DNA of 64,000 nucleotides from a virus (lineage: Duplodnaviria > Heunggongvirae > Uroviricota > Caudoviricetes), in IMG/VR virus record IMGVR_UViG_3300028602_000005, positions 82,137 through 146,136 of that record; one strand, given 5' to 3'. How positions within the stretch are numbered: the first letter of the stretch is position 1; every line of letters begins with the position of its first letter. The notes beneath the pieces were generated by a model, which saw nothing but the letters and a program-made list of their open reading frames with translations, ran no database searches and had not been told where the DNA came from. This document shows positions 1-64,000 of this stretch, piece after piece. The position numbers and the translations under genes were made by a program.

Positions 1-1
1 T

Positions 2-3000
2 TCTGCTAATTATGATGTTGGTTGGGCGAATCCTGCGGTTTTAGCATCTGGATATTCTGGATTTTCAGGTTATTCTGGTGTATTTGGACATTCTGGATAT
101 TCTGGATTTTCAGGTTATTCTGGTATAAGTGGATTTTCAGGTTATTCTGGAAAATCTGGATATTCAGGAATTTCAGGGATTTCAGGTTATAGTGGTTTTT
201 CTGGAATAAGTGGATTCAGTGGAATCTCAGGTTATAGTGGGATTAGTGGATACAGTGGAATTTCTGGATATAGTGGCATTTCAGGTATTAGTGGTTATAG
301 TGGATTTTCAGGTTATTCTGGTTATTCAGGATTTTCTGGCATTTCTGGATATAGTGGGATAAGCGGTTATTCAGGAATTTCAGGTATTTCTGGATATTCA
401 GGATTCTCTTCATATTCTGGTATTTCAGGTTTTAGTGGAATTTCAGGATATTCTGGTTTTTCAGGCATTTCTGGTTATAGTGGTATTTCAGGTATAAGCG
501 GATATAGCGGAATTTCAGGCATTTCTGGATACTCTGGAATTTCTGGGATAAGTGGATATTCTGGCATTTCTGGTTATAGTGGTTTTTCATCATATTCAGG
601 TATTTCTGGTTATAGTGGTTTTTCATCATATTCAGGATTCTCTGGATATTCTGGTATCTCAGGATATAGTGGATTTTCTGGCATTTCAGGTTATTCTGGA
701 AAATCAGGATATTCAGGTATTTCAGGATATTCTGGATTACAAGGATTTGTTGGACAAAGTGGATATTCAGGTATTTCAGGTTTAAGTGGAATTTCTGGAT
801 ATTCAGGTATTTTTGGAGCTTCTGGATACTCTGGAGTTGAAGGAGCATTTGCTGCATCTGGATATTCTGGACAAAGTGGATATTCAGGTTTAAGTGGATA
901 TTCTGGAGTATCAGGTTATAGTGGGATAAGTGGATATAGTGGCATCTCAGGAATTTCAGGATATTCTGGAATTTCAGGTATTTCTGGATACTCATCTTAT
1001 AGTGGAATTAGTGGATATTCAGGCATTTCTGGCTATTCAGGCATTTCTGGTTACAGTGGAATTAGTGGAATCTCTGGATATTCTGGATTAAAAGGTGATA
1101 CAGGCGATACAGGATTATCTGGTTATAGTGGAATTTCTGGCTATTCAGGCATTTCTGGTTATAGTGGTATCTCAGGAGTTTCTGGATATAGTGGAATCTC
1201 CGGTTATAGTGGAATTTCAGGGATAAGTGGTTATAGTGGGATAAGTGGAATTTCAGGCTATTCAGGATTTTCATCATATTCAGGTATTTCTGGTTATAGT
1301 GGTTTTTCATCATATTCAGGATACAGTGGTATTTCAGGATACTCATCTTATAGCGGTATTTCAGGTTATTCTGGTATCTCAGGGATAAGTGGTTATAGTG
1401 GGATTAGTGGATATTCAGGAATTTCAGGATTATCTGGTTATTCTGGAATTTCAGGATATTCTGGTAAATCTGGATATAGTGGCATTTCTGGATATTCAGG
1501 AATTTCAGGGATTTCAGGTTATAGTGGAATTTCAGGAAAATCAGGATATTCAGGATTACAAGGATTTATTGGATTAAGCGGTTATTCTGGTATTTTTGGA
1601 CACTCAGGATATTCAGGTATTTCTGGTTATAGTGGTATTTCTGGATATTCAGGAGTTTCAGGTTATTCTGGAATGGAAGGAGCATTTGCCGCTTCTGGAT
1701 ATTCAGGTATTTCTGGTTACAGTGGATTTTCTGGATATTCAGGAATTGAGGGAGCATATTCTGCATCAGGATATAGTGGAATCAGTGGATATTCAGGAGT
1801 TTCAGGATATAGTGGCATTTCAGGAATCAGTGGATATTCAGGATTTTCATCTTATTCTGGTATTTCTGGTTATAGTGGGATTAGTGGAATTTCAGGATAC
1901 AGTGGGATTAGTGGAATCTCAGGATATTCTGGATTAAAGGGAGACATTGGAGAAATTGGATTAAGCGGTTATAGTGGAATAAGCGGCATTTCAGGATATT
2001 CAGGTTATAGTGGAATTAGTGGGATTTCAGGTTATAGTGGGATTTCAGGACTTAGTGGAATTAGTGGATATTCTGGCATTTCAGGGATATCAGGTTATAG
2101 TGGGATTTCTGGATATTCAGGATTAAAGGGTGACACTGGAGAAATTGGATTAAGTGGTTATAGTGGAATATCAGGCATTTCTGGATATTCAGGATTAAAG
2201 GGAGACACTGGAGAAATTGGATTAAGTGGTTATAGTGGAATATCTGGATATAGTTCATATTCAGGTATTTCTGGATACTCATCTTACAGTGGTATTTCAG
2301 GATACAGTGGAATTTCTGGATACAGTGGAATCTCAGGATATTCAGGTATTTCAGGTATTTCTGGATATAGTTCATATTCTGGAATTTCAGGCATTTCTGG
2401 TTACAGTGGAAGATCAGGATATAGTGGAATTTCAGGTATTTCAGGATATAGTGGAAGATCAGGATACTCTGGAATTTCAGGGATTTCTGGTTATTCTGGA
2501 TTACAAGGATTTGTTGGAGAAGAAGGTTTAAGTGGATATAGTGGAATTTCAGGATATTCTGGTTTATCAGGATATTCAGGTATTTCTGGATATTCTGGAG
2601 AAATTGGAATTTCAGGATATAGTGGAATAAGTGGATTTTCTGGAATTTCAGGATATTCTGGTTTTGATGGTGCATTTGGAGCATCTGGATATTCTGGAGA
2701 AATTGGAATTTCAGGATATTCTGGCGTTTCAGGGATAAGTGGATACAGTGGAATCTCAGGATATTCAGGAATTTCAGGAATTTCTGGATACAGTTCTTAC
2801 TCAGGAATTTCTGGATACTCATCATATTCTGGTATTAGTGGATATTCATCTTATAGCGGTATTTCTGGATATTCTGGAATTTCTGGATACTCAGGGATAA
2901 GTGGTTATTCAGGTATTTCAGGTATTTCTGGATATTCATCATATTCTGGAATTTCTGGTTACAGTGGAATTTCTGGTTACAGTGGCATTTCAGGGATAAG

Positions 3001-6000
3001 TGGATATAGTGGAATCTCAGGATATTCTGGTATTTCAGGCATTTCAGGTTACTCATCTTATAGCGGTATTTCTGGATACTCATCATATTCTGGAATTTCT
3101 GGATATTCATCATATTCTGGAATTTCTGGTTATTCATCTTACAGTGGAATTTCTGGTTATTCAGGTATCTCAGGCATCTCAGGGTACTCTGGATTTTCAT
3201 CTTATAGTGGCATTTCAGGGTATTCTGGCATTTCTGGAATATCAGGTTATAGTGGCATTTCAGGCATTTCAGGCTATAGTGGAATTTCTGGTTATTCAGG
3301 CATTTCAGGGATAAGTGGATATTCAGGAATAAGTGGAATTTCAGGATTATCTGGTTATTCAGGCATTTCAGGATATTCAGGATTACAAGGATTTATTGGA
3401 CAAAGTGGATATAGCGGTATTTCAGGATATTCAGGGATAAGTGGAATTTCTGGTTATAGTGGAGTAAGTGGATATTCAGGCATATCTGGCATAAGTGGAT
3501 ATTCAGGAATTAGTGGAATTTCTGGTTATAGTGGAGTTGATGGAGCATTTGGAGCATCTGGATATTCTGGCATTTCAGGGATAAGTGGATATAGCGGTAT
3601 TTCAGGGATTTCTGGGTATTCAGGCATTTCAGGATACAGTGGAATTTCTGGTTATTCAGGCATTTCAGGATACAGTGGAATTGGATTATATTGGAAAGGA
3701 CAATGGTTAGTAGAAGTTGAATACTTTTTAAATGATGTGGTTTTTGATAATGGATCAACATTTATTTCATTACAAAATCATATTTCAACATCTGATGATG
3801 AACCTAATATCGGTGTGAATTGGGAAGATTATTGGAAATTCATGACTCAAAGTGGATATTCTGGATATTCTGGCATTTCAGGATATAGTGGAATAAGCGG
3901 TATATCTGGTTATAGTGGAATCTCAGGGATTAGTGGATATTCAGGGATTTTAGGTTACAGTGGAGTATCAGGTTATTCAGGGATTTCAGGTATTTCTGGT
4001 TATAGTGGAATTAGTGGGATTTCTGGATATAGTGGAATAAGTGGATATTCAGGGATTAGTGGAATATCTGGTTATTCAGGCATTTCTGGTTATAGTGGAG
4101 TCTCAGGTTATTCAGGAATTTCAGGTATTTCTGGTTATAGTGGAATATCTGGTATTTCAGGTATTTCTGGATATTCAGGCATTTCAGGTATTTCAGGGAT
4201 TTCAGGATATAGTGGGATTAGTGGAATCTCAGGATATTCTGGATTAGTCGGTGAACAGGGAATTCAAGGAATTTCTGGATATTCAGGCATTTCAGGTATT
4301 TCTGGCTATTCAGGAATTAGTGGAATTTCTGGCTATTCAGGGATAAGTGGAAAATCAGGATATTCAGGACTTCAAGGATTTGTTGGGCAAAGTGGATATT
4401 CAGGTATTAGTGGAATTTCAGGTTATTCAGGATTATCTGGATATAGTGGTATTTCAGGTTACAGTGGAATTATTGGAATTTCAGGTTATAGTGGGATATC
4501 TGGCATTTCAGGATATTCAGGAGTTGACGGTGCATTTGGAGCATCTGGTTATAGTGGAATTTCAGGAATTTCAGGTTATTCAGGATTATCAGGATATTCT
4601 GGCATTTCAGGTTATAGTGGAATATCTGGAATTTCAGGATATTCAGGCATCAGTGGAATTTCAGGATATTCAGGAATTGGTTTTCATTGGAAAGGATCAT
4701 GGGAAATTGATACTGCCTATGTTGAAACAGATGTTGTAGAGAATGACGGTTCAACATTTTTCTCTTTACAAGATCACACATCAACAGTTGATGATGAGCC
4801 TAGAATTGGAGTAAATTGGGAAGAATATTGGAAATTAATGGCCCAAAGTGGATATTCTGGCATAAGTGGATATAGTGGAATATCAGGATATTCAGGCATT
4901 TCAGGTATTTCTGGCTATTCAGGTATTAGTGGAATTTCAGGATACAGTGGAAGATCAGGTTATTCTGGCATTTCAGGCATTTCTGGATATTCAGGCATTT
5001 CAGGCATTTCTGGATATTCAGGATATTCATCTTATTCTGGTATTTCAGGTTACAGTGGAATTTCAGGAATATCAGGTTATAGTGGACATATTGGAGAGCA
5101 AGGCATTCAAGGAATTTCAGGATATTCAGGCATTTCAGGCATTTCTGGATATAGTGGAATTTCAGGATATAGTGGGATAAGTGGGATAAGTGGATATTCT
5201 GGTATTTCTGGATATTCAGGCATTTCAGGGATAAGTGGATATTCAGGATACTCATCTTATTCTGGTATTTCTGGGTATAGTGGAATTAGTGGAATAAGTG
5301 GATATTCAGGTATTTCAGGATACAGTGGAATTTCAGGCATTTCTGGTTATTCAGGAGTTCAAGGATTTGTTGGACAAAGTGGATATTCAGGCATTAGTGG
5401 AATTAGTGGTTATTCAGGATTATCTGGATATTCTGGCATTTCAGGGATTTCAGGTTATTCTGGAGTTTCTGGATATAGTGGGATAAGTGGAATCAGTGGT
5501 TATTCTGGAATTTCAGGGATTAGTGGATATTCTGGAGTTGATGGTGCATTTGGAGCATCTGGATATTCAGGTATTTCAGGGATAAGTGGAATTTCAGGAT
5601 ACTCATCTTATTCTGGTATTTCTGGATATTCAGGGATAAGTGGAATTTCAGGATATAGTGGTATTTCTGGATATTCAGGCATTTCAGGTATTTCTGGATA
5701 CTCATCATATTCAGGCATTTCTGGATATAGTGGATTTTCATCATATTCAGGAATCAGTGGATATTCTGGTATTTCAGGAATCTCTGGTTATTCTGGAAGA
5801 TCTGGTTACAGTGGGATTAGCGGAATCTCAGGATATTCTGGATACTCATCTTATAGTGGTATTTCTGGATATTCAGGATTTTCATCATATTCAGGCATTT
5901 CTGGATATAGTGGCATTTCAGGGATTAGTGGATATTCAGGTCGATCTGGTTATAGTGGAATTTCTGGAATTTCAGGATATTCATCTTACAGTGGAATTTC

Positions 6001-9000
6001 AGGCTATTCTGGATACTCATCTTATAGCGGAATAAGTGGATATTCTGGCATTTCAGGAATTTCAGGATATAGCGGAATTTCAGGTTATTCAGGAATTTCA
6101 GGTATTTCTGGCTATTCTGGATTTTCATCATATTCTGGAATAAGTGGATATTCATCTTACAGTGGAATTTCTGGATATTCAGGTATTTCAGGAATTTCAG
6201 GTTATAGTGGGATTAGTGGATATTCTGGTATTTCAGGGATTAGTGGATATAGTGGGATTTCTGGAAAATCTGGATATTCTGGACTTCAAGGATTTGTTGG
6301 ACAGAGTGGCTATTCTGGAATCAGTGGATATTCTGGCATTTCAGGATACTCAGGACGATCTGGTTATTCTGGAATTAGTGGAATCTCAGGCTATTCTGGA
6401 TTCTCATCTTACAGTGGAATCAGTGGATACTCATCATACTCAGGTATTTCTGGATATAGTGGGATAAGTGGAAAATCAGGATACTCAGGTATCTCTGGAT
6501 ATAGTGGGATAAGTGGAATTTCAGGTTATTCAGGAATTTCAGGTATTTCTGGATACTCATCTTATAGTGGAATTTCAGGATATTCAGGAAGATCAGGATA
6601 TAGTGGTATTTCTGGTTATAGTGGGATCAGTGGAATCTCAGGTTACTCAGGATATTCATCATATTCTGGAATATCAGGTTATTCTGGATACTCATCTTAC
6701 AGTGGAATTTCTGGATATTCAGGGATTTCAGGCATTTCTGGATATTCTGGTAGATCAGGATATTCAGGGATCAGTGGAATTTCTGGTTATTCTGGATTCT
6801 CATCTTACAGTGGAATTTCAGGATATTCATCATATTCAGGTATTTCAGGATATAGTGGGATTAGTGGCATTTCTGGATATTCTGGTAGATCAGGATATTC
6901 TGGCATTTCAGGGATTAGTGGTTATAGTGGAATTTCTGGAATTTCTGGATACTCATCTTATTCTGGAATTTCAGGTTATTCAGGAATTAGTGGAATTTCA
7001 GGTTATTCAGGGATCAGTGGATATTCTGGAAGATCTGGATATAGTGGTATTTCAGGAATTTCAGGTTACTCATCTTATAGTGGAATTAGTGGATATTCTG
7101 GATTTTCATCTTATAGTGGTATCTCTGGATATAGTGGAATAAGTGGAATTTCAGGTTATTCTGGAAGATCTGGTTATTCTGGAATTTCAGGCATTTCTGG
7201 TTATAGTGGATTCTCATCATATTCTGGAATCAGTGGATACTCATCTTATAGTGGAATCAGTGGATATTCTGGAATTTCAGGCATTTCTGGATATTCTGGT
7301 CGATCTGGTTACTCTGGTATTTCAGGGATTTCTGGATATAGTGGATTCTCATCTTATTCAGGAATTTCTGGATATTCATCATATTCAGGTATTTCAGGCT
7401 ATAGTGGTATTTCAGGTATTTCTGGATATTCAGGACGATCTGGATACAGTGGAATTTCTGGTATTTCTGGATATTCAGGATTCTCATCTTATTCAGGTAT
7501 TTCAGGATACTCATCTTACAGTGGAATTTCTGGATATTCTGGCATTAGTGGAATTTCTGGATATTCTGGGAGATCTGGTTATTCAGGAATTTCAGGCATT
7601 TCAGGATACAGTGGGATAAGTGGAATTTCTGGATACTCATCATATTCAGGCATTTCTGGATATAGTGGAATAAGTGGAATCAGTGGATATTCAGGTATTT
7701 CTGGATATAGTGGTCGTTCAGGATATTCAGGGATAAGTGGCATTTCAGGATATTCAGGATATTCATCTTATTCTGGAATCAGTGGATACTCATCTTATTC
7801 TGGAATCAGTGGATATTCTGGAATTTCAGGCATTTCTGGTTATAGTGGAAGATCTGGATATTCTGGCATTAGTGGAATTTCAGGTTATTCAGGATTTTCA
7901 TCATATTCAGGCATTTCTGGATATTCATCTTATAGTGGAATCTCAGGCTATAGTGGTATTTCAGGTATTTCTGGATATTCAGGACGATCAGGTTATAGTG
8001 GAATTAGTGGAATTTCAGGTTATTCTGGAATAAGTGGAATTTCTGGATACTCATCATATTCAGGCATTTCTGGATATAGTGGTATTTCAGGCATTTCTGG
8101 ATATTCGGGGATAAGCGGAATATCTGGATATAGTGGTCGTTCAGGCTACTCAGGAATTAGTGGAATTTCAGGATATAGTGGATTCTCATCATATTCTGGT
8201 ATTTCAGGATACAGTTCATATTCCGGTATTTCAGGATATAGTGGAATTTCAGGAATTTCTGGCTATAGTGGAAGATCAGGATATTCTGGAATTTCAGGCA
8301 TTTCAGGATATAGTGGATTCTCATCTTATTCAGGTATTTCAGGATATTCATCTTATAGCGGTATTTCTGGATACAGTGGTATTTCAGGCATTTCTGGCTA
8401 TAGTGGAATTTCAGGGATTAGTGGATATTCAGGGAGATCAGGTTACAGCGGAATAAGCGGAATTTCTGGATACTCATCTTATAGCGGTATTTCTGGATAT
8501 AGTGGAATATCAGGCATTTCTGGATATTCTGGACGATCAGGATATTCTGGCATTTCTGGTATTTCAGGTTATAGTGGAATAAGTGGAATATCAGGATATT
8601 CATCATATTCAGGCATTTCTGGATACTCATCATATTCAGGTATTTCAGGTTATTCAGGAATTTCAGGTATTTCTGGTTATTCTGGACGATCAGGATATTC
8701 AGGAATTAGTGGAATTTCTGGATATTCATCATATTCAGGTATTTCAGGCTATAGTGGTATTTCAGGGATTAGTGGATATTCAGGTCGATCTGGATATTCT
8801 GGTATTTCAGGAATAAGTGGATATAGTGGGATTAGTGGAATCTCTGGATACTCAGGAAGATCAGGATATAGTGGAATAAGCGGTCATTCAGGATATTCTG
8901 GAATTTCAGGATATAATACAAATGTGAGTGGAACATCTGGATATGTAGCCAAATTTATTGGAACAAATGATGTTGGTGATTCTGGAATGTATGAGGGATC

Positions 9001-9370
9001 ATCAGGATTTGGAATTGGGACAACATCACCAAGAGCAAAAATGCACATTGTTTCAGCAACTTCTGGATATCAAGCTCTATTAGTTGAAGGGACTCAAGGT
9101 GAATTATTTAGTATTTATGATGACTTATCAGGAGTTTTACATTCAGTTAATGATATTTCTGGAATGCCAATTCTTGAAGTAAATGAAGATGATAGAGTAA
9201 AAGTATATGGAACTATTGAAGGTGGATTAAAAGATCCTCCAGATACTCCAGATGCAAATAATTTTAGATTATTTTTATATGGATCTGGAACAACTCCAAA
9301 TAGAGAAGTTGGTGTAAAAATGTTAATGGAAGATGGAACAGAAATAATAATGGGATCAATCTTAATGTAA
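2..9370 (+). CDS. Giant Gly-X-Ser collagen-like tail fibre/virion protein (>3100 aa, 5' end outside window)
   Basis: Frame of ORF 1673..9370 stays open back to base 2 (SANYDVGWANPAVLASGYSG...). Gly at nearly every third residue. C-terminal FGIGTTSPRAKMHI and GELFSIYDDLSGVLHSVNDISGMPILEV segments are typical of phage tail fibres. Confidence 0.8.
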   Translation, partial: SANYDVGWANPAVLASGYSGFSGYSGVFGHSGYSGFSGYSGISGFSGYSGKSGYSGISGISGYSGFSGISGFSGISGYSGISGYSGISGYSGISGISGYSGFSGYSGYSGFSGISGYSGISGYSGISGISGYSGFSSYSGISGFSGISGYSGFSGISGYSGISGISGYSGISGISGYSGISGISGYSGISGYSGFSSYSGISGYSGFSSYSGFSGYSGISGYSGFSGISGYSGKSGYSGISGYSGLQGFVGQSGYSGISGLSGISGYSGIFGASGYSGVEGAFAASGYSGQSGYSGLSGYSGVSGYSGISGYSGISGISGYSGISGISGYSSYSGISGYSGISGYSGISGYSGISGISGYSGLKGDTGDTGLSGYSGISGYSGISGYSGISGVSGYSGISGYSGISGISGYSGISGISGYSGFSSYSGISGYSGFSSYSGYSGISGYSSYSGISGYSGISGISGYSGISGYSGISGLSGYSGISGYSGKSGYSGISGYSGISGISGYSGISGKSGYSGLQGFIGLSGYSGIFGHSGYSGISGYSGISGYSGVSGYSGMEGAFAASGYSGISGYSGFSGYSGIEGAYSASGYSGISGYSGVSGYSGISGISGYSGFSSYSGISGYSGISGISGYSGISGISGYSGLKGDIGEIGLSGYSGISGISGYSGYSGISGISGYSGISGLSGISGYSGISGISGYSGISGYSGLKGDTGEIGLSGYSGISGISGYSGLKGDTGEIGLSGYSGISGYSSYSGISGYSSYSGISGYSGISGYSGISGYSGISGISGYSSYSGISGISGYSGRSGYSGISGISGYSGRSGYSGISGISGYSGLQGFVGEEGLSGYSGISGYSGLSGYSGISGYSGEIGISGYSGISGFSGISGYSGFDGAFGASGYSGEIGISGYSGVSGISGYSGISGYSGISGISGYSSYSGISGYSSYSGISGYSSYSGISGYSGISGYSGISGYSGISGISGYSSYSGISGYSGISGYSGISGISGYSGISGYSGISGISGYSSYSGISGYSSYSGISGYSSYSGISGYSSYSGISGYSGISGISGYSGFSSYSGISGYSGISGISGYSGISGISGYSGISGYSGISGISGYSGISGISGLSGYSGISGYSGLQGFIGQSGYSGISGYSGISGISGYSGVSGYSGISGISGYSGISGISGYSGVDGAFGASGYSGISGISGYSGISGISGYSGISGYSGISGYSGISGYSGIGLYWKGQWLVEVEYFLNDVVFDNGSTFISLQNHISTSDDEPNIGVNWEDYWKFMTQSGYSGYSGISGYSGISGISGYSGISGISGYSGILGYSGVSGYSGISGISGYSGISGISGYSGISGYSGISGISGYSGISGYSGVSGYSGISGISGYSGISGISGISGYSGISGISGISGYSGISGISGYSGLVGEQGIQGISGYSGISGISGYSGISGISGYSGISGKSGYSGLQGFVGQSGYSGISGISGYSGLSGYSGISGYSGIIGISGYSGISGISGYSGVDGAFGASGYSGISGISGYSGLSGYSGISGYSGISGISGYSGISGISGYSGIGFHWKGSWEIDTAYVETDVVENDGSTFFSLQDHTSTVDDEPRIGVNWEEYWKLMAQSGYSGISGYSGISGYSGISGISGYSGISGISGYSGRSGYSGISGISGYSGISGISGYSGYSSYSGISGYSGISGISGYSGHIGEQGIQGISGYSGISGISGYSGISGYSGISGISGYSGISGYSGISGISGYSGYSSYSGISGYSGISGISGYSGISGYSGISGISGYSGVQGFVGQSGYSGISGISGYSGLSGYSGISGISGYSGVSGYSGISGISGYSGISGISGYSGVDGAFGASGYSGISGISGISGYSSYSGISGYSGISGISGYSGISGYSGISGISGYSSYSGISGYSGFSSYSGISGYSGISGISGYSGRSGYSGISGISGYSGYSSYSGISGYSGFSSYSGISGYSGISGISGYSGRSGYSGISGISGYSSYSGISGYSGYSSYSGISGYSGISGISGYSGISGYSGISGISGYSGFSSYSGISGYSSYSGISGYSGISGISGYSGISGYSGISGISGYSGISGKSGYSGLQGFVGQSGYSGISGYSGISGYSGRSGYSGISGISGYSGFSSYSGISGYSSYSGISGYSGISGKSGYSGISGYSGISGISGYSGISGISGYSSYSGISGYSGRSGYSGISGYSGISGISGYSGYSSYSGISGYSGYSSYSGISGYSGISGISGYSGRSGYSGISGISGYSGFSSYSGISGYSSYSGISGYSGISGISGYSGRSGYSGISGISGYSGISGISGYSSYSGISGYSGISGISGYSGISGYSGRSGYSGISGISGYSSYSGISGYSGFSSYSGISGYSGISGISGYSGRSGYSGISGISGYSGFSSYSGISGYSSYSGISGYSGISGISGYSGRSGYSGISGISGYSGFSSYSGISGYSSYSGISGYSGISGISGYSGRSGYSGISGISGYSGFSSYSGISGYSSYSGISGYSGISGISGYSGRSGYSGISGISGYSGISGISGYSSYSGISGYSGISGISGYSGISGYSGRSGYSGISGISGYSGYSSYSGISGYSSYSGISGYSGISGISGYSGRSGYSGISGISGYSGFSSYSGISGYSSYSGISGYSGISGISGYSGRSGYSGISGISGYSGISGISGYSSYSGISGYSGISGISGYSGISGISGYSGRSGYSGISGISGYSGFSSYSGISGYSSYSGISGYSGISGISGYSGRSGYSGISGISGYSGFSSYSGISGYSSYSGISGYSGISGISGYSGISGISGYSGRSGYSGISGISGYSSYSGISGYSGISGISGYSGRSGYSGISGISGYSGISGISGYSSYSGISGYSSYSGISGYSGISGISGYSGRSGYSGISGISGYSSYSGISGYSGISGISGYSGRSGYSGISGISGYSGISGISGYSGRSGYSGISGHSGYSGISGYNTNVSGTSGYVAKFIGTNDVGDSGMYEGSSGFGIGTTSPRAKMHIVSATSGYQALLVEGTQGELFSIYDDLSGVLHSVNDISGMPILEVNEDDRVKVYGTIEGGLKDPPDTPDANNFRLFLYGSGTTPNREVGVKMLMEDGTEIIMGSILM
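3680..3850 (+). other. CBM5/12 (ChtBD3)-like module 1 embedded in collagen-like repeat
   Basis: WKGQWLVEVEYFLNDVVFDNGSTFISLQNH..EP..W..YW matches the W-x5-Y-x3-D-V-V-x2-N-G-x2 pattern. Confidence 0.55.
4676..4845 (+). other. CBM5/12-like module 2 embedded in collagen-like repeat
   Basis: WKGSWEIDTAYVETDVVENDGSTFFSLQDH..EP..W..YW, a paralog of module 1. Confidence 0.55.
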
Positions 9371-9385
9371 AAGGGAGAAATTGAA

Positions 9386-10129
9386 TTGGCTTTTCATCAT
9401 AGTCCTAGAATAATAACAGATGGTTTAATAATGTATTTAGATGCCGGAAATATAAAATCATATCCTAAAACTGGAAATACTTGGTATGATTTAAAAAGAA
9501 CTTATAATGCCACCATTGTCGGACCAAGTTTTAATTCAAATGGATATTTTGATTTTTTAGGTCAGGGAGAATATGATGGTGATCCCACAGGTGATTATAT
9601 TTCTTTAAATAATGATGTTACAAATACTTCTCCCTCGATAAAACCAAATGGCGTTACATATGATTGGTGGATGAAATTCAATGGAAATCAAACACATGGT
9701 CATTGTATTTTATATGGTAGTGGAACAATGAATCATATGGAGTGGCGAGGAACAACAACAGATGGATATTGGAGAACTGAAGCAGCAATACAAAATGGAT
9801 ATTCTTTTGGAGCGAGTGGGGATTTTGGACATCAATTAGAAGAATGGTTTAATATGACAGTTGTTTTTGCAAATAATGAAGAATTTAGACCTGTAAGATG
9901 GTATTTAAATGGTAATCTTTTTTATACTGGAAATATGACAGGAGGAACAAGTCCATCCACCGAATATTTTAGACCAAATGCATTTGGTAGAGCAACTGGA
10001 ACTTCACAATATTTATATTCTGAAAGTTTTTTAGGAAGTTTATCTATTTTTAAAATATATGATCGAGTTTTAACACCAGGAGAAATATTATATAATCATA
10101 TCGCTTTAAGAGGTAGGTTTGGAGTATAA
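9386..10129 (+). CDS. LamG/concanavalin A-like domain protein (tail-associated)
   Basis: SPRIITDGLIMYLDAGNIKSYP N-terminus, GNLFYTG, IFKIYDRVLTPGEI..N..ALRGRFG C-terminus. TTG start. Confidence 0.8.
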   Translation: MAFHHSPRIITDGLIMYLDAGNIKSYPKTGNTWYDLKRTYNATIVGPSFNSNGYFDFLGQGEYDGDPTGDYISLNNDVTNTSPSIKPNGVTYDWWMKFNGNQTHGHCILYGSGTMNHMEWRGTTTDGYWRTEAAIQNGYSFGASGDFGHQLEEWFNMTVVFANNEEFRPVRWYLNGNLFYTGNMTGGTSPSTEYFRPNAFGRATGTSQYLYSESFLGSLSIFKIYDRVLTPGEILYNHIALRGRFGV

Positions 10130-10812
10130 TGTCAACTAAATTTGGATCAAAAATAATTACAGAAGGATTAGTTTTACATTTAGACGCAAAAAATATTAAA
10201 TCATATATTGGAAGTGGAACAGATTGGTTTGATTTAAGTGGAAATGAAAATAATGCCACAATGTATAATTTAACATATGATGATGGATCAATAATATATA
10301 ATGCCGCAAATGATAGAGCCGTAATTTCAAATTATTTTATAACTGGCGCAACATCATTATCTATGTCTGCTTGGTTTATGATGACTGGTGGTGCTGGAAC
10401 ATATAGATGTATTGTTCATAAAGGAACTGATACAAGTGTTGGAAATTCTGAATATTGGACAGGATTTAGTGGGGCAAATACAATTGTTTCGACTATTGGT
10501 GCTGGATCTGGTGTTGGATGGGCTGCTGGAAATACTGGAATATCAGGAATTTTAGATACTTGGTATAATACATGTTCTGTTTGGAATGGATCTAATGTGA
10601 GAGTTTTTGTAAATGGTGATTATAAAATGAATTATAATTTATTATCTTTAACTCAAAATAATCTTTATACTCGTATTGGAGCATCTAGTGATACTGGTGC
10701 ATATCAAGTCATAGGAAAAATTTCAATTGTAAATATTTATAAAAATGTAGCTCTCACAGATTCTCAAGTCAAATCCAACTTCAATGCCCTCAGAGGAAGA
10801 TTCGGTATTTAA
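10129..10812 (+). CDS. LamG/concanavalin A-like domain protein, paralog
   Basis: IITEGLVLHLDAKNIKSY..G..W.DLSGN, WYNTCSVWNG..VRVFVNG, NFNALRGRFG. Confidence 0.85.
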   Translation: MSTKFGSKIITEGLVLHLDAKNIKSYIGSGTDWFDLSGNENNATMYNLTYDDGSIIYNAANDRAVISNYFITGATSLSMSAWFMMTGGAGTYRCIVHKGTDTSVGNSEYWTGFSGANTIVSTIGAGSGVGWAAGNTGISGILDTWYNTCSVWNGSNVRVFVNGDYKMNYNLLSLTQNNLYTRIGASSDTGAYQVIGKISIVNIYKNVALTDSQVKSNFNALRGRFGI

Positions 10813-10825
10813 ATCCAGTTTTATT

Positions 10826-10837
10826 CTTAGAACAAAA
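10826..10837 (+). promoter_or_regulatory. CTTAGAACAAAA motif (putative late promoter)
   Basis: Exact 12-mer, intergenic, upstream of 10874. Confidence 0.6.
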
Positions 10838-10873
10838 TATAAAACCTAAATAATAAGGAATAATCACTAATTT

Positions 10874-13843
10874 ATGGCAATTAAAATATATGGTGGAAAC
10901 ACAGTTGTTTTAGATTCTGGTGATTCTAAACCAACTAATTTACCCGATGATGCAAGAGCTTTTGAAAGAGACACTAAAAAAATTTATATTAAAGCCTCTG
11001 GATCATGGGAAAAAGTTCAAGGATATAGCGGTTATTCTGGTATTAGTGGTTATAGTGGCATTTCTGGATATTCAGGACGATCTGGCTATTCTGGAATTTC
11101 TGGATATTCAGGCATTAGTGGTATCTCAGGCTATTCAGGACGGTCAGGATACTCAGGAATCTCAGGCATTAGTGGTTATAGTGGGACTAGTGGAAAAAGT
11201 GGTTACAGTGGCATTTCAGGCATTTCAGGCTACTCTTCTTATAGCGGTATTAGTGGATATTCAGGAATTAGTGGAATATCTGGTTATTCAGGGAGATCTG
11301 GATACTCAGGGATTAGTGGAATTTCTGGATATTCATCTTATTCTGGTATTTCTGGATATTCATCTTACAGTGGAATTTCTGGATATTCAGGAATTTCAGG
11401 TATTTCAGGATATTCAGGCCGATCTGGTTATTCTGGAAGATCAGGATATTCTGGTATTTCAGGAATTTCTGGATACTCATCTTATTCTGGTATTTCTGGA
11501 TACTCATCTTATAGTGGAATAAGTGGTTATTCTGGTTTTAGTGGAAAATCTGGATATTCAGGCATTTCAGGGATCAGTGGATATTCTGGTATTTCTGGAA
11601 TTTCAGGATACAGTTCATATTCCGGTATTAGTGGATATAGTTCATATTCTGGCATCTCAGGCTACTCAGGACGGTCAGGATACTCAGGAATCTCAGGGAT
11701 AAGTGGTTATAGTGGGACTAGTGGAAAAAGTGGTTACAGTGGCATTTCAGGCTACTCTTCTTATAGCGGTATTAGTGGATATTCATCATATTCTGGAATT
11801 TCTGGATATTCTGGACAAAAAGGAGATATTGGTGAAACAGGATTTCCAGGATCAACTGGTGCATCTGGATATTCTGGAATTTCAGGTTATTCAGGAAAAT
11901 CTGGATATTCTGGAATTAGTGGTATTTCAGGCTACAGTGGAACAATTGGAATTTCAGGATATTCTGGTCGATCTGGTTATTCTGGAATTTCAGGTATTTC
12001 TGGATATTCATCATATTCTGGTATTTCAGGATACAGTTCATATTCTGGAATTTCAGGATATTCTGGACAAAAAGGAGATATTGGTGAAACAGGAGGTCCA
12101 GGAGTTGGAATATCTGGATATTCAGGAATTTCAGGTATTTCTGGTTATTCTGGTAGATCTGGATATAGTGGAATTAGTGGAATTTCAGGTTATAGTGGAA
12201 TAAGTGGAAAATCTGGATATTCTGGCATTTCAGGGATTTCTGGATACTCATCATATTCTGGTATTTCTGGATATTCATCTTATAGTGGAATCTCAGGATA
12301 CTCAGGGATTTCAGGAATAAGTGGATATTCAGGGAGATCTGGTTATTCTGGAATTTCAGGAATTAGTGGATATAGTGGATTTTCATCATATTCAGGTATT
12401 TCAGGATATTCATCATATTCTGGAATCTCTGGATACTCATCTTATAGTGGAATTTCAGGATATTCTGGCATTTCAGGTATTTCTGGTTATTCAGGACGAT
12501 CAGGATATAGTGGAATTTCTGGAATCAGTGGATACTCATCATATTCAGGCATCTCAGGATATTCATCATATTCTGGAATTTCAGGCATCTCAGGATACTC
12601 AGGACGATCAGGATATTCTGGCATTAGTGGAATTTCAGGATATAGTGGAATTTCTGGAATCAGTGGATACTCATCTTATTCTGGAATCTCTGGATACTCA
12701 TCTTATAGCGGTATTTCAGGATATTCTGGAATTTCAGGAAAATCAGGATATTCTGGCATTGCCGGTTCAACAGGAACTTCTGGATATTCTGGAATTTCAG
12801 GAAAATCAGGATATTCTGGCATTGCTGGTTCAACTGGAACTTCTGGTTATTCTGGAATTTCAGGAAAATCAGGATATTCTGGCATTGCTGGTTCAACTGG
12901 AACTTCTGGTTATTCTGGAATTTCAGGAAAATCAGGATATTCTGGCATTGCAGGTTCAACAGGATCAACTGGATCAATAGGAACTTCTGGATATTCTGGA
13001 ATTTCAGGAAAATCAGGATATTCAGGCATTGCTGGTTCAACAGGCTCAACTGGAACTTCTGGATATTCAGGCATTGCCGGTTCAACAGGATCAACAGGAA
13101 CTTCTGGGTATTCAGGAATTTCAGGCATTTCTGGATATTCTGGAATTGTTGGGACTTCTGGATATTCTGGTAGATCTGGATACTCAGGACGATCAGGGTA
13201 TTCTGGTCAAGCATTGGCTGTAAATGTAAGTTCTGATAATAGGATGGCCAGATATCATTCAACAAATCAAATTCAGGGAACTGGAATTTCAGTTGATGAT
13301 TCAGATAATGTCACTGGAATGAATTCTCTGGCTTTAAAAACTGGAACTTTACAAAGTGGATATACTCCTTCTGGAACAGCTGCCCTTGAATATAATGGAT
13401 ATTTTTATCCCACAAGAGTTTATAATGCTTATTATAATGACTTTGCAGACTTTCAAATTTTAGATGATATTTTATTCTATGGAAAATGTTATTATCAATC
13501 TAAATTCGGATTAAAGATTTGTAATGAAAAATGTCAAAAAGGAATTGTCGGAATTGCATCTGATACTTATGGTCCTTCTACTGGATTTGAAAAAGGAAAA
13601 ATTCAAATTCCTATTTCTGTGGCAGGATGGGTTTTAGCATTTGTCGATAAAGAATATGATTCTGGAACTCCTTTAACAAATAATGAAAATGGTGATTTAA
13701 CTGAAATGTCTTTAATTGAAAAATTATTTTATCCAGAAAGATTAGTGGCTGTTTATATGAGAAAAGAAGAAAAAATGTATTTTGGATTAAAATCTGGATC
13801 TCCGATAAAAGTAAATGGAAGACATTGGGTTAAAGTTAAATAG
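10874..13843 (+). CDS. Second Gly-X-Ser collagen-like fibre protein with putative C-terminal chaperone (Peptidase_G2/IMC-like) domain
   Basis: About 720 aa of GXS repeat, then YPTRVYNAYYNDFADF..GIVGIASDTYG..IPISVAGWV..W(V)KVK, resembling tail-spike intramolecular chaperones. Confidence 0.65.
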   Translation: MAIKIYGGNTVVLDSGDSKPTNLPDDARAFERDTKKIYIKASGSWEKVQGYSGYSGISGYSGISGYSGRSGYSGISGYSGISGISGYSGRSGYSGISGISGYSGTSGKSGYSGISGISGYSSYSGISGYSGISGISGYSGRSGYSGISGISGYSSYSGISGYSSYSGISGYSGISGISGYSGRSGYSGRSGYSGISGISGYSSYSGISGYSSYSGISGYSGFSGKSGYSGISGISGYSGISGISGYSSYSGISGYSSYSGISGYSGRSGYSGISGISGYSGTSGKSGYSGISGYSSYSGISGYSSYSGISGYSGQKGDIGETGFPGSTGASGYSGISGYSGKSGYSGISGISGYSGTIGISGYSGRSGYSGISGISGYSSYSGISGYSSYSGISGYSGQKGDIGETGGPGVGISGYSGISGISGYSGRSGYSGISGISGYSGISGKSGYSGISGISGYSSYSGISGYSSYSGISGYSGISGISGYSGRSGYSGISGISGYSGFSSYSGISGYSSYSGISGYSSYSGISGYSGISGISGYSGRSGYSGISGISGYSSYSGISGYSSYSGISGISGYSGRSGYSGISGISGYSGISGISGYSSYSGISGYSSYSGISGYSGISGKSGYSGIAGSTGTSGYSGISGKSGYSGIAGSTGTSGYSGISGKSGYSGIAGSTGTSGYSGISGKSGYSGIAGSTGSTGSIGTSGYSGISGKSGYSGIAGSTGSTGTSGYSGIAGSTGSTGTSGYSGISGISGYSGIVGTSGYSGRSGYSGRSGYSGQALAVNVSSDNRMARYHSTNQIQGTGISVDDSDNVTGMNSLALKTGTLQSGYTPSGTAALEYNGYFYPTRVYNAYYNDFADFQILDDILFYGKCYYQSKFGLKICNEKCQKGIVGIASDTYGPSTGFEKGKIQIPISVAGWVLAFVDKEYDSGTPLTNNENGDLTEMSLIEKLFYPERLVAVYMRKEEKMYFGLKSGSPIKVNGRHWVKVK
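12719..12960 (+). repeat. Near-perfect 63-bp tandem repeat (GYSGISGKSGYSGIAGSTGTS), about 4 copies
   Basis: ggaatttcaggaaaatcaggatattctggcattgcNggttcaac recurs every 63 bp. Confidence 0.9.
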
Positions 13844-13844
13844 T

Positions 13845-13856
13845 CTTAGAACAAAA
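13845..13856 (+). promoter_or_regulatory. CTTAGAACAAAA motif (putative late promoter of the Cys-repeat/rSAM operon)
   Basis: Exact 12-mer immediately after the stop of 10874..13843. Confidence 0.6.
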
Positions 13857-13898
13857 TAATAGAAAATAAAACAAAATATTGAAGGATATTTATTATAA

Positions 13899-15839
13899 AT
13901 GGCAGATCAAACTTGGACTGATGAAACTGTAGTAGTTTCGCTTAATGTTGGAAGTGGTATCTCTAACGGAATAATTAGTAGTGATAATTTCGGTGTTATT
14001 TATTATGTATCAGCATCTTTTGAAAATAGATATCAAATATTTGCTTTAAATAGTAATCTTTTATCATGGAATAGTGCTGGAAGTAGTTTTGATTATTACT
14101 TTGATTTTGCTTTATCTATTGCTAATATAGTTAATGGAGTTCCTATTTATTTTTATCCTTGGGCAATATACTCAGGATCAAATGTTGGAAGTATTAATAC
14201 TATTTCAAATACACATCATTATCCAAATTATAGATTAGAATGTATTTCAACCTCTACATCAACATTTGATTTAAAACTTCAATATTGGAACGGATCTTCT
14301 TTAATTTTAGATAGAACTATTTTAAGCGCATTAAGTGAAAATGTTTATTATGGGGTAAATATTACATTTGATACTTCTGTTGGTAATGGAAGATTTATTA
14401 TAGATATTTTTAATAAAACAACAAATGTTCAAATATGTCATTATACATATGATCTTCTAACCACAATAAATTTTACAAAAACATATGAATTTTCAACTTT
14501 ATATCTTACTTCAAGTACATCATCTGCTTCAGCAACAACAAGATATTTTGAAAAAAGAACTGCGACTAAAATAGAAGACACATATTATGATGAACTCCAA
14601 GATGCTGTAAATGCTTGGCAAACTGCTTATGGATTAACAAATTCAACTTGGACACAAGATGAGCCAGATACAGATGATTCAATTTTGGAAGTCACAACTC
14701 TTGAATTGGAAACGGCAATTGAATATTTAGAATTTTTGGCTGGAAAAACATCAAGTTTATATAAAATTTCAGGAACAAAAACAAATTCAAATTTAGATTT
14801 AACGACTTTTACAGAAGTTGATCCAGATGGAATTTTAACAATCGCAAGTAATTCTTTAACAGCGACAGGATCTTCTTCAGCTAATGAAAATTATGTTTAT
14901 AAAGATTTTGGGGTTGGTTATTTTAATAATTTTTGTATAGATTTTAAAATAAATGCTTCATTTTTTAATTTAGGCGCATATGCTTTAGGTTTCACAAATG
15001 ACAATAGTTCAGATATAAGATCGGTAAGTGGAACATATATAGGGTTATCTTTCTGGTCTGGACTTGGATCTGCCGGTATGCTTCAATATACAACAGCACA
15101 TAGAATAAATCTGAATTTAAATACAGATTATTATGTGAGATTTATTAAAATAGATTCTTTTAGTACATATGGGCAAATTTTTTGTTTTGTTTATAGTGAT
15201 TCAAGATATAATACTTTAGTTAATTATTTTACGGCTTATTTAACTGAACCATATGGAATTTCTTATAGATATTTATATATCTATTCTGATGTAAATGGAA
15301 TTGGAACAAATACTCAATTTGTTTCATCAGATTATAAAATCAGAAATTTAAATTCAATTGATTTTCATGATTTAGAATTATTAAGATATAAAGTAAATTT
15401 ATTACAATCGACATATTGTTATTTATGTGACACTTGTGACACTGAGACTTGTGATTGTAATCCCGCTTGTAATGTTGACGGATGTGATTGTGACGGAATT
15501 TGCGATACAGACACATGTACTTGTCATGGGACTTGTAATAGTGATGGATGTACTTGTCATGGGTTATGTAATGGAGATACTTGTACAAATTGTAACGCAT
15601 CATGTTATTCTTATTCAAAAGTTTGTGTTCTTTGTTATTTTTCATGTTATTCTGACGCATGTACTTGTAATGGATCTTGTAATGGTGATTCATGTACTTG
15701 TCATGGTGAATGTAATTCAGACTCATGTACTTGTAATTCTGGGTGTGATAATGATGTCTGTAGTGTTTGTAATGGATCTTGTAATGTTGAAGGATGTACA
15801 AAATGTGACGGAACTGCTTATCGATATCCTTGGACCTAA
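13899..15839 (+). CDS. Putative virion protein with C-terminal Cys-rich repeat tail (candidate radical SAM substrate A)
   Basis: Beta-rich, lectin-like body. ELQDAVNAWQTAY and LELLRYKVNLL helices. About 35 Cys in 12 units, ending YRYPWT. Confidence 0.75.
   Translation: MADQTWTDETVVVSLNVGSGISNGIISSDNFGVIYYVSASFENRYQIFALNSNLLSWNSAGSSFDYYFDFALSIANIVNGVPIYFYPWAIYSGSNVGSINTISNTHHYPNYRLECISTSTSTFDLKLQYWNGSSLILDRTILSALSENVYYGVNITFDTSVGNGRFIIDIFNKTTNVQICHYTYDLLTTINFTKTYEFSTLYLTSSTSSASATTRYFEKRTATKIEDTYYDELQDAVNAWQTAYGLTNSTWTQDEPDTDDSILEVTTLELETAIEYLEFLAGKTSSLYKISGTKTNSNLDLTTFTEVDPDGILTIASNSLTATGSSSANENYVYKDFGVGYFNNFCIDFKINASFFNLGAYALGFTNDNSSDIRSVSGTYIGLSFWSGLGSAGMLQYTTAHRINLNLNTDYYVRFIKIDSFSTYGQIFCFVYSDSRYNTLVNYFTAYLTEPYGISYRYLYIYSDVNGIGTNTQFVSSDYKIRNLNSIDFHDLELLRYKVNLLQSTYCYLCDTCDTETCDCNPACNVDGCDCDGICDTDTCTCHGTCNSDGCTCHGLCNGDTCTNCNASCYSYSKVCVLCYFSCYSDACTCNGSCNGDSCTCHGECNSDSCTCNSGCDNDVCSVCNGSCNVEGCTKCDGTAYRYPWT
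15417..15815 (+). repeat. CxCxxxCxxDx / CxxCxxxCxxDx coding repeat
   Basis: For example CTCHGTCNSDG-CTCHGLCNGDT-CTNCNASCYSY. Confidence 0.95.
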
Positions 15840-15873
15840 AAAATAAAATATTTTAAATGGAGATTAAAAATTA

Positions 15874-18213
15874 ATGGCTTATCAAACTTTTACAGATGAT
15901 TTAAAAACTGTTTATGATATTTCACAATATGGAACTATTTTTATTGAAAATATATTTAATTGTCGAATAGATGATTCTTATTATAGATGTGATCCTAATG
16001 GATATGGTGATCAGGGATATATTGATGAAAATGAATCAGTATTTTTTAGAATATCTGAAAAAACAGAAAAAATATCATGGTTAAATCCTTTCATTTCTTT
16101 AAATGGTATTGGATCTGATGAAAAGAAAAGTGGATATATAAAACAATATAATTATAAAGATACATTTTCTTGTTTATTTAAATTTGATATTTTTAGTACA
16201 TCTGATTCAACGGGTGAAATTTATTTTGGATTTTCAAATAGAGAAGGATTTTTAAAAGATTTTAATGATAATTATTTAAGTTTAATTATGGGTAAAATAA
16301 AATGTGAAGATAATAATTTTAAATTATCTATAGTTAATCAATACGGAAATACTTTTAATGAAACAGAATCATATATAACATTAAATTATGATACCATTTA
16401 TTATATCCAATTTTCAAAAAAATATAATACTTTTAGTTCTCATGACTTTAAAATAAGTGTTTTTAATTCATCAGAAGAATTTATAGATTCAATAAGTATT
16501 AATTTTAATCACAATATTTCTTTTGAAGGATTTTATTATAAAAATTCATATTTTTATTATTTTATGTATCCTCATGATACAAATCTTTCAGATAAAAAAG
16601 TAAATGGATGGTTTTTAGAACATACATTTTTTCCTGTTTCAGAATATAATTTTAAAAAATCAACTTATTACGGTGAATTACAAAATGCGGTAAATGCTTG
16701 GGAAACAGCATATAATATAAATAATACAAATTGGACATATTCAAATAATGATCCAAGCTCAAATGCAGTTTTTACATCTGTTTTAGAATTAAGAGGGGCA
16801 TTAGATAATTTACATGATAATTTGGCTTCACCATATTGGCCACATGAAACATGGGCTACAGATATTTCTTATGATTTGAGTTCAGCGGGTGAGAAAGATA
16901 ATTTAAATAGAATTTCATATAATTCAAACTCAATAATTTCATCTTTTATAGATGTTTATGATGATGGATATATAGCTGGAAATATTCCAGAATTAACTGA
17001 TTTCTTTTATAAATTTTCATTTAAATACACATCAGAAATAGGGAATCCTATATATATGATAACACCATTAATTACTCTTTCAAAAAATTATGTTGGTGGT
17101 GTTTTTTCTTTATGTTATAATAATATTGCTTTTGTTTCAGTTATTTTATATAATTCAACTTCAGATTCAAGACCGAAAATAGGAATTGTCAGAAGTGATG
17201 GAAATTATTACTACGGTTCAGTTTATTTATCATATAATACAACATACTATGTAAAATTCTTTAGAAATATAAATATAGGACCATTTGGGAGATATTTCAT
17301 TTATATTTATAGTGATAGTAATTATAATAATTTAATTGACGGGGTAACTATTTACGGAAGTGAAGTTTCAAATTTTGAAGATCTTAGATTTGATGTTTTT
17401 TCAGCGGTAAATGGAATGAATGGTCATTGTTTTATAAGACCTGTTAATATTTATAATGTACAACATAGTGTTTCTAATCCAAATAATTTTCAATCTTATA
17501 CTTTAGAAAACTTGAGAACAGTTATGAATAATTTACAGATAAGTCATTGTTATTTATGTGATTCTGGTGATTATCTCTCATCATGTTCTTGTGATGGATC
17601 TTGTAATTCAGACACATGTTCTTGTGATGGAGTATGTAATGGAGACACATGTTCTTGTAATGGGACTTGTAATGGGGATATTTGTTCAAATTGTTACTCA
17701 TCATGTTATTCTTATTTAAAAAGTTGTAGTTTATGTGATCACTCCTGTTATAATGACACTTGTATTTGTAATGGAATTTGTAATTCAGACTCATGTTCTT
17801 GTAATGGGACTTGTAATGGAGATACTTGTTCTTGTGATGTAGAGGGAGGATGCTCAACAGACTCATGTGATTGTGACGGATCTTGTAATGGAGACTCATG
17901 TTCTTGTAATATTGGGTGTAATTCTGACGGATGTGATTGTAACGCCTCTTGTAATGGGGATGCGTGTTCAAATTGTTATTCATCATGTTACTCTTATGAT
18001 GGAAAAAATTGTTATCTTTGTAATATGTCTTGTTATTCTGATGTTTGTACTTGTAATGGAATTTGTAATTCAGACTCATGTTCTTGTGATGGGTCATGTA
18101 ATTCTGATACTTGTTCTTGTGATGGGTCATGTAATTCTGATACTTGTTCTTGTTATTCAGAAGAAAGTTGTATTCAATGTAATGCGACTGTTTATAGATA
18201 TCCTTGGTCATAA
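15874..18213 (+). CDS. Paralogous putative virion protein with longer Cys-rich repeat tail (candidate substrate B)
   Basis: ELQNAVNAWETAY and LENLRTVMNNL match 13899. About 54 Cys in about 18 units, ending YRYPWS. Confidence 0.75.
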   Translation: MAYQTFTDDLKTVYDISQYGTIFIENIFNCRIDDSYYRCDPNGYGDQGYIDENESVFFRISEKTEKISWLNPFISLNGIGSDEKKSGYIKQYNYKDTFSCLFKFDIFSTSDSTGEIYFGFSNREGFLKDFNDNYLSLIMGKIKCEDNNFKLSIVNQYGNTFNETESYITLNYDTIYYIQFSKKYNTFSSHDFKISVFNSSEEFIDSISINFNHNISFEGFYYKNSYFYYFMYPHDTNLSDKKVNGWFLEHTFFPVSEYNFKKSTYYGELQNAVNAWETAYNINNTNWTYSNNDPSSNAVFTSVLELRGALDNLHDNLASPYWPHETWATDISYDLSSAGEKDNLNRISYNSNSIISSFIDVYDDGYIAGNIPELTDFFYKFSFKYTSEIGNPIYMITPLITLSKNYVGGVFSLCYNNIAFVSVILYNSTSDSRPKIGIVRSDGNYYYGSVYLSYNTTYYVKFFRNINIGPFGRYFIYIYSDSNYNNLIDGVTIYGSEVSNFEDLRFDVFSAVNGMNGHCFIRPVNIYNVQHSVSNPNNFQSYTLENLRTVMNNLQISHCYLCDSGDYLSSCSCDGSCNSDTCSCDGVCNGDTCSCNGTCNGDICSNCYSSCYSYLKSCSLCDHSCYNDTCICNGICNSDSCSCNGTCNGDTCSCDVEGGCSTDSCDCDGSCNGDSCSCNIGCNSDGCDCNASCNGDACSNCYSSCYSYDGKNCYLCNMSCYSDVCTCNGICNSDSCSCDGSCNSDTCSCDGSCNSDTCSCYSEESCIQCNATVYRYPWS
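17548..18182 (+). repeat. CxCxxxCxxDx / CxxCxxxCxxDx coding repeat
   Basis: For example CSCDGSCNSDT-CSCDGVCNGDT-CSCNGTCNGDI. Confidence 0.95.
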
Positions 18214-18249
18214 AAATATAAAATAAAAAATAGAGAGGAAAATAAAAAT

Positions 18250-19272
18250 ATGATAATTGTAAATGATTTTGAAATTAAAGATTCAATTTTAGGAAATGAA
18301 AATAATCTTACTTTTGGAATTTTTAGTGGTCCTGTTATAAGTAATAATAAGTTATCTTTGTCTCCTGAATTTGATTATATGTTAAATTATATAAAGCCTT
18401 TGGTTGATAAAGTTATTTATGTTGTTGTTATAGATTCTTGTGTAAATCTAGAATCTTCAATTGAGAAAAATCAAATTATAGATTTTAGTGCTTTAGAAGA
18501 TTTAACAAATGATAATTTTAAAAATAATATAGATTATTGTTTAGTTATTAATAATTTAAAAACAGATAGTGATTATATTTTATCAAAATTAACTGAAATA
18601 AATTCAGTAAAAACAACATCTAAATATGATGGAAGTTATGGATGGTTTGGATTAAATTATAGAATTTTTAAAGCATTAAATAATTTGAGCATCAATAATA
18701 ATATTTGTATTGGATTTAAATCAAAAAATGATTTATTTAGAGTTATTGGTGAATATAAAGCATATGAAGAATTTAGAAATAGTGGAAATTATTTATTTAG
18801 TAATACAAGTAATCCTGGAAAAAGATTAGTGACTCCTTTATTGAGAGATGTTGATGGATTATTACCTTCATCATTTGTAGAAAATGAAGAAATTCATAAT
18901 ATAAGATTAAATCTTAAAAAATATATGGAATCTGTTTCTTTTGAAGATAAAACAGTAAGAGATTTTATTGAAGAAGTTAATAAAAATTTAGATAGACATA
19001 ATATTAATTATAAGTATTTTGTTACATTTGATGATTTTGAATTATTTGTAAGAGGAACAGTTGATTTATCAAAAGTAAATAAAGGTTGTATGAGAGTTAT
19101 TTATGGAACTGATAATTTATCAGATCCTTATTGGGAAGAGATTAAATTTATAGGATTAGATGAGAATAAATGGTTTAATATTGTAACATTATCAGATATA
19201 GATTTAACAAAATTTTCTGTTAATACTCTTCCATATTTATATGAAAAACAAATTATTGAGAAAGGAATATAA
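18250..19272 (+). CDS. Degenerate pantoate-beta-alanine ligase (PanC)-like fold protein 1
   Basis: PLLRDVDGLLPSS resembles PanC PxxRxxDGLAxSS, and ICIGFKSKNDLFRVI resembles ACFGEKDxQQLxxI. The N-terminal HxGH motif is absent. Confidence 0.55.
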   Translation: MIIVNDFEIKDSILGNENNLTFGIFSGPVISNNKLSLSPEFDYMLNYIKPLVDKVIYVVVIDSCVNLESSIEKNQIIDFSALEDLTNDNFKNNIDYCLVINNLKTDSDYILSKLTEINSVKTTSKYDGSYGWFGLNYRIFKALNNLSINNNICIGFKSKNDLFRVIGEYKAYEEFRNSGNYLFSNTSNPGKRLVTPLLRDVDGLLPSSFVENEEIHNIRLNLKKYMESVSFEDKTVRDFIEEVNKNLDRHNINYKYFVTFDDFELFVRGTVDLSKVNKGCMRVIYGTDNLSDPYWEEIKFIGLDENKWFNIVTLSDIDLTKFSVNTLPYLYEKQIIEKGI

Positions 19273-20782
19273 AAAATTGAAAGAAATTGAATTTCCAAAA
19301 CCAAGAGCTTGTACTATTGATTTAACTGAAGGTTGTAATCTGGCGTGTGACTACTGTTTTACCCATTCTCTTCATAATAGAAAAGTAATCTCTGAAGAAA
19401 TGGGTAAAACAATCATAAGATTATGGCTTGAAAAAACAGATTATCAAAATAGAAATGATGTAGAGATAGGATTTTGGGGTGGAGAACCCTTATTAGAATT
19501 TGATTTATTAAAAAAATTAGCTAATTACACAAAAGAGATTACTGAAAATAAAGTTGATAAATTCTCTATTACGACAAATGGCACTTTATATACAGAAGAA
19601 ATTGTCGAATGGAGTCTTGAAAATAAAATGGCATGTTTAATATCATTAGATGGAAATGAAGAATCTCATGATATGCATAGAAAATTCAAAAATGGAAAAG
19701 GTTCATGGAAAGTTATTGATTCTAATATTAGAAAAGCAATGAAAATTAATCCTAATCAAAGAGTCAGAGTTTCAATTGCTGCCGATACTCTTCATTTATT
19801 ATATGATTCATTTATTTATATTATAGAAGATTTGGGAATTAAATCATTTGCTTTTTCTCCTGTTTTCGAAGGTGATTGGAATCAAGAAAACTGGAAACTT
19901 TTAGAATATCAATTTAATAGATTTGCTGATTATACAATAAAAGAAGCTAAAAAAGGAAATCATATTATATTGAAACATTTTAAAGATGAAATGATTAATG
20001 GAGGAAATTTAAAAGAAAAACAAAATCCATGTGGTGCTGGAAATGGATATTCAGCATGGAGTGTTGATGGAATTCAATTTCCATGTCATAGATTTAATAA
20101 ACATGGATTATCAACAGAAGAAAGATTAAAATCACCATTTGTCATAGGGAGAATTATAGATAATAAATATTTTATGTATAATGAGGCAAGAGAACCTTTT
20201 GTTTCATTTAAAGATAAGACACCAATAAAATGTGAAGTCTGTAATATATTTAGAAGATCATCATGTGTTGGAAATTGTTATGCGGTAAATTATGATTTAA
20301 CTGGTGATATTAATGTATCTCCAGATGTTTGTTGTACATTTAATAAAATTCAACATAAAATTGGTATGAGATTAGAAAGAGAATATAGAGATAATAATAT
20401 TAAGATGCCATTTGAGACTGTTAGAGATAAGAAAAATACTCCTTCTGGTTGTGTTTGTTATAATATGTGTTATGCAGAAGGGACAGAAAATGAAATAATT
20501 CATTTTGATAAAAGAAATAATGGAACATGTAATTGTTATCAAGTTTCTTATTCAGATAATATAGGATTTGAAAATTCAAGGAAAAAAAATGAAATTCAAA
20601 AAGATGATGATATGTTAAAAACATTTTTGAATTTGTCAAAGAAAATCTTAGCAAATAATGATAAAATTGATAACAAAACTAAAGAGATGAAAGATCTTGA
20701 AAATGATGTTTTATCTAAAACAATTGGTTTGTTAGAAAGAAAAAATGAATGTAAAGGAGAATGTTGTAAATGCAAGAAGTAG
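19241..20782 (+). CDS. Radical SAM/SPASM maturase 1 with extra C-terminal Cys motif
   Basis: CNLACDYC, FWGGEPLL, TTNGTL, ISLDG..HD..R. SPASM CGAG..FPCHRF..CEVC....SCVGNC. An alternative TTG start at 19277 follows AAAGGA. Confidence 0.95.
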   Translation: MKNKLLRKEYKKLKEIEFPKPRACTIDLTEGCNLACDYCFTHSLHNRKVISEEMGKTIIRLWLEKTDYQNRNDVEIGFWGGEPLLEFDLLKKLANYTKEITENKVDKFSITTNGTLYTEEIVEWSLENKMACLISLDGNEESHDMHRKFKNGKGSWKVIDSNIRKAMKINPNQRVRVSIAADTLHLLYDSFIYIIEDLGIKSFAFSPVFEGDWNQENWKLLEYQFNRFADYTIKEAKKGNHIILKHFKDEMINGGNLKEKQNPCGAGNGYSAWSVDGIQFPCHRFNKHGLSTEERLKSPFVIGRIIDNKYFMYNEAREPFVSFKDKTPIKCEVCNIFRRSSCVGNCYAVNYDLTGDINVSPDVCCTFNKIQHKIGMRLEREYRDNNIKMPFETVRDKKNTPSGCVCYNMCYAEGTENEIIHFDKRNNGTCNCYQVSYSDNIGFENSRKKNEIQKDDDMLKTFLNLSKKILANNDKIDNKTKEMKDLENDVLSKTIGLLERKNECKGECCKCKK

Positions 20783-21894
20783 ATTTTAAAACAATGACTT
20801 TAGGAGAAAAAATAGATTTTGAAATGGGAGAGGAAGATGGAAGAAAAACAGGATGTAAGGGATTTGAAACATATCCTTTATTCTGGATTAATATGTTTTT
20901 AAATTATACTTGTACTAGAAGTTGTACTAATTGTTTTGCTGGTGGTGGAAAAAATAATTTCGTAATGCCAGATGATGTTTATAATAGATTATTAAATTGG
21001 TTAGTAGAAGTTTATAATCTTCATGGATTTAAGTATTCTTGTTTTGTTTATTTGGGTGGTGAACCTCTTTTAGAATTTGATAAAATTGTTGGGATAATGG
21101 AACATATGGAAAAAAATAATGTTCAAGGGGTTTATCACCATATTTCATCTAATTTTGATTTGATTGATAAAATAGATTTGAATAGATTAGTTTATCCTTC
21201 TTTAATGTCTTTTAATATAACAGATTTATCATTTGATGAAGTTTCGAAAAGATCAAAATATTTTGGTAAAATGAAAAATGTAGTTCAACAAGAAGTTAAA
21301 TTAACAGCATATGAATCTAATCTCCCAAGATTAAAAGAATTAGCAGAATTTGGAATTTCAAATGGATTTAGAGTAAGAATTTATAGAGATCAAACACAAC
21401 ATTCAAATGAAGAATATAAAACTAAATTTATAAAAGCTCTGCATGAATATTTAGATGTTTTTGAAAAATATATTGAAAAGGGATATCATACAAATGTAAA
21501 ATATGTTATTCTTGATGCTTTAATTCCAAATGTTCCAAATAGAACTTGTGGGAGAGCAAATCTTAATGTTTATCCAGATGGATCTGTCGGTCCTTGTATA
21601 AGAGCTTTAGATGATATTAAAGGAACATTATGGACACCGAATCCTTTAAAATTAGCTTTAGATGAAAAATATATTTATTCTTCAAATTCAAAATATTGTC
21701 ATGATGATTGTAGAGAATGTAAAGTTAAACATACATGTAAAGGTGGATGTCCTTATGATAAATCTTTGGCTTATGGTGAAATTAAAGAAGGGATGAAAAG
21801 TCCTTGGTGTAGAGTTTATAAAGAAATTGTCCCAAGAATTGATAAAATTGCAAATAAAAATAGAAAAGGGAATTCAATTACAATAGGGATTTAA
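20770..21894 (+). CDS. Radical SAM/SPASM enzyme 2 (divergent)
   Basis: CTRSCTNC, YLGGEPLL. SPASM TCG..VYPDGSVGPC..CRECKVKHTCKGGCP..WC. Confidence 0.92.
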   Translation: MQEVDFKTMTLGEKIDFEMGEEDGRKTGCKGFETYPLFWINMFLNYTCTRSCTNCFAGGGKNNFVMPDDVYNRLLNWLVEVYNLHGFKYSCFVYLGGEPLLEFDKIVGIMEHMEKNNVQGVYHHISSNFDLIDKIDLNRLVYPSLMSFNITDLSFDEVSKRSKYFGKMKNVVQQEVKLTAYESNLPRLKELAEFGISNGFRVRIYRDQTQHSNEEYKTKFIKALHEYLDVFEKYIEKGYHTNVKYVILDALIPNVPNRTCGRANLNVYPDGSVGPCIRALDDIKGTLWTPNPLKLALDEKYIYSSNSKYCHDDCRECKVKHTCKGGCPYDKSLAYGEIKEGMKSPWCRVYKEIVPRIDKIANKNRKGNSITIGI

Positions 21895-21906
21895 GGAGAT
21901 TAAAAG

Positions 21907-22929
21907 ATGAAAATTTTAACAGTTGATAATATACATGATAGTGATTTATTTTCAGATGATGTTAAAACGATTGGAGTTTTAATTTTATTAATGGTTGATT
22001 ATGAATATCTTTTTTTAAGTAAAAATTTTTTAAATAAGATAAATATGATTAAACCAATGGTTGATAAAATGGTTTGTTTATTTTCTCCGACATGTAATGT
22101 TTATTCAAATAATATAACAAATAAAGATGTTAAAAAAAATATAATTCAAGATCCAGATTATCTTAAATCTAAAAGTGAAGAGAACTTTAAAATTCTGGAA
22201 GAAAATATAGATTATATTTCATTTAATAATTTTTCTTATTCAAGAACCGAAGAAATAGAAAATATAATTAAAACTTTAGATATAGATACAATAAAATTAA
22301 AACAAAGTTTATTTATAGAAAGTTATCCAGTATCAAGTATTGAAAATGTTTTTAGATTTCTTCCTGAAGAAAAAACAATTGTTTTTAGAGATAAAAATTT
22401 TATGTTAAATCATTGGATAAATGAATTTCAATTAAAAAGACAAATAAGACATGAATATAATCTTAATTTATTTAAATCAGTTGGGAGAATTATTCTTCCA
22501 ACTTTTAGAGATGATAGTGGATTAATTTGTTCAGAAGGTGAAAATGATCATTCTATTCTGTCAGAAGAAATAACTAATGCTTTAATTAATTTAAAGTCAT
22601 ATCTTAGAGATTATAATGTAATTAATAAAACTCTTAAAGAAATTACTTTAGATTTGAATAAAAACATTCCATTAAAAATAGAAGATTCAAAATATTTTGT
22701 TTTTTGTGCAAATCTTGAAAATTCATTATTGAATACTTATGAAAATAAAATAATAGATTTTGAAAAAGGATATGTTGTTGTAAGAATATATAAAGAAGGT
22801 TCTCCTATTGTTAATGAAGTAAAATTTATAGGATTAGATGAAAGTAAATTTTTTGATTTAGAAACTGTAAATGATATTAATGAAGAAATCACTAAAGATA
22901 ATTTACTTAATTTTGCAAAATGGGATTAG
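21907..22929 (+). CDS. Degenerate PanC-like fold protein 2 (paralog of 18250)
   Basis: IVFRDKNF and LPTFRDDSGLICS resemble PanC motifs. Shares KP(L/M)VDK and E(I/V)KFIGLDE with 18250. No HxGH. Confidence 0.55.
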   Translation: MKILTVDNIHDSDLFSDDVKTIGVLILLMVDYEYLFLSKNFLNKINMIKPMVDKMVCLFSPTCNVYSNNITNKDVKKNIIQDPDYLKSKSEENFKILEENIDYISFNNFSYSRTEEIENIIKTLDIDTIKLKQSLFIESYPVSSIENVFRFLPEEKTIVFRDKNFMLNHWINEFQLKRQIRHEYNLNLFKSVGRIILPTFRDDSGLICSEGENDHSILSEEITNALINLKSYLRDYNVINKTLKEITLDLNKNIPLKIEDSKYFVFCANLENSLLNTYENKIIDFEKGYVVVRIYKEGSPIVNEVKFIGLDESKFFDLETVNDINEEITKDNLLNFAKWD

Positions 22930-24419
22930 AAAGGAAAATAAATATAATGAATGATGATTTTGAAATTCCACATCAAAGTTCATGTACGATAGATTTAACA
23001 GAAGAATGTAATATGGCATGTGATTATTGTTTTACACATTCTCAACATAACAAAAAAGTTTTATCTGAAGAAATGGGTAAAAAAATAATTGATCTTTGGT
23101 TTTTAAATGTTATGTTAGATTCTTCTTCTAATAAAACTCCAAATATTTCATTTTGGGGTGGAGAACCATTATTAGAATTTGAATTAATGAAAAAACTTAT
23201 TAAATATGGAGATGAAATATCTAATAATACACTTACATATGGTGGAACTACAAATGGAACTTTATACACAGCAGAAGTCGCTGAATGGTGTTTAAAAAAT
23301 AAATCTCCTATGTTAGTTTCATCTGATGGTGTTGAAGAAGCTCATGATAAACACAGAAAATTCAAAAATGGAAGAGGGACTTGGAAAGTAATAGATAAAA
23401 ATTTAAGAGAAATTGTTAAATTCTTTCCAAAACAAAAAGTTAGATTATCTATATCAACAGATAACTGTCATTTGTTTTATGATTCTTTTTTATATTTTAT
23501 TGAAGGTTTGGGAATGAAGGAATTTTCTTTTTCTCCTGTTTTTGAAGATGATTGGACAAAAGAAAAATTTGATATTTTAGAAGAACAATTTAATAAATGT
23601 ATTGACTATATTTTAAAGGAAGCTAAAAGAAATAATTTTATAGATTTAAAACATTTTACAGATATAATGTTAAGAAATGGATCAGAACAGATTATAAGAA
23701 ATCCATGTGGTGCTGGAACTGGTTATTCTGCTTGGTCTATTGAGGGATTACAATTTGCATGTCAAAGATTTAATAAACATGGTTTATCATTAGAAGAAAA
23801 GTTAAAATCTCCTTTCCTTATAGGAAGGATAAAAGATGATAAATATGAAATATATAGAGAACCAAGACAGCAATTTATTAATTTTAAAGATAAATTAGAG
23901 GATAGGTGTGGTCATTGTTCGCTATTAAAAAATTCAAATTGTTATGGAAATTGTTTTTCTGTTAATTATGATTTAATGGGAGATATTAATAAAACTCCAA
24001 AAGTATGTTGTGATTTTAATAAACTTCAAAATGATATGGGATTAAAATTAAGAAAATTATTTGATGATAATAAAATTATTCACCCTAAAATGAAACAAAA
24101 ACAAATTAAAAATGGATGTGGTCTTTGTTATAATATGTGTTATTCTGAGGGAACAGATGAAGAGATTACAATAATAGATAGAAGAAAAAATCATTATTGT
24201 AATTGTGATGTTATTGAATATTCAGATAATCTTAAAAGATTAAATTGTAGATCTATTAAAGAAATTGATGATGATAGTAAAAAATTATTTAAATCATTAG
24301 AGACATGCAAAAAGATTTTAGAAACTAGAGATATGAATAAAAGAGAAGACTTAATTAAAATGGAAGATAAAGTCTTCAATGATACAATAGAATCAATAAA
24401 AAAATTCACAAAAAAATAA
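22920..24419 (+). CDS. Radical SAM/SPASM maturase 3 (close paralog of 19241)
   Basis: CNMACDYC, FWGGEPLL, TTNGTL. CGAG..FACQRF..CGHC....NCYGNC, plus C-terminal CGLCYNMCYSE. Confidence 0.95.
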   Translation: MGLERKINIMNDDFEIPHQSSCTIDLTEECNMACDYCFTHSQHNKKVLSEEMGKKIIDLWFLNVMLDSSSNKTPNISFWGGEPLLEFELMKKLIKYGDEISNNTLTYGGTTNGTLYTAEVAEWCLKNKSPMLVSSDGVEEAHDKHRKFKNGRGTWKVIDKNLREIVKFFPKQKVRLSISTDNCHLFYDSFLYFIEGLGMKEFSFSPVFEDDWTKEKFDILEEQFNKCIDYILKEAKRNNFIDLKHFTDIMLRNGSEQIIRNPCGAGTGYSAWSIEGLQFACQRFNKHGLSLEEKLKSPFLIGRIKDDKYEIYREPRQQFINFKDKLEDRCGHCSLLKNSNCYGNCFSVNYDLMGDINKTPKVCCDFNKLQNDMGLKLRKLFDDNKIIHPKMKQKQIKNGCGLCYNMCYSEGTDEEITIIDRRKNHYCNCDVIEYSDNLKRLNCRSIKEIDDDSKKLFKSLETCKKILETRDMNKREDLIKMEDKVFNDTIESIKKFTKK

Positions 24420-24425
24420 ATGAAA

Positions 24426-24448
24426 GTGGGAGAATAAACTTCTCCCAC
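24426..24448. terminator. Hairpin between convergent genes, ending the rSAM operon
   Basis: GTGGGAGAA-taaac-TTCTCCCAC, with A-rich and T-rich flanks. Confidence 0.75.
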
Positions 24449-24483
24449 ATACCTTTTTTCTCCTTTATTTTCATTTAAAAACT

Positions 24484-25017
24484 TCAATAATGGTATTTTT
24501 TTTTCATTTCAAAAATCTTATCATCATTCACATTTAATGATTTTATTGTAATAAGATTTAAATCTTGATATCCATTATAGCATTTCATATTATTAATATG
24601 TCTGTCTTCCCAAATAATATGTTTTAAAATTTCAGACTTACATTTTTTAGATATATATATTTCTATTTCATACAATATATTATCTAAACAGTAATAATTT
24701 ACAAATTCTACTTTAACATTATCAAGAATAATAATATTTTTTTCTTGATAACATTTTACTCTTTTATAAAAATTTCCTTCAGATGATACTTCCATTTTGA
24801 GATTACCAAAATTTTTATTTTTGGTAATATCTTCATCTAAGTAAAAACAATGAAATGATTTTATATCATTTTTTAATAAATCTGTTTGTGTTTCATTATT
24901 TGGACCAATAAAAGTAAGTCCTACCAAAAATATTATTATAAAAATGATTATTGATATTACAAATATATTTTTTTCATAAATTTTTTCTCCTTTTATTTTT
25001 AGAAATTCCTTTTCCAT
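24484..25017 (-). CDS. Hypothetical protein with N-terminal TM anchor
   Basis: ORF with hydrophobic IFVISIIIFIIIFLVGLTFI. Confidence 0.6.
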   Translation of the reverse strand: MEKEFLKIKGEKIYEKNIFVISIIIFIIIFLVGLTFIGPNNETQTDLLKNDIKSFHCFYLDEDITKNKNFGNLKMEVSSEGNFYKRVKCYQEKNIIILDNVKVEFVNYYCLDNILYEIEIYISKKCKSEILKHIIWEDRHINNMKCYNGYQDLNLITIKSLNVNDDKIFEMKKKYHY

Positions 25018-25038
25018 TTTCTTTGATGTTATTTAAAA

Positions 25039-25065
25039 AAAATGGGAACTAATAGTTCCCATTTT
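25039..25065. terminator. Intrinsic terminator hairpin
   Basis: AAAATGGGAACT-aat-AGTTCCCATTTT. Confidence 0.75.
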
Positions 25066-25068
25066 GGT

Positions 25069-25245
25069 TTATGAAAATAATTTTCGATTTAGCAATTCCC
25101 AATGTCTGGGATCTTCTAAATCTAGTAAAAATCCTTTTCGATTTACCGGTTTTATATAAGCAAAACCGATAGATGAAAGAAAGGGGAGAATATAAGCAAT
25201 TATCTCTCCTTTCATATTAAACACTTTTCCATTATCAATCAGCAT
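25069..25245 (-). CDS. Small hypothetical protein (58 aa, not in ORF track)
   Basis: GGAGGA RBS, then ATG CTG ATT GAT... to TAA, read manually. Confidence 0.6.
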   Translation of the reverse strand: MLIDNGKVFNMKGEIIAYILPFLSSIGFAYIKPVNRKGFLLDLEDPRHWELLNRKLFS

Positions 25246-25254
25246 TTATCCTCC

Positions 25255-25572
25255 CTAGAAAATGTAAACATAAAATACGCGAATAGGAGAAGATTCTATC
25301 TCCTCCTTCGTGAACTCTCTTGCTTCATTGGCCCTAAATGAAGGGATGATACAATATACTTGATCCCCAGATTTAAGACATAGATTAACTCTATTAAAGT
25401 TAATCTCTTCACCAAGTAATGTGGAAAATACTTTTGATGTTGTTTCATGCGAAATTGCATGAGACATTTCTTTGAATGGAACTGAAATTTGATCCAATCT
25501 CATCTCTGCAACTTCTGCCCTTGCTCCTTTTTCTAACATCAACGGTGAAAATGTATTTGTTAAATAAATCAT
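25255..25572 (-). CDS. DUF1874 / STIV B116-like protein
   Basis: YLTNTFSPLML..SHAISHETTS..LLGEEI..NR..L..GD matches the family pattern. Start follows a GGAGG RBS. Confidence 0.7.
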   Translation of the reverse strand: MIYLTNTFSPLMLEKGARAEVAEMRLDQISVPFKEMSHAISHETTSKVFSTLLGEEINFNRVNLCLKSGDQVYCIIPSFRANEAREFTKEEIESSPIRVFYVYIF

Positions 25573-25573
25573 A

Positions 25574-25927
25574 TTATCCTCCATTTTTATATGAATTACT
25601 TCGTCCTTCAAATAAGATAGTCATAAATAGACTATCTTCCTCTAACAATATTTTTGGAATAAATTCCCCATTTAAATTTGAATATACATAAACATAAATA
25701 TACTTTTGAAGGACTTCCTTTAGTTTATTATTGTTAAATACTAAAGGAATAGCTTCTATTTCTTCTATTTGAGATATTTTAAAAACACATCTCTCATTAA
25801 GTGGAATATTTTTCATAATATCCCCCACACTATAAAAATCCTTATTGGAGGCTATTCTAAAAAAATCCAGTGCATCTTGAAATTTTCCTATTATTAAAAA
25901 TTCCCGCATAGAACAACCTCCTTTCAT
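25574..25927 (-). CDS. Hypothetical protein
   Basis: ORF track. Likely start 25909 after GGAGG. Confidence 0.55.
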   Translation of the reverse strand: MKGGCSMREFLIIGKFQDALDFFRIASNKDFYSVGDIMKNIPLNERCVFKISQIEEIEAIPLVFNNNKLKEVLQKYIYVYVYSNLNGEFIPKILLEEDSLFMTILFEGRSNSYKNGG

Positions 25928-25944
25928 TTTTTATTTTCATTTAG

Positions 25945-25955
25945 TAATATATATA
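25945..25955 (-). promoter_or_regulatory. TATATATATTA motif (putative early promoter)
   Basis: One of 11 intergenic copies, oriented with the downstream gene. Confidence 0.55.
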
Positions 25956-26053
25956 GTAATATTATTGGTTTACAGATTAAATTTTGATGTTTAAAAACAA
26001 AAAAAAGAATTGATTGATATGAATCAATTCTTTTTATTATATTCAAAATTCCA

Positions 26054-26293
26054 TTATGGAATATTTAAATATACAAAATACTTCTCTCTATATTGACCTT
26101 CTCTTAATCTCTTGTGATATTTAAGGAGTTTTAAATCATTTGATTTTTCAATTTCTCCTAATATTTCATTAAATTCAGGAATTTCTTTTCCAAATTCAAG
26201 CATTTTCTCAATTAACTCTGGTAAGAGTTTTATCAATTTTTCTCCACCTGAAAATTCATTCTCCAATAGATTCTTTATTATTTCTACTATCAT
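26054..26293 (-). CDS. Hypothetical protein
   Basis: ORF with AGGAG RBS. Confidence 0.55.
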   Translation of the reverse strand: MIVEIIKNLLENEFSGGEKLIKLLPELIEKMLEFGKEIPEFNEILGEIEKSNDLKLLKYHKRLREGQYREKYFVYLNIP

Positions 26294-26302
26294 ATAATCT
26301 CC

Positions 26303-26689
26303 TTATATTGATTTAAGTTCTTTGACTACAATATAATATGGTATTGCTTCTTTTTTTTCTATCATCTCCTTTGGAAAATTTTTTAAAATATATTCCATTG
26401 TTTCAAGATAAAATAGTTCAGTAGTACATTCATTAAACCCCCATTTAACAGTATCAATATTACTATTGTTTAATGATAAGAAATCTAAATATATTTTCTT
26501 AGACCCTTTTATCTTTTTTTCAAATATTTTTATTCTTATTCTATTTGAATTTAAATTTTTAAAAAGTTTTTCCATTTTTGAACGACATAAATCTATATTA
26601 TATGTTTTACTAATCCATCGAGGACAAAACCACCAATAATGCTCACAATATGTAAATATAGGGGATACAAAAATAGGTTTCTCAGTCAT
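26303..26689 (-). CDS. Hypothetical protein (paralog of 27123)
   Basis: Shares YxWxCP and F..(K/R)(I/V)KG(S/A)(K/R)KIY with 27123..27320. Confidence 0.6.
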   Translation of the reverse strand: MTEKPIFVSPIFTYCEHYWWFCPRWISKTYNIDLCRSKMEKLFKNLNSNRIRIKIFEKKIKGSKKIYLDFLSLNNSNIDTVKWGFNECTTELFYLETMEYILKNFPKEMIEKKEAIPYYIVVKELKSI

Positions 26690-26716
26690 GTTATTTACCT
26701 TTCATTTAAAATTAAA

Positions 26717-27082
26717 TTAACATTCTTCAATTAAAATGTAAAACCTTTTTGGTTCTCTTTTTTCTAATATTTCGTTTTGTATAATTTTTTCTTCTTCCCC
26801 AATAAATCCTAAGTCTATGGGAATTGTAAATCTTCCCAATCCTATAGATCCACTAACAGAGAACTTTGAATCAGTATAAAGAATTGTAGATCCATCTTCC
26901 ATTAAACATAAAACCTTTACATATATAATGGCACTTGATCCACTTCCACCACTTGAATATTCTGCGTATTTTACTTCTTTAACATCTTGTGGAATATAAA
27001 CGATATTCCCTTTTTCAGCAAAAGATAAAGTTGAAAGAGACATAATAATGAAGACAATAATAAGACCGATAAAAGTTTTCAT
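26717..27082 (-). CDS. Hypothetical exported protein
   Basis: Signal-peptide-like MKTFIGLIIVFIIMSLSTLSFA. Confidence 0.6.
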   Translation of the reverse strand: MKTFIGLIIVFIIMSLSTLSFAEKGNIVYIPQDVKEVKYAEYSSGGSGSSAIIYVKVLCLMEDGSTILYTDSKFSVSGSIGLGRFTIPIDLGFIGEEEKIIQNEILEKREPKRFYILIEEC

Positions 27083-27122
27083 TTTTTAATTTCCTTTATT
27101 TTCTTTAATGAGAAATCTATTT

Positions 27123-27320
27123 TTATTTACCACATGAAAAATATATTTTACGAGCACCTTTAACTCTATTTTTAAATGTTTGATTTTTAAATTTATTTGC
27201 AGTTAAATTATTTACATTCTTTTCAAATTGTCTATATCTCTTTTGATCATTTTTATTGTCATAAATTGGTGGTAAATAAGGACAAACCCATCTATAATAA
27301 CGAATATATATTTCCATCAT
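27123..27320 (-). CDS. Hypothetical protein (short paralog of 26303)
   Basis: See 26303. Confidence 0.55.
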   Translation of the reverse strand: MMEIYIRYYRWVCPYLPPIYDNKNDQKRYRQFEKNVNNLTANKFKNQTFKNRVKGARKIYFSCGK

Positions 27321-27332
27321 TTAAATATCTCC

Positions 27333-27803
27333 TTATTTTATAGGTATAGATATTAATTTAATATCTTTTATTAATTTAGAATTAGAATTATTAACTCCAT
27401 TTAAATAACTAAAAGTATCTGCTGAATCGTTTCCCACCATTATATATTTTAAAGTAATTCTATCATCACCACCAAAAATTAAATTAAATTTTTTTATAAT
27501 GTATAAAACAGTTTTTCCAGTATCCATAAAATCATCTACTATACACCCATTTCCTTTTATCTTCATTGTCGATCCAGCAATTAAACCAGAATGACAGCTT
27601 TCTCCTTCTTTTCTAAAATTTAAATGATATAAGTGTTTATCTGTACACAGCATCAATAGGGCAGATGCAATAGAACAACCACTTGAACCTGTAGATACTA
27701 AAAAATTAACATCATCAGGAAGGAGTATTTTATATTCTGATGCTGCTTTTATTAATTTTTCAGAATTAAAAAAAGTTGAATTATATTCAATTATCATATT
27801 CAT
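27333..27803 (-). CDS. Type I phosphoribosyltransferase-like protein
   Basis: PRPP-binding loop CIVDDFMDTGKT. Confidence 0.75.
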   Translation of the reverse strand: MNMIIEYNSTFFNSEKLIKAASEYKILLPDDVNFLVSTGSSGCSIASALLMLCTDKHLYHLNFRKEGESCHSGLIAGSTMKIKGNGCIVDDFMDTGKTVLYIIKKFNLIFGGDDRITLKYIMVGNDSADTFSYLNGVNNSNSKLIKDIKLISIPIK

Positions 27804-27852
27804 TCTCCTATAAGTATTTTATATTATTAATAAAAAAATATTTGTTTATTAT

Positions 27853-27863
27853 TAATATATATA
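27853..27863 (-). promoter_or_regulatory. TATATATATTA motif
   Basis: Upstream of 27803. Confidence 0.55.
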
Positions 27864-27933
27864 GAAAATGATTTAATATATTAAATTTTTAAAAAAAAGA
27901 GAGATATTGAATCTCCCTTTTTTATATTAATTT

Positions 27934-28368
27934 TTATTCATTAAAAATTTCTATCAATTTGATCTTCTCTAAAGAGAAGTCTTTGGCAACTTTATCCCAA
28001 GCATTTCCCAATTTGCGACCTATTAAAATATATTTGACGTTATCAGTTATTTCTATGGGAGTTCCTTGAAATATATTAATAATCGTCTGTCCAGATTGTA
28101 TGACATCATCTACAATGCAGATAACATCAGAACTATCTGGATAACACCCTCCTATAGGAGAATGCTCATTAATTAAACTTTTTCTAATAGCTATATGTTT
28201 TAAATCCCTTTTGCTATTAAATAACATTGCCGATGCTATAGAACATCCGCTATATCCCATCGACATCAGAAAAGTAACATTATTAGGAAGTGCCGCTGTA
28301 TAAAAAGGCACTACATCTTTTAACTTATTAGAGTTAAAAAATGTTTCATTATAATACACTATCATCAT
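27934..28368 (-). CDS. Type I phosphoribosyltransferase-like protein, paralog
   Basis: CIVDDVIQSGQT. Shares YNxTFFNSxKL and SGCSIASA with 27333. Confidence 0.75.
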   Translation of the reverse strand: MMIVYYNETFFNSNKLKDVVPFYTAALPNNVTFLMSMGYSGCSIASAMLFNSKRDLKHIAIRKSLINEHSPIGGCYPDSSDVICIVDDVIQSGQTIINIFQGTPIEITDNVKYILIGRKLGNAWDKVAKDFSLEKIKLIEIFNE

Positions 28369-28448
28369 ATTTCTCCTTTTTTAGATTGATTTTACTTTTT
28401 TTCTTTTTCAATAGTAAACAACAATTTCAAATTTTTTTAATCAATTAG

Positions 28449-28459
28449 TAATATATATA
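28449..28459 (-). promoter_or_regulatory. TATATATATTA motif
   Basis: Upstream of 28368, divergent from the late motif at 28484. Confidence 0.55.
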
Positions 28460-28483
28460 GTTATAATGAATATTTTCATATTT

Positions 28484-28494
28484 TTAGAACAAAA
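28484..28494 (+). promoter_or_regulatory. TTAGAACAAAA motif
   Basis: 11 of 12 bases match, upstream of 28518. Confidence 0.55.
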
Positions 28495-28517
28495 AAATAA
28501 AAAGAGGATTTAATATT

Positions 28518-29120
28518 ATGGACTTTAAAAAATTATTATTTGAAGTTAAGTTAGGTTTTTATTTACCCTTTTATAATCTTTATTATAGAATATGGAATTT
28601 TATTAATAGAAATAGAGATAGATTAGATTTCACAAAAAAAACTTTTCCCCATACAAATTTTAGTCATAGTGTTTATGATTGGCAAAAAAGAGAAAAACAA
28701 ACTAATCCTAAAAAAGAAATTCAATCTGGAGTTATAAATTTAGATTTGGCAAAAAAAATTCATAAAGAATGTTTGATAAATTTTAAATATGTTAAAGACA
28801 TAGATCAATTCAAAATAAATGATTATTGGGCAACATCAGGTGAAGTTTTAAAAGAACAAAAGGATGATTGTGATGGATTTGCAGTTTTGATTTGGAGGAA
28901 ATTAAGAGATGCTGGTTTTCCTGATGATAAAATAGGAATGATAATTGTTCCAGGTCATATGTGTGCGTGTATATATCATTCAGAGAATGATTTTATTATA
29001 TTAGATAATGGATTTTTAACTTTCTCTTTTGAAAAAGCAAGTGTTTTCTTTTCAACTGATAGAGGAAAAGAAAAACTTCCAATATTAGGATTCAATATGT
29101 TTTATAAATGGGGATATTAA
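28518..29120 (+). CDS. Transglutaminase-like cysteine peptidase (BTLCP/C93-like)
   Basis: DYWAT..E....DDCDGFA..L..AG..GHM..LDN gives a Cys-His-Asp triad. Confidence 0.75.
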   Translation: MDFKKLLFEVKLGFYLPFYNLYYRIWNFINRNRDRLDFTKKTFPHTNFSHSVYDWQKREKQTNPKKEIQSGVINLDLAKKIHKECLINFKYVKDIDQFKINDYWATSGEVLKEQKDDCDGFAVLIWRKLRDAGFPDDKIGMIIVPGHMCACIYHSENDFIILDNGFLTFSFEKASVFFSTDRGKEKLPILGFNMFYKWGY

Positions 29121-29137
29121 GACAAAAAAATAAATGG

Positions 29138-29190
29138 GGAATAGGAAACTAATGAACTTTTTTAATATCGTTCATTTCGTTTCCTATTCC
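29138..29190. terminator. Long interrupted hairpin between convergent units
   Basis: GGAATAGGAAAC/GTTTCCTATTCC outer stem and AATGAAC/GTTCATT inner stem. Confidence 0.6.
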
Positions 29191-29486
29191 AAAGAGCACC
29201 GCCTACTTTTTTCAACTGACACAACTTTAATTAATTTATTCTATTTCAATTAAGTTTTTTTTACTTGGGAGTATCTCTTGACATTGTTACCTCCTGGCTC
29301 CATTTATATTGGTCGAAGCCTTTCTTTTCCAATAGGAATATTATTAAGTTAATCTGGCAACCCTATGATCCATTCCAGATCATCTCGTTTGGGTTGCACC
29401 AATTCCGCTTTTTATGAAGTATACCTAAAGAAATCCTGATTTGGTCATGAAAAATTTTTTCATAACAATCCTCCTTCTTTAAGTTT

Positions 29487-29852
29487 TTAAACTTTTGATT
29501 TAATTACTTTTTCCATAACATGCTTAGGAATATTTGTTTTTTCCGTTGACGTTAATTTATCATTATTATCATAATGATACAGAGTATATATATACCAATA
29601 TGAATCTTTATCCTTTCTTGAAAAAGCCTCTAACAGTTTGCCATCCTTTTTTATATGAATGGCAATTATATTGTCTTGGTTATCTCCAATAAAACATATT
29701 TTTTCTCCATCTTTTGACAGCGAATATGCGACTTTATAATGTTCTATGGGAGTGAAAAGTCCGAATACAAATGTGAATACGCCTATCAAACAAAACAGTA
29801 CCATTACAAACAAGAACGCATATTTGATTTTCATTTTCATTTTCATTTTCAT
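29487..29852 (-). CDS. Hypothetical membrane-anchored protein
   Basis: N-terminal TM segment. Starts with four ATGAAA repeats. Confidence 0.55.
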   Translation of the reverse strand: MKMKMKMKIKYAFLFVMVLFCLIGVFTFVFGLFTPIEHYKVAYSLSKDGEKICFIGDNQDNIIAIHIKKDGKLLEAFSRKDKDSYWYIYTLYHYDNNDKLTSTEKTNIPKHVMEKVIKSKV

Positions 29853-29917
29853 TTTATTTCCTCCTCAGTTTTTTATTGTTAGATTGAAAAAATAACATGT
29901 TAAATATCCTCACAAAT

Positions 29918-29928
29918 TAATATATATA
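29918..29928 (-). promoter_or_regulatory. TATATATATTA motif
   Basis: Upstream of 29852. Confidence 0.55.
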
Positions 29929-29952
29929 GTTAGTTGTAAAATTACATATTTT

Positions 29953-30396
29953 TTAATCTATTTTACAAACTATAATATTAGGATTTATTAGATTTAAAAT
30001 TCTACCAACTTCTCTCCAATCTCCACCACCTAGATTACATCCCATTTTATAAGGAACATATATTTCAAGGTTTTCTTTTAAAGCAAATTCAGTTAATTGG
30101 GTCATTGCCTTTTTAACGGCATTATAATCCGTATATTTTCCTTTTATACCATAAAACTTTTGACCTGCCATATTACAAACATATAGATTTTCAAATTCAT
30201 TAATTTTAATTACTTGTGCTGTTCCTAATTGAGGTGGATTTCTTTTATAATAATAATATGCTTTAGGAAATTTTTTTCTAATTTCTAAAGCTATACCTGC
30301 TCCCATTACACCCATACAATTAACTTGATGTGTTATAATTCCTGTATTGATATTGAGTATATTTTGTTTCAGGAGTTGCATATTTTTTCCTTTCAT
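29953..30396 (-). CDS. Macro domain (ADP-ribose hydrolase-like) protein
   Basis: IITHQVNCMGVMGAGIALEIRKKFP and PYKMGCNLGGGDW. Likely start 30381. Confidence 0.88.
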   Translation of the reverse strand: MKGKNMQLLKQNILNINTGIITHQVNCMGVMGAGIALEIRKKFPKAYYYYKRNPPQLGTAQVIKINEFENLYVCNMAGQKFYGIKGKYTDYNAVKKAMTQLTEFALKENLEIYVPYKMGCNLGGGDWREVGRILNLINPNIIVCKID

Positions 30397-31303
30397 ATAT
30401 AAGATCTAATATTTTATTCAAAAATGAAATTTTTAAATAACTATTTTCATAATTATTTATTAAAAAATTATAAATTGTATCTTTTGGTACTTCAAATATA
30501 TTAAAAGTTGTCGAATTTATTTTTACAGTATCTTCGTTCAATTGATGTACATTTAAACCATCACATTCAAAAATTAAAAAATTTTTATCTAAAGTAAGTT
30601 TTACATAATTATTTAGTTTTGAATGATAAGGTATTCTACAATTGTCTAATGAACATTGTTCGCCTATTGATACTAATGATTCTGTAGAAACATCTCTTAA
30701 AAAACTTTCTTTATTTATCACATTTTTGATTCCAATATTACAAATATCTATTGTTGACTTTTCTATAAAAGTTTCAATTGAAATAGTAGATGAAAAAATA
30801 TCAGATAAAGTTATCCAACATAATTTATGAATTTCTGAATTTTGTATTATATTTTTTATTAAAATAGAATTGTTACCTACATTAGAATTTAGTAATTTAG
30901 ATTCTTTTAAACTTATACAATGAGATAAAAAACTTTCTTCAATAACTGATGCATTTACATTATTATATTTACCAATTTGAGAACGAAATATTTTAGAATC
31001 ATTAATGTTTGCATTTCCCAATATTCCAGAATTAATGATACTACTGTTTTCTATACAACATTTGGAGTAAATTTCTGAATCATTAATTGTAGAATTTTTT
31101 AACTCACAAAAATCATAAATTTTTGTTTCTTTTCCATCTAAAATAATATTTTCTTTAAAAATACAATTGGGAAATATAATAACTTCCTTAGAAAATACTT
31201 TTAAAGTTTTATCAATTTGAGAATATCCATAAATATATATTTTAAAGTATTCTGATAATTTTATTAAAACACTGGTTTTATAATTGCTTATAGATAAATT
31301 CAT
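30320..31303 (-). CDS. Beta-helix repeat protein (NSxI repeats), paralog 1
   Basis: 5-6 residue I/S periodicity. Confidence 0.65.
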   Translation of the reverse strand: MNLSISNYKTSVLIKLSEYFKIYIYGYSQIDKTLKVFSKEVIIFPNCIFKENIILDGKETKIYDFCELKNSTINDSEIYSKCCIENSSIINSGILGNANINDSKIFRSQIGKYNNVNASVIEESFLSHCISLKESKLLNSNVGNNSILIKNIIQNSEIHKLCWITLSDIFSSTISIETFIEKSTIDICNIGIKNVINKESFLRDVSTESLVSIGEQCSLDNCRIPYHSKLNNYVKLTLDKNFLIFECDGLNVHQLNEDTVKINSTTFNIFEVPKDTIYNFLINNYENSYLKISFLNKILDLIYERKKYATPETKYTQYQYRNYNTSS

Positions 31304-31306
31304 TTT

Positions 31307-32158
31307 TTAAGATCTTTCTAAATAAAGTAAATTCATTGCTTCTTTAAATATTTTAAATTTTTCCTTTTCTGTAAAAAAATAAAACTCTTGTAAAACCTTC
31401 GGAATATCTTCTTTATTAAATATAACATTTCTATTTTCACATAATACATAAAATTTATTGTGTTCTATTCTTTTAATGACTATATCTTCATATTTAAAAC
31501 AAAAAGGATTATTCATAAGAAGATTTTCATTTTTTAATACAGTATTATCATTAATATCTACTAATTTTAAATCACATTTAAAAATATTTGAAAAATTAAA
31601 TACATTTGTTTCATCTAATTTTGAAGAAACTACAACTACATGTTCGTGAATATTTGAAGATTTTACTTCTGATGACATTATTTCACTATCTTCATGAATC
31701 TTTGATTCTATTATTTTAGATTGATTTCTTACTGCTGAATCAAAAATGAAAGATCCACGAATAACAGATTCATTAATACTTGAATGTGATAATATTTTAG
31801 AATTATATATATCAGATCTATATATATCACTCGATTCGATATTACTTTTAACTATATTTGAACCATGAATTTTATTACCCATATAAAATTTTGAATCAGA
31901 ACAAATAGAATTTTGAATGGTATTTGATGGATAAACTAAACAATTTTTTAATACTGTTCCATCTAAATAAGTATCAGAATATATTTTACAATCACCTTCA
32001 ATTATTATATTATTATTTAATACAATATTACTATCTAAAAATAAAGAAACACCATAAAATTTAAAATCTTTATTAATTTTTACATTATTTCCTAAATTTA
32101 TTTTAATAAATTGTTTCATTACCTCTATTAAACCAAAATCACAAACTTTTAAATTCAT
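31307..32158 (-). CDS. Beta-helix repeat protein, paralog 2
   Basis: SNIVKSNIESSDIYRSDIYNSKI repeats. Confidence 0.65.
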   Translation of the reverse strand: MNLKVCDFGLIEVMKQFIKINLGNNVKINKDFKFYGVSLFLDSNIVLNNNIIIEGDCKIYSDTYLDGTVLKNCLVYPSNTIQNSICSDSKFYMGNKIHGSNIVKSNIESSDIYRSDIYNSKILSHSSINESVIRGSFIFDSAVRNQSKIIESKIHEDSEIMSSEVKSSNIHEHVVVVSSKLDETNVFNFSNIFKCDLKLVDINDNTVLKNENLLMNNPFCFKYEDIVIKRIEHNKFYVLCENRNVIFNKEDIPKVLQEFYFFTEKEKFKIFKEAMNLLYLERS

Positions 32159-32377
32159 TTAATTTGCTCCTAATATTGGAAAGTAATATGATAAAGCAAT
32201 TTCTTTTAATATTAGCATTGTCTCAAAATTTTTGTCTAAACAACGCCCATCTTTTATATTTATTTCAGTTCCGTAAAATTTGAAATTATTATATAATATT
32301 TTTACATTTTTTCCAATTTTAATTTTATAAATTTTTTTACATTTATTTAAAATTTCATTACTAATAAATAAGTTCAT
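32159..32377 (-). CDS. Truncated paralog of the beta-helix family
   Basis: Has only the shared N-terminus (MNL..KIKIGKNVKI..FKFYG). Confidence 0.5.
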   Translation of the reverse strand: MNLFISNEILNKCKKIYKIKIGKNVKILYNNFKFYGTEINIKDGRCLDKNFETMLILKEIALSYYFPILGAN

Positions 32378-33264
32378 CTTAAATTTTCCCTAAAATTATG
32401 TATGAGATTAATAAGATTTTCCATTGTTGTTTTTTCATTATCATCAATATATGAAATATTATTTATAAATTTTTTATCATGTAGTATAAATTCTGCATTT
32501 TTAGTTTTATTTTTAATTCTAATTTTAAAAGAACCATCAAAACATTCTTTAATCATAATATTTTTATAAGAAACAGTTATTAATTCAACACCATTGCTTA
32601 CTTTTGTTTTTGATATTAATGAACATTCGGGTATAATAGATTCTTTTATTTCTGTATTGTTATTTACATCAGAAAATTCTCCTATAATTGAATCATATAT
32701 ATTAGAATTTGAAATCAAAGATCCTTTATTTATTATACCATAAGATATGTTAGATTTTTTTATATGACAAGAAGAATGAATTTTACTTTTTTCTACCTTT
32801 GAATTATTTATCAAACAATTTGAAAATATTTCAGTGTAAAAAATTTCACTATCACAAATAAGAGAATTAAAAACATTAACTGTACATAATTTTGAATTTG
32901 TAATATGTGTTTTTTGATATATTTCTGAAATTAATATTGTACTATTTAATATTTCAGAAGGGTCAAATATGGTAGAATTAATTAATTTAGAATTAATTAA
33001 TTTAGAATTATCATTTATTTTTGAATTGGTTATTGAAGTATTTAAAATTTCGTTATTTCTACCAATTTGATTTTCTCCAATAAATTCACAATTTTCTAAT
33101 AAAGTTTCACTTCCAATAGAAATAAATAGACTATAAATTTTTAAATATCCTTTTATTTTTATTCCAACTCCTAATCTAATTTTAATATTTTTGTATAAAC
33201 CTAATAAAATAGATTTTTTAGATTTTTTAATTTCCATAAATTTCCTCCAAAATTTTAAGCACAA
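32374..33264 (-). CDS. Beta-helix repeat protein, paralog 4
   Basis: NSKINDNSKLINSKLINSTI repeats. Likely ATG start 33237. Confidence 0.65.
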   Translation of the reverse strand: MCLKFWRKFMEIKKSKKSILLGLYKNIKIRLGVGIKIKGYLKIYSLFISIGSETLLENCEFIGENQIGRNNEILNTSITNSKINDNSKLINSKLINSTIFDPSEILNSTILISEIYQKTHITNSKLCTVNVFNSLICDSEIFYTEIFSNCLINNSKVEKSKIHSSCHIKKSNISYGIINKGSLISNSNIYDSIIGEFSDVNNNTEIKESIIPECSLISKTKVSNGVELITVSYKNIMIKECFDGSFKIRIKNKTKNAEFILHDKKFINNISYIDDNEKTTMENLINLIHNFRENLR

Positions 33265-33275
33265 TATACTGAATT

Positions 33276-33287
33276 CTTAGAACAAAA
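33276..33287 (+). promoter_or_regulatory. CTTAGAACAAAA motif
   Basis: Exact 12-mer upstream of 33316. Confidence 0.6.
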
Positions 33288-33315
33288 ATAAAAATATACT
33301 TAGAAAGGTTTAATC

Positions 33316-33684
33316 ATGAATTTTTCAGATATGACTAAATATCAAAAAAACAATCCATTAATAGGTTTAAAAAGACCTAGATGTGAATGTAACTCAGAAA
33401 TGGGACTAAGATTAGAACCAGATAATAGCATATATAGTACAACGTGGGTTTGTAGAAAATGTAGCAATGAATATTATTCAAAACTAACGGTTGAAGAATG
33501 GGCAAATAGATTGAAAAATGAAAAAGTGAGTGAGCTATCTCAAGAAATACACAAATACGAAAAAAATTATGGAAAAGAAAAATGCCCTTTATGTGAAGCT
33601 ATTTTAAAATTTAAATCACCATGCTGTGGTCAAGAAAAAACTTTAGTTTATTGTTCAATATGTGGATATAAGGAATATAGATAA
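33316..33684 (+). CDS. Double zinc-ribbon protein
   Basis: CEC..CRKC and CPLC..CC..CSIC. Confidence 0.65.
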   Translation: MNFSDMTKYQKNNPLIGLKRPRCECNSEMGLRLEPDNSIYSTTWVCRKCSNEYYSKLTVEEWANRLKNEKVSELSQEIHKYEKNYGKEKCPLCEAILKFKSPCCGQEKTLVYCSICGYKEYR

Positions 33685-34037
33685 TGACAAAATTTATAAT
33701 AGAAATAATATTAATGGTTATATTTTGTGAGGCTATTACAGAATTAATTTGTAAAGCTGAAATATTTGAAAAACCTAGAAATTGGTTTAAATCATTATCA
33801 ACATTTACAAATAAATTAATAAGCTGTTATTATTGTTCATCTGTTTGGTCTGGTGCATTTTCTATGTTATTATTTAATTTTTTATATAACAGATATATTT
33901 TAAGTTTCGTTTTATTGGTTGTTTTTCATAGATTGAGTAATTATTTTCATATGATCTTTAGTATATTAAAAGATTATCAAATAAGAAAAAGAATAGAAAT
34001 AAGAAATAAATATAGAAAGGATGATGATTTATTATAG
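33684..34037 (+). CDS. DUF1360-like membrane protein
   Basis: ELI..EIFE.PR..LISCYYCSSVW plus TM helices. Confidence 0.6.
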   Translation: MTKFIIEIILMVIFCEAITELICKAEIFEKPRNWFKSLSTFTNKLISCYYCSSVWSGAFSMLLFNFLYNRYILSFVLLVVFHRLSNYFHMIFSILKDYQIRKRIEIRNKYRKDDDLL

Positions 34038-34070
34038 AAATTGAGGTAGATGTAAAGTCTACCTCAATTT
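34038..34070. terminator. Bidirectional terminator hairpin
   Basis: AAATTGAGGTAGA..TCTACCTCAATTT. Confidence 0.8.
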
Positions 34071-34074
34071 TTTA

Positions 34075-34428
34075 TTATTTTAGATTATTCACCACAACTT
34101 TAAGTCTTTCAATTTGTTTTTGAAAATCTTCTTTTGATATTTCAATATATGGATCAGTTAATAAACTATTATAGTACATTGAAAATTCAAGTGAGATATC
34201 AAAATATTTTCCATTACTTGAAAAAGACAATTCTGTACAATAAACATAACTCGTTTTACCAAGACCTTCAACTCTAAAAAATAAATCTGAATCTTTAGAT
34301 CTAAAACATCTATTAACTAAATCTAAACATTTTTTATTAGTTTTTTCATTCTCTCTTTTATCTAACATACCTGCAATTTCTATCCAAATATCTTTTAATT
34401 CCTCATATGTTTTATCTTTTAAATCCAT
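34075..34428 (-). CDS. Unknown family member 1 of 7 (EISKEDF family)
   Basis: DLKDK..EELK / CF.SKD / EISKEDF. Confidence 0.65.
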   Translation of the reverse strand: MDLKDKTYEELKDIWIEIAGMLDKRENEKTNKKCLDLVNRCFRSKDSDLFFRVEGLGKTSYVYCTELSFSSNGKYFDISLEFSMYYNSLLTDPYIEISKEDFQKQIERLKVVVNNLK

Positions 34429-34429
34429 T

Positions 34430-34906
34430 TTAATCCTCCATATTTATTATATCAAAAACCATTTCTCTTTCATCCTTATATGAATCTGTAAAATTATCGA
34501 AAAATTTTATGAAATCTTCTTTACTTATTTCTATAAAATCTTTTGATATTTCCATTTCTGTTAACAAATTAGAAATATCAATGAAATTAATATTTTTTCT
34601 ATTTTCTAAAACAAGACAATCAAAATAAATAAAACAAAAAGATTTTATATAGATATATTTTTCTTTTTCTTTTGATTTAAAGAATTTTCCTATCAGAGGA
34701 TACTTTTCCTTTTCCCTTCTTTTTTCTTCTTTATCTATTTCAATTTTGAACATTTTAAGATCATTGTCTGAAAGTTCTTTCATATTTTCAATAAATTTAT
34801 TTTTTAAATCAAAAAAGTCACCTTCAATTTTAGTATTGTCATCTCTTGAGAACAGATTCATATAATTTATAAATTTCCTTTTCTGCTTCTTTAATTTTAG
34901 CTTCAA
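34430..34906 (-). CDS. Unknown family member 2 of 7
   Basis: GKFFKSK and EISKEDF. True start probably downstream of 34839. Confidence 0.6.
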   Translation of the reverse strand: MKLKLKKQKRKFINYMNLFSRDDNTKIEGDFFDLKNKFIENMKELSDNDLKMFKIEIDKEEKRREKEKYPLIGKFFKSKEKEKYIYIKSFCFIYFDCLVLENRKNINFIDISNLLTEMEISKDFIEISKEDFIKFFDNFTDSYKDEREMVFDIINMED

Positions 34907-35204
34907 ATTCTTCTTTTGTTATTTCTTTACAATCTCTTTTTAAGTATTCTGCATTAACATTATAACAACTTGAAAAACCAATTGATTCTTGAAAGTATTG
35001 TATTGAAAACATATTTACGGCATCTTTATCTTCTCCTATTCCAAAAACAAAATTCATATTTTCAGAATCTATTTCTTTGAAATATTTAAAAAGATAATTT
35101 TCTACACTTTTATATATTTCTTCTTTTATTTTTTCAGAAATAGTATTATTACATTCTTCTATTATATTTTTTAGTTCTTTTATACTTTTATCTTTTAAAT
35201 CCAT
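34839..35204 (-). CDS. Unknown family member 3 of 7
   Basis: MDLKDKSIKELK and EITKEEF. Confidence 0.65.
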   Translation of the reverse strand: MDLKDKSIKELKNIIEECNNTISEKIKEEIYKSVENYLFKYFKEIDSENMNFVFGIGEDKDAVNMFSIQYFQESIGFSSCYNVNAEYLKRDCKEITKEEFEAKIKEAEKEIYKLYESVLKR

Positions 35205-35228
35205 TAGAATTAATCCTTTCTTATATTT

Positions 35229-35618
35229 TTATATTAATTCATTATATAATTTTTCAATAAGCCTTTTTGAAATATCGAATATATATCTAAATTCATCTCT
35301 ATTCATTTTTTCATATGAATTTCCATCAACAATATCTAATGGATATAATGTTTGATAAGAAATTTCTACATGATTATCTTTATAATTATAAAATAAAAAT
35401 AGAGTTTCAAACATTTCATGTTCACTAATACCTGTTATTAAAATATATTCATTATTAGTTTTACATCTATAATATTCACCTATATATTTTTGGAATTTTT
35501 TCATAACTGATTCATGACGTATTTCATTTAATATATCTTTGATTTTATCCGAAATATCAATCAATTCTTTTTCTGACTTATTTTTTAAAAAATCATACAT
35601 ATTATTATATCCTTTCAT
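35229..35618 (-). CDS. Unknown family member 4 of 7
   Basis: KSEKELI, YIGEYY, KMNRDEF. Confidence 0.65.
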   Translation of the reverse strand: MKGYNNMYDFLKNKSEKELIDISDKIKDILNEIRHESVMKKFQKYIGEYYRCKTNNEYILITGISEHEMFETLFLFYNYKDNHVEISYQTLYPLDIVDGNSYEKMNRDEFRYIFDISKRLIEKLYNELI

Positions 35619-36049
35619 TTTACTTTGGAATTTTTTTCTAATGCTTCAGTATATAATCTTTCAACAGATTCTTTTGCATTTTTAAAAATATCTTCAAATG
35701 TTTCTTTTGATATTTCTGTATATTTATAGTTAAAAATATGTATTGGTACTGGAGAAAATGATTTATAAACAACTTCTACGGAAAAATCGCTACTTCTAAG
35801 AGATAAAGCTTCAATCATTTCATTTTCTTCGTTTATTCCAATTACGAAAAAATGTTCATTTGTATCTTTATCCTTATAATATTTACCGAAATATCTTTTT
35901 GCTTTTTTAATCATTGATTCTTCATATTTTTTATCTAATTTATTTCTTATTTCATTTGCAATTTTTTTCAATTCTTCTTCTGATGAATTTTCTATAAAAT
36001 CATTTATTTTACTTATATTCTTTTTTATTTTAGTGGTATCATTATACAT
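35615..36049 (-). CDS. Unknown family member 5 of 7
   Basis: SEEELK, YFGKYYK, EISKETF. Confidence 0.65.
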   Translation of the reverse strand: MYNDTTKIKKNISKINDFIENSSEEELKKIANEIRNKLDKKYEESMIKKAKRYFGKYYKDKDTNEHFFVIGINEENEMIEALSLRSSDFSVEVVYKSFSPVPIHIFNYKYTEISKETFEDIFKNAKESVERLYTEALEKNSKVK

Positions 36050-36103
36050 TTAAACTATATTTCCTTTCTATTTTATTAAAATAATTTAAAGTTTTTTTAT
36101 ATT

Positions 36104-36586
36104 TTAAGATTTTAATATAATCTTTCTAGTTTCTTCTATTTTGTTATCTATGAAAACATTAGTTTTGTTTTTAAAAAGAACCAGTTTTTCTACAAATACT
36201 TCAAAATCAATTTCTTTGTAATTATTTGAAATTTGTTCTGCCAATAAATAAGTATATTCTATATTGGAAGGATTTTGATCTGGATAAAATGAAAAATAAA
36301 GAGTATAGAACGTATTATTAAATTCAAAAAAATATTTTATTATAAAATAATCATCTGAATTTATTTTCTTAAAACATTTTCCAACCCAGTTATTGAAGTA
36401 TTTTTTCTTTTTTTCATCTTCTCTTTTTTTTAATTCATTTAATGCTTTTTGTGAAATTATTTTTAAATTTTCATCACTAAAATCTAAAAAATCTTTAATT
36501 ATAAACTTTTTATTCATTCTTATTAATATCCTTAAACATACATTACTAAAATCTAAAAAATCTTTAATTATAAACTTTTTATTCAT
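36104..36586 (-). CDS. Unknown family member 6 of 7, with duplicated start region
   Basis: WVGKCFKK and EIDFEVF. MNKKFIIKDFLDFS occurs twice. Confidence 0.65.
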   Translation of the reverse strand: MNKKFIIKDFLDFSNVCLRILIRMNKKFIIKDFLDFSDENLKIISQKALNELKKREDEKKKKYFNNWVGKCFKKINSDDYFIIKYFFEFNNTFYTLYFSFYPDQNPSNIEYTYLLAEQISNNYKEIDFEVFVEKLVLFKNKTNVFIDNKIEETRKIILKS

Positions 36587-36613
36587 TCTTATTAATATCC
36601 TTAAACATACATT
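36476..36613. repeat. Perfect 69-bp tandem duplication
   Basis: 36476-36544 equals 36545-36613. Confidence 0.92.
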
Positions 36614-36930
36614 TTTAGAGATTCATACTCTTCATCTAATAAAACACCACATCTTATTAAATCTAGAAGCGTATTTTCATCTAATTCACATAATTGATCG
36701 AATGTTATATTAAGTCCTATTTCATCATGATGCATCGCATTTTCAATAATATTCTGCCTTGATGGAAATTTTTCATCTAAAATAATAAAAGCTTGTAAAT
36801 CTCTTCTGTTCGATTTTTTATTTTTAATCTCATCAAATTTTAAATTTTCTTTTTCATGTTCTTTAAAAAAGTTAATAAGTTCATGCTTTTCCATTTTTAT
36901 TCCTTTCAATGATATTGAATTTAGATTCAA
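36601..36930 (-). CDS. Hypothetical protein
   Basis: ORF track. Likely start 36894. Confidence 0.55.
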   Translation of the reverse strand: MNLNSISLKGIKMEKHELINFFKEHEKENLKFDEIKNKKSNRRDLQAFIILDEKFPSRQNIIENAMHHDEIGLNITFDQLCELDENTLLDLIRCGVLLDEEYESLKMYV

Positions 36931-37291
36931 ACGTATTTGACATTTTTATTTTAAAATCATCAAAGGCTTTAATAAATTCTTCATTAGATATTTCTCTGCA
37001 GTTTTCTTTTATAAAACTGTATGAAGTTTTAATATCATATAAAAATTCAAATCCTCTAAAAATATCAGATCCAACCACAAAAACCATACTGTTTACTGTC
37101 ATGTCAGAAAAATCATTACTATAAATATAATAATATGAATCACTATCCCTTTTCTTAAAATATCTTCCTATTAAAGACTTTGGTTTTCCAAAGACCTTTT
37201 CTTCGTATCTTTTAGTAATTATATTACTTAATTTTTGTATTATTTCTTCAAGTTCTTCTGTTTTAAATTTATCGACATCAAAATCTATCAT
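36881..37291 (-). CDS. Unknown family member 7 of 7
   Basis: TEELE, LIGRYFKK, EISNEEF. Confidence 0.65.
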   Translation of the reverse strand: MIDFDVDKFKTEELEEIIQKLSNIITKRYEEKVFGKPKSLIGRYFKKRDSDSYYYIYSNDFSDMTVNSMVFVVGSDIFRGFEFLYDIKTSYSFIKENCREISNEEFIKAFDDFKIKMSNTFESKFNIIERNKNGKA

Positions 37292-37301
37292 AATTTCTCC
37301 T

Positions 37302-37508
37302 TTAAAAAATATGAATATCTTCTATTAAGTTTATAGAATCTTTGTTATTTATTCTTTTATATTTTATGGGTTTCCAATGTTTACAATTATGAGATGAATC
37401 TGAAGTAGTTGAATAGTCTAATTTTTCACATAAACCTCTAATGAATCTTTCATTTTTAAGTTTAGTGAAAAACCTACAATTTCCGCAATTTTTTGTTTTT
37501 TTATTCAT
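37302..37508 (-). CDS. Small Cys4 metal-binding protein
   Basis: CGNC..GLC..C..W. Confidence 0.55.
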   Translation of the reverse strand: MNKKTKNCGNCRFFTKLKNERFIRGLCEKLDYSTTSDSSHNCKHWKPIKYKRINNKDSINLIEDIHIF

Positions 37509-37510
37509 TT

Positions 37511-38077
37511 TTAATCTTCTTTTGGAGTTTCTCCATTTTCTAAAAATTGAATCAATCTACTCAAATCTATTAATTCATCATTTATTATTTCAACAGTATT
37601 TTCATTTTTTTCATCAATTGAATTATTATATAGAATAACTAATAATTTTTTAACTGAATTCAATCTATTTAAAATTTTATCTTGACATTCAATTATTCTT
37701 TCTTTTTTTTCGTTTCTTTCTTTTTTATATTTAATCCATTTAACAACTACTTCAGGAAAAATTCTTTCATCTGATAAGAATTCAAAAAAGTCTACATAGT
37801 TATTATATTTATCATATTCTAGAAAATTTTTTTTAGAAAAAGATATAAAATTTCTCCATTCATTAGGACCTAAGTATCTAATTGCATGTTTTAAATCAAG
37901 GAAATCATATGGAGTGTCGAATGTTCTATTTACATTTGAACAAACTTCTTTAACGTAAAATCCTTTTCCTCCACAGCTACATGTAGAAATATTTTTTCCA
38001 TCTTCACTTATTTCATAATCATGAAATGTTTCATGTAGAACTTCTTCCATTAATAGTTTTATATCTTTTTTTTCCAT
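37511..38077 (-). CDS. Hypothetical protein
   Basis: ORF track. Confidence 0.55.
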   Translation of the reverse strand: MEKKDIKLLMEEVLHETFHDYEISEDGKNISTCSCGGKGFYVKEVCSNVNRTFDTPYDFLDLKHAIRYLGPNEWRNFISFSKKNFLEYDKYNNYVDFFEFLSDERIFPEVVVKWIKYKKERNEKKERIIECQDKILNRLNSVKKLLVILYNNSIDEKNENTVEIINDELIDLSRLIQFLENGETPKED

Positions 38078-38595
38078 TTTATTACATCCTTTGATGTTTT
38101 TCTATTTATAAAAAATTCAACATTTTTCGTTTTTTGTTTTGTTGTTCCTGGCATTCCATCCCAAGTTAATACAAATTTATCAATAAACTCATCACAAGAA
38201 ATTACATTTACAGATGCATCCATATTAAATGTTAATAGATTTTGTATTAATTCTCTTACTGTAATATTATCATTATCTTTTTTTTGATTTAAAACAGTTC
38301 CATCTTGTAATGTAAAGGGAAGATGTCTTGTAATATTATATTCTTTAAACTTAGGGTCTTCATCTCCACCAATAGAATTCATACATTCAAGAACAGCATT
38401 TGAAATTTTATCACACATTACTTCTATTTTTTCTCTATCTTCTTCATTATTAACCTGAAGAGAATAACCATCCCCTAGAGGATTTTTATCTTCTGATTTA
38501 AATAGACCTCTTATTTTTGCATAAGAAATATCTTTATTTGTTACATCAACATAATTATCTGATAAATATGTTATTTTTAATTCAACCTTTTTCAC
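38059..38595 (-). CDS. Hypothetical protein
   Basis: ORF track, GTG start with AGGAG RBS. Confidence 0.55.
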   Translation of the reverse strand: MKKVELKITYLSDNYVDVTNKDISYAKIRGLFKSEDKNPLGDGYSLQVNNEEDREKIEVMCDKISNAVLECMNSIGGDEDPKFKEYNITRHLPFTLQDGTVLNQKKDNDNITVRELIQNLLTFNMDASVNVISCDEFIDKFVLTWDGMPGTTKQKTKNVEFFINRKTSKDVIKWKKKI

Positions 38596-38758
38596 TTTTC
38601 ATTCTTCTCCTTAGTGAATATTTTGAATAAATGATAATGAATTTAAAAGAAAAATATGGACGAAAAAATCCAAAACTAAAGATTCCACATAGTCCATCCA
38701 AAAGCTCTAACCATGATTCAATCCAAACAACTAAACGATGTATAATTTTATTTTTCAT
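38582..38758 (-). CDS. Small hypothetical protein (58 aa, not in ORF track)
   Basis: MKNKIIHRLVVWIESW..., read manually. Confidence 0.45.
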   Translation of the reverse strand: MKNKIIHRLVVWIESWLELLDGLCGIFSFGFFRPYFSFKFIIIYSKYSLRRRMKSEKG

Positions 38759-38764
38759 TTTTAT

Positions 38765-39001
38765 TCATAATACCTCAATCAATTCATTTATTTCTTTTAA
38801 TCTTTTTTGAATAAGTGAAATAGTGAAATCTAATATTTCTTTTGAATCTTTTTCATCAAAATATATAGATATAAAACTACATCTATCACCTGATATTATT
38901 ATATTTGATTTACTTAAAATTTCAGCAATCGATAAAATATTTTTTGATCTATTTCTCATATCCATTAAATTTCTTGCATGTTCAGCTCTATTTATATCCA
39001 T
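38765..39001 (-). CDS. Hypothetical protein
   Basis: ORF track. Confidence 0.5.
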   Translation of the reverse strand: MDINRAEHARNLMDMRNRSKNILSIAEILSKSNIIISGDRCSFISIYFDEKDSKEILDFTISLIQKRLKEINELIEVL

Positions 39002-39002
39002 T

Positions 39003-39440
39003 TTATTTTATCTCCAATATCCAATCTTCTTTTTCTTTATTCCATCTTTTATTATGATCAGAATCCATAAAAAATCCTAAAAATATTTGTTCCAATGAAT
39101 CGAAATTATCCATATAATATTTTTTATTTTCCATACCACAAACATGACAAGCAATAGCCCAAAATGTTCCAAATAAATGTATTCTCTCTTCACTTATTTT
39201 GAAAATTTTCATATAATCTTCAATTCTTGGTAGCCATATCATATAATCTTTATTCGCTTTTGCAGTTTGTACTTCAGAATTTATAATATTAAACCAATAT
39301 GCTCCACCTGGTAGAAATCCATGATGACAATTATCACCTTTTTTAGGTTCCCATAAATCTTGGATTTCTTTAGATTTTGAACACATTAAAACATAATTAT
39401 TTGCTCTTTCATTTATTTTTTCATTTGTTTCTTTAATCAT
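39003..39440 (-). CDS. Hypothetical protein
   Basis: ORF track. Contains IWLPRIED. Confidence 0.55.
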   Translation of the reverse strand: MIKETNEKINERANNYVLMCSKSKEIQDLWEPKKGDNCHHGFLPGGAYWFNIINSEVQTAKANKDYMIWLPRIEDYMKIFKISEERIHLFGTFWAIACHVCGMENKKYYMDNFDSLEQIFLGFFMDSDHNKRWNKEKEDWILEIK

Positions 39441-40074
39441 TTTTCTTTGCCTTTATAATTATATTTTTTTCAGATAAGCATCCTTTATCCAATGTTACTA
39501 ACTTTTTACCTTTACATAAAGATGCCAATTCTATACACCAAAGATTAAATTCACCACCCATTCTTTTTAAAAAATCATCTGAATAAGTAAAACCTGGATT
39601 TATCTGTCCATAACAACAAGGCATCAATATAAGATATTTTGCCTTTGAATTATTATAAATTTCAATAATTTTTTTCGATAAATCACAACAAGGATGTATT
39701 CCAATAATAATTGAATTTTCATCTATTTCATTGATGTTAAATTTATAAATATCTCCGTCATCTTTTTGTCTATATTCGAATTTATTTACTAAGTGCCATC
39801 TTCTTTCTCTTTCTTTTATATCAAAAGCTATTGCCTTTTTTATGGGAAGAAGAAATGCAGATGTTACAGATGTTAAAGCGTTTCCAGCACAAAAATCATA
39901 AATTGTATATTTATTTTTTTCATCATCTAATATTATTTTTCTTAGATGTTGGATTATTGCCATTGTTTCAGTTATTTCTTTTTCAGAATTAAGTATAGGA
40001 AAACATGCGTTTATTATATCACCAGCGGCTTTAAGATATAGAAATTTTTGAATATGTTTACCCATTATAATCAT
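39433..40074 (-). CDS. Class I SAM-dependent methyltransferase-like protein
   Basis: IYDFCAGNAL (motif I), GIHPCCDLS, LMPCC. Confidence 0.75.
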   Translation of the reverse strand: MIIMGKHIQKFLYLKAAGDIINACFPILNSEKEITETMAIIQHLRKIILDDEKNKYTIYDFCAGNALTSVTSAFLLPIKKAIAFDIKERERRWHLVNKFEYRQKDDGDIYKFNINEIDENSIIIGIHPCCDLSKKIIEIYNNSKAKYLILMPCCYGQINPGFTYSDDFLKRMGGEFNLWCIELASLCKGKKLVTLDKGCLSEKNIIIKAKKND

Positions 40075-40546
40075 CCTTCATTGTTAATTCTTTTTCATTT
40101 AAATATGACTTATCAAGATTAATTTTATTTTCTTTAATAAAATCATTAAATTTATCTAAAGAATATTTTCCTACAAGAAAAAATATTTTTTGAGGGTTTT
40201 CATTAAATACGATAGTTATGTTTTTATATTCATAATTAACATGATTAGAATTATAGGGATTGTATATATTTAATATCTTTGAAACTTTAGATAATTTATT
40301 ATTATTTATATTGCCTTCAAATCTTAAAAGATGCACATGTTTTTGATAATTTATAAATTTTAAGTCTAAACCTTCAAATAGTTTAAATTTTTCTATAAGT
40401 TCATCTAATAAATCATCTCTTTTTATATATAAAGCATCTTCTTTATCTTCTAATTTTTGAATATCTCTATCCATTTCAATTCTACGTTTAACTACATTTT
40501 GTAATCTTATTGAAATAAAAAATAAATTAACCAAATATTTAAACAT
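40058..40546 (-). CDS. Hypothetical protein
   Basis: ORF track. Confidence 0.5.
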   Translation of the reverse strand: MFKYLVNLFFISIRLQNVVKRRIEMDRDIQKLEDKEDALYIKRDDLLDELIEKFKLFEGLDLKFINYQKHVHLLRFEGNINNNKLSKVSKILNIYNPYNSNHVNYEYKNITIVFNENPQKIFFLVGKYSLDKFNDFIKENKINLDKSYLNEKELTMKDDYNG

Positions 40547-40595
40547 TTTTAATACCTCGCTTTCTTTTTATATGTAAATGATTTATCTTTTTTAA

Positions 40596-41045
40596 TTATT
40601 TTAATTTTACTTTATTATAGTAATCTAAAAATAATTCTTTATCTTTATCTTTAATATAGATCATTAATTCTTCTTTATAAAATACTATATTATATAATAG
40701 ATAAGTATCTGGTTCTTTTCCAGTATATATTTCAATATGAAACCATTCTGGTATTTGGTTATCAATAAATATTTTTGATATTGAAGCCAGATCTTCATTT
40801 TTTATTGAATTTACTTTTAAATAAAATACATCATTTATAAAGGTAAATGTTTGATTACTAAATATATCTTTATCCATAAAAATCTTATTTAAAATAGAAG
40901 TTACTGTAAATTTTTCTTTTCTTTCATACATTCTTAACCCTTCAAGTTTTACAAAATCTGATTTAATAACGTCTTTTAAAAATTTTAAATTTATAACTTT
41001 ACTTATTAATGTATCCTTTTCTATCATTTTGTTTTTCCTTTCCAT
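40596..41045 (-). CDS. Hypothetical protein
   Basis: ORF track. Confidence 0.5.
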   Translation of the reverse strand: MERKNKMIEKDTLISKVINLKFLKDVIKSDFVKLEGLRMYERKEKFTVTSILNKIFMDKDIFSNQTFTFINDVFYLKVNSIKNEDLASISKIFIDNQIPEWFHIEIYTGKEPDTYLLYNIVFYKEELMIYIKDKDKELFLDYYNKVKLK

Positions 41046-41233
41046 TTAATTTTTAATTCTTCTTTATTTACATCCAAGATTAAGGCATCTTTAATTATGG
41101 TACTATTTATAGTTAATAAAAAAATATCAATATACCAGGGATATAAATCGAAAACTATAATTTCTATTGTTGTATATGCCAAAAAAACAGTTATGATATA
41201 AAATAAAATCTTAACAATTAAATCTACTCTCAT
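41024..41233 (-). CDS. Small 2-TM membrane protein
   Basis: Two hydrophobic stretches. Confidence 0.5.
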   Translation of the reverse strand: MRVDLIVKILFYIITVFLAYTTIEIIVFDLYPWYIDIFLLTINSTIIKDALILDVNKEELKIKWKGKTK

Positions 41234-41268
41234 AATTTTTTCTCCGAATTTATTTATTTGTTTATCAT

Positions 41269-41279
41269 TAATATATATA
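41269..41279 (-). promoter_or_regulatory. TATATATATTA motif
   Basis: Upstream of 41233, divergent from 41349. Confidence 0.55.
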
Positions 41280-41348
41280 ATAAAACTTTATTAAAAACAT
41301 TTACAAAAAAACAAAAGTTATCTAATAATTTTTTTAATTTGTAATTTT

Positions 41349-41360
41349 CTTAGAACAAAA
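41349..41360 (+). promoter_or_regulatory. CTTAGAACAAAA motif
   Basis: Exact 12-mer upstream of 41395. Confidence 0.6.
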
Positions 41361-41394
41361 AATAAAAAGATATTAAAATTTTAAAGGATGTAAA

Positions 41395-43896
41395 ATGGCA
41401 AATAAATATTGGGTTCCATTAGATCACTATGATTCTGTTGAAAATTTACTTGAATTAGTTTGGATTAAACTTAGTCCAAATTCATCATATATGATCTCAT
41501 CTAATTCTATATTTCAACCTACTAAAACATTAGCTAAAAGATTATATTTATCTGATGATGGGGGAAATACTTGGAATCAAATATATCCCGCTGGTGATAT
41601 TGACGTATTTTGGAAAGATGCCGCATTAAGTTCTGATGGTCGATATATCATAGTAATTTCATCTACTTCTGCATATGTCTCTAATGATTTTGGTTCTACT
41701 TGGACTGATACGTCTTTAAGTGGAGATTTTACTAGAGTTGCGTGTAGTTATGACGGTATTTATATGTATGCTGTAAAATCTGAAAAATTAAATAAATCTT
41801 CTAATTATGGAGTTGATTGGGTAGAAGATGAAACTTATCTTAGTGTCTTTTCTGTTTGTTGTAGTTCTAATGGGAGTGTTGTGGCAATAACAAGAAAAAC
41901 GGCAACAGATCAAGTTTGTTTTTCTTTTGATTATGGAGAAAATTGGACGTTTTCTAATGAAATTGCAAATAGAACACCATTTGATCCCTCTATAAGTTGT
42001 GATTCATCAGGAAATAAATTTTTATTTAGTCCTAATCCAACTTCTGGGTCATCATCGACAAATGGATATTTATGGTTAGATAGAGGTGATACAGAATGGA
42101 ATATAATCCCATATATTAGTAAGAAAGTTTTTGCCGATCAAACAGGAAATTGTGTTGCTGTCAGTCCAGATGGTTTAACAATGTTAATTGGAGTAGGATC
42201 GAGAGGAGTATATAGATCTACGGATAGCGGAGTATCTTGGGCTAATTTAGCAAGTTTAACAAATACAAATCAAAATATAATTTCAGTTGTTATAAATTCA
42301 TTAAATATTGAATATTATACATCTATTTTCAGATACGCATATTATATACAAAGTATTTACATCTATAATAGTACGAAAGATAATTCTTCGGGAGTTTTAG
42401 GAGAAATTGGACATTGGGCTTCTTCTAGTGGCGGAACTGATTTTGCAGTTCCTCCAACGGAAAATGATATTATATATTTTGATTCATTAAGTTTTGTAAA
42501 AGATAGTCAAATTTTAGAGGGTGGTATTAGTTGTAATGGTTTCATATGTGATAATCCTACTAATTTTCCAATTTTCGATAATAATGAGGCAATTTCTATT
42601 TATAATGGCGATATGATATTATCTGATAATGTTGTTTATCGTTGTCCTATTCTATTTGGGTCTGGAAATTGTACTATTCAAGGAGGTGGAGAAAATACAG
42701 ACAGCTCACAATTAACAATTACTGTCAGTGATGGATCATTAACTCTTAATTGTAATATAATTTGTAAGAAATTTTCTTTAAGTAATGGAAATTTTGATAC
42801 AAATGGATATAATATTAAAGGAACTGTTTTGGATATAAATGAATACATTGATTTTATATTTCTTAGAAATTCCACATTAGAATTTGATAATATTTACATT
42901 TATGATACTGATAAAATATCATTTGATGTAGGAACTTCTAAAATTATTTGTCATAGCCTTTTTGATGTTGAAATCTTTTCTCCATTGACTAAAGAACCTT
43001 TTGTTGAATTATATGATGTAGAATTTTCTAGATTAGGACTCCCAGATCAAAATTTTAGTTTGAGATCTAATTTAAAATGTCATAATTTAACTATTTCTGA
43101 TATTACTTATGGATCAACTGGACTTAATCTTTATGATATGTCTTTAATATGGATATCTGGAGATTTAGTATTAAGAAATTCAACAATATATGGTAAAACC
43201 TCAACAGGGATTTTAAAATTTATTAAATCTTCTGGCAATAATGTATATGCAACAAATGTAAAATTAATTGATGTCGAAACATCATCAAAAGAAAATATTT
43301 GTTTTCCTATGCTTGGAACAGCTTCTGCGGAATCAACTACTTCTGGTTCAGTAAATTACATATTTGACTATAATTCTTTTTCTTCAGCATGGAGAACTAA
43401 TATTTTACCATGTGTAGTTAAATATGATCTAGGTGAAGGAAATTCAGAAATAGTAAAATTATATACAATAAGATGTGAAGGATCAGGATATTATGTTAAT
43501 TCTTGGACGTTTGAAGGGTCAAATAATGATGAAGATTGGGTTATTTTAGATACTCAGGTAAACCAAATAATATTAGATAATTGGATTAATAAAGGTACAT
43601 ATGAAATTAGTAATTATACACCATATAGATATTATCGTTTTAATTTAACTGAAGGTGGCCCAAATGGATATGTCAGTCTTAGAAATGTAAGTCTTTATAA
43701 AAACTCTGGAGGTGTAAAATTTTATTCTTTATTAACAGATGATAATATAGATGGTGGTGGAAATATAGGATGGCTTTTCGAAGAAAGTAATGTTAATCTT
43801 TTATATAAAGGATCTGCAAATATAGGAAATATTTATCTTGGAACATCACCTGTTTCTAAAATATATAGTGGATCTGATTTATTATGGGAGTTATAA
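41395..43896 (+). CDS. Adhesin/tail-spike-like protein: BNR beta-propeller + beta-helix + F5/8 (discoidin)-like domain
   Basis: Repeated SxDxGxTW boxes, HWASSSGG..PT..D.IYFD, W..EGSN...W..LD..YRYYR, and C-terminal IYLG..VSKIY.G..L.W. Confidence 0.7.
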   Translation: MANKYWVPLDHYDSVENLLELVWIKLSPNSSYMISSNSIFQPTKTLAKRLYLSDDGGNTWNQIYPAGDIDVFWKDAALSSDGRYIIVISSTSAYVSNDFGSTWTDTSLSGDFTRVACSYDGIYMYAVKSEKLNKSSNYGVDWVEDETYLSVFSVCCSSNGSVVAITRKTATDQVCFSFDYGENWTFSNEIANRTPFDPSISCDSSGNKFLFSPNPTSGSSSTNGYLWLDRGDTEWNIIPYISKKVFADQTGNCVAVSPDGLTMLIGVGSRGVYRSTDSGVSWANLASLTNTNQNIISVVINSLNIEYYTSIFRYAYYIQSIYIYNSTKDNSSGVLGEIGHWASSSGGTDFAVPPTENDIIYFDSLSFVKDSQILEGGISCNGFICDNPTNFPIFDNNEAISIYNGDMILSDNVVYRCPILFGSGNCTIQGGGENTDSSQLTITVSDGSLTLNCNIICKKFSLSNGNFDTNGYNIKGTVLDINEYIDFIFLRNSTLEFDNIYIYDTDKISFDVGTSKIICHSLFDVEIFSPLTKEPFVELYDVEFSRLGLPDQNFSLRSNLKCHNLTISDITYGSTGLNLYDMSLIWISGDLVLRNSTIYGKTSTGILKFIKSSGNNVYATNVKLIDVETSSKENICFPMLGTASAESTTSGSVNYIFDYNSFSSAWRTNILPCVVKYDLGEGNSEIVKLYTIRCEGSGYYVNSWTFEGSNNDEDWVILDTQVNQIILDNWINKGTYEISNYTPYRYYRFNLTEGGPNGYVSLRNVSLYKNSGGVKFYSLLTDDNIDGGGNIGWLFEESNVNLLYKGSANIGNIYLGTSPVSKIYSGSDLLWEL

Positions 43897-43929
43897 TTTT
43901 TTTAATTTAATTTTTAAAGGAGATTTGAA

Positions 43930-44181
43930 ATGAAATTTCACGATATAGAAATTATTCCATTACCAACAAAACCTGAATTTTCAGTTGCTTATCATAAAAA
44001 ATTGATATATGTTGAAGACGAAGATAAATTTTATTTTGGTAAATCAGCTGAATTTGTAGATGCTGGATTTAATAATCCCATTGCGTCAACAGCCATAACA
44101 TCAATTGTTTCATTAAGCCAAGCTGAATATGATGCGTTAGGGGAAAAAGTTTCAACAACATTATATATTATTATAGGATAA
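43930..44181 (+). CDS. Small tail-associated protein
   Basis: C-terminal LSQAEYDAL..K..TTLY.I, common in minor tail proteins. Confidence 0.55.
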   Translation: MKFHDIEIIPLPTKPEFSVAYHKKLIYVEDEDKFYFGKSAEFVDAGFNNPIASTAITSIVSLSQAEYDALGEKVSTTLYIIIG

Positions 44182-44189
44182 AATATTTA

Positions 44190-45704
44190 ATGGCAAATAG
44201 ATATTGGGTTGGAAATGGGGGAAGTTGGTCTGATACATCTCATTGGTCTGAAACAAGCGGAGGATCTGGTGGGGTAAGTGCTCCTACAAGTTCTGATGAC
44301 GTTTATTTTGATTCAAATAGTTTTTCTTTAACAGACCAAACAGTAACTTTTCTTTCTGGATCTGTTAAAAGTATTGACTTTTCTGGAGTTACAAATAATC
44401 CTATTATAGATTTTACATCACCTTCAATTTTTAATTACCTTACTATTGAAAGTGGATCTTGTGTGTTTTCTTCAAATATGGTTGTTTCTGGATATCCTTC
44501 AATATTATTTAATAATACATGTACTTTTAATAGTGGTGGAAAAGATTTTTATCGATTGAGATTATATGGAACTTTATTAACATTTTTAAGCGATATTTAT
44601 TCTGAATATATAAATCTTCATTCTGGAAGTTTAGATACAAATGGTTTCGATATAAATTCAATAAATGTAGATATAGATAGTGACTCAACTTCACTAATTT
44701 TGGGAGATTCAATTTGGACAATAAATGAAACATTTCAATTTACAAATCTTCCTTCAGATGAATTTGAAATAATATCAGGTACTTCAAAAATAATTTGTAA
44801 TGGAACATTTAAATCTTACGATCAAACTTTTTATGATTTAGAATTTTCAAATTCTACCACAATATCAATATATTATAATATAACTTGTAATAATTTAAAT
44901 ATAAGTAATTGTGATAATATTGATTTATATGCTTGTAATATTACCGCTAATTCATTTTCTGTAAGTGGATCTGCTGAAAAACAATTGATAATAGAAAATA
45001 AACTAGGAGATTGTTCTTTTATTCAAACATCTGGATCATTAAATTTAAATTATATAACTTTAGTGAATGTGTTTGGTGGAGTTGAAATTTCAAATGATTT
45101 ATGTGTTGGTGGAACTCCAACTGCTGATCCATCTTATCCAGAATATCCAGAATTTGGTCCAGAATATGCTTTTGATGATGATTCAGAAACTTTATGGATT
45201 TCTTTCGAATATTCAAGTTATTTACAATATGATTTCGGTGTAGGAAATGAAAAAATTATAAATAGATATTCTTTGACTTTTTTTTATGATTTCGATGGAT
45301 TTACATTAAATTTTACATTAAGTGGAAGTAATGATGAAGAAAATTGGACTCTTTTAGACTCTCGATTAGATGAATCTTCTGGTTCTCCTTCAATATATAA
45401 TTTTGAAAATTCAACATCTTATAGATTTTACAGATTAAATTTGGAATTAGAAGGAGGAGAAGAAATGACCGGTATAGCTGTTTATGAAATGGAAATGTTT
45501 GAATTTTCTTATTCTGAATCAAATTATAATGCATTATTAACAAATGGAAATATTGATGGTGGTGGAAATATAGGATGGATTTTTGAAGAGGATAGTGATA
45601 TTAAACTTTTATATATGGGGTTAATAAATCTTCAAGGCATTTATTTAGGATCAACATCAATTTCTAAAATATATGTTGGTTCAACATTAATATGGGAAGT
45701 GTAA
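44190..45704 (+). CDS. Paralogous adhesin: beta-helix + F5/8-like domain, no propeller
   Basis: ANRYWVG.GG.WSD..HWS..SGG, GSND..NW..LD..YRFYR, NIDGGGNIGW.F. Confidence 0.7.
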   Translation: MANRYWVGNGGSWSDTSHWSETSGGSGGVSAPTSSDDVYFDSNSFSLTDQTVTFLSGSVKSIDFSGVTNNPIIDFTSPSIFNYLTIESGSCVFSSNMVVSGYPSILFNNTCTFNSGGKDFYRLRLYGTLLTFLSDIYSEYINLHSGSLDTNGFDINSINVDIDSDSTSLILGDSIWTINETFQFTNLPSDEFEIISGTSKIICNGTFKSYDQTFYDLEFSNSTTISIYYNITCNNLNISNCDNIDLYACNITANSFSVSGSAEKQLIIENKLGDCSFIQTSGSLNLNYITLVNVFGGVEISNDLCVGGTPTADPSYPEYPEFGPEYAFDDDSETLWISFEYSSYLQYDFGVGNEKIINRYSLTFFYDFDGFTLNFTLSGSNDEENWTLLDSRLDESSGSPSIYNFENSTSYRFYRLNLELEGGEEMTGIAVYEMEMFEFSYSESNYNALLTNGNIDGGGNIGWIFEEDSDIKLLYMGLINLQGIYLGSTSISKIYVGSTLIWEV

Positions 45705-45747
45705 AAAATTTACAAAAAAAAACAACATCATAAAGACTGTTGTTTTT

Positions 45748-45966
45748 TTACTTATCTTCTATTTCAAAATCTTCTAATTTAGGAAATAGAAATTCTGAAA
45801 TGTAAGAAGATAAGATTTCAAGTTCGCCCAAAGTAATATTTTTTGAACGAACTTTAAGGATTTCTTTGAAGGAATTTAAGCAAACTTCCTCCAACTCATT
45901 TATTCTTTTCAGATTGATCCCCCCTTTCCAGGACTTGATCAATACATTTTCCAGTAGAAAATACAT
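45748..45966 (-). CDS. Hypothetical protein
   Basis: ORF track, start uncertain. Confidence 0.4.
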   Translation of the reverse strand: MYFLLENVLIKSWKGGINLKRINELEEVCLNSFKEILKVRSKNITLGELEILSSYISEFLFPKLEDFEIEDK

Positions 45967-46102
45967 TGATCATATCCTTACTATAAAATCCAATATCTTG
46001 ATTCATTACATCAACCTTTTTGGGGTTGAACTTCTTTGGCGAAGAAACACACCCCATTAAAATACACAAACAAATAACTAATATTATACATATTTTTTTC
46101 AT
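45896..46102 (-). CDS. Putative lipoprotein
   Basis: MKK, hydrophobic stretch, LMGC lipobox. Confidence 0.55.
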   Translation of the reverse strand: MKKICIILVICLCILMGCVSSPKKFNPKKVDVMNQDIGFYSKDMINVFSTGKCIDQVLERGDQSEKNK

Positions 46103-46135
46103 TTTAATCTCCTAAAAATATTTTTATTCATTAAT

Positions 46136-46146
46136 TAATATATATA
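46136..46146 (-). promoter_or_regulatory. TATATATATTA motif
   Basis: Upstream of 46102. Confidence 0.55.
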
Positions 46147-46223
46147 AATATAAAACAAAATTCAGATTTTTTAAACAAAAAAATAGTTTGTATTAAGTAT
46201 AAATACAAACTATTTTTTTATCA

Positions 46224-46688
46224 CTATACTACTGCATTTTTCTGAAAGGACTCTATTATGAACTTAATGAATCCAAACATTTTGGACCCCTTAAGTTCAC
46301 CTTTTACAATATGGTATAAGTCAATTTCTTCGCGACTCATACCAGAAAATATTTTTTCTATGATATCATGAAGTTTTTTATCCTTAATGAATCTGTCATG
46401 ATCTGTTTGAACTAAGATATCAACCATATCCCCCATTTCAAGGAGATGAGTAATCCCTTCATAATCTGTGTGGCTTTTATTTAAAACAAAGCCGTGACAA
46501 TATAACAAATTGAAGAGATAAACAGTTTCATAATCATCACAAAACACATATATATCTATATCAGATTTTGTTTTTAGTAGTCCGGTTCGAACACTACCGG
46601 ATATAAAACAGTTAAATCCTGCATCTGTTATGAATTTAACTATACTTTTCGCAATGATACTCCTCAGATCTTCTTTATTCATCCACAT
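46224..46688 (-). CDS. Pol-beta-type (MNT-like) nucleotidyltransferase
   Basis: GSVRTG....KSDIDI and a third Asp in VDILV. Confidence 0.75.
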   Translation of the reverse strand: MWMNKEDLRSIIAKSIVKFITDAGFNCFISGSVRTGLLKTKSDIDIYVFCDDYETVYLFNLLYCHGFVLNKSHTDYEGITHLLEMGDMVDILVQTDHDRFIKDKKLHDIIEKIFSGMSREEIDLYHIVKGELKGSKMFGFIKFIIESFQKNAVV

Positions 46689-46800
46689 AAAAAACCTCCT
46701 CTGTTTTTTTTTAATTCATTAATTAATATATATACTTAGATTATAAAATTCAGATTTTTTAAACAAAAAATAGTGAACATGATAAATCATATTCACTACT
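46686..46800. repeat. Intergenic terminator-promoter-RBS cassette, copy 1
   Basis: Nearly identical to 47209-47322. Contains a hairpin, TATATATATTA (46724-46734) and GGAGG. Confidence 0.85.
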
Positions 46801-46808
46801 TTATATAC

Positions 46809-47207
46809 CTATGGTTTAAGGGGATTGATTCCATATAATTCAATTAATTCTCTTTCTAAAAGAGAAACCATTTTTTTTATATAATCTTTATCCCCTCCAA
46901 TGTCATCCAAAAAATATCTCATTTGGGACAATATTTTAGTTTTATCAAATGTTATGTAATCTACCAATATTACGTCTGGATAATTTTGTAATTCGAATTT
47001 ATCCGAATCACTATTTTTCCAGTCTTTTGCTACTTCATATTTATTTTCAAATAGCCATTTTTCAATAGTGTTTGACTTATCACTACTTAATGGATCTGAC
47101 CTTATGAAAATGGTCGAATACTTTCCTTCGATGAGATAACTTTTAAGAGTCACCAAGTGACTCAATTCCCTTATGATTACCCTTGATATTTCATTATACA
47201 AATTCAT
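46809..47207 (-). CDS. Hypothetical protein, possibly degenerate NTase paralog
   Basis: Lies between the cassette repeats. No GS/DxD motif. Confidence 0.5.
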   Translation of the reverse strand: MNLYNEISRVIIRELSHLVTLKSYLIEGKYSTIFIRSDPLSSDKSNTIEKWLFENKYEVAKDWKNSDSDKFELQNYPDVILVDYITFDKTKILSQMRYFLDDIGGDKDYIKKMVSLLERELIELYGINPLKP

Positions 47208-47208
47208 A

Positions 47209-47322
47209 TAAAAACCTCCTCTGTTTTTTTATTTCCATTAATTAATATATATACTTAGATTATAAAATTCAGATTTTTTAAACAAAAAAATAGTGAACAT
47301 GATAAATCATATTCACTATTTT
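47209..47322. repeat. Intergenic terminator-promoter-RBS cassette, copy 2
   Basis: See 46686. Motif core at 47243-47253. Confidence 0.85.
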
Positions 47323-47330
47323 TATATGTG

Positions 47331-47804
47331 TTATTTTAGAGTATCATATGCTCTCACAAACTCTTTTAATAGTTTGTATATTGTGGCACCTTTTACACCA
47401 GATTCCTTCATTTTTTGAATCATTTCAATACCCTTAGAGTCCATTTTTGAAATGGTATCTTTAAGATATTTATGAAACTCTTCATCTTCTTTATATTTTT
47501 TCAAATCTCTTTGAACCAGAACATCAATAAGATTTCCTAATTCAAACAAATCTGATGAACTATCAGAATAATCAAATTCTGATCTTTTTATGAAACCATT
47601 TGAAGTTAAAATATGATATAATTGTAGAAATTCATCAATATGACAATAGACAATTATGTCTATGTCTGACTCTTTTCTGGATAAACCTACTGACATACTT
47701 CCGCCAATAAAACATTGATGTTTTGTGGCATAGAAAAATTCACATAGACTGTCAGCAATACGCTTTTTAATCTCAGAATCCAAATTCAACATAAAAACCT
47801 CCAA
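47331..47804 (-). CDS. Pol-beta-type nucleotidyltransferase, paralog
   Basis: GGSMSVG....ESDIDI and IDVLV. Likely start 47792. Confidence 0.75.
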   Translation of the reverse strand: MEVFMLNLDSEIKKRIADSLCEFFYATKHQCFIGGSMSVGLSRKESDIDIIVYCHIDEFLQLYHILTSNGFIKRSEFDYSDSSSDLFELGNLIDVLVQRDLKKYKEDEEFHKYLKDTISKMDSKGIEMIQKMKESGVKGATIYKLLKEFVRAYDTLK

Positions 47805-47821
47805 TGTTTTTTATTAATAAT

Positions 47822-47832
47822 TAATATATATA
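47822..47832 (-). promoter_or_regulatory. TATATATATTA motif
   Basis: Upstream of 47331..47804. Confidence 0.55.
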
Positions 47833-47853
47833 GATAAATGATAAAATTAAGAT

Positions 47854-48352
47854 TTATTTTTTTTCAAAAGAATCAACAAGATTTTCAATAAAAGAAAACA
47901 TATAATCAAATCCAAACATCTTTCTTATTTCAATTATTGATTTCATAGTATCATCATTTGTTTTGTTTAAGAAAGAATTTACTTTTTGATAAGATGTTTT
48001 AAGATCAATATATATTCTTGGAATAATTGATTCTTTATCGTCATCATTTTCTACTAAAATATAAATAAATATTTTTTCCATAAGTACAAGACAATCTGGT
48101 CTTAAAATTTTATTTATATTTCTATTTGGTCCTTGTGAAAATCCATTTTTATATAAAATACTTTTTAATTCATTTTCATCTTCTTTTTTTTATGTAAATT
48201 AGAATATTAATAGCAGTATCTCTAAAATTATAATCTAACCCCAAATCTTCAAGAATTAAAAAATCTAAATTTGCATATGGAATTTCATATTGGAGTCTAT
48301 TAACGATGGATAAAGCAATACTCATTTGTATATCTTTTTTGAAATGAAGCAT
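47854..48352 (-). pseudogene. Frameshifted degenerate NTase-array paralog
   Basis: RBS and ATG at 48352. Removing one base from the T8 run at 48184-48191 joins it to ORF 47854..48081 and aligns with 46224 (SIA.SIV, IL..NGF, ILV). Confidence 0.6.
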
Positions 48353-48374
48353 TTTAAAGATCTCCTTATTATTT

Positions 48375-48917
48375 TTATTTTAAAATTCCTTCTTTTATTA
48401 ACAAATCAATATTCGATTGATTTGCTTCCATTAGAATTAATGCTCCAGCCTTTTTATCGGTTTTATTTAATGTTAAAATATCCTTTATATCATATTGGGG
48501 TATTGTTGATTCACCTTGAGAATCAGGATGTTCATATTCATTAATAACTATTTCATATAGTGTTATTTTATCACCAATTGTTTTGGTAAAATAACAAACA
48601 TGTATTTCATTAATTGGATCTGAATTTATAATTATTTCTTTTGTTTTTACTTTATTTTCTATTTTTATAAATTTATTGACTCTAAGAAAAATTAGAAAAT
48701 ATTCTAAATCTTCTTTATTTTCAAAGGAATGTAAAATACTTTCAAGATCAAAATAATCGTCCCAACTAAAACCCAGAATAGTAAATACTTTTTCTAATAG
48801 TGTGTTCCAAAATCCCATATCAATTTTCAAATCATTTATAATCTGAAGACTAATTGGAGCTAATTGTGTTATTTTTTTATCTTTAAATATAAATACTATT
48901 TTTTCAAAGGGTTCCAT
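48375..48917 (-). CDS. Hypothetical protein
   Basis: ORF track. Confidence 0.55.
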   Translation of the reverse strand: MEPFEKIVFIFKDKKITQLAPISLQIINDLKIDMGFWNTLLEKVFTILGFSWDDYFDLESILHSFENKEDLEYFLIFLRVNKFIKIENKVKTKEIIINSDPINEIHVCYFTKTIGDKITLYEIVINEYEHPDSQGESTIPQYDIKDILTLNKTDKKAGALILMEANQSNIDLLIKEGILK

Positions 48918-48963
48918 TTTAATTCTCCTTAAAAGTAAAATTTTTTATTGATAAACTCTATTT

Positions 48964-49590
48964 TTAAAAATCTTTAGCTTTTATCTTTCCAATTACTCTT
49001 TCTCCCTTTTTATTAAAGAGAGGAACTAAAGGTCTTAAAACAAAACCTTCAATTGGAAAATCACCTAGATGAGATCTTAAATCTCTTTGAACTTTTTCAA
49101 CAGCAGTCATTAAATTCATTTCTCCAAAATTTAGGACTCTTTCTAAATTAAGATTTATTGCGACATCCGTAACCATATCTTTGTCTAACCACCACCCATC
49201 AACCCAAACATCAAAAACAATAAATTGAAATTTATTTTCTGAACCTAAAGTATATAATTCACTACCTTTCGTTATTCTTGGACCAACTCCTTCCCCATAT
49301 ATACAAGCTTCTTTTGATCCAAAAATACTCTCCATAATTTTTTTATCTTCAAATTTATCCATAAGGAAATCAAGAAGTTCTGTCGAAATATCAGCATTAT
49401 CTTCTTTTCCTCCAAATCTAATTTTACCATTGGTCCATTTTACTCTAATGTTTGTTCCATTAATCTTTTCATCTGCTGTCCATATATTATCTTTGAGATA
49501 GTCAAACATTGAATGTGACCATTTTCCAACAATAACTTTTCTATTTTTATCTCTTTCAAAAAGAGTTAGAATTTTTTGATAATGTTTCAC
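48964..49590 (-). CDS. RNA ligase (Rnl2-like adenylyltransferase domain)
   Basis: EKINGTNIR (motif I), IYGEG.G, FIVFDV, EGFVLRP, KIK. Confidence 0.8.
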   Translation of the reverse strand: MKHYQKILTLFERDKNRKVIVGKWSHSMFDYLKDNIWTADEKINGTNIRVKWTNGKIRFGGKEDNADISTELLDFLMDKFEDKKIMESIFGSKEACIYGEGVGPRITKGSELYTLGSENKFQFIVFDVWVDGWWLDKDMVTDVAINLNLERVLNFGEMNLMTAVEKVQRDLRSHLGDFPIEGFVLRPLVPLFNKKGERVIGKIKAKDF

Positions 49591-49612
49591 TATATAATCC
49601 TTTCTATATTTT

Positions 49613-49990
49613 TTAAAAAGAAATCGTTTCTACTCTCGGTAAATTATTAAAATTTCCTTCAATTATCTTTTCTAGATTTTCTTTTGCTTTTTGAATTTTT
49701 TTTAAAACATTATTAATATGATCAAAACTATAGTATTCTTTAAGATAAATATGATATAAATTAGTCATATTTTTTAATACAATTCTGGTGTTTGGTTGTA
49801 TATCAAATCCCCAATCACTTAATACATGGGCAGAAACTACAGAAAAATCAGAATTTAAATATTCATTTAATACTTTTTTTCCATAAAGACATTCTATCTC
49901 TTTTACATTCATTATTCCTTTTTCTTCAATAATACACGCACCCTTTTCAATATCATAAATTACTTTTAATTCAAATTTTATTTTTTCCAT
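49613..49990 (-). CDS. Hypothetical protein
   Basis: ORF track. Confidence 0.5.
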   Translation of the reverse strand: MEKIKFELKVIYDIEKGACIIEEKGIMNVKEIECLYGKKVLNEYLNSDFSVVSAHVLSDWGFDIQPNTRIVLKNMTNLYHIYLKEYYSFDHINNVLKKIQKAKENLEKIIEGNFNNLPRVETISF

Positions 49991-50008
49991 TTTTATTTTA
50001 TCCTCCTT

Positions 50009-50395
50009 TTAGTTACATGGAACTAATAAAACTTTATCGGGAAAAGTTATTATTCTAATTTGTTCCCTTTTAAAGTTTCCAATTATAATTGGGGATGAAC
50101 ATATTAAAAGAACTTCTTTAAATTTTTCTACGTCAGGATTAAGGTTTAAATATGAAATAAAATAATATTGCTCTTGAATAGACATCCATCTTTCAGGAAA
50201 AACAAACAATGGCACATCAGTTCCAAGAGGTTCTTTTTTAAAAACTTTTTCAATATATGGAAATCCCATATCTCGTATAATATCAAATTCTTCATCTCTT
50301 GGTGGTAGATTTTTAATAAGAGCAACCTTAATTTTGAAATTCAAATAATTACATTCTTTTGCTTCAAAATCAAAATATTTTTTCAAATAATTCAC
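50009..50395 (-). CDS. Hypothetical protein
   Basis: ORF track. Confidence 0.5.
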   Translation of the reverse strand: MNYLKKYFDFEAKECNYLNFKIKVALIKNLPPRDEEFDIIRDMGFPYIEKVFKKEPLGTDVPLFVFPERWMSIQEQYYFISYLNLNPDVEKFKEVLLICSSPIIIGNFKREQIRIITFPDKVLLVPCN

Positions 50396-50405
50396 TATAA
50401 AAAAT

Positions 50406-50897
50406 TTACTCCATTTCTATTTTTTCTGAAAACTTAAATTCTCTACACATTCCTATTAGCGTATAAACTTCACTAATACAAGAAACTGTTTCATAACTAA
50501 TTAAACCTTTTTTATATTCAATTTTATATAAAAATAAAATGTTTTTTGTATTTGGAAATTCTTTTAACCAAGAATCATAAAAGTTTTTTGCTTCTTCAAG
50601 TTTTAAAAAGAAACTAAAACCATGATTTTTAGAAGATCCTTTAATGTTCCAAATAACCCAATCATTTTCTATATTTTCATATTTTAAATTTTCCCATTTT
50701 TCATACTTATTAGATCTTATAATGGGAATAAACATATTATCAACTTTTTGTATTACTTTATATCCAATTCCTTTTTCAGGAATATTTTTAAAATTTCTAT
50801 CTGACCAATTTTTATATTCTTTAAAATCCCCTCTTTTCATTAAAGTTTCTAAATCTTTTTCTGTTGGAAGTTTAATGTTATTATCTCTTATTGACAC
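50406..50897 (-). CDS. Hypothetical protein (weakly like 63496)
   Basis: GYKV..HGFSFF..EEAKN resembles YKV..GIFVF..ENAKN in 63496. Confidence 0.5.
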   Translation of the reverse strand: MSIRDNNIKLPTEKDLETLMKRGDFKEYKNWSDRNFKNIPEKGIGYKVIQKVDNMFIPIIRSNKYEKWENLKYENIENDWVIWNIKGSSKNHGFSFFLKLEEAKNFYDSWLKEFPNTKNILFLYKIEYKKGLISYETVSCISEVYTLIGMCREFKFSEKIEME

Positions 50898-50936
50898 CTT
50901 TGTTAATACTCCTTAAAAATTAATTTTAATTTAAAA

Positions 50937-50975
50937 AAATACAACTAAGCTTATATATTAAACTTAGTTGTATTT
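50937..50975. terminator. Hairpin abutting the IS right end
   Basis: AAATACAACTAAG..CTTAGTTGTATTT. Confidence 0.7.
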
Positions 50976-50993
50976 CAGTGAATTACTGAGGTT

Positions 50994-52085
50994 CTAAAGA
51001 ACCACAGCTTCGGACGTTTTATTTTTAGAGTTTAGTCCACGATCTCCACTAGTAACCGAATTCTTTTGTGAAAACAAAAGAATGTTTTTTGCTCCGTTCA
51101 AATCTGCATTTTGTCTTGAGTTACAACTGTTACATACTAGTAAGCTTTGTTTTGGTCTATTTGTATTTGTACTTCCACAAATAGAACAAGTTCTACTAGT
51201 ATATGCAGGATTGATTTTCTTAACTAAAATGCCCTTATTTGAACATGAATTTTCTAGAAAATTTGAGAACATCGAATACGGAAAACAACTATTCATTAAA
51301 TAGTTTAAATTTTTCCCTTTTGATGTTCCATTTTTTCTAGAAAAGGATTTTCTAATATTTTTCAAATCTTCTATTACCAAGTAACCTACTTGATGTGAAA
51401 ATAGATAATTTGAGATATCAGAAGCTAACTTTCTAATGTAACCATTTGACCAGTTTTGGATAAAAATTTGTTTTTTATATTTTCGATAATTTAACTTTTT
51501 ATGGATGTAAAGTTTTAAATTAAATTTTTTACCATCAGACAAATAAATGTTTTTCAAATTTATATCAAGTGCTAATGTTTTTGAGAAATTATTTTTAATA
51601 TCCTCAACTTCACAATTAAAAAATACTTTAAAATATTTTCCATTATTTTTTGGAATTAACTCAATTCTCTTAATTTTCTTAGAAGTTTTTAATTTCTCAA
51701 TAATTCGTTTTCCTTTCAAAGGAAAATTAATTCTGAAAAAACGCAAAAAACAATTAAAATATTTATCTTCAAATTTTAAATTAAAAGATTGATAATCTAA
51801 AATTATTGGAACTTCAATTTTCTTTGTATTCTTTAAACGTTTTGATTTAACTGATGATAAAACTTTATCTCTAATTTGTTGAAACAATTTGGTATTCATA
51901 TCAGGATATTTTTGTTTTAGAAGAAAATAAGTATTTTTATGAACTTCTGATTTTCTATATTCTTTATTTATTTTGATATAATTAAGAATAAAATCGGAAA
52001 CTTCCTGACAATCGAAATAAATAGAATTTAAAAATTCAATTTTTCCTTTATTTCCAACTAAATTAAGAGAAAAAGTTTTAATCAT
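50994..52085 (-). CDS. tnpB: RNA-guided endonuclease TnpB
   Basis: RuvC LALDINL / VIEDL / NADLNGAKNI and zinc ribbon TSRTCSICG..CNSC. Confidence 0.92.
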   Translation of the reverse strand: MIKTFSLNLVGNKGKIEFLNSIYFDCQEVSDFILNYIKINKEYRKSEVHKNTYFLLKQKYPDMNTKLFQQIRDKVLSSVKSKRLKNTKKIEVPIILDYQSFNLKFEDKYFNCFLRFFRINFPLKGKRIIEKLKTSKKIKRIELIPKNNGKYFKVFFNCEVEDIKNNFSKTLALDINLKNIYLSDGKKFNLKLYIHKKLNYRKYKKQIFIQNWSNGYIRKLASDISNYLFSHQVGYLVIEDLKNIRKSFSRKNGTSKGKNLNYLMNSCFPYSMFSNFLENSCSNKGILVKKINPAYTSRTCSICGSTNTNRPKQSLLVCNSCNSRQNADLNGAKNILLFSQKNSVTSGDRGLNSKNKTSEAVVL

Positions 52086-52468
52086 TTTATTTCATCTTCC
52101 TGCTTTCTTATGTAATCTAAAATTTTGTCTTGAGATACATTACCAACAGTTGAAACAAAATAACCAGAAGACCAAAAACCTGAATTCCAATAATATTGGT
52201 TTCTAATTAATGGAAAAGTTTTAAAAATATTATAAGATGAAATAACTTTTAAATTTCTTATAACTGAAGAAACAGAATAAGTTGGTTCTAATTCTAAACA
52301 AATATGAATATGTTCTGGTTCTATATCAAAACCAAGAATTTTGTAATTATACTTAGAACAAATAGTTATAATTTGTTTATTTAGAAAAGTTTTTAAATCA
52401 TTTTGTAAAATTCTTCTTCTATATTTAGTACAGAATACAATATGGTATTTTAATTCTGATTTATACAT
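52082..52468 (-). CDS. tnpA: Y1 (HUH) transposase TnpA
   Basis: YHIVFCTKYRR, PEHIH, FWSSGYFVSTVG, YI..Q. Confidence 0.95.
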   Translation of the reverse strand: MYKSELKYHIVFCTKYRRRILQNDLKTFLNKQIITICSKYNYKILGFDIEPEHIHICLELEPTYSVSSVIRNLKVISSYNIFKTFPLIRNQYYWNSGFWSSGYFVSTVGNVSQDKILDYIRKQEDEIK

Positions 52469-52632
52469 TGAAAATACTCCTTGTTAATAACTTCAATGAT
52501 TAAATCTTGAATTGTAAATTTTTTATTTTCCTCAATCATTCTCATTGCTGCTATTTTTTCAAGTTCTTTTATTTGATCAATTGTTAACTTTAGAAAAACT
52601 TGTTTTGAACTCATATGATGGTATCCTTTCAT
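52450..52632 (-). CDS. Small ribbon-helix-helix-like accessory protein
   Basis: VFLKLT.DQ..EL..IA....TIQDLI.E.I. Likely start MSSKQ. Confidence 0.5.
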   Translation of the reverse strand: MKGYHHMSSKQVFLKLTIDQIKELEKIAAMRMIEENKKFTIQDLIIEVINKEYFQCINQN

Positions 52633-52641
52633 ATTTTTATA

Positions 52642-52652
52642 TTTGTTCTAAG
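52642..52652 (-). promoter_or_regulatory. CTTAGAACAAA motif inside the IS left end
   Basis: Reverse complement tttgttctaag, upstream of the RBS of 52450..52632. Confidence 0.5.
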
Positions 52653-52770
52653 CAAATCAGAAGATCGGTTCAAATTCATCTAAGGGTCTAAAGACCACTT
52701 AGTTTTCTTTGACCGAATTATATAAAACAAAATACCATAAATATAATTACTAATAATTTCTTCTTTCATT

Positions 52771-53096
52771 TTATTTCCTTTTAAAAAATACTTGTAAAAT
52801 AATAAAATAAAAAATCAAAAATATTGCAGTTATAACTCCAAATGAACTTCCAATAGTTATTGAGCCTAAAATACAACAGAAAATAAATCCAAAAAATCCT
52901 ATTTCTATAGTTGGGTTAAATATATGAATTATAAAAACTCCGACATTGTATGTTATTGAAATAAAGCCTATGAATATTAACGAAAATAAAAGTAAAACAC
53001 ATGACCAAAATATGTTAGTTATTTTTTTTCGTTTAGTTCTGAAATAAAATTATTGATCTTATTAAATATTTTGCTTTTTAAATCATTGAAAATCAT
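52771..53096 (-). pseudogene. Multi-TM membrane protein frameshifted at a T8 run (53022-53029)
   Basis: AGGAG and ATG at 53096. Adding one A joins it to a long hydrophobic frame ending at 52771. Confidence 0.55.
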
Positions 53097-53147
53097 TTAA
53101 ATTTTCTCCTAAAAATTTATTTTAATAATAAAAATCATTTCAATTAT

Positions 53148-53158
53148 TAATATATATA
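53148..53158 (-). promoter_or_regulatory. TATATATATTA motif
   Basis: Upstream of 53096, divergent from 53205. Confidence 0.55.
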
Positions 53159-53204
53159 AAATTTAAATATAAACATAAAATAAAAATGATCAAAAAAATA
53201 AAAA

Positions 53205-53216
53205 CTGAGAACAAAA
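53205..53216 (+). promoter_or_regulatory. CTGAGAACAAAA motif variant
   Basis: 11 of 12 bases match, upstream of 53244. Confidence 0.5.
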
Positions 53217-53243
53217 TAATATATTTTAATTTGGAGGTTCATA

Positions 53244-53432
53244 TTGAAAAAACTTATTTTTTACATATTGAGGTGGCAATTGTCATCTCCAATTTTAGCA
53301 GTTGTCATCTATTTTATGTCTAATTTTAATCAAATAACATCAGTAATTGTGGCTAATTTCATAGGAGCATTAATATTTTTTCAAGTTGATAAATTAATTT
53401 TTAATAAAAACTTAGAACAAAATAATAAATAA
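53244..53432 (+). CDS. Small 2-TM GtrA-like protein
   Basis: YILRWQLSSPIL..ANFIGALIFF.VD..IF. TTG start after GGAGG. Confidence 0.6.
   Translation: MKKLIFYILRWQLSSPILAVVIYFMSNFNQITSVIVANFIGALIFFQVDKLIFNKNLEQNNK
53411..53422 (+). promoter_or_regulatory. CTTAGAACAAAA motif
   Basis: Exact 12-mer upstream of 53460, overlapping the end of the previous gene. Confidence 0.6.
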
Positions 53433-53459
53433 AAAATAAAAAAGGAATATTGCAACATT

Positions 53460-54470
53460 ATGAATTTTTCCGATACTCAAATTGTAAGTACCCTTCCTGT
53501 TTTTGATTCATCTCTTCATTTGAATTCAAGAGTTTTTGCATTAGATGATGGAATTTTTTATTTCGGTGGATCAAGAATGTGGGTTCCTTTAAATGGAATT
53601 GTATTAGAATTAAATGCTGGTGAAAATATTTCAAAGGGTCAGCCTGTCTATTTGAGTGCTCTTAATACAGTAATGAAAGCTAGTTCTAGTTCTGAATCAA
53701 CATCAAATGTAATAGGAGTTGCGGCTGAAACAAGGACAACAGGACAATCAATCACAATATTTGGAGATGGGTGTGTCTTAAAAACTGCTTTAATTGGGGC
53801 AACATATGGAACAAGATATTATTTATCAGAAACAGCGGGAGTATTTGTAACAACATTAACTACAGAAAATCAAAGAGTTCAAGTTGGTTTTTCAATAAAC
53901 GCAACAGATTTTAAAGTTTCAATTGAATATAATACTGAAACAAATGTTACATCTGGGACTATTGCTTTTTGGCCAGATGAAACTCCTCCTGATGGGTGGC
54001 TTGAATGTGACGGTTCAGCATTATATAGCGGAGAATATTTATCTTTATATAATGCTATTGGGGATTTATATGGAAATGGAATAGATAATAGATCAGTTGG
54101 ATCAGAAGGAAATGAAGATTTTAATATCCCTGACTATAGAGGATTACTTTTAAGAGGTGTTGATGGTGGAGCAGGAGTAGATGAAAATGCTGAATTTGAT
54201 AGATTTGGAACTGTTGGAAATTCTGAAACTTTTATGACAGGAAGTTCTATTGATGATGGTGATAATTTAGGGACATATCAAGCAGCAGAAATGAAAGATC
54301 ATTATCATAAAGGATCTTTTATTTGGAATGAATATCCTGGAGCAACACATAACTCTTCAAGCGGTATACGTCTTGTTTTTTTACCCCATTATAATTATTC
54401 AACTTCAAATAGAAATTATAGTATTGATAATGCGAGAAATATTTCTTTAATGATTATTATAAAAATATAA
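53460..54470 (+). CDS. Phage tail-collar domain protein 1
   Basis: GTIAFW....PDGWLECDG..Y..LY.AIG..YG..FNIPDYRG. Confidence 0.88.
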   Translation: MNFSDTQIVSTLPVFDSSLHLNSRVFALDDGIFYFGGSRMWVPLNGIVLELNAGENISKGQPVYLSALNTVMKASSSSESTSNVIGVAAETRTTGQSITIFGDGCVLKTALIGATYGTRYYLSETAGVFVTTLTTENQRVQVGFSINATDFKVSIEYNTETNVTSGTIAFWPDETPPDGWLECDGSALYSGEYLSLYNAIGDLYGNGIDNRSVGSEGNEDFNIPDYRGLLLRGVDGGAGVDENAEFDRFGTVGNSETFMTGSSIDDGDNLGTYQAAEMKDHYHKGSFIWNEYPGATHNSSSGIRLVFLPHYNYSTSNRNYSIDNARNISLMIIIKI

Positions 54471-54490
54471 GGATTGAATTGGAGATTTAA

Positions 54491-55906
54491 ATGATAGAAA
54501 TTGTTACAACATTACCTACATTCGATTCTTCTTTACACAAAAATAGAATCTTATATCCCACAGATGAAAAAATTAATTATTATGGACATACAGAATACAA
54601 TGTATGGATTCCATTAAGTGGAAAAACATATAATTTATACACATCAGATGAAATAACCACAAATAAAGTCGTTTATATTGATGATGATGGATTTTTATAT
54701 ATAAGTGATAATTCAGATTCTGATACTTTAAATGTAATAGGAATTACGGTTACTTTAGGATCATATGGTTCAAAGGTTTTAGTTTTTGGAGAAGGGTGTA
54801 TTTTAAAAAATATTTTAGTTGGGGCAACAGTTGGTTCATCATATTATTTGGGAACAAATGGGGTATTAACATCATCAATGCCTTTAGAAAATGTTGTCAA
54901 AATTGGAACTGCGATAAATTCTACAGATTTAAAAATAGAAATTCAGACTCCTTCATTATCTTCATCTGTCCCTACAGGAACAATAATTCCGTGGGCATCA
55001 GATACAATTCCTGATGGGTGGTTAGAATGTAATGGTGCTGCCGTTTCAAGTTCAGATTTTCGAAATCTTCATTCTTTTTTATCAGATAAATATGGAAATG
55101 GATCTTCAAATGAACAATATTGGGATAGAAATGATTGTGTTTCATATAATGGGTGTGATTGTGATGTAGAATGTTATGTTGACTCATGTTCTTGTGATAC
55201 CGCTTGTGACTCTTATGAGGGAATTGTTAACACTATTACTCCTATATGTACTACGTGTTATCCAGCAGGTTTTACTGGATGTTTTGCTTGTAATAGTATT
55301 AAAGATATTGGAATAGACGCATGTACTCAATATATGGCGGTTACTGATGCTGATTGTGAAGAATGTTATAATGTTTGTTATCCTGACGTTTGTACTTGTG
55401 AAGGAAATTGTTATACAGACACATGTTCACAATGTTTTTCACAATGTCATCCAGATAACTGTTCCGTTTATACTACTGATCCTGATTATGGAACAGAAGA
55501 TTTTAATGTCCCAGATTTAAGAGGATATTTTATCAGAGGATGGAATAATGGTAAAACTCTTTATAATGGGGTTATTCACTATAGAGGTGGAGATCCATCA
55601 CTCCCAAATGATATAGTCCAATATAGAGATCCAGACTGTTTGACTAGATCAGCGTATAATGTCACCGGATCAAATATTTCAAGTGGTGATAATATAGGGA
55701 CAATTCAAGATTCTGAATTTTCTTCTCATTCTCATGTATATACACAGCATTGTGGTGGAGCAAGCACAATTCCAGGTTATCCTCAAACTTATGACGGAAA
55801 TGTTTATCCTTATGCAAATGCGACTTATAAAGAAACAAATCAACTTTCAAGTATAAATGAAACTAGACCATCTAATATATCTGTTCGTTTTATTATAAAA
55901 ACATAA
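54491..55906 (+). CDS. Phage tail-collar domain protein 2 with inserted Cys-rich repeat
   Basis: PTGTIIPW..PDGWLECNG..KYG, then 22 Cys, then FNVPDLRGYFIRG..ETRPSNI. Confidence 0.88.
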   Translation: MIEIVTTLPTFDSSLHKNRILYPTDEKINYYGHTEYNVWIPLSGKTYNLYTSDEITTNKVVYIDDDGFLYISDNSDSDTLNVIGITVTLGSYGSKVLVFGEGCILKNILVGATVGSSYYLGTNGVLTSSMPLENVVKIGTAINSTDLKIEIQTPSLSSSVPTGTIIPWASDTIPDGWLECNGAAVSSSDFRNLHSFLSDKYGNGSSNEQYWDRNDCVSYNGCDCDVECYVDSCSCDTACDSYEGIVNTITPICTTCYPAGFTGCFACNSIKDIGIDACTQYMAVTDADCEECYNVCYPDVCTCEGNCYTDTCSQCFSQCHPDNCSVYTTDPDYGTEDFNVPDLRGYFIRGWNNGKTLYNGVIHYRGGDPSLPNDIVQYRDPDCLTRSAYNVTGSNISSGDNIGTIQDSEFSSHSHVYTQHCGGASTIPGYPQTYDGNVYPYANATYKETNQLSSINETRPSNISVRFIIKT

Positions 55907-55922
55907 AAAAGGAAAATTATAA

Positions 55923-57101
55923 ATGATAGATTTTTCAACGAAAATTTATGACGATTTACCAGTATTTAATTCGTCAACTGATAAAAATAGAGAAATATTT
56001 GTTAAAAATGAATCTACATTTTACATCGGTTGTTTTGATGATGATTTATGGATTCCTAGAGGGTTAAATGTTTTAAAATTACAAGCAGGTGAGAGTATTA
56101 CAATCGGAAATGTAGTTTATTTAACTGGAAATAATACTGTTTCAAAAGCTGATGCTGATTTATCAAATTGTAATCCAATTGGAATCGCTATGACTTCAGC
56201 GACAATAGGAAATTCAGTTTACGTTTTTGGAAATAAATGTATTGCTTATGATGTTTTAGTTGGAGCAACTCCAGGTCAGATTTATTATTTATCTCAGACA
56301 TCTGGAGCATTAACAACAACAAATCTTATAGGAACTGCCAATGTAATACAAATAGGGATTGCAAAAAATTCAACAGATTTAATAATCAATATTAAAACAG
56401 ACACAATGACTGGAATAAAATCAGGAACAATTGTAATGTGGCCAGATGAAAATATTCCTAATGGTTGGCTTGAATGTGATGGATCTGATTTAGACAGTTC
56501 TGAATATCAGGCTCTTTATGCAATTTTAGGAACAAAATTTGGAAGTGGAGATGGTGGAGATAATGATTTTAATCTTCCAGATTTGAGAGGTGTTTTTATA
56601 AAAGGTTGGGATAATGGAAAAGGAAGAGATTTATATGCAAGTGAAGTCACTTTAAATGGAACATTTACAAATGGATCAAATATAATAACAAATGTTTCTG
56701 GGGGTGTTTTATCAGATGTTTTGATAGGGTCATATATTAATGAGAATAGTTGTGTTGTCGATTTCGCAATAATTACTGGTGTTAGTGGAAATACAATAAC
56801 TTTAAATACTAACGCTATATTTACAAGCACAAGAAACTTCGGTGTTTCAAATAGATATGATAGAGGAGATGGAACATTTGGAGATCATGTCGGAACTTAT
56901 CAACACGATGGATTTTCAGAACATCTTCATTCATATAATGACAGTACATTCCAAATAAGTTCTAATATTTCTGTAGGTTATTGGTATATACATGGGGAAG
57001 GAACTTCAGCAAGTTCATATACTTTTGACAGTGATACTGATCCTGGTGGAAAAGAAAACAGACCTAAAAACATATCAATGATGTATATAATAAAAATATA
57101 A
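55923..57101 (+). CDS. Phage tail-collar domain protein 3
   Basis: GTIVMW..PNGWLECDG..FNLPDLRG.FI.G..ENRPKNI. Confidence 0.88.
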   Translation: MIDFSTKIYDDLPVFNSSTDKNREIFVKNESTFYIGCFDDDLWIPRGLNVLKLQAGESITIGNVVYLTGNNTVSKADADLSNCNPIGIAMTSATIGNSVYVFGNKCIAYDVLVGATPGQIYYLSQTSGALTTTNLIGTANVIQIGIAKNSTDLIINIKTDTMTGIKSGTIVMWPDENIPNGWLECDGSDLDSSEYQALYAILGTKFGSGDGGDNDFNLPDLRGVFIKGWDNGKGRDLYASEVTLNGTFTNGSNIITNVSGGVLSDVLIGSYINENSCVVDFAIITGVSGNTITLNTNAIFTSTRNFGVSNRYDRGDGTFGDHVGTYQHDGFSEHLHSYNDSTFQISSNISVGYWYIHGEGTSASSYTFDSDTDPGGKENRPKNISMMYIIKI

Positions 57102-57120
57102 GAAAGGAGTTTTAAAATAA

Positions 57121-57708
57121 ATGAAAGTTTATTGTTATAGTAAAGAAACAAAAGAATTCTTAGGAGAGAAAGAAGCAAATATTAATCCTTTAAAATCAAA
57201 AAGAGTGGGAAAACCTTCTTATTTTATTCCCCCAAATTCAACAACAATAGATCCTCCAAAACTTAAAGAAAATCAAATTGCTATTTTTAATATGGAAAAA
57301 AGAGAATGGGAAGTAAAAGATGATTATAGAGGATATATTTATTATACATTTGAAGGGGAACAAAATGTTATAACTAAAATTGGAGAAATTCCTGATAAAA
57401 AATATCCTACATTTCTACCACCACCTCAAACAATGATAAAACCTTATTGGAATTTGGAGAAAAAAGAGTGGGATGAAATGGCATTAAAATTTAGAGGTAT
57501 TCCAGTTTTGAGTAGAGATAGTGTAAATAGCGTAATAGATCAACTAATTTCGAATTTAAATGAGAAACAGATTCTTTCTGAAAAATTAATTGCAAACGAT
57601 AAAGGTGAATCTTATCCTCCTTGGGATGAATTTGTTCAAAAAAGAAATGAAATTTTAACTGAAGGTAGAGCTTTTAAAGATACTTACTTTCCATTATCAG
57701 AAGAATAA
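57121..57708 (+). CDS. Tail fibre assembly (Tfa-like) protein
   Basis: VYCYS.ET.EFLG..P...IP.NST..PP..W....DYRG. Confidence 0.7.
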   Translation: MKVYCYSKETKEFLGEKEANINPLKSKRVGKPSYFIPPNSTTIDPPKLKENQIAIFNMEKREWEVKDDYRGYIYYTFEGEQNVITKIGEIPDKKYPTFLPPPQTMIKPYWNLEKKEWDEMALKFRGIPVLSRDSVNSVIDQLISNLNEKQILSEKLIANDKGESYPPWDEFVQKRNEILTEGRAFKDTYFPLSEE

Positions 57709-57858
57709 TAAAAAAATTTAAAATAAGAAAAATCATAATTTTTTTTGTAATAATTTTAAATAGTTACAATAGTAAAAATTATAAAAAATGACAATACTGT
57801 ATATTATATAAGGTAAATTTTAAAGTATTGATTTTATTATATAAAAAAGGAAAAATAA

Positions 57859-58884
57859 ATGAAAAATTTTTCACAAGATTGGAAGAAATATGTCAATTTT
57901 AAAGAAATTGCATATAACGATTTTGTGACAGATAAAATAAATATTTCTAAATGTTTCTTTATGGAAAAAATTGATGGAAATTTAGGATCATTGATTTATA
58001 AAAAAGGTCATGATCCTTTTTTTCAAACATCTACTGGAAATTTAATTACCAATTTACCAGTTTTAGAAGAATATAAAAAAATATTAGATTCTATAAAAGG
58101 AATTAATTCTATAATAATCGTAGGTGATTTAGTTGGAATGAAAAAAGGTATTATATTACCTTTTGAAGAAACTCAAAGTATTGTTCGAACTCCCAATAGA
58201 GAATCGAGTAAACCATACATTCATCATTATATTTACGATGTTCATAGATTTCAGGGAAATAGACCTGATTTTAAAACATCATTAGCTTTAATAAATAAAA
58301 TATTTAATAATAATAAATATATACATGTAGCTAAACATGTATATGGAGATATTGAAAAATTTAGAACATTATATAAAGAAGTAGTTAAAGAAAAAAAATC
58401 TGGCATTGATGGTGTTATTGTAAGAACATCTGAAAAAAATTATAAAGTTAAACCATTTCAATCATTTGATTTAGCAATAATAGGATTTGGCAAAGAGGGA
58501 ATGATCTCTTGGGAAAGAGAAGAGATTGGATATATTATTGCAGCATTTTTAGATAAAGATAATATATTCAGAACAACATCTAAAATAGGAACTGGATTTG
58601 ATCTATTATTGAGAAAAGAATTATTCAAATATGCAAATGAAAATAAATTATTTGAATTAAAGGGAGAGGTTTTTATAAAACCTGAAAAGATAATAGAAGT
58701 TAGATGTTTAAGATATAATTTTAAGAAAATGCCATCTTATAAAATAACAAAAAATAAAATAGAAGAAATAGGATTAAATGATTCAATTACTCTTATTAAT
58801 CCGAGACTTATAAGATTTAGAGATGATAAAAATATAAATAAATATGATTTAAGATTGGAGCAAATTCCAGACTTTAATTATTAA
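57859..58884 (+). CDS. ATP-dependent DNA ligase-like protein
   Basis: EKIDG (motif I), YDV, DGVIVR, and OB-fold KIGTGF and PRLIRFRDDK. Confidence 0.8.
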   Translation: MKNFSQDWKKYVNFKEIAYNDFVTDKINISKCFFMEKIDGNLGSLIYKKGHDPFFQTSTGNLITNLPVLEEYKKILDSIKGINSIIIVGDLVGMKKGIILPFEETQSIVRTPNRESSKPYIHHYIYDVHRFQGNRPDFKTSLALINKIFNNNKYIHVAKHVYGDIEKFRTLYKEVVKEKKSGIDGVIVRTSEKNYKVKPFQSFDLAIIGFGKEGMISWEREEIGYIIAAFLDKDNIFRTTSKIGTGFDLLLRKELFKYANENKLFELKGEVFIKPEKIIEVRCLRYNFKKMPSYKITKNKIEEIGLNDSITLINPRLIRFRDDKNINKYDLRLEQIPDFNY

Positions 58885-58894
58885 GGATTATTAA

Positions 58895-59545
58895 ATGAGT
58901 TTAACAAATAAAATAGGTAAAGTTGCTTTAGGTGCTGTGGATGATGTTTATTTAGCTATTGCAAGAAAAAAGGATGATTTATATATTAATAAAGTTTCTA
59001 AAATAAATATCAAAATAGATAAATTAAAAGAATTAAAAAAACATACAGATGTAACAAATATAAAAAAAATCGATGAAAAAATAGATAAATTAAAAAAAGA
59101 AAAACTGTTAATTAAAAAATTCCTTATGGAGATATATATGATAAAAAAAATAAATGAAAGTTTTAAAGAAGGATTAAAAGATTTTGGAAAAGGTTTAACT
59201 ATAAGAGATAGACAAGAATTGAATAATCATTTAATTATGATGATTAATAAAGATATTAAAAGGTGGGAAGAAAAAAAGAAAAATTCTAAAGATCCAAAAT
59301 TAATAAAAAAAATGAATATAAGAATTGAAAAAGCAAAAAATTATATTAAAAAACTTAAATTAGAAAATATAACTTTAAAAGAAAAAGCGAAAAATAAAAA
59401 TTTAAAAGAAAGTATTTTAAATAAACTTACAAATAAAATAATGTTAGTTGAAAGTATTTCAGACTTTGATAAATATACTAAAGCATTTATTAAAATTTCA
59501 AATATGAACGAAGAAGAAATACTTTCAAAATATGAGGTTAAATAA
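58895..59545 (+). CDS. Lys-rich hypothetical protein (may be two genes)
   Basis: Internal GGAGA and in-frame ATG at 59138. Confidence 0.5.
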   Translation: MSLTNKIGKVALGAVDDVYLAIARKKDDLYINKVSKINIKIDKLKELKKHTDVTNIKKIDEKIDKLKKEKLLIKKFLMEIYMIKKINESFKEGLKDFGKGLTIRDRQELNNHLIMMINKDIKRWEEKKKNSKDPKLIKKMNIRIEKAKNYIKKLKLENITLKEKAKNKNLKESILNKLTNKIMLVESISDFDKYTKAFIKISNMNEEEILSKYEVK

Positions 59546-60160
59546 TTGATTAATATAGAAGAAAATCCAGAATTAATTTCTATTCTTGAAAATTTTAGAA
59601 ATCAAAAAGCGGAATTAAAAGCATATCAAAATGAACTTAAAAATAAAATTAAAGAAATACAATATGCTATAGATGAAGCAAATGACGAAAAACAAATTGA
59701 AAAACTAAAGCAGATAAAAGATAGATATAGAATTTTATTTGCTGTAAAATCAGTAGAATTACTGGATTTAAGTAAAAAAGAAGCAAGAAAAATAGGGTTA
59801 AGCAAAAATTCAAAACTAGGAATAGGTCTAACAAGTGCTACTGCGATAATCGCTTTTTCCACAAAAGGATATGATATTTTTGAAAAAGAAATAGAAAATA
59901 GATGTTCGAGATTATCTGAAGAAAAAAGAAAAACTTGTATAATAAAATTAAAAGAAAAATATACCAAAGATAGAATAAGATTTTTAAAAAATTCTATTAC
60001 TAATTGTTATGGTGCTGATGATTATGTTAAATGTAAAAAAATGTTAAATAAGGAAATCGTTAGATTAGAATTTAGTTTATCAAATTTAACAAACAGATTA
60101 GTAAATGCATTTACTAGAAGATTGGAACCAAAAACTTATGACCTTAAAAGAAATAAATAA
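59546..60160 (+). CDS. Hypothetical helical protein
   Basis: TTG start, four Cys in the C-terminal half. Confidence 0.55.
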   Translation: MINIEENPELISILENFRNQKAELKAYQNELKNKIKEIQYAIDEANDEKQIEKLKQIKDRYRILFAVKSVELLDLSKKEARKIGLSKNSKLGIGLTSATAIIAFSTKGYDIFEKEIENRCSRLSEEKRKTCIIKLKEKYTKDRIRFLKNSITNCYGADDYVKCKKMLNKEIVRLEFSLSNLTNRLVNAFTRRLEPKTYDLKRNK

Positions 60161-60371
60161 AACAACTATTAAAGACTTAAATAATCAAGAGCTTCTAATG
60201 ATGCATTATAGATGTCACTTACTTTTTAAAAAAGCTGTAAAAAACAAAACAAACGAATTATTAAAGGTTGTAATTATGGCACATAATATAATTTCAAAAG
60301 AAATGACAGAAAGAAGTTTAAAACATAATACACCTTTGGTTGAATCATATATAGAAAAACTATTTTTTTAG
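60105..60371 (+). CDS. Hypothetical His-containing protein
   Basis: H..CH..H..H pattern. Likely start 60138. Confidence 0.5.
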   Translation: MHLLEDWNQKLMTLKEINKTTIKDLNNQELLMMHYRCHLLFKKAVKNKTNELLKVVIMAHNIISKEMTERSLKHNTPLVESYIEKLFF

Positions 60372-60385
60372 TAAAGGAGAAAAAT

Positions 60386-60964
60386 ATGGACAGTAAAGAT
60401 ATTTGGGGGAGTGTTAAATCTATTGTTTCAAAAACACTTCCTATTTTAGGAAACGCAATTGTCCCTGGAATTGGGGGTATTGCAGGATCTTTAATAGCAG
60501 AAGTTTTGGGTGTTGATCCTAATGATCCAAAACAAATTGAAACTGAATTAAAAAATGCAAATCCTGAAGTGTGGGCAAAATTAAAAGAATCAACAATGAA
60601 ACATGAAGAAAGACTTATTGAATTGGGAATGGAAAATGATAAAATGTATATTGCTGACGTTCAAAATGCAAGAAACAGAGAAGTTGAAATTACAAAGGCA
60701 ACTGGTAAATTCAATACTCCTTTATATATTCTGGCAGGATTGATTGTTTTTGGATTTTTTTCAACTCTTGGAATTACAATGTTTGTAGATTTGTCTGCAT
60801 CGAATTTACAAATTTCATCTCTTCTATTAGGAACTTTGGCAACATCTTTTGGAATGATAATACAATATTTTTATGGATCAAGTAAAGGAAGCACAGAGAA
60901 AAATGCTGTATTACAAAATTCAATACCTAAAGATTTTTTAGATAAATTTAATATACAAAAATAA
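60386..60964 (+). CDS. Holin-like protein (3TM/GTA-holin type)
   Basis: DVQNAR.RE, TM helices, QYFYGSS.GS..K. Confidence 0.65.
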   Translation: MDSKDIWGSVKSIVSKTLPILGNAIVPGIGGIAGSLIAEVLGVDPNDPKQIETELKNANPEVWAKLKESTMKHEERLIELGMENDKMYIADVQNARNREVEITKATGKFNTPLYILAGLIVFGFFSTLGITMFVDLSASNLQISSLLLGTLATSFGMIIQYFYGSSKGSTEKNAVLQNSIPKDFLDKFNIQK

Positions 60965-60988
60965 AAATATTTTTATTTTATTTTTTTT

Positions 60989-61016
60989 GTCCAATCAGAT
61001 ATATTTCTGGTTGGAC
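60989..61016 (+). terminator. Intrinsic terminator ending the structural operon
   Basis: GTCCAATCAGA..TCTGGTTGGAC followed by a T-run. Confidence 0.8.
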
Positions 61017-61058
61017 TTTTTTTTCGTAGATTTTAAAATAAATTATAAAACGAATCGT

Positions 61059-61069
61059 TATATATATTA
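61059..61069 (+). promoter_or_regulatory. TATATATATTA motif (+ strand)
   Basis: Upstream of 61118. Orientation follows the genes. Confidence 0.55.
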
Positions 61070-61117
61070 ATTTTTGAAATAAATTATTTTTTTAAAAAAA
61101 AATTTAAGGAGAGAATA

Positions 61118-61411
61118 ATGAGAAAATTATATAAAAAGATTGAAGATTATTTTCCATGTAAAATTTTTTATACAAGCAGTTTTAAATTTTTTCCATATGA
61201 TAAGCCTTTTATGGATGGAATTGAAGTTTCATGTGGGCGTTTTGAAGAAACAAGAATATATACAAATTTAGGTTTATGGTTTAGGAAAAAACCTCTTATA
61301 TTCGAAATTCTTAAACTTCCATATTATTTAATTACATTTCCTATTTATTATATAGTTTATGTACTTTTATTAATAATATATTTATTATTTTCATCAAGAG
61401 AGGATGATTAA
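61118..61411 (+). CDS. Hypothetical membrane protein
   Basis: C-terminal TM segment. Confidence 0.5.
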   Translation: MRKLYKKIEDYFPCKIFYTSSFKFFPYDKPFMDGIEVSCGRFEETRIYTNLGLWFRKKPLIFEILKLPYYLITFPIYYIVYVLLLIIYLLFSSREDD

Positions 61412-61666
61412 ATGGAAATTTATAAAGATGTTAATATGATAACAATACAAAAAATTGAACATTACAGAAAACGTGTGAGAAGAAAATTATTTAAAAAAAG
61501 TTTTTGTAAAGAATTTGGAGATATACCTGTTTTATATTTTAACGAAAAAACAAACAGTAATTCAGTAGTAGATAATAGAAGAGGATATGCTTACGCATTA
61601 AGAAATGCTTTGAGGTATAAAAAGGCTAAACAGATAAAAAGAAAATATAAATATATTAAAGATTAA
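61412..61666 (+). CDS. Basic hypothetical protein
   Basis: ORF track. Confidence 0.5.
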   Translation: MEIYKDVNMITIQKIEHYRKRVRRKLFKKSFCKEFGDIPVLYFNEKTNSNSVVDNRRGYAYALRNALRYKKAKQIKRKYKYIKD

Positions 61667-61719
61667 TTTATTAATCTATACGTGAGTGAATACTTTATTT
61701 ATGAAAGGGGAATTCTAAA

Positions 61720-62298
61720 ATGGATTTAGTTAAATCTATCAATAGTCTTAATTCTGAGATTAAAAGAATCAATGAAAATTTTATTAAAAATATTTTTCAG
61801 AATTATAATTTCATTGTAACAAATGAGAAAAAAGAAGATTTTAAATTAAAAACTTTTGTAATTTTCAAAAGAGTTATTTCAGAAAAATTTAAAGATGGGT
61901 TAGAAAATTTTATTTCAAAATTCGATTTAGATTTTTGTTCATTACATATTACAGAAGAAAATAAATCATTAAACATTATTTTAGAATTAAATAATAATAA
62001 CATTTACAAATTTATTGATTTTATTTTCTCAGAAGTAAAGTTAAGCTATGAAAAAGAAAATCAGATAAAAACAATGATTATTAATGAACATATTAAAAAT
62101 TTATCAGAAATTAAAAATATATCAGGAACAAGTATAGGTCAATGTAGAAGTGATCTTAAATCTATTAAAAAAGGAATTGATATAAATAAAGTAAAGAATG
62201 ATAAATTGCTTCATCAACATCTATTTAAATCTGCATTGACACAATTGAATAATATTCAAGATATTCTAGGAAAGAGAGGAATTTTAACTTTAATATGA
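61720..62298 (+). CDS. Hypothetical protein
   Basis: ORF track. Confidence 0.5.
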   Translation: MDLVKSINSLNSEIKRINENFIKNIFQNYNFIVTNEKKEDFKLKTFVIFKRVISEKFKDGLENFISKFDLDFCSLHITEENKSLNIILELNNNNIYKFIDFIFSEVKLSYEKENQIKTMIINEHIKNLSEIKNISGTSIGQCRSDLKSIKKGIDINKVKNDKLLHQHLFKSALTQLNNIQDILGKRGILTLI

Positions 62299-62756
62299 AA
62301 ATAACTCAATTTAGAAATGGATATCGCTTTTTAAGTAATTTTGAGATATGTAAGATTCATTTTCATGGTTATGATTTTTCATCATCGGAACAATTATATC
62401 AATTTTTTAAAACAAAAGATCGAGATGAAAAAGAAATATTTTCAAGGCTTTTAACACCAGCAGATGCAAAAAAATATGGTAACGATATAAAATTAAGAGA
62501 AGATTGGGAAAAAATAAAAGATAAAATAATGTTTTTTGTTTTGATTTTAAAGTTTACACAAAATCCTGATCTTCTATATAAGTTAGTTAATACTGGTGAT
62601 TGTGAATTAGTCGAAGGTAATTATTGGCATGATAATTATTGGGGTGATTGTGAATGTGATAAATGTAAGGATATTGAAGGTCAAAATAAATTGGGGAAAA
62701 TGTTAATGAGACTCAGAAAGAGTCTATCAACATTTAAAAACATAGAAAGGTTTTAA
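62295..62756 (+). CDS. NADAR (YbiA-like) family protein
   Basis: FLSNF, SSEQLYQ..K, REDW, KFTQN, LVEGN..D.YWG, G.N.LG..LM..R. Confidence 0.92.
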   Translation: MKITQFRNGYRFLSNFEICKIHFHGYDFSSSEQLYQFFKTKDRDEKEIFSRLLTPADAKKYGNDIKLREDWEKIKDKIMFFVLILKFTQNPDLLYKLVNTGDCELVEGNYWHDNYWGDCECDKCKDIEGQNKLGKMLMRLRKSLSTFKNIERF

Positions 62757-62757
62757 A

Positions 62758-62955
62758 ATGGATATAAATTATGGAGTTCTTATAACAGCTTCAATTATTC
62801 CCTTTATATTGAGTTTTATTTCTTATAAATTTTCAAAAGAAGAGAAAGAAAGCGATAATCTATTTATATCTATATCTGGTGCATTTTTTATAACGGGAAT
62901 TATATTTTCTGTTTTTTCTTTAACTATAATTTTAATAGTTTATTTTTCAAAGTAA
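62758..62955 (+). CDS. Small 2-TM protein
   Basis: Hydrophobic. Confidence 0.5.
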   Translation: MDINYGVLITASIIPFILSFISYKFSKEEKESDNLFISISGAFFITGIIFSVFSLTIILIVYFSK

Positions 62956-62970
62956 AAGGAGAATTTTAAT

Positions 62971-63159
62971 ATGGTATTTTTATTTTTAATATCTATTTCT
63001 TTAATAGTATTTAGTTTGGTACTTTATCATTTACGTATTACAAATGATTCTTTTAAAGATGTTTCAAAAGAAATATGTGAATTTGTATTATTATTTGGTA
63101 TTTTATCTATGCTTGCTTGTTCTGGGCTTTTTACATATTTAAGGTTTTTTAAAACATGA
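62971..63159 (+). CDS. Small 2-TM protein
   Basis: Hydrophobic. Confidence 0.5.
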   Translation: MVFLFLISISLIVFSLVLYHLRITNDSFKDVSKEICEFVLLFGILSMLACSGLFTYLRFFKT

Positions 63160-63509
63160 TCAAACAATTAATATTAAAAACATCACAATATAGATATGAT
63201 GGAGCAGATAGGTTTGACATTACAAGAAAAAATGGAAATTATAACTTTGCTCCATCATGGAATTTAATAATGGGATATAAATCAAAATTAATTGATGAAA
63301 AAAAATATCGCATTGAATACAAAAAACAAATGAGTCAATCATTCTTTAACAATAAGAGGGAATGGGAAGAATTATTAAATAAAGGTGAAGTAACATTAGT
63401 TTGCTTTTGTAAAAAAGGTGAATTCTGTCATAGATTAATTTTAGTTGAAATCCTACAAATGTTAGGAAAAAGATTTAATATAGAGGTAATATATAATGGT
63501 GAAATATAA
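63156..63509 (+). CDS. DUF488-like protein
   Basis: DITRK, FAPSW.L, Y..EY, TLVCFC....CHR..L. Confidence 0.7.
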   Translation: MIKQLILKTSQYRYDGADRFDITRKNGNYNFAPSWNLIMGYKSKLIDEKKYRIEYKKQMSQSFFNNKREWEELLNKGEVTLVCFCKKGEFCHRLILVEILQMLGKRFNIEVIYNGEI

Positions 63510-63918
63510 TTTTGAAATGATAGAAGGAAAAATGAAAAAAGTTTCAATACGATATAAAGTTTTATCATCTGATAGAAAAAGTTTATTATCTATATTCGAT
63601 GATATAATAATTAATATTTCATCATTATTTTTAATATATGAAAAAGATAAACTAATAAAGCCAATTCCTAATAGTTTTGGAATATTTGTTTTTGATACTT
63701 TTGAAAATGCAAAAAATTATACAACTCATTTTAAAAGTGATAATCTTATAATTTTAAAAGTGAAAGCTATAGGAAAACCAAGTTTTAGAAAATCTATATT
63801 GAATTTAGAGGGATTGGAAAGATTTGCAATTTTACATAAAATTAGAAATAATGATAAAATATGGTATTCTCCAAGAGGAACAGAAATATATAAGGAAGGA
63901 GTAATTCCTTTAGAATAA
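63496..63918 (+). CDS. Hypothetical protein
   Basis: ORF track. Confidence 0.5.
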   Translation: MVKYNFEMIEGKMKKVSIRYKVLSSDRKSLLSIFDDIIINISSLFLIYEKDKLIKPIPNSFGIFVFDTFENAKNYTTHFKSDNLIILKVKAIGKPSFRKSILNLEGLERFAILHKIRNNDKIWYSPRGTEIYKEGVIPLE

Positions 63919-64000
63919 TATGAAAGGAAAAAATTAAAATGTATACAATAACTTTTATTCTTATGATTTTTGGAATGTTATGTGTAGCAAATCAATTATA

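Follow-up and report, generated by a model that had tools for sequence, protein, structure and literature searches.

A phage gene cassette pairing cysteine-repeat proteins with radical SAM/SPASM enzymes next to tail-fibre genes

Organisation of the locus

The 64,000-nucleotide window analysed here belongs to a 254,910-bp IMG/VR virus record of a giant uncultured phage and contains a seven-gene unit on the + strand (13899-24419), preceded by a promoter-like motif at 13845 and closed by a hairpin at 24426-24448 (Table 1). The unit encodes two paralogous Cys-repeat proteins (A and B), three radical SAM/SPASM enzymes (rSAM1, rSAM2 and rSAM3) and two 340-residue paralogs, X1 and X2. Overlaps of 32 nt (X1/rSAM1), 13 nt (rSAM1/rSAM2) and 10 nt (X2/rSAM3) join three of the gene pairs, and the remaining intergenic gaps measure 12-36 nt. 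The initial annotation had given this gene order (A, B, X1, rSAM1, rSAM2, X2, rSAM3) with the same coordinates, and had placed the operon directly after tail-fibre and LamG genes; both statements hold, the second through LamG_3 and Collagen matches upstream. Its terminator was recovered as a bidirectional hairpin and its 'late motif' as a motif with 7 exact copies.

Table 1. Features of the cassette and of associated genes in the window.
Feature	Position	Strand	Remarks
LamG_3 proteins, two	9386-10129, 10129-10812		Upstream of fibre gene
Collagen-repeat tail-fibre protein, 989 aa	10874-13843	+	Pfam Collagen E=5e-88; many PHROG tail-fibre families
Promoter-like motif CTTAGAACAAA	13845-13855	+	7 exact copies
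Substrate A, 646 aa	13899-15839	+	Cys-triad array and C-terminal YRYPWT
Substrate B, 779 aa	15874-18213	+	Cys array, C-terminal YRYPWS; paralog of A
X1, 340 aa	18250-19272	+	Overlaps rSAM1
rSAM1	19241-20782	+	Radical SAM/SPASM, PapB/CteB-like core
rSAM2	20770-21894	+	Divergent radical SAM/SPASM enzyme
X2	21907-22929	+	Paralog of X1; overlaps rSAM3
rSAM3	22920-24419	+	In-paralog of rSAM1
Intrinsic-terminator-like hairpin, bidirectional	24426-24448		Between convergent genes
Tail-collar fibre protein with Cys-repeat insertion	54491-55906	+	Pfam Collar E=1.3e-14; PHROG tail collar fibre

Five + strand copies of CTTAGAACAAA lie ~40-55 nt 5' of + strand gene starts: those of the fibre gene (10874), A (13899), genes at 33316 and 41395, and a collar gene (53460). 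The operon has this motif in common with the fibre gene and the cluster of collar genes, among others on the + strand. With up to one mismatch allowed there are 10 matches against 3.6 expected, a number reached in 0 of 100 shuffles.

Protein A runs from beta-rich domains at its N-terminus through helix motifs 1 and 2 to a Cys-triad array and the end YRYPWT; its paralog B has the tail module in duplicate and ends in YRYPWS. Protein A has 39 Cys, 35 of them within residues 507-636 (nt 15417-15806), and B has 60, with 54 in residues 559-769 (nt 17548-18180). The array unit of 11 residues, C-x-C-[NDH]-G-x-C-N-x-D-x, is visible in the DNA as a 33-nt period, and the arrays contain ~27% Cys in CxC and CxxxC spacings. 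A conserved helix motif, E-L-R-x3-N-x-L-Q-x3-C-Y-L-C, precedes the array in both proteins. Pfam and PHROG searches gave no family match for the N-terminal domains and no homology to known structural proteins for A or B, and a low-confidence Atlas structure model bears at most a weak resemblance to viral LamG- or adaptor-type proteins. Their position, together with the carrier domains found in relatives, suggests that A and B are virion proteins.

The genome also holds a third copy of the Cys module, an insertion with 22 Cys in residues 216-324 (nt 55136-55462) of the protein encoded at 54491-55906, where it splits the collar domain. This protein scores 54.3 bits against the Pfam tail-collar family (PF07484, cut-off 24) in two stretches, and matches PHROG 523 (tail collar fibre) at E=8e-29. 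At a threshold of at least 14 Cys per 100 residues, these three proteins are the only Cys-rich ORFs among 305 in the 255-kb genome.

The radical SAM enzymes and their partners

All three enzymes carry the CX3CX2C motif (beginning at residues 32, 48 and 30 of rSAM1, rSAM2 and rSAM3, respectively) and the seven-Cys pattern CX9-15GX4C ... CX2CX5CX3C ... C for two auxiliary 4Fe-4S clusters that defines the SPASM subfamily (TIGR04085/PF13186), with the canonical CX2CX5CX3C spacing in rSAM2 and CX2CX7CX3C in rSAM1 and rSAM3. Against the radical SAM superfamily (PF04055, cut-off 29.5 bits) rSAM1 scores 54.2 and rSAM3 40.9 bits; rSAM2 reaches only 15.6 bits yet has the CX3CX2C motif, and scores 40.3 bits against TIGR04085 (cut-off 27). 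rSAM1 and rSAM3 share 54% identity and are sisters in the tree with 100/100 support, so that, with the A/B and X1/X2 paralogs, substrate, partner and enzyme all show lineage-specific duplication. rSAM1 has a C-terminal extension of 130 residues with five conserved Cys.

The best NCBIfam matches of rSAM1 and rSAM3 are PapB, the SCIFF maturase, the CXXX-repeat maturase and QhpD. These closest characterised families are the thioether formers that the initial annotation had named. Scores for rSAM1 and rSAM3 are 216 and 197 bits (rSAM2, 50) against 340 for PapB (NF047865, an equivalog), 167 and 137 against 425 for ScfB/CteB (TIGR03974), 159 and 125 against 350 for the CXXX-repeat maturase (TIGR04115), and 152 and 119 against 453 for QhpD (TIGR03906). 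Every cut-off of a characterised thioether-forming equivalog lies above the phage scores, which counts against a thioether reading. The closest solved structure over the radical SAM core and SPASM domain is the thioether former CteB (5wgg, E=3e-31). Only ~22 residues stand ahead of the core in rSAM1 and rSAM3, with matches starting at position 96-101 of TIGR03974 and at CteB residue 97, and neither enzyme has the N-terminal RRE. The profile search that had been proposed for the locus confirmed SPASM, gave no RRE, and placed the proteins outside the CXXX system (TIGR04114-04119).

X1 and X2, which had been called PanC-like, are 28% identical. Neither matches a Pfam, NCBIfam or PHROG family, the pantoate-beta-alanine ligase fold (PF02569) included, and two large protein searches returned no homologs of X1; at E<=0.1, A, B, X1 and X2 are without a meaningful NCBIfam match. 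At the position of the PanC signature HxGH, X1 has FSGP and X2 LILL; the second and third PanC motifs survive as colinear remnants, and hhalign gives only 2-3% probability against a profile of the partners in related cassettes. Those same-position partners do deserve the name: one (L006:9114-10004) scores 30.7 bits against PF02569 (cut-off 20.7) over profile positions 2-223 of 268, HxGH is invariant in all nine, the K-D and DGL..SS motifs are retained, and their profile matches solved pantothenate synthetases at E=1.8e-7. The link to X1 and X2 runs through a single bridging homolog, L030:3978-5009, which has HSGH, matches X1 at E=4e-10, and reaches E=0.01 against the partner profile in an 801-sequence set and E=0.12 against Pfam PanC. 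X1 is probably a degenerate PanC-like protein, and both paralogs probably descend from a partner with the pantothenate-synthetase fold and have lost catalytic activity.

Conservation in related phages

Related loci that have adequate flanking sequence number 22 after removal of redundancy, and in 20 of them a Cys-rich repeat protein, by the threshold given above, lies beside the rSAM homolog; the same pairing is found in many unrelated phages. Loss of this co-conservation had been named beforehand as one outcome that would speak against the proposal; the co-conservation held. The consensus of 190 units in 22 proteins is C-[ST]-C-[ND]-x-[TS]-C-[YN]-[GS]-[YDQ]-[ST], and 84% of units family-wide contain an [N/D]-x-x-C motif. 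Directly after the third Cys the commonest residue is Tyr (112/190 units); the candidate acceptor beyond that Cys is Asp here and often Tyr, Gln or Thr in relatives.

The C-terminus is the best-conserved part of the substrates; Y[RE]YPW[TS] or LYPWT ends the Cys proteins of 10 relatives as well as A and B, all of which also share the conserved helix motif ahead of the array. The fibre protein encoded upstream of A ends in ...VNGRHWVKVK, and a fibre gene ending in ...NGRHWVKV[KR] also precedes the Cys proteins of L004, L006, L029 and L030. The module is carried by tail-collar (this window, L010), CBM_4_9 (L003) and C1q-like proteins (L025, L018); with relatives included, substrates span 250-780 residues and have lectin-, collar- or C1q-type domains. 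This agrees with the earlier view that the targets are large proteins, not peptides, on lectin- or fibre-type carriers. Related cassettes also contain rSAM2 homologs and an MFS-like membrane protein, and several have no recognisable PanC-like partner.

A proposed maturation system for fibre-associated proteins

We propose, at a probability of about 60%, that the locus is a late-gene cassette in which thioether-forming radical SAM/SPASM enzymes mature fibre-associated proteins. Most likely, the enzymes would take a side-chain hydrogen from an acceptor residue and then couple that residue to the thiol of a Cys bound at an auxiliary Fe-S cluster; every such coupling would leave a non-reducible beta/gamma-thioether (ranthionine) bridge. 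Two positions around the third Cys are candidate acceptors, the [N/D] at the third residue before it (NxxC type) and/or the Asp at the third residue after it (CxxD type); the choice is uncertain because the putative acceptor beyond that Cys varies among relatives. Many such bridges could turn the repeat into a rigid mini-solenoid or knob, proof against protease and reductant, and the stapling would take place in the cytoplasm, whose reducing conditions prevent disulfides from forming. The lack of an RRE leaves substrate recognition unexplained; X1 and X2 may act as adaptors for the RRE-less enzymes, and the conserved motifs flanking the array could be recognition elements.

Known systems resemble the cassette in part. 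PapB, the best-scoring family for rSAM1 and rSAM3 although below its cut-off, joins Cys to an Asp or Glu C-terminal to it (PMC12373016) and, in making the ranthipeptide freyrasin from PapA, likewise acts on tandem Cys...Asp units with many crosslinks per substrate. PapA, however, is a peptide with CX3D spacing, whereas the putative phage substrates are proteins of 646-779 residues with CxxD and/or [ND]xxC in units of three Cys per 11 residues; the phage system also adds the 130-residue Cys-bearing extension and a PanC-like partner. CteB (TIGR03974) differs in its RRE and in its 45-residue SCIFF substrate, to which A and B are unrelated. NxxcB joins Cys to Asn in NxxC through a beta-thioether, with Asp and Gln tolerated (PMC9389541); the likeness lies in the [N/D]-x-x-C motif, and the streptococcal ranthipeptide precursor NxxcA is a short peptide with a single motif, unlike the phage arrays. 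The maturase of the CXXX-repeat system (TIGR04115 with TIGR04114/04117) adjoins regularly spaced Cys-repeat proteins, as here, and is the third-best NCBIfam match, but its Cys recur at every fourth residue against spacings of 2/4/5 here, and no companion or target model matches A, B, X1 or X2 to a meaningful degree. The solved PanC structures (PDB 3MXT, 3N8H) are matched over most of their length by the relatives' partners, with nucleotide-binding motifs kept, but not significantly by X1 and X2. To our knowledge, no PanC-like protein has been known as the partner of a peptide or protein maturase.

The initial annotation knew of no characterised example. For phages this stands, our literature search having found no publication on such rSAM/Cys-repeat maturation, but cells provide protein-level precedents in QhpC and CrpA: in Methanococcus voltae, a Cys-rich protein of 29 kDa receives ranthionines from CrpC (PMC13692751). 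CrpC/CrpA and QhpD/QhpC pair a radical SAM/SPASM enzyme with a full-size Cys-rich protein that receives thioethers. The likeness is in the kind of system; both systems are cellular, their substrates are without fibre context, Cys-triad unit or YRYPWT end, and CrpC has the RRE that the phage enzymes lack.

Such dense arrays of Cys might just as well bind metals, or become disulfides after lysis. The repertoire of SPASM enzymes also includes C-C and C-O crosslinking, epimerisation and the conversion of Cys to formylglycine, and phage fibres are known to bind metals, such as Fe in T4 gp37 and Zn in gp12. The arrays might bind metals or Fe-S, or form solenoids locked by disulfides, as in the beetle antifreeze protein with its 12-residue Cys-containing coils, while the enzymes carry out epimerisation, Tyr/Cys C-C or C-O crosslinking, formylglycine formation or methylation. 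The Cys content and CxC and CxxxC spacings look like those of metal-binding arrays, the frequent Tyr after the third Cys would suit aromatic crosslinks, and the missed equivalog cut-offs fit another modification. We nevertheless consider this unlikely: the nearest characterised relatives of the enzymes all form Cys thioethers, the odd count of three Cys in a unit sits poorly with pairwise bonding, and disulfides are impossible in the cytoplasm, where these enzymes work. For formylglycine, the anSME model scores 76 bits against 216 for PapB, and the C-x-P/A-x-R sulfatase motif is absent.

It is very improbable that a diffusible product, a bacteriocin or host-manipulating peptide, is freed from the C-terminus of A or B. 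The enzyme families are classic RiPP maturases, the motifs flanking the array look like leader or follower recognition sequences, and the MFS-like protein of related cassettes could export; but the operon has no protease or exporter gene, the substrates are large domain-bearing proteins within tail-fibre modules, structural genes have the same promoter-like motif, and the copy internal to the tail-collar domain could not be released as a tail peptide. With substrates of 646-779 residues and neither an RRE nor a protease gene in the operon, the locus also departs from the general definition of a RiPP (a short leader-plus-core precursor, RRE or equivalent recognition, and proteolytic release). 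The partners might instead be active ATP-dependent carboxylate-amine ligases, acting on Asp side chains or the conserved C-terminal carboxylate (YRYPWT-COOH), with radical chemistry secondary. The intact motifs and PanC matches of the relatives' partners, and the conservation of the substrate C-terminus, speak for this; we regard it as improbable since some cassettes are without a recognisable partner and HxGH is lost in X1 and X2 while the C-terminal motif and Asp residues persist, so that ligase activity is not essential in this phage.

Since cysteine-repeat and rSAM genes occur together in many unrelated phages, it is probable that phages harden the proteins of their fibre tips by chemistry hitherto described for small peptides of bacteria and for a few proteins of cells. 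A broader proposal, to which we give somewhat less than even odds, is a phage-restricted and widespread maturation system in which an RRE-less radical SAM/SPASM enzyme and a partner derived from PanC (in many phages an active ligase, in this one a dead adaptor) would build a thioether-stapled mini-solenoid on tail-fibre tips from a portable Cys-triad module bracketed by a dedicated helix motif and the YRYPWT end. If so, it would be the first case in which radical enzymes crosslink a receptor-binding structure of a virus, and RiPP-type maturases would gain a new class of partner.

The thioether-stapling proposal is open to direct test by co-expression and mass spectrometry, as with CrpA/CrpC. 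Both the repeat units and the promiscuous-looking enzymes hold appeal as tools for stapling proteins and for making phage receptor-binding proteins more robust. Were stapling of the tails true, nature would offer a large collection of ranthionine substrates that are of protein size and follow a simple repeat grammar, and the field would gain both a PanC-fold partner and a mode of recognition that does without an RRE. Such stapling would also explain how reduction-proof, cysteine-locked fibre tips are made in a reducing cytoplasm, and would make radical-SAM RiPP chemistry a general tool for building virions.

The operon and its Cys-triad substrates

The window covers bases 82137-146136 of an IMG/VR virus record of 254,910 bp, whose estimated completeness is 82%. 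Seven plus-strand genes are packed into positions 13899-24419, where adjacent genes either overlap by 10-32 nt or are separated by 12-36 nt. They encode the putative substrates A and B, the partner protein X1, the radical SAM/SPASM enzymes rSAM1 and rSAM2, the second partner X2 and rSAM3, and this compact arrangement bears out the seven-gene unit proposed in the initial annotation. A hairpin (9-bp stem, T runs on both strands) marks the end of the operon, against a convergent gene. The 5' neighbours are a pair of LamG_3 proteins and a collagen-repeat protein of 989 aa with matches in many PHROG tail-fibre families. GC content over the collagen-like fibre genes (window 1-14000) is 35-37%, against 20-28% elsewhere, and GC skew there is strongly positive; this fits Gly-codon-rich repeats better than a foreign origin.

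The spacer 5' of A opens with the 11-mer CTTAGAACAAA, of which the window holds seven exact copies. Five of the plus-strand copies lie approximately 40-55 nt 5' of plus-strand gene starts, and with one mismatch permitted there are 10 matches against 3.6 expected, a number reached in none of 100 shuffles. CTTAGAACAAA is probably a phage promoter element and, as it precedes A as well as fibre and collar genes, one that the operon would have in common with structural genes. A scan for sigma-70-like promoters showed no enrichment (92 found, 96 expected).

A and B are paralogs, with 31% identity in the body, rising to 55% in the C-terminal tails, where A carries one Cys-triad module and B two in tandem. 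The repeat unit, C-x-C-[NDH]-G-x-C-N-x-D-x, spans 11 residues (a DNA period of 33 nt); the module has a variant centre, C-S-N-C-Y-S-S-C-Y-S-Y...C-x-L-C-x-x-S-C-Y-S-D, and terminates as C-x-x-C-x-x-T-x-Y-R-Y-P-W-[TS]. In a genome-wide scan only three of 305 ORFs were Cys-rich: A, B and a tail-collar fibre protein. An insertion with 22 Cys and the same grammar interrupts the collar domain of the last; the two collar paralogs flanking this protein have no such insertion. An AlphaFold2 model of the N-terminal region of A reached a pLDDT of 34, too low for it to be of use. ORFs of 119-229 aa lying over the Cys arrays in other frames or on the other strand (15340-15846 and 17522-18226) were rejected as spurious products of the TG[TC]-rich repeats.

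Features of the window and of related loci (L-numbers; loci gathered by rSAM homology)
Feature	Position	Strand	Detail
A	window 13899-15839	+	646 aa
B	window 15874-18213	+	779 aa
X1		+	340 aa
rSAM1		+	513 aa
rSAM2		+	374 aa
X2		+	340 aa
rSAM3		+	499 aa
Cys extension of rSAM1	window 20450-20540	+	residues 404-432
Cys extension of rSAM3	window 24115-24210	+	residues 400-429
Hairpin	window 24426-24448		
CTTAGAACAAA copies	window 10826, 13845, 33276, 41349, 52352, 53411	+	exact match
CTTAGAACAAA copy	window 52642	-	exact match
Genes with CTTAGAACAAA 5' of the start	window 10874 (fibre), A, 33316, 41395, 53460 (collar)	+	
Collar protein with Cys insertion	window 54491-55906		
Fibre C-terminal domain	window 13244-13843; L004:111-1811; L006:5016-6416; L029:2294-3049; L030:69-1220		...W-G-P-x-n-V-N-G-R-H-W-V-K-V-[KR]
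X1/X2 homolog	L030:3978-5009		HSGH
Cassettes with added MFS_1-like membrane protein	L004:4224-8078; L006:7337-10004; L009:11242-13290; L012:6054-7974		335-343 aa
UPF0489 and methyltransferase-like genes	L029:6027-7833		3' of rSAM
Portal gene with intein	L010:11450-14377		

The radical SAM enzymes and their partners

Pfam identifies rSAM1 and rSAM3 as radical SAM proteins. Their leading NCBIfam families are PapB (216 and 197 bits, respectively), SCIFF maturase, CXXX-repeat maturase and QhpD, all scoring below the equivalog cut-offs, and the closest solved structure is that of CteB (5wgg, E=3e-31). Because this alignment does not begin until CteB residue 97, and the rSAM core is preceded by about 22 residues only, there is no room for an N-terminal RRE, which is absent. 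rSAM2 clears the NCBIfam SPASM domain model, and CX3CX2C and seven SPASM cysteines are found in all three enzymes. Of the families the initial annotation had named for searching, SPASM is represented throughout; the CXXX-repeat scores fall below the cut-off, and the RRE is missing.

Among 5.8 billion proteins rSAM1 and rSAM3 are mutual best matches (54% identity, next best at most 50%), and they are sisters in the tree with support of 100/100. Since A and B, and X1 and X2, are likewise paralogous, substrate, partner and enzyme were duplicated jointly in this lineage. The rSAM family has a C-terminal extension of about 130 aa with five nearly invariant cysteines (C-x-C-Y-N-x-C-Y ... C-x-C-Y). 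This extension, whose sequence imitates one or two of the substrate's repeat units, could serve as an additional metal site, as a template or as a pseudo-substrate for autoinhibition.

In related loci a 260-320-aa protein lies directly 5' of the rSAM gene, often overlapping it, and some cassettes (L004, L006, L009) have a second paralog. HxGH, the nucleotide-binding motif of pantothenate synthetase (PanC), is invariant in nine aligned partners, one of which passes Pfam Pantoate_ligase (30.7 bits, cut-off 20.7), and among solved structures the partner profile retrieves pantothenate synthetases (E=1.8e-7), the K-D and DGL..SS motifs falling into register. X1 and X2 are 28% identical to each other and neither has a family match. 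Neither a word-seeded search of 5.8 billion proteins nor an exhaustive HMMER search of 1.8 billion found a homolog, and scanning viral and metagenome sequences with the X alignment recovered a single contig, already known. The sole homolog lies in L030, at the equivalent place in the cassette that most resembles this one. It matches X1 with E=4e-10 and X2 with 5e-8, and is the third-best outside match of the PanC-like partner profile (E=0.01, 801 sequences); its match to Pfam PanC is weak (E=0.12). The HxGH position reads FSGP in X1 and LILL in X2, and the remnants F-K-S-K-N-D and R-D-V-D-G-L-L-P-S are spaced like the partners' K-D and DGL..SS motifs. Alignment of X1/X2 to the partner profile with hhalign, with or without the L030 homolog, was not significant. 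X1 models had low confidence (AlphaFold2 pLDDT 38; ESM Atlas 0.34), the ESM Atlas model matching weak Rossmann-like look-alikes only. On the strength of the L030 bridge, the replaced HxGH and the similarly spaced remnants, we consider X1 and X2 to be probable, though not proven, degenerate members of the PanC fold that no longer bind nucleotide. The description 'PanC-like', which the initial annotation gave to X1 and X2, therefore holds for the partners in relatives, which have HxGH and, in one case, the Pantoate_ligase match, but not as a direct match of X1 and X2, which lack both.

Co-conservation in related loci

Homologs of rSAM1 number more than 2,000, and those nearest to it (43-50% identity) come from metagenomes. 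Searches of viral contigs with single proteins or the tail alignment found no related loci; these were found solely with the rSAM family alignment. Contexts of rSAM homologs were drawn from assemblies, IMG/VR and GTDB genomes, and all ORFs were scanned. Five of the 27 non-redundant loci (L011, L017, L019, L032, L033) were set aside, being cut within approximately 0.4-2.4 kb of the rSAM gene or on the expected substrate side. In 20 of the 22 loci with adequate flanks the rSAM gene adjoins one for a protein whose Cys content is 14 or more per 100 residues; the scan found none in L016 and L021. The co-conservation with Cys-repeat genes on which the initial annotation's proposal depended is thus observed, and the synteny survey rules out chance co-location.

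Ten of these Cys-rich proteins finish in Y[RE]YPW[TS] or LYPWT. The 190 units pooled from 22 proteins follow the grammar C-[ST]-C-[ND]-x-[TS]-C-[YN]-[GS]-[YDQ]-[ST], with N or D directly after the second Cys in 84%. All YPWT-type proteins have a helix motif, E-[LI]-R-x3-N-x-[LM]-Q-x3-C-Y-[LQV]-C, just ahead of the array and E-[LM]-Q-x-A farther upstream; the two are separated by an inserted beta-rich or CBM domain in A, B, L003 and L029. The core C-N-x-[ST]-C holds an N-x-S/T sequon in most units of A, B and relatives, making N-glycosylation of the arrays conceivable.

As in the window, the gene 5' of the Cys protein repeatedly encodes a fibre protein ending in ...NGRHWVKV[KR], a C-terminal domain that has no Pfam or PHROG family and may be a docking partner of the Cys proteins. 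Carriers of the module elsewhere are tail-collar (L010), CBM_4_9 (L003) and C1q-like (L025, L018) proteins. Certain cassettes have added genes: an MFS_1-like membrane protein, or (L004, L008, L030) a protein of 394-431 aa whose C-terminal part weakly matches radical SAM, both absent from the window operon. In L029, the closest short contig, the rSAM gene is followed by UPF0489 (FlmR/OhkR-N-like) and methyltransferase-like (SAM-dependent) genes, possibly for further tailoring. L010 has a GT2/methyltransferase gene between the rSAM genes and the Cys protein, and in its T4-type portal gene an intein (Pfam Intein_splicing) separates two Portal_T4 matches.

Megablast of the operon against cultured-phage records gave no match, and tblastn of rSAM1 only matches at 23-30% identity. 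GTDB matches at 39% identity or above are confined to MAG contigs no longer than 9.8 kb. The rSAM family therefore looks restricted to uncultured phages.

Proposed modification and its alternatives

On the most economical reading, the rSAM enzymes form Cys thioethers within the repeat, of which each unit offers an NxxC-type motif, with the acceptor upstream of Cys, and a CxxD-type motif, with the acceptor downstream. NxxcB joins Cys to the C-beta of Asn, tolerating Asp and Gln (PMC9389541), PapB joins Cys to the carbon adjoining the Asp/Glu carboxylate (PMC12373016), and CrpA/CrpC provide a precedent for protein-sized substrates (PMC13692751). Recognition without an RRE may proceed via the helix motif, the YRYPWT end, the enzyme's substrate-like extension or X1/X2.

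Alternatively, the Cys arrays could be metal-binding or disulfide solenoids, with the rSAM enzymes performing another reaction, which we consider unlikely. That ligation by the PanC-like partner is the primary role seems very unlikely, the loss of HxGH from both X1 and X2 arguing against an essential ligase step. More improbable still is a cassette making a released RiPP-like product, as the insertion in the collar protein is internal and the carriers are of lectin or collar type.

Thioether installation would place the cassette within an already known kind, putative ranthipeptide-type maturation, pending chemistry. Literature searches found no published description of phage rSAM or Cys-rich virion modification; a cyanophage paper lists 'radical SAM maturase' merely as an antibiotic-synthesis gene. 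New here are the Cys-triad grammar with its conserved bracketing motifs, three carriers of the Cys module in one genome, RRE-less enzymes with a substrate-like extension and, probably, degenerate PanC-like partners.

The stretch is best represented in a DNA run from a landfill metagenome (73% of sampled words), which may be the source sample; no RNA run was listed for it. An anoxic landfill setting is compatible with oxygen-sensitive enzymes. If thioethers do form in the cytoplasm, the fibre tip would gain a stability like that which disulfides give to secreted proteins.

Follow-up and report, generated by a model that had tools for sequence, protein, structure and literature searches.

A Cys-rich module in the C-terminal extensions of two viral radical SAM-SPASM enzymes, rSAM1 and rSAM3, was found to resemble the repeat units of the Cys-repeat fibre proteins that these enzymes probably staple. 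The module is near-invariant in, and restricted to, an enzyme family that lacks an RRE and has an auxiliary cluster 1 with three Cys ligands. Based on these sequence features it is tentatively read, with a probability of about 0.4, as a tethered substrate mimic, which would enter the enzyme's own cleft and would probably be self-crosslinked. All coordinates refer to the window, i.e. the whole stretch of 64,000 nucleotides that was analysed, and all features given are located on the + strand.

rSAM1 (19241..20782; 513 aa) is a CteB/PapB-like radical SAM-SPASM enzyme that lacks an N-terminal RRE; in the public gene call its start lies 12 codons further downstream, giving 501 aa. rSAM3 (22920..24419; 499 aa) has 53% identity to rSAM1, and both were placed in the tree as sister paralogues from a lineage-specific duplication (support 99). 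The divergent radical SAM-SPASM enzyme rSAM2 (20770..21894; 374 aa) ends soon after the SPASM domain and lacks the tail, as the first-pass annotation had stated. Two paralogous partner proteins of 340 aa each (28% identity), unk1 (18250..19272; no match in family searches), located 5′ of rSAM1, and unk2 (21907..22929), overlap the genes of rSAM1 and rSAM3, respectively. The putative substrates are substrate A (gene 13899-15839), with a Cys-repeat array at 15417..15836 ending in YRYPWT, and substrate B (gene 15874-18213), with an array at 17548..18210 ending in YRYPWS; a third set of Cys units at 55154..55456, including CEECYNVCYPD, is contained in a tail-collar fibre paralogue (gene 54491-55906). 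The window phage has 21 CxC and 9 CxxC units, and the units of its substrates mostly follow CxC[HND]GxCN[SG]D.

The radical SAM motif CX3CX2C is formed by C32/C36/C39 in rSAM1 and C30/C34/C37 in rSAM3, and with PF04055 scores of 54.2 and 40.9 bits (cut-off 29.5 bits) both were assigned to the radical SAM superfamily; rSAM2 scored 15.6 bits, yet C48/C52/C55 are present. Using the pattern CX9–15GX4C … CX2CX5–8CX3C … C, C-terminal to the barrel, the seven SPASM Cys of rSAM1 (region 20030..20335) were identified as C264-x12-G-x4-C282, C331-x2-C334-x7-C342-x3-C346 and C365, all invariant in a homologue alignment of 97 sequences from large uncultured phages (32–53% identity); the Pfam SPASM model gave no match in rSAM1 or rSAM3 at E < 0.1. 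The closest family was NF047865 (PapB), covered at model positions 3–329, with 215.7 bits for rSAM1 and 196.8 bits for rSAM3 against a curated equivalog cut-off of 340, so that neither was assigned to it, and the same applied to TIGR03974 (ScfB/CteB) with 166.9 and 136.6 bits against 425. Since the latter match begins at model position 96–101 and the core aligns to CteB residues 97–441, the RRE part is absent from the phage enzymes. The four best family matches (PapB, SCIFF, CXXX-repeat and QhpD), with scores below the curated cut-offs, are all thioether-forming, and thioether-forming (ranthionine) chemistry is likewise proposed for the phage enzymes.

The SCIFF thioether maturase CteB (PDB 5WGG/5WHY) was both the best structural match (Foldseek E 5e-22, TM 0.72 by target) and the best sequence match (E 3e-31), and has the same CX3CX2C motif and seven SPASM Cys. 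However, CteB has an N-terminal RRE of ~95 aa, ends directly after the SPASM domain and modifies a 45-aa peptide, whereas the phage enzymes begin at the radical SAM motif, add ~140 aa (linker, Cys tail and helical hairpin) and presumably modify fibre proteins. By alignment to CteB, using the ligand assignment of PMC10177961, C264/C282/C346 correspond to auxiliary cluster 1 and C331/C334/C342/C365 to auxiliary cluster 2. Auxiliary cluster 1 thus has three Cys ligands and one open iron site; in CteB, with the same arrangement, this site bound the substrate Cys in the crystal (PMC10177961). PapB/PapA (freyrasin ranthipeptide; NF047865) share the repeated Cys-Xn-Asp/Glu logic with the phage system, but the phage enzymes have no RRE, PapB has no substrate-like tail, and the phage units contain three Cys each and in many phages carry Tyr or Gln instead of the acid at position 10. 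A SPASM radical SAM enzyme of Methanococcus voltae, CrpC, places ranthionine crosslinks on a Cys-rich protein, CrpA, rather than on a short peptide (PMC13692751); unlike the phage enzymes, it is archaeal and RRE-bearing, with no report of a substrate-like motif embedded in it.

The second-best structural match was anSME (PDB 4K36-4K39). In anSME a fourth protein Cys can fully ligate auxiliary cluster 1, which illustrates how a tail Cys might complete the cluster, but this ligand precedes the first SPASM Cys by six residues and does not lie in a C-terminal tail. A Cys shortly upstream of the first SPASM Cys is absent in rSAM1 and rSAM3; it was found in 11 of 22 sequences without the full tail and in 13 of 96 with it, concentrated in a few clades. 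Replacement of the tail by this upstream Cys as fourth ligand of auxiliary cluster 1 was considered and rejected, because the pattern is unclean and several full-tail sequences also have the Cys.

Both tails are located C-terminal to the last SPASM Cys (C365 in rSAM1, C364 in rSAM3). In rSAM1, the post-SPASM helix is joined to the tail module (aa 403–440; 20447..20560) by a weakly conserved linker of varying length (aa 385–402; 20393..20446), with many gaps in the family alignment and pLDDT <56 from residue 391 on (AlphaFold2). Translation gave GCVCYNMCYAEG at aa 403–414 (nt 20447-20482) and TCNCYQ at aa 429–434 (nt 20525-20542) of rSAM1, and, in the tail module of rSAM3 (aa 399–437; 24114..24230), GCGLCYNMCYSEG at aa 399–411 (nt 24114-24152) and YCNCDV at aa 426–431 (nt 24195-24212), in agreement with the first-pass annotation, which had reported these motifs within 3 nt of the same positions. 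The module comprises unit 1 (GCVCYNMCYAEGT in rSAM1), a conserved linker (family consensus xxEIIHIDxxxDxx) and unit 2 (TCNCYQVSYSD), with the five invariant Cys C404, C406, C410, C430 and C432. In rSAM3, one inserted residue in unit 1 (GCGLCYNMCYSEGT) converts CxC to CxxC, and unit 2 is YCNCDVIEYSD. The module is followed by a family-conserved helical hairpin (aa 449–506 of rSAM1; 20585..20758; helices 449–471 and 481–506, AlphaFold2 pLDDT 82–94), which is also present in variants having unit 1 only. The extreme C-terminus of rSAM1 contains a further Cys cluster, ECKGECCK (20750..20773; C504, C508, C509, C511), of a type found sporadically across the family.

When open frames in all six frames of the 64 kb were searched for C-x(1,2)-C-xxx-C-xx-[DE], the pattern occurred only in substrates A and B, the tail-collar insert and the two tails; shuffling rSAM1 or rSAM3 with composition preserved produced it in ~1% of trials. 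A chance match is excluded by the homologous location of the motif in rSAM1 and rSAM3 and by its retention in 96 of the 97 aligned homologues. In the phage's own genome, the tail profile matched the rSAM1 and rSAM3 copies only.

The 96 homologues have unit 1 as CxC-Y-N-M-C-Y-x-E-G-T, followed by unit 2 as CxC-Y-N-T-x-Y-x-G, with a conserved intervening linker, a fixed unit-to-unit spacing in 89 of the 96 and flanking linkers of variable length. Invariance is as strict for the five Cys of the tail as for the seven of the SPASM domain, and N408, Y411, E413, E418 and Y437 (rSAM1 numbering) are each conserved to at least 90% over the 97 homologues. Six family sequences carry only unit 1 (3 Cys) and three carry only unit 2 (2 Cys), more distantly related loci on viral contigs retain just a unit-2-like motif, and some clades have neither unit. 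In single-unit clades the retained unit still matches its consensus, and such separate retention fits short peptide-like ligands better than one Cys4–5 metal site. Some related enzymes with similar substrates carry no tail, which is therefore dispensable for catalysis.

In a profile search of 1.84 billion representative proteins, tail matches were confined to the rSAM1/rSAM3 family; the first-pass annotation had named a cluster common to unrelated SPASM enzymes as an outcome that would speak against its reading, and none was encountered there. No tail-bearing relative was present among 50,697 GenBank phage records; one match (H1) was rejected as a bacterial SCIFF maturase adjoining SecDF, and one tail-profile match (P0141) as a spurious repeat match. 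The short tail-profile matches (67–129 aa) gave no evidence for stand-alone tail genes, and most of them start in the tail motif or shortly ahead of it, the pattern expected of fragments or of genes called from an internal Met. With reserve, the tail is taken to have been present in the ancestor of a phage-specific, RRE-less CteB/PapB-like radical SAM-SPASM clade and to be a module of the family as a whole.

The resemblance of the rSAM3 tail to CYLCNMSCYSD (substrate B) and CEECYNVCYPD, as initially annotated, was correct, and the likeness was found to hold family-wide. The skeleton CxCxxxCY is common to the tail and to 116 substrate units pooled from 11 loci, and other phages have substrate units, such as CICNNTCYGE, CTCYNVCYGY and CSCNNTCYGD, that nearly match the tail consensus CxC[YN]NMCYxE. 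Beyond the Cys, Y8 and N5 also recur in both tail and substrate units. Tails differ from substrate units at position 4 (Y/F 91% vs N/D 89%), position 6 (M/L vs T/S) and position 10 (E 96% vs 9%), consistent differences that would fit a specialised mimic better than a drifting copy. Unit 2 is a half-unit without the third Cys. The tail sequence does not track the substrate grammar phage by phage, and in profile–profile comparison with the substrate arrays 12 columns were aligned (E 0.0019, probability 14%); as the similarity is limited to these columns, common descent is not demonstrated.

In the proposed mechanism the tail, held on a flexible linker, would bind in cis, much as a substrate does, in the catalytic cleft of the enzyme that carries it, unit 1 copying the skeleton of the fibre-protein repeat that the enzymes presumably cross-link. 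A tail thiolate would fill the open iron site of auxiliary cluster 1, like the substrate Cys in CteB, PapB and Tte1186 (for binding of substrate Cys or SeCys to this cluster in relatives see PMC10177961), and tethering would substitute for leader–RRE binding. PapB accepts Cys-Xn-Asp/Glu with n = 0–6, including Glu (PMC9413430); because enzymes of this type cross-link almost any tethered Cys-Xn-Asp/Glu, C410-xx-E413 and C406-x6-E413 of the tail are probably cross-linked themselves. The plug or product-like cap so formed would be displaced by the fibre array. Cleft entry, self-modification and gating, like the thioether chemistry, are inferred here.

In protein kinases such as PKC, a tethered pseudosubstrate segment copies the substrate consensus and differs at key positions; the tail, too, copies the substrate consensus with differences at key positions, although fold and chemistry are unrelated. 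The borosin-type enzyme OphMA has its substrate sequence at its own C-terminus and thereby offers a precedent for autocatalytic tail modification, but it is an N-methyltransferase and not a radical SAM enzyme, and its tail, later released as product, is its sole substrate, whereas separate large substrates exist for the phage enzymes. By analogy, the enzymes might be their own first substrates, with autocatalytic tail stapling in cis or across a hairpin dimer; this version is doubtful. The stapled unit would then serve as a built-in primer or gate, coupling SAM cleavage to arrival of the fibre array.

Against a mimic, the five invariant Cys and the fixed spacing resemble a small folded domain stabilised by metal or crosslinks. 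Alternatively, the five Cys might hold Zn or a further Fe-S cluster in a separate small domain that serves structure or electron transfer, the substrate likeness arising only from closely spaced Cys in both; this explanation is considered somewhat unlikely. The conserved linker with E418 and a very weak match of the tail profile to a TRIM29 B-box zinc-finger chain among PDB sequences (E 0.019) would agree with it, but searches of Pfam, NCBIfam, PDB sequences and Atlas clusters gave no significant match, and an ESM Atlas search with rSAM1 residues 392–513 returned only generic helical-hairpin look-alikes, all with TM <0.5. In AlphaFold2 predictions of full-length rSAM1 the core was confident, but despite the 97-sequence alignment residues 396–443 had pLDDT 30–54, and the tail was without fold and unplaced, in the cleft or elsewhere, a point against both readings. 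The substrate A array (5-sequence alignment) was likewise left as an uninformative model with a mean pLDDT of 42, as expected for cofactor- or crosslink-dependent folds, which would agree with the metal domain, and a complex prediction of the rSAM1 core (1–392) with the tail, three 4Fe-4S clusters and SAM (ipSAE 0.02) counts neither way. The persistence of unit consensus in single-unit clades shows that the units function independently, and the sharing of Y8 and N5 with substrate units also argues against a metal domain. CxC and CxCxxxC spacings are untypical of zinc knuckles or ferredoxins.

It is unlikely, though somewhat in keeping with the missing RRE and large putative substrates, that the tail instead acts in trans as a docking or register-setting unit, which would pair or stack with array repeats or recruit the 340-aa partner, replace the RRE–leader contact and serve repeated processing of 10–26 units. 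The common skeleton, the co-occurrence of the enzyme family with Cys-repeat proteins, a 288–340-aa partner in all three loci examined for one (window, L001, L002) and short strands every ~5–6 residues in the low-confidence array model, which would permit a stacked repeat, are compatible with docking, and for CrpC/CrpA substrate engagement via domain–domain contacts, not RRE–leader binding alone, was proposed (PMC13692751). However, nothing indicates self-association of the units; as recognition elements, the conserved substrate sequences at entry (RxNMNxLQxxxCYLCD) and exit (AYRYPWT), which the tail does not closely match, are better candidates; and the tail-less relatives have similar substrates. 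A division of labour between a CxC-tailed rSAM1 for 11-mer units and a CxxC-tailed rSAM3 for 12-mer units, as suggested in the first-pass annotation, is quite improbable. The window phage does have both unit types and, uniquely, two tail-bearing paralogues with matching spacings, but this is a single case: the extra residue of rSAM3 is the only one among 97 tails and arose after the lineage-specific duplication. Moreover, loci with a single CxC-tailed enzyme contain CxxC units (3/5 in L001, 4/13 in L008, and 9 to 1 over CxC units in L006), and the nearest characterised enzyme, PapB, accepts n = 0–6 (PMC9413430). Found in about 100 related phage enzymes, the tail is viewed, with the caution stated for the main reading, as a possible functional built-in substrate mimic, and its two versions are not read as differing repeat preferences of rSAM1 and rSAM3.

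Literature searches found no work on phage SPASM ranthipeptide enzymes or on pseudosubstrates in SPASM enzymes; one cyanophage paper does no more than list a gene for a radical SAM maturase. RiPP-type radical SAM maturases normally locate their substrates via an RRE that binds a leader peptide, whereas the phage clade, RRE-less and presumably acting on large virion proteins, bears a near-invariant copy of a substrate unit at its own C-terminus, for which the family alignment supplies a clear set of residues for mutation. Self-stapling of the tail, with the gate proposed above, would parallel borosin-type self-modification in a radical SAM enzyme and would be the first described case of pseudosubstrate-type control in a SPASM enzyme. 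Entry of the tail into the cleft, or its self-stapling, would represent a new mode of controlling or priming a SPASM enzyme, and would provide an internal reporter of the enzyme chemistry on phage fibres, for which there is no cultured model.

The AT-rich region studied here (GC ~24%) belongs to a large, uncultured phage (contig 255–280 kb). On its + strand it carries, in this order, two collagen-like fibre genes, the Cys-repeat genes substrate A (13899–15839) and substrate B (15874–18213), unk1 (340 aa), rSAM1 (19241–20782), rSAM2 (20770–21894), unk2, a paralogue of unk1 (28% identity), and rSAM3 (22920–24419), which is 53% identical to rSAM1. The longest ORFs of rSAM1 and rSAM3 each overlap their upstream partner gene; the public gene calls begin at 19277 (12 codons later, 501 aa) and 22947 (9 codons later, 490 aa), respectively. 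The two very large collagen-like proteins (2–9370 and 10874–13843) are composed of G-[YIF]-S triplets and lie directly upstream of the Cys-repeat genes, with two small lectin/LamG-like ORFs between them.

Substrate-like Cys motifs had been placed by the first-pass annotation in C-terminal extensions of rSAM1 and rSAM3. Upon translation, this placement was correct to within 3 nt, both motifs were located past the last SPASM Cys, and rSAM2, as had been said, carried no comparable motif. In the open frames of the window, C-x(1,2)-C-xxx-C-xx-[DE] was found only in the two substrates, in the Cys-unit insert of a tail-collar fibre paralogue (55154–55456, assigned by PHROG tail-collar families) and in the two tails; shuffling of each enzyme's own residues yielded it in ~1% of trials. 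Another Cys cluster, ECKGECCKCKK (20750–20773), is added by the rSAM1 C-terminus, and similar C-x-G-x-C-x-C ends were found sporadically among homologous proteins (P0041, P0046, P0081, P0084).

A profile of the tail was searched against 1.84 billion representative proteins and gave 27 matches, all of which, one spurious repeat excepted, came from this enzyme family, as full-length proteins, intein-bearing forms or short fragments. The tail cysteines are thus not a third cluster site common to unrelated SPASM enzymes. No match covering the module was obtained in Pfam, NCBIfam, PDB sequences or the Atlas, and the phage's own genome holds two copies only. The homologue search returned 2347 proteins, nearly all metagenomic, and the tail was present in 97 of the best 120. 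In the alignment of these 97 sequences, with only 32–53% overall identity to rSAM1, C404, C406, C410, C430 and C432 were invariant, as were the seven SPASM Cys, and N408, Y411, E413, E418 and Y437 were at least 90% conserved. The logos (n = 96) read C-[IVT]-C-Y81-N97-M69-C-Y98-x-E96-G84-T85 for unit 1 and C-x-C-Y83-N62-T53-x-Y97-x-G81 for unit 2. Spacing between the units was identical in 89/96 sequences; the segments preceding unit 1 and trailing unit 2 were length-variable and weakly conserved. Since the module occurs on either side of the deepest split in the midpoint-rooted family tree, it is probably ancestral to the family. Inteins interrupt several tail-bearing homologues (P0125, P0129, P0130, P0134 and that of locus L018) at differing sites, namely within the region of the radical SAM motif, behind the SPASM GX4 element or ahead of CX3C; every interrupted homologue noted retains an intact tail.

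The best family matches of rSAM1 and rSAM3 were PapB (216 and 197 bits), SCIFF maturase, CXXX-repeat maturase and QhpD, all under the curated cut-offs and all thioether-forming enzymes. The AlphaFold2 model of rSAM1 (mean pLDDT 86.5) matched CteB first and anSME second. Residues 22–371 align to CteB 97–441 with all seven SPASM Cys coinciding; as the alignment starts at CteB 97, rSAM1 lacks the RRE. Borosins are a known case of enzyme–core fusions; full-text literature searches gave no earlier account of SPASM enzymes bearing a substrate-like or pseudosubstrate tail, or of phages encoding ranthipeptide-type enzymes. By the ligand assignment of CteB,(PMC10177961) auxiliary cluster 1 of rSAM1 is held by C264/C282/C346, three ligands with one open iron, and auxiliary cluster 2 by C331/C334/C342/C365. 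In the relatives PapB and Tte1186, a Se–Fe contact is reported to join a substrate SeCys to auxiliary cluster 1.(PMC10177961) Only recently has ranthionine crosslinking been demonstrated at the protein level; the system, CrpC/CrpA, differs from rSAM1 in having an RRE.(PMC13692751)

Homologues of the tail-bearing enzymes are located in large phages, with T4-type portal, prohead protease and Gp23 genes at loci L002 and L003. A Cys-repeat protein was found within the fetched stretch at L001–L003 and at 12/17 further viral-contig loci. Pooled CxC-type substrate units (n = 116, 11 loci) read C-[ST]-C-N62/D27-x-T48-C-Y64-G53-[Y33/D28/Q16/E9] and share the CxCxxxCY skeleton with the tail; some are almost the same as the tail (CICNNTCYGE, CTCYNVCYGY, CSCNNTCYGD), the window's own near-match being CEECYNVCYPD. 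Position 4 is aromatic in the tail versus N/D in substrates, position 6 is M/L versus T/S, and Glu occupies position 10 in 96% of tails versus 9% of substrate units. Conservation was much higher in the tail, which did not track the substrate grammar from phage to phage. Profile–profile comparison with the substrate ends yielded an alignment of no more than 12 columns (E 0.0019, probability 14%); common descent of tail and repeats is at most plausible. In this substrate class the Cys arrays are framed by a conserved entry, R-x-N-M-N-x-L-Q-x-x-x-C-Y-L-C-D (15381–15440 in substrate A, 17515–17560 in substrate B), and an equally C-terminal, conserved exit, A-Y-R/E-Y-P-W-T (15816–15836 and 18190–18210), as also observed at L001, L005 and L006; both are candidate recognition sequences in place of a leader peptide. 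A second class of Cys-repeat proteins (L008, L011, L016, L017) has internal, very regular CSCN[AN]TCYGY arrays of up to 26 units and ends in ...HRL.... Position 10 is mostly Tyr or Gln in this class, which rules out Cys–Asp/Glu crosslinks as a chemistry common to all the repeat units. At L002 (7010–8221), in a T4-like relative, a glycosyltransferase–methyltransferase fusion gene lies between partner protein and Cys-repeat substrate, a possible sign that the module is combined with glycosylation.

Given the five invariant Cys and the fixed geometry of the two units, a separate microdomain stabilised by metal or crosslinks is a serious, if less probable, alternative. Against a single Cys4–5 metal site, one clade (six sequences, 3 Cys) has only unit 1, which runs straight into the following hairpin, another (three sequences, 2 Cys) has unit 2 alone, the third Cys is lost from two sequences, and more distant viral-contig relatives have only a unit-2-like CxCYNANYTGP or nothing. 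Each unit kept singly still holds its consensus, which argues that the units work independently, in the manner of short peptide ligands on a tether. Almost every Cys-Xn-Asp/Glu (n = 0–6) that a leader tethers to PapB is cross-linked by the enzyme,(PMC9413430) and by analogy the C-xx-E or C-x6-E of the tail, covalently tethered on a PapB-like enzyme, should be a substrate. We therefore favour, at a tentative probability of about 0.4, a tail acting in cis as a substrate mimic: it would enter the enzyme's own cleft, contact auxiliary cluster 1 and probably become self-stapled. A docking role in trans would fit enzymes that miss an RRE, and we hold it to be unlikely. AlphaFold2 confidence was 30–54 (pLDDT) for the tail and 42 on average for the substrate array.

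The proposal that CxC and CxxC tails mark specialisation of rSAM1 and rSAM3 on 11-mer and 12-mer units was not supported. The two enzymes are sisters (support 99) from a lineage-specific duplication, with rSAM3 on the longer branch, and its CxxC is a one-residue insertion absent from every other tail compared. Single CxC-tailed enzymes accompany substrates with 9 CxxC versus 1 CxC units (L006), 3 versus 2 (L001) and 4 versus 9 (L008). Given such CxxC-rich substrates and the spacing tolerance of PapB,(PMC9413430) the agreement of tail spacing with unit type seen here is most reasonably taken for a one-off coincidence.

The tail is followed by a conserved helical hairpin (pLDDT 82–94 in AlphaFold2). 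In rSAM1 (20585–20758) it had generic look-alikes only (TM <0.5), which include dimerisation hairpins of the HisKA type. If the hairpin dimerises the enzyme, either tail could reach the active site of the partner subunit.

Follow-up and report, generated by a model that had tools for sequence, protein, structure and literature searches.

The question raised by this locus is whether a cysteine-rich segment inside a phage tail collar protein is modified by radical SAM enzymes whose genes lie far away in the same genome. The segment interrupts the product of the middle gene of a collar cluster (P0001) and resembles two proteins, A and B, encoded beside three radical SAM/SPASM genes; the collar gene and the radical SAM genes belong to different gene blocks of the window (the whole stretch analyzed, 64,000 nucleotides from the genome of a giant, uncultured Caudoviricetes phage; Table 1). 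Radical SAM thioether stapling is known from small secreted peptides (RiPPs) and from a few cellular proteins (QHNDH; CrpA, 2026), and no paper describing it on virus particles was found in the literature library searched. The reason to suppose that a phage would cross-link a collar protein is that the Cys-repeat module travels elsewhere with radical SAM enzymes. On balance, sequence comparisons suggest that the insert is probably a portable substrate cassette that is recognized independently of a leader and thioether-stapled in trans.

Table 1. Features of the collar cluster and of the radical SAM locus (positions in the window)
Feature	Coordinates	Strand	Description and evidence
Protein A	13899..15839	+	646 aa; 35 Cys in last 146 residues; ends YRYPWT
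Protein B	15874..18213	+	779 aa; 53 Cys in last 219 residues; ends YRYPWS
Partner protein X1	18250..19272	+	340 aa; overlaps rSAM1 start; no family match
rSAM1, PapB-like radical SAM/SPASM	19241..20782	+	NF047865 215.7 bits (cutoff 340); SCIFF maturase 7e-49
rSAM2, divergent radical SAM/SPASM	20770..21894	+	SPASM TIGR04085 40.3 bits (cutoff 27)
Partner protein X2	21907..22929	+	340 aa; overlaps rSAM3 start; no family match
rSAM3, PapB-like radical SAM/SPASM	22920..24419	+	NF047865 196.8 bits
Collar paralog 1, short loop	53460..54470	+	336 aa; Pfam and paralog alignment
Collar paralog 2 (P0001), T4 gp12-like, short-tail-fibre-type, insert carrier	54491..55906	+	471 aa
TATGGAA, left copy of 7-nt direct repeat	55091..55097	+	Codons Y201-G202; read from sequence
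Inserted Cys-repeat module, residues 205-335	55103..55495	+	Absent from both paralogs; BLASTP, HMM
Units 1-2 (11-mers), residues 222-243	55154..55219	+	C-D-C-D-V-E-C-Y-V-D-S, C-S-C-D-T-A-C-D-S-Y-E; regex and unit parsing
Irregular centre, residues 244-288	55220..55354	+	CxxC-x7-CxxC-x10-C; alignments to A and B
Units 3-5 (12-, 11-, 12-mers), residues 289-323, and closing Cys324	55355..55462	+	Unit parsing
TATGGAA, right copy of 7-nt direct repeat	55487..55493	+	Codons Y333-G334; read from sequence
Collar paralog 3 (P0003), short loop	55923..57101	+	392 aa; Pfam, alignment and structure match
Tail-fibre assembly (chaperone)-like protein	57121..57708	+	PHROG 105, 4e-20

The collar protein and its insert

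P0001 is a predicted T4 gp12-like Phage Tail Collar protein (PF07484). Its ORF, the middle one of three tandem Collar paralogs, is preceded by an RBS-like GGAG and ends in TAA. The protein matches the Pfam Collar model at 54.3 bits (cutoff 24), with only model positions 1-43 of 57 aligned because the insert splits the domain; the FNVPDLRG half of the domain is visible through the paralog alignment. P0001 also matches the PHROG tail collar fibre family (8e-29), P0003 matches T4 gp12 structures 1OCY and 1PDI (E approximately 2e-8) and 9CUY (3e-9), and a Foldseek search with the P0001 model returns T4 gp12 as its top three hits, at probability 1.0 with low TM-scores. The alignment of the three paralogs shows an invariant HxH (H413, H415), N462-I463-S464 and I468-I469-K470; like T4 gp12 and other Collar proteins (PDB 1OCY, 1PDI, 5IV5), P0001 has the collar motif, the HxH and, at its C-terminus, NIS..IIK. 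An IS200/IS605 element is located approximately 1 kb upstream of the collar gene cluster.

An assembly chimera is ruled out by an independently assembled 280-kb ENA contig, which carries an identical P0001 gene (4 SNPs in 7.4 kb, 0 in the collar genes). Thus, the gene is not an artefact of a single assembly. Stop-codon recoding affecting these genes is also ruled out, as all four end in TAA and contain no in-frame stops.

In a three-way alignment, P0001 has approximately 128-130 residues more than either paralog. They run from S205 to about Y333 and are flanked by the conserved G202/G204 on the left and G334-x-x-D337-F338-N339-x-P341-D342 on the right; the neighbouring paralogs have loops of 16 and 9 residues at this site. 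Residues 216-324, corresponding exactly to nucleotides 55136-55462, include 22 Cys in 109 aa, all encoded by TGT (22/22), as in A and B. By comparison, 4 Cys are found in the other 340 residues of P0001, and 2 and 5 in the paralogs; given a genome Cys frequency of 1.4%, the binomial probability of the Cys content of the insert is 5e-19. An earlier, sequence-only reading of this DNA had reported a segment of about 130 aa with 22 Cys in the collar protein starting at 54491, together with short loops in the flanking paralogs, and the alignment and Cys count agree with it on both points. The Cys strings that it quoted are all present in the translation, and the distance of about 31 kb that it gave to the radical SAM cluster measures 30.7 kb from the end of rSAM3 (24419) to the insert.

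The spacing between GWLxCDG and FxLPDxR is 155 aa in P0001 versus 25-30 aa in 109 of 114 Collar homologues. None of the 113 other homologues contains the Cys-repeat insert, which sets P0001 apart from T4 gp12 and all of these Collar proteins. An unrelated insert of approximately 95 aa occupies the same site in another Collar protein, and the loop is evidently tolerant of insertions. The two TATGGAA copies at the edges of the insert are 396 nt (132 codons) apart, start to start; the probability of a chance match is roughly 0.02, so the repeat no more than hints at an in-frame recombination scar.

The five regular units of the insert (three eleven-mers and two twelve-mers) all fit the family logo, and every one retains its three Cys and the polar residues at positions 4 and 10. 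The insert has eight C-x-x-[DE] motifs and one C-x3-E. AlphaFold, supplied with a 74-row alignment, models the collar on both sides of the insert at pLDDT 84-94, with confident ends, and the insert itself at pLDDT 31-42 with no secondary structure; a single-sequence prediction gives pLDDT 32, and an ESM Atlas search yielded no usable look-alike. A search of viral contigs for loci related to P0001 found nothing. At the protein level, whole P0001 retrieves, apart from its paralog, nothing but Collar proteins of up to 38% identity. The insert retrieves itself alone, and 5.8 billion protein clusters yielded no orthologue of it.

Homology of the insert to proteins A and B

The genes for A and B adjoin the three radical SAM/SPASM genes. 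BLASTP with composition adjustment aligns the insert with A at E 2e-8 and with B at 6e-7, and the three sequences have a common layout: CxC units, CxxC..Y.Y, a linker, CxxCxxxCYxD and again CxC units. In alignments, the irregular centre of the insert corresponds to the CxxCxxxC-YSY 'punctuation' unit found in A and B but is approximately 18 residues longer. At the DNA level, the best similarity between the insert and B is 85% over 59 nt. A, B and P0001 are the only Cys-repeat-rich ORFs of the 255-kb genome, and Pfam and NCBIfam repeat models match neither A, nor B, nor the insert. An HMM built from 22 foreign modules ranks B, A and the insert as the top three of 765 ORFs (next ORF, E 0.096); its match to the insert (E 2e-4, 16.5 bits) is the weakest of the three but specific.

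These comparisons (BLASTP, unit grammar, layout and the foreign-module profile) bear out the earlier proposal that the insert is a third copy of the A/B repeat. The same reading called the repeat a 'tag', a word that is too narrow, as the full module comprises five regular units and an irregular centre of 45 residues. The insert is the most divergent copy, having Tyr at unit position 8 where A and B have Asn. It also lacks the terminal [KR]Y.P..W/YRYPW motif and ends in ..CSVYTTDPDYG. YRYPW is missing from other internal modules as well and is therefore a mark of the C-terminal and stand-alone subtypes alone.

Modules and radical SAM genes in other phages

The module was defined as tandem C-x(1,2)-C-x3-C-x4 units in which position 4 is N, D or E and position 8 is Y, N, D or H. 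A DNA pattern of three bare CxCxxxC units was dropped (poly-TGT, simple repeats), and carriers were found with the refined pattern. Judged by its units, the insert is a member of a family of phage radical SAM-associated CxCxxxC 11/12-mer repeat modules. Such modules occur N-terminally, internally or C-terminally in phage tail proteins of no fewer than five unrelated types, which agrees with the earlier suggestion that the repeat is portable. Internal modules are found in a central-tail-fibre-J-like protein (PHROG 31, 4e-35), a baseplate-like protein of 793 aa and a fibre family of 550-740 aa; an N-terminal module is found in a collar-like tail fibre whose gene is directly upstream of two radical SAM genes. 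No flanking motif common to the carriers was found.

Carriers were collected without reference to enzymes, and the count was limited to foreign contigs of at least 5.8 kb. A related radical SAM gene is present on 15 of these 16 contigs: PapB-like genes adjoin the carrier in all three metagenomic cases, and 12 of 13 IMG/VR contigs have a related gene on the same contig, the sole exception being a 7.6-kb fragment on which the carrier occupies the extreme end. The sequence-only reading had said that an insert common in genomes without such enzymes would speak against its proposal; this check did not refute it. Records L298, L313, L256 and L289 have no enzyme in the part examined and were not counted as counter-examples. 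Conversely, carriers are present at 13 of the 16 closest PapB-like phage radical SAM loci and at 0 of 62 loci with more distant radical SAM genes. The carrier can be distal in other phages too, about 33.5, 22 and 24 kb from the radical SAM gene in three contigs, and in one complete carrier phage of 37.7 kb (G005) an rSAM2-type enzyme is the only radical SAM protein. Across 27 records, unit flavour (Tyr or Asn at position 8, Asp/Glu or Tyr at position 10) shows no pattern with enzyme type (PapB-like or rSAM2-like), which leaves each of rSAM1-3 as a candidate for acting on the insert.

Proposed modification, alternatives and implications

The best and longest family matches of the phage enzymes are to thioether formers (PapB, 9e-64; SCIFF maturase, 7e-49; QhpD, 2e-44). 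The enzymes score under every equivalog cutoff, rSAM1 and rSAM3 falling short of the 340 bits set for PapB (215.7 and 196.8 bits), and they also match sulfatase-maturase, QhpD and cyclophane-forming models. Their alignments begin at position 4 in the PapB core model and near position 96 in the SCIFF-maturase model, which has 451 positions; thus, the N-terminal part of the latter, which we take to be an RRE, is missing from the phage enzymes. Leader independence is plausible given this absence of a SCIFF-type N-terminal part and of a common flanking motif. X1 or X2 may act as a trans-acting recognition protein.

In the proposed mechanism, the Cys-repeat module, C-x(1,2)-C-[DNE]-x-x-C-[YDH]-x-[DY]-x, would have entered, with the reading frame preserved, the exposed YG...FNxPDLRG loop of a gp12-like protein of the short-tail-fibre type, which is presumably trimeric. 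After translation, the PapB-like rSAM1 and rSAM3 and the second-type enzyme rSAM2 would recognize the repeat units rather than a leader, and these enzymes, encoded 31 kb away, would link several Cys to nearby side chains through non-reducible thioether bridges of the ranthionine type. Each collar would thereby gain a rigid knob, resistant to protease and redox attack, with a putative role in stabilization or adhesion.

QhpD, a radical SAM/SPASM enzyme, forms Cys-to-Asp/Glu thioethers within a protein subunit (gamma) of quinohemoprotein amine dehydrogenase. Its model (TIGR03906) matches rSAM1 at 2e-44, and it resembles the proposed phage system in acting on a protein subunit rather than on a peptide; however, its target is a single small subunit dedicated to it, which has three links but no repeats and is neither portable nor viral. 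QhpD has been cited as a precedent (PMC13692751). In the freyrasin ranthipeptide system (PapB/PapA; NF047865), PapB tolerates a spacer of n = 0-6 residues when it cross-links Cys-Xn-Asp/Glu (PMC9413430). Both rSAM1 and rSAM3 find their best family match in PapB, whose substrate also has repeated Cys-Xn-Asp motifs. The system described here differs in being phage-encoded, in its scores below the PapB cutoff and in having no ranthipeptide-type N-terminal leader, the module being internal; moreover, the substrate would be a loop of a 471-aa predicted virion protein rather than a small secreted peptide, with three Cys per unit rather than one per motif.

CrpC of Methanococcus voltae (TIGR04463), another radical SAM/SPASM enzyme, installs ranthionine links on the 29-kDa repeat protein CrpA at C-x-x-Q/D motifs (PMC13692751). 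CrpA is likewise a large protein with a tandem Cys-rich repeat for which AlphaFold confidence is low. However, TIGR04463 matches the phage enzymes weakly (E approximately 5e-21), and CrpA has a 17-residue C-terminal repeat and an N-terminal leader-like region recognized by the RRE of CrpC (PMC13692751). CrpC and CrpA are also cellular, with adjacent substrate and enzyme genes, whereas the phage insert is viral and distal. What is new here is the internal graft of a Cys-repeat module at a distance from the enzyme genes.

The composition of the insert, 20% Cys with a CxC/CxxC spacing that recalls metallothionein-like sites, would also suit a metal-binding and/or disulfide knob left untouched by the enzymes, which would then act on A and B only. 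Such an insert would share the ancestry of A and B but now fold around Zn or Fe, or oxidize after lysis. The CxxC-x7-CxxC in its centre is a candidate zinc site, related gp12-type fibres use an HxH metal site of the kind conserved in P0001, and the lack of YRYPW and the weakest match to the family profile also separate the insert from A and B. We nevertheless consider this explanation unlikely, because internal and stand-alone modules lacking YRYPW, distal ones included, still co-occur strictly with the enzymes across phages and because every unit of the insert has kept its three Cys and its polar residues at positions 4 and 10. Metal binding and partial stapling are, in addition, compatible with each other.

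The insert may instead be a radical SAM substrate that undergoes a chemistry other than Cys-to-Asp/Glu thioether formation, such as Cys-Asn or Cys-Thr thioethers, Cys/Tyr cross-links or Cys oxidation. In this genome, position 10 is Asp or Glu in 87% of units, while elsewhere it is more commonly Tyr, and positions 4 (Asn/Asp) and 6 (Thr/Ser) are better conserved there; the acceptor residue, and even the chemistry, is thus uncertain. The sub-cutoff scores, the range of models matched, the presence of two enzyme types and the complete phage holding the rSAM2 type alone fit a different chemistry as well. The prevalence of Asp/Glu here and the identity of the top enzyme matches, all thioether formers, make this alternative quite unlikely.

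A functionless recombination accident, in which A/B-like repeat DNA landed in the permissive loop of a redundant paralog, could draw on the three paralogs (one being free to drift), the bounding direct repeat, the nearby IS200/IS605 element and the singleton status of the insert, but is very unlikely. The reading frame runs uninterrupted through all 471 codons and has the same sequence in a second assembly, and comparable internal grafts, known from four other tail-protein families, point to a selected design. The unit Cys are all kept although DNA identity to A and B is at most 85% over at most 59 nt, which argues for long retention under constraint.

If the insert is thioether-stapled in trans, a wider reading can be entertained. 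Tentatively, the phage enzymes may be leader-independent staplers and the module a 'staple-here' cassette for any virion protein, matured from one locus. Its targets could perhaps be surface loops or ends of the collar fibre, the J-like tip, the baseplate and the fibre shaft.

The putative Cys-repeat target is not limited to dedicated, enzyme-adjacent proteins: it can be embedded in a loop of an ordinary receptor-binding-type tail protein encoded at a distance from the enzymes, and this arrangement recurs in other phages. P0001 is the cleanest test substrate, with two natural insert-free paralogs as controls. If its modification is confirmed, the repeat unit itself would encode recognition, with no need of a leader, and phage tail proteins would contain non-reducible cross-links, with a bearing on virion stability and host recognition where habitats are harsh or reducing. 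The module and its enzymes could then form a transplantable protein-stapling system. A leader-independent cassette, if true, would amount to a new class of enzymatic hardening of virions and would supply protein engineers with a tag that is ready for use.

A cysteine-rich insert in the collar loop

The window belongs to a single virus record of 254,910 bp with 25% G+C. Its three co-directional collar paralogs all score above the Pfam threshold for the Phage Tail Collar domain and also match PHROG tail-collar-fibre families, and a three-way alignment shows that they have an HxH motif and a C-terminal NIS..IIK in common. A tail-fibre-assembly-like gene follows directly (see table). Among solved structures, the insert-free paralog (P0003) matches 1OCY and 1PDI, which cover the C-terminal region of gp12, the short tail fibre of T4, and also 9CUY, another short tail fibre, and T4 gp12 provides the best Foldseek matches for the predicted model of the middle paralog (P0001). 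About 1 kb upstream of the cluster lies an IS200/IS605-type pair, consisting of TnpA (Y1_Tnp, 1.9e-38) and a TnpB-like protein (Cas12f1-like TNB domain, 1.5e-18).

In the three-way alignment the middle paralog is longer by ~130 residues at a site flanked by the conserved motifs YG(N)G and (G)xxDFNxPDxRG, where the loops of its neighbours measure 16 and 9 residues. Residues 216-324 (109 residues) include 22 Cys, a density with P = 5e-19 given the genome-wide Cys frequency of 1.4%. The alignment thus bears out the sequence-only reading, which had described a segment of this length and Cys content between short-looped paralogs and had placed it at exactly the right coordinates. Motif-to-motif spacing is 155 aa in the middle paralog and 25-30 aa in all but five of 114 Collar homologues. 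P0080, a Collar homologue of 438 aa, has ~95 additional, unrelated residues without Cys at the same point; thus, the loop tolerates insertions and, judging from this homologue, recurs as an insertion site among collar proteins. The insert of the middle paralog has no confident fold in AlphaFold.

An assembly artefact is ruled out because a 280-kb ENA contig from an independent assembly has the identical gene; the insert is therefore real. Over 7,416 positions, the contig and the window show 4 differences, all of them SNPs inside the IS200/IS605-type element and none within the collar genes. The insert lies within a stretch of exactly 132 codons bounded by two directly repeated copies of the 7-nt sequence TATGGAA (codons Tyr-Gly), and deletion between these copies would give a short YG-TEDFN loop. 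The repeat may be a recombination scar or due to chance, and is taken as a side remark only because a rough estimate for a chance match is ~0.02.

Features of the collar cluster and of the radical-SAM region, in window coordinates
Feature	Position	Strand	Remarks
Collagen-like fibre protein	2-9370		>3,100 aa
Collagen-like fibre protein	10874-13843		989 aa
Protein A	13899-15839	+	last 146 residues are repeat units
Protein B	15874-18213	+	last 219 residues are repeat units
rSAM1-3 genes	19241-24419
C-terminal extension of rSAM1	20450-20550		substrate-like motifs
C-terminal extension of rSAM3	24117-24220		substrate-like motifs
IS200/IS605-type pair	50994-52468	-	TnpA and TnpB-like protein
Collar paralog cluster	53460-57101	+	three genes; products 336, 471 and 392 aa
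Middle collar paralog	54491-55906	+	471 aa
TATGGAA direct repeat	55091-55097, 55487-55493		7 nt
Cys-rich core of the insert	55136-55462		residues 216-324; holds all 22 Cys
Tail-fibre-assembly-like gene	57121-57708	+	directly after collar cluster

Kinship with the A and B repeats and portability

The C-terminal repeats of A and B, the two proteins encoded beside the operon of radical SAM/SPASM enzymes rSAM1-3, consist of 11-residue C-x-C-[NDH]-G-x-C-N-x-D-x units punctuated by 12-residue C-x-x-C-x3-C-Y-x-[YD]-x units. The insert follows the same grammar with three 11-mers and two 12-mers, and the same layout: CxC units, a CxxC...Y.Y unit, a linker, a CxxCxxxCYxD unit and more CxC units. BLASTP with composition adjustment relates it to the repeat regions of A (E = 2e-8) and B (E = 6e-7), and A, B and the middle collar paralog are the only Cys-repeat-rich ORFs in the genome. 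As a non-circular test, an HMM built from 22 modules (Cys-repeat segments) of foreign phages only was run on the genome's 765 ORFs; it matches B (5e-20), A (3e-9) and the collar protein (2e-4), the next ORF scoring 0.096. Homology to A and B is thus well supported. The copy is old rather than recent: its best DNA match to B is 85% identical over 59 nt, it shares Tyr/His/Asp at unit position 8 with the wider family, whereas A and B have Asn there, and its centre carries ~18 extra residues with a CxxC-x7-CxxC pattern. The number of repeats varies between near-identical assemblies of the phage, since a database copy of B (P0124) has 768 aa versus 779 aa in the window, the difference being exactly one 11-residue unit, CSCDGSCNSDT, near the C-terminus. 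Giant Gly-Tyr-Ser/Gly-Ile-Ser triplet-repeat (collagen-like) fibre proteins are encoded immediately upstream of A and B.

Beside C-terminal and stand-alone forms, modules occur internally in a central-tail-fibre-J-like protein (PHROG 31, 4e-35), in a 793-aa baseplate-like protein whose 362-aa neighbour has two, and in fibre proteins of one family (550-740 aa), whose modules hold 20 to 87 Cys; the collar loop is a further such site among unrelated tail proteins. The internal-module carriers have no flanking sequence in common, which speaks for a portable unit and suggests that the enzymes read the repeat itself; portability of the module is well supported. Both earlier proposals, a third copy of the A/B repeat and a portable unit, hold up.

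Co-occurrence with radical-SAM enzymes

The insert sequence has no relative in 5.8 billion protein clusters, and viral-contig and whole-protein searches found no orthologue of the collar protein. A profile built from the three window copies matched only seven foreign proteins among 1.84 billion representatives, namely short proteins like A and B, stand-alone repeat proteins, a fibre of 645 aa in which the module is internal, and the tail-fibre protein P0131, which has the module at its N-terminus and shows a weak collar signature (Pfam Collar 17 bits, below threshold; PHROG tail fibre 1.7e-9, tail collar fibre 5e-6). P0131 lies directly upstream of a radical-SAM gene, which is followed by a 292-aa gene and a PapB-like radical-SAM gene. 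The two other carriers on contigs of at least 5.8 kb also have a PapB-like enzyme next door; the remaining four of the seven are on contigs of at most 4.3 kb, too short to inform on enzymes.

A DNA pattern of two consecutive units identified 13 true carrier contigs in IMG/VR. Nine have a related radical-SAM gene in the fetched locus and three have a PapB-like one elsewhere on the contig (~33.5, 22 and 24 kb away), and in the last, a fragment of 7.6 kb, the carrier is terminal. One contig, G005 (that of locus L136; 37,736 bp, CheckV 100%), is apparently a complete small phage. It encodes a 208-aa stand-alone module protein with 48 Cys and, 0.8 kb away, its sole radical-SAM gene, which is of the rSAM2 type; it has no PapB-like gene. 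Thus, the constant partner of the module is a radical SAM/SPASM enzyme of either operon type rather than a PapB-like one specifically, and the rSAM2 type may be the minimal partner.

In the reverse direction, a carrier lies within 10 kb in 10 of the 16 viral loci whose enzymes are the closest PapB-like ones, and 22-34 kb away in three more; none was found in the fetched part of the remaining three, nor in any of 62 loci with more distant radical-SAM enzymes. A metagenome scan added at least 40 carrier loci, mostly short, 13 of those 40 with a radical-SAM gene; none of the carriers it listed has the collar motif. In four metagenome loci (L243, L310, L313 and L315), carriers rich in pattern matches are broken up into neighbouring ORFs when translated with table 11, which may reflect stop-codon recoding or frameshifts in the repeat.

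Operon enzymes and proposed modification

The PapB ranthipeptide maturase model is the best match of rSAM1 (216 bits) and rSAM3 (197 bits), followed by the SCIFF thioether maturase, CXXX-repeat maturase and QhpD models, all scores being below equivalog cutoffs; rSAM2 is also a radical SAM/SPASM protein but diverges more. The PapB-like enzymes align from about position 96 of the SCIFF-maturase model and thus lack its N-terminal part, which we take to be the leader-binding RRE. Two 340-aa proteins without family match are each encoded directly ahead of a PapB-like gene. After the SPASM domain, rSAM1 and rSAM3 have C-terminal extensions with substrate-like motifs: C-x-C-Y-N-M-C-Y-x-E-G-T and a second C-x-C-Y-N motif are kept in all eight aligned PapB-like phage enzymes (C406, N408, C410, Y411, E413, T415, C430 and C432 invariant) and could act as an internal pseudo-substrate or hold an additional cluster.

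PapB forms Cys to Asp/Glu links in Cys-Xn-Asp motifs with n = 0-6 (PMC9413430) and is reported to be able to act without a leader at C-termini (PMC12715619); in a 29-kDa repeat protein that has C-x-x-Q/D motifs, ranthionine links are introduced by CrpC (PMC13692751). This work supports the proposed thioether chemistry for the insert, which has eight C-x-x-D/E motifs. The most economical reading is that the operon enzymes would staple the collar insert in trans, giving a rigid knob; a trimeric fibre would presumably have three. Such trans-modification, proposed in the sequence-only reading, is plausible and somewhat on the probable side. The acceptors of the links would presumably be Asp/Glu; outside this genome, position 10 of the unit is more often Tyr than Asp/Glu, with better conservation at positions 4 (Asn/Asp) and 6 (Thr/Ser). 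A comparison of unit types with enzyme types showed no correlation. The insert may also bind metal or form disulfides, either alone or combined with stapling.

Cross-linking of Cys-repeat substrates by radical-SAM enzymes is known at the protein level, and no publication on such modification of phage virion proteins was found in the searchable literature. New here is an internal and distal copy in a phage tail protein: the repeat is grafted into a domain loop of a recognisable gp12-like protein, 31 kb from the enzymes. Both the internal graft and the distal location recur in other phages.
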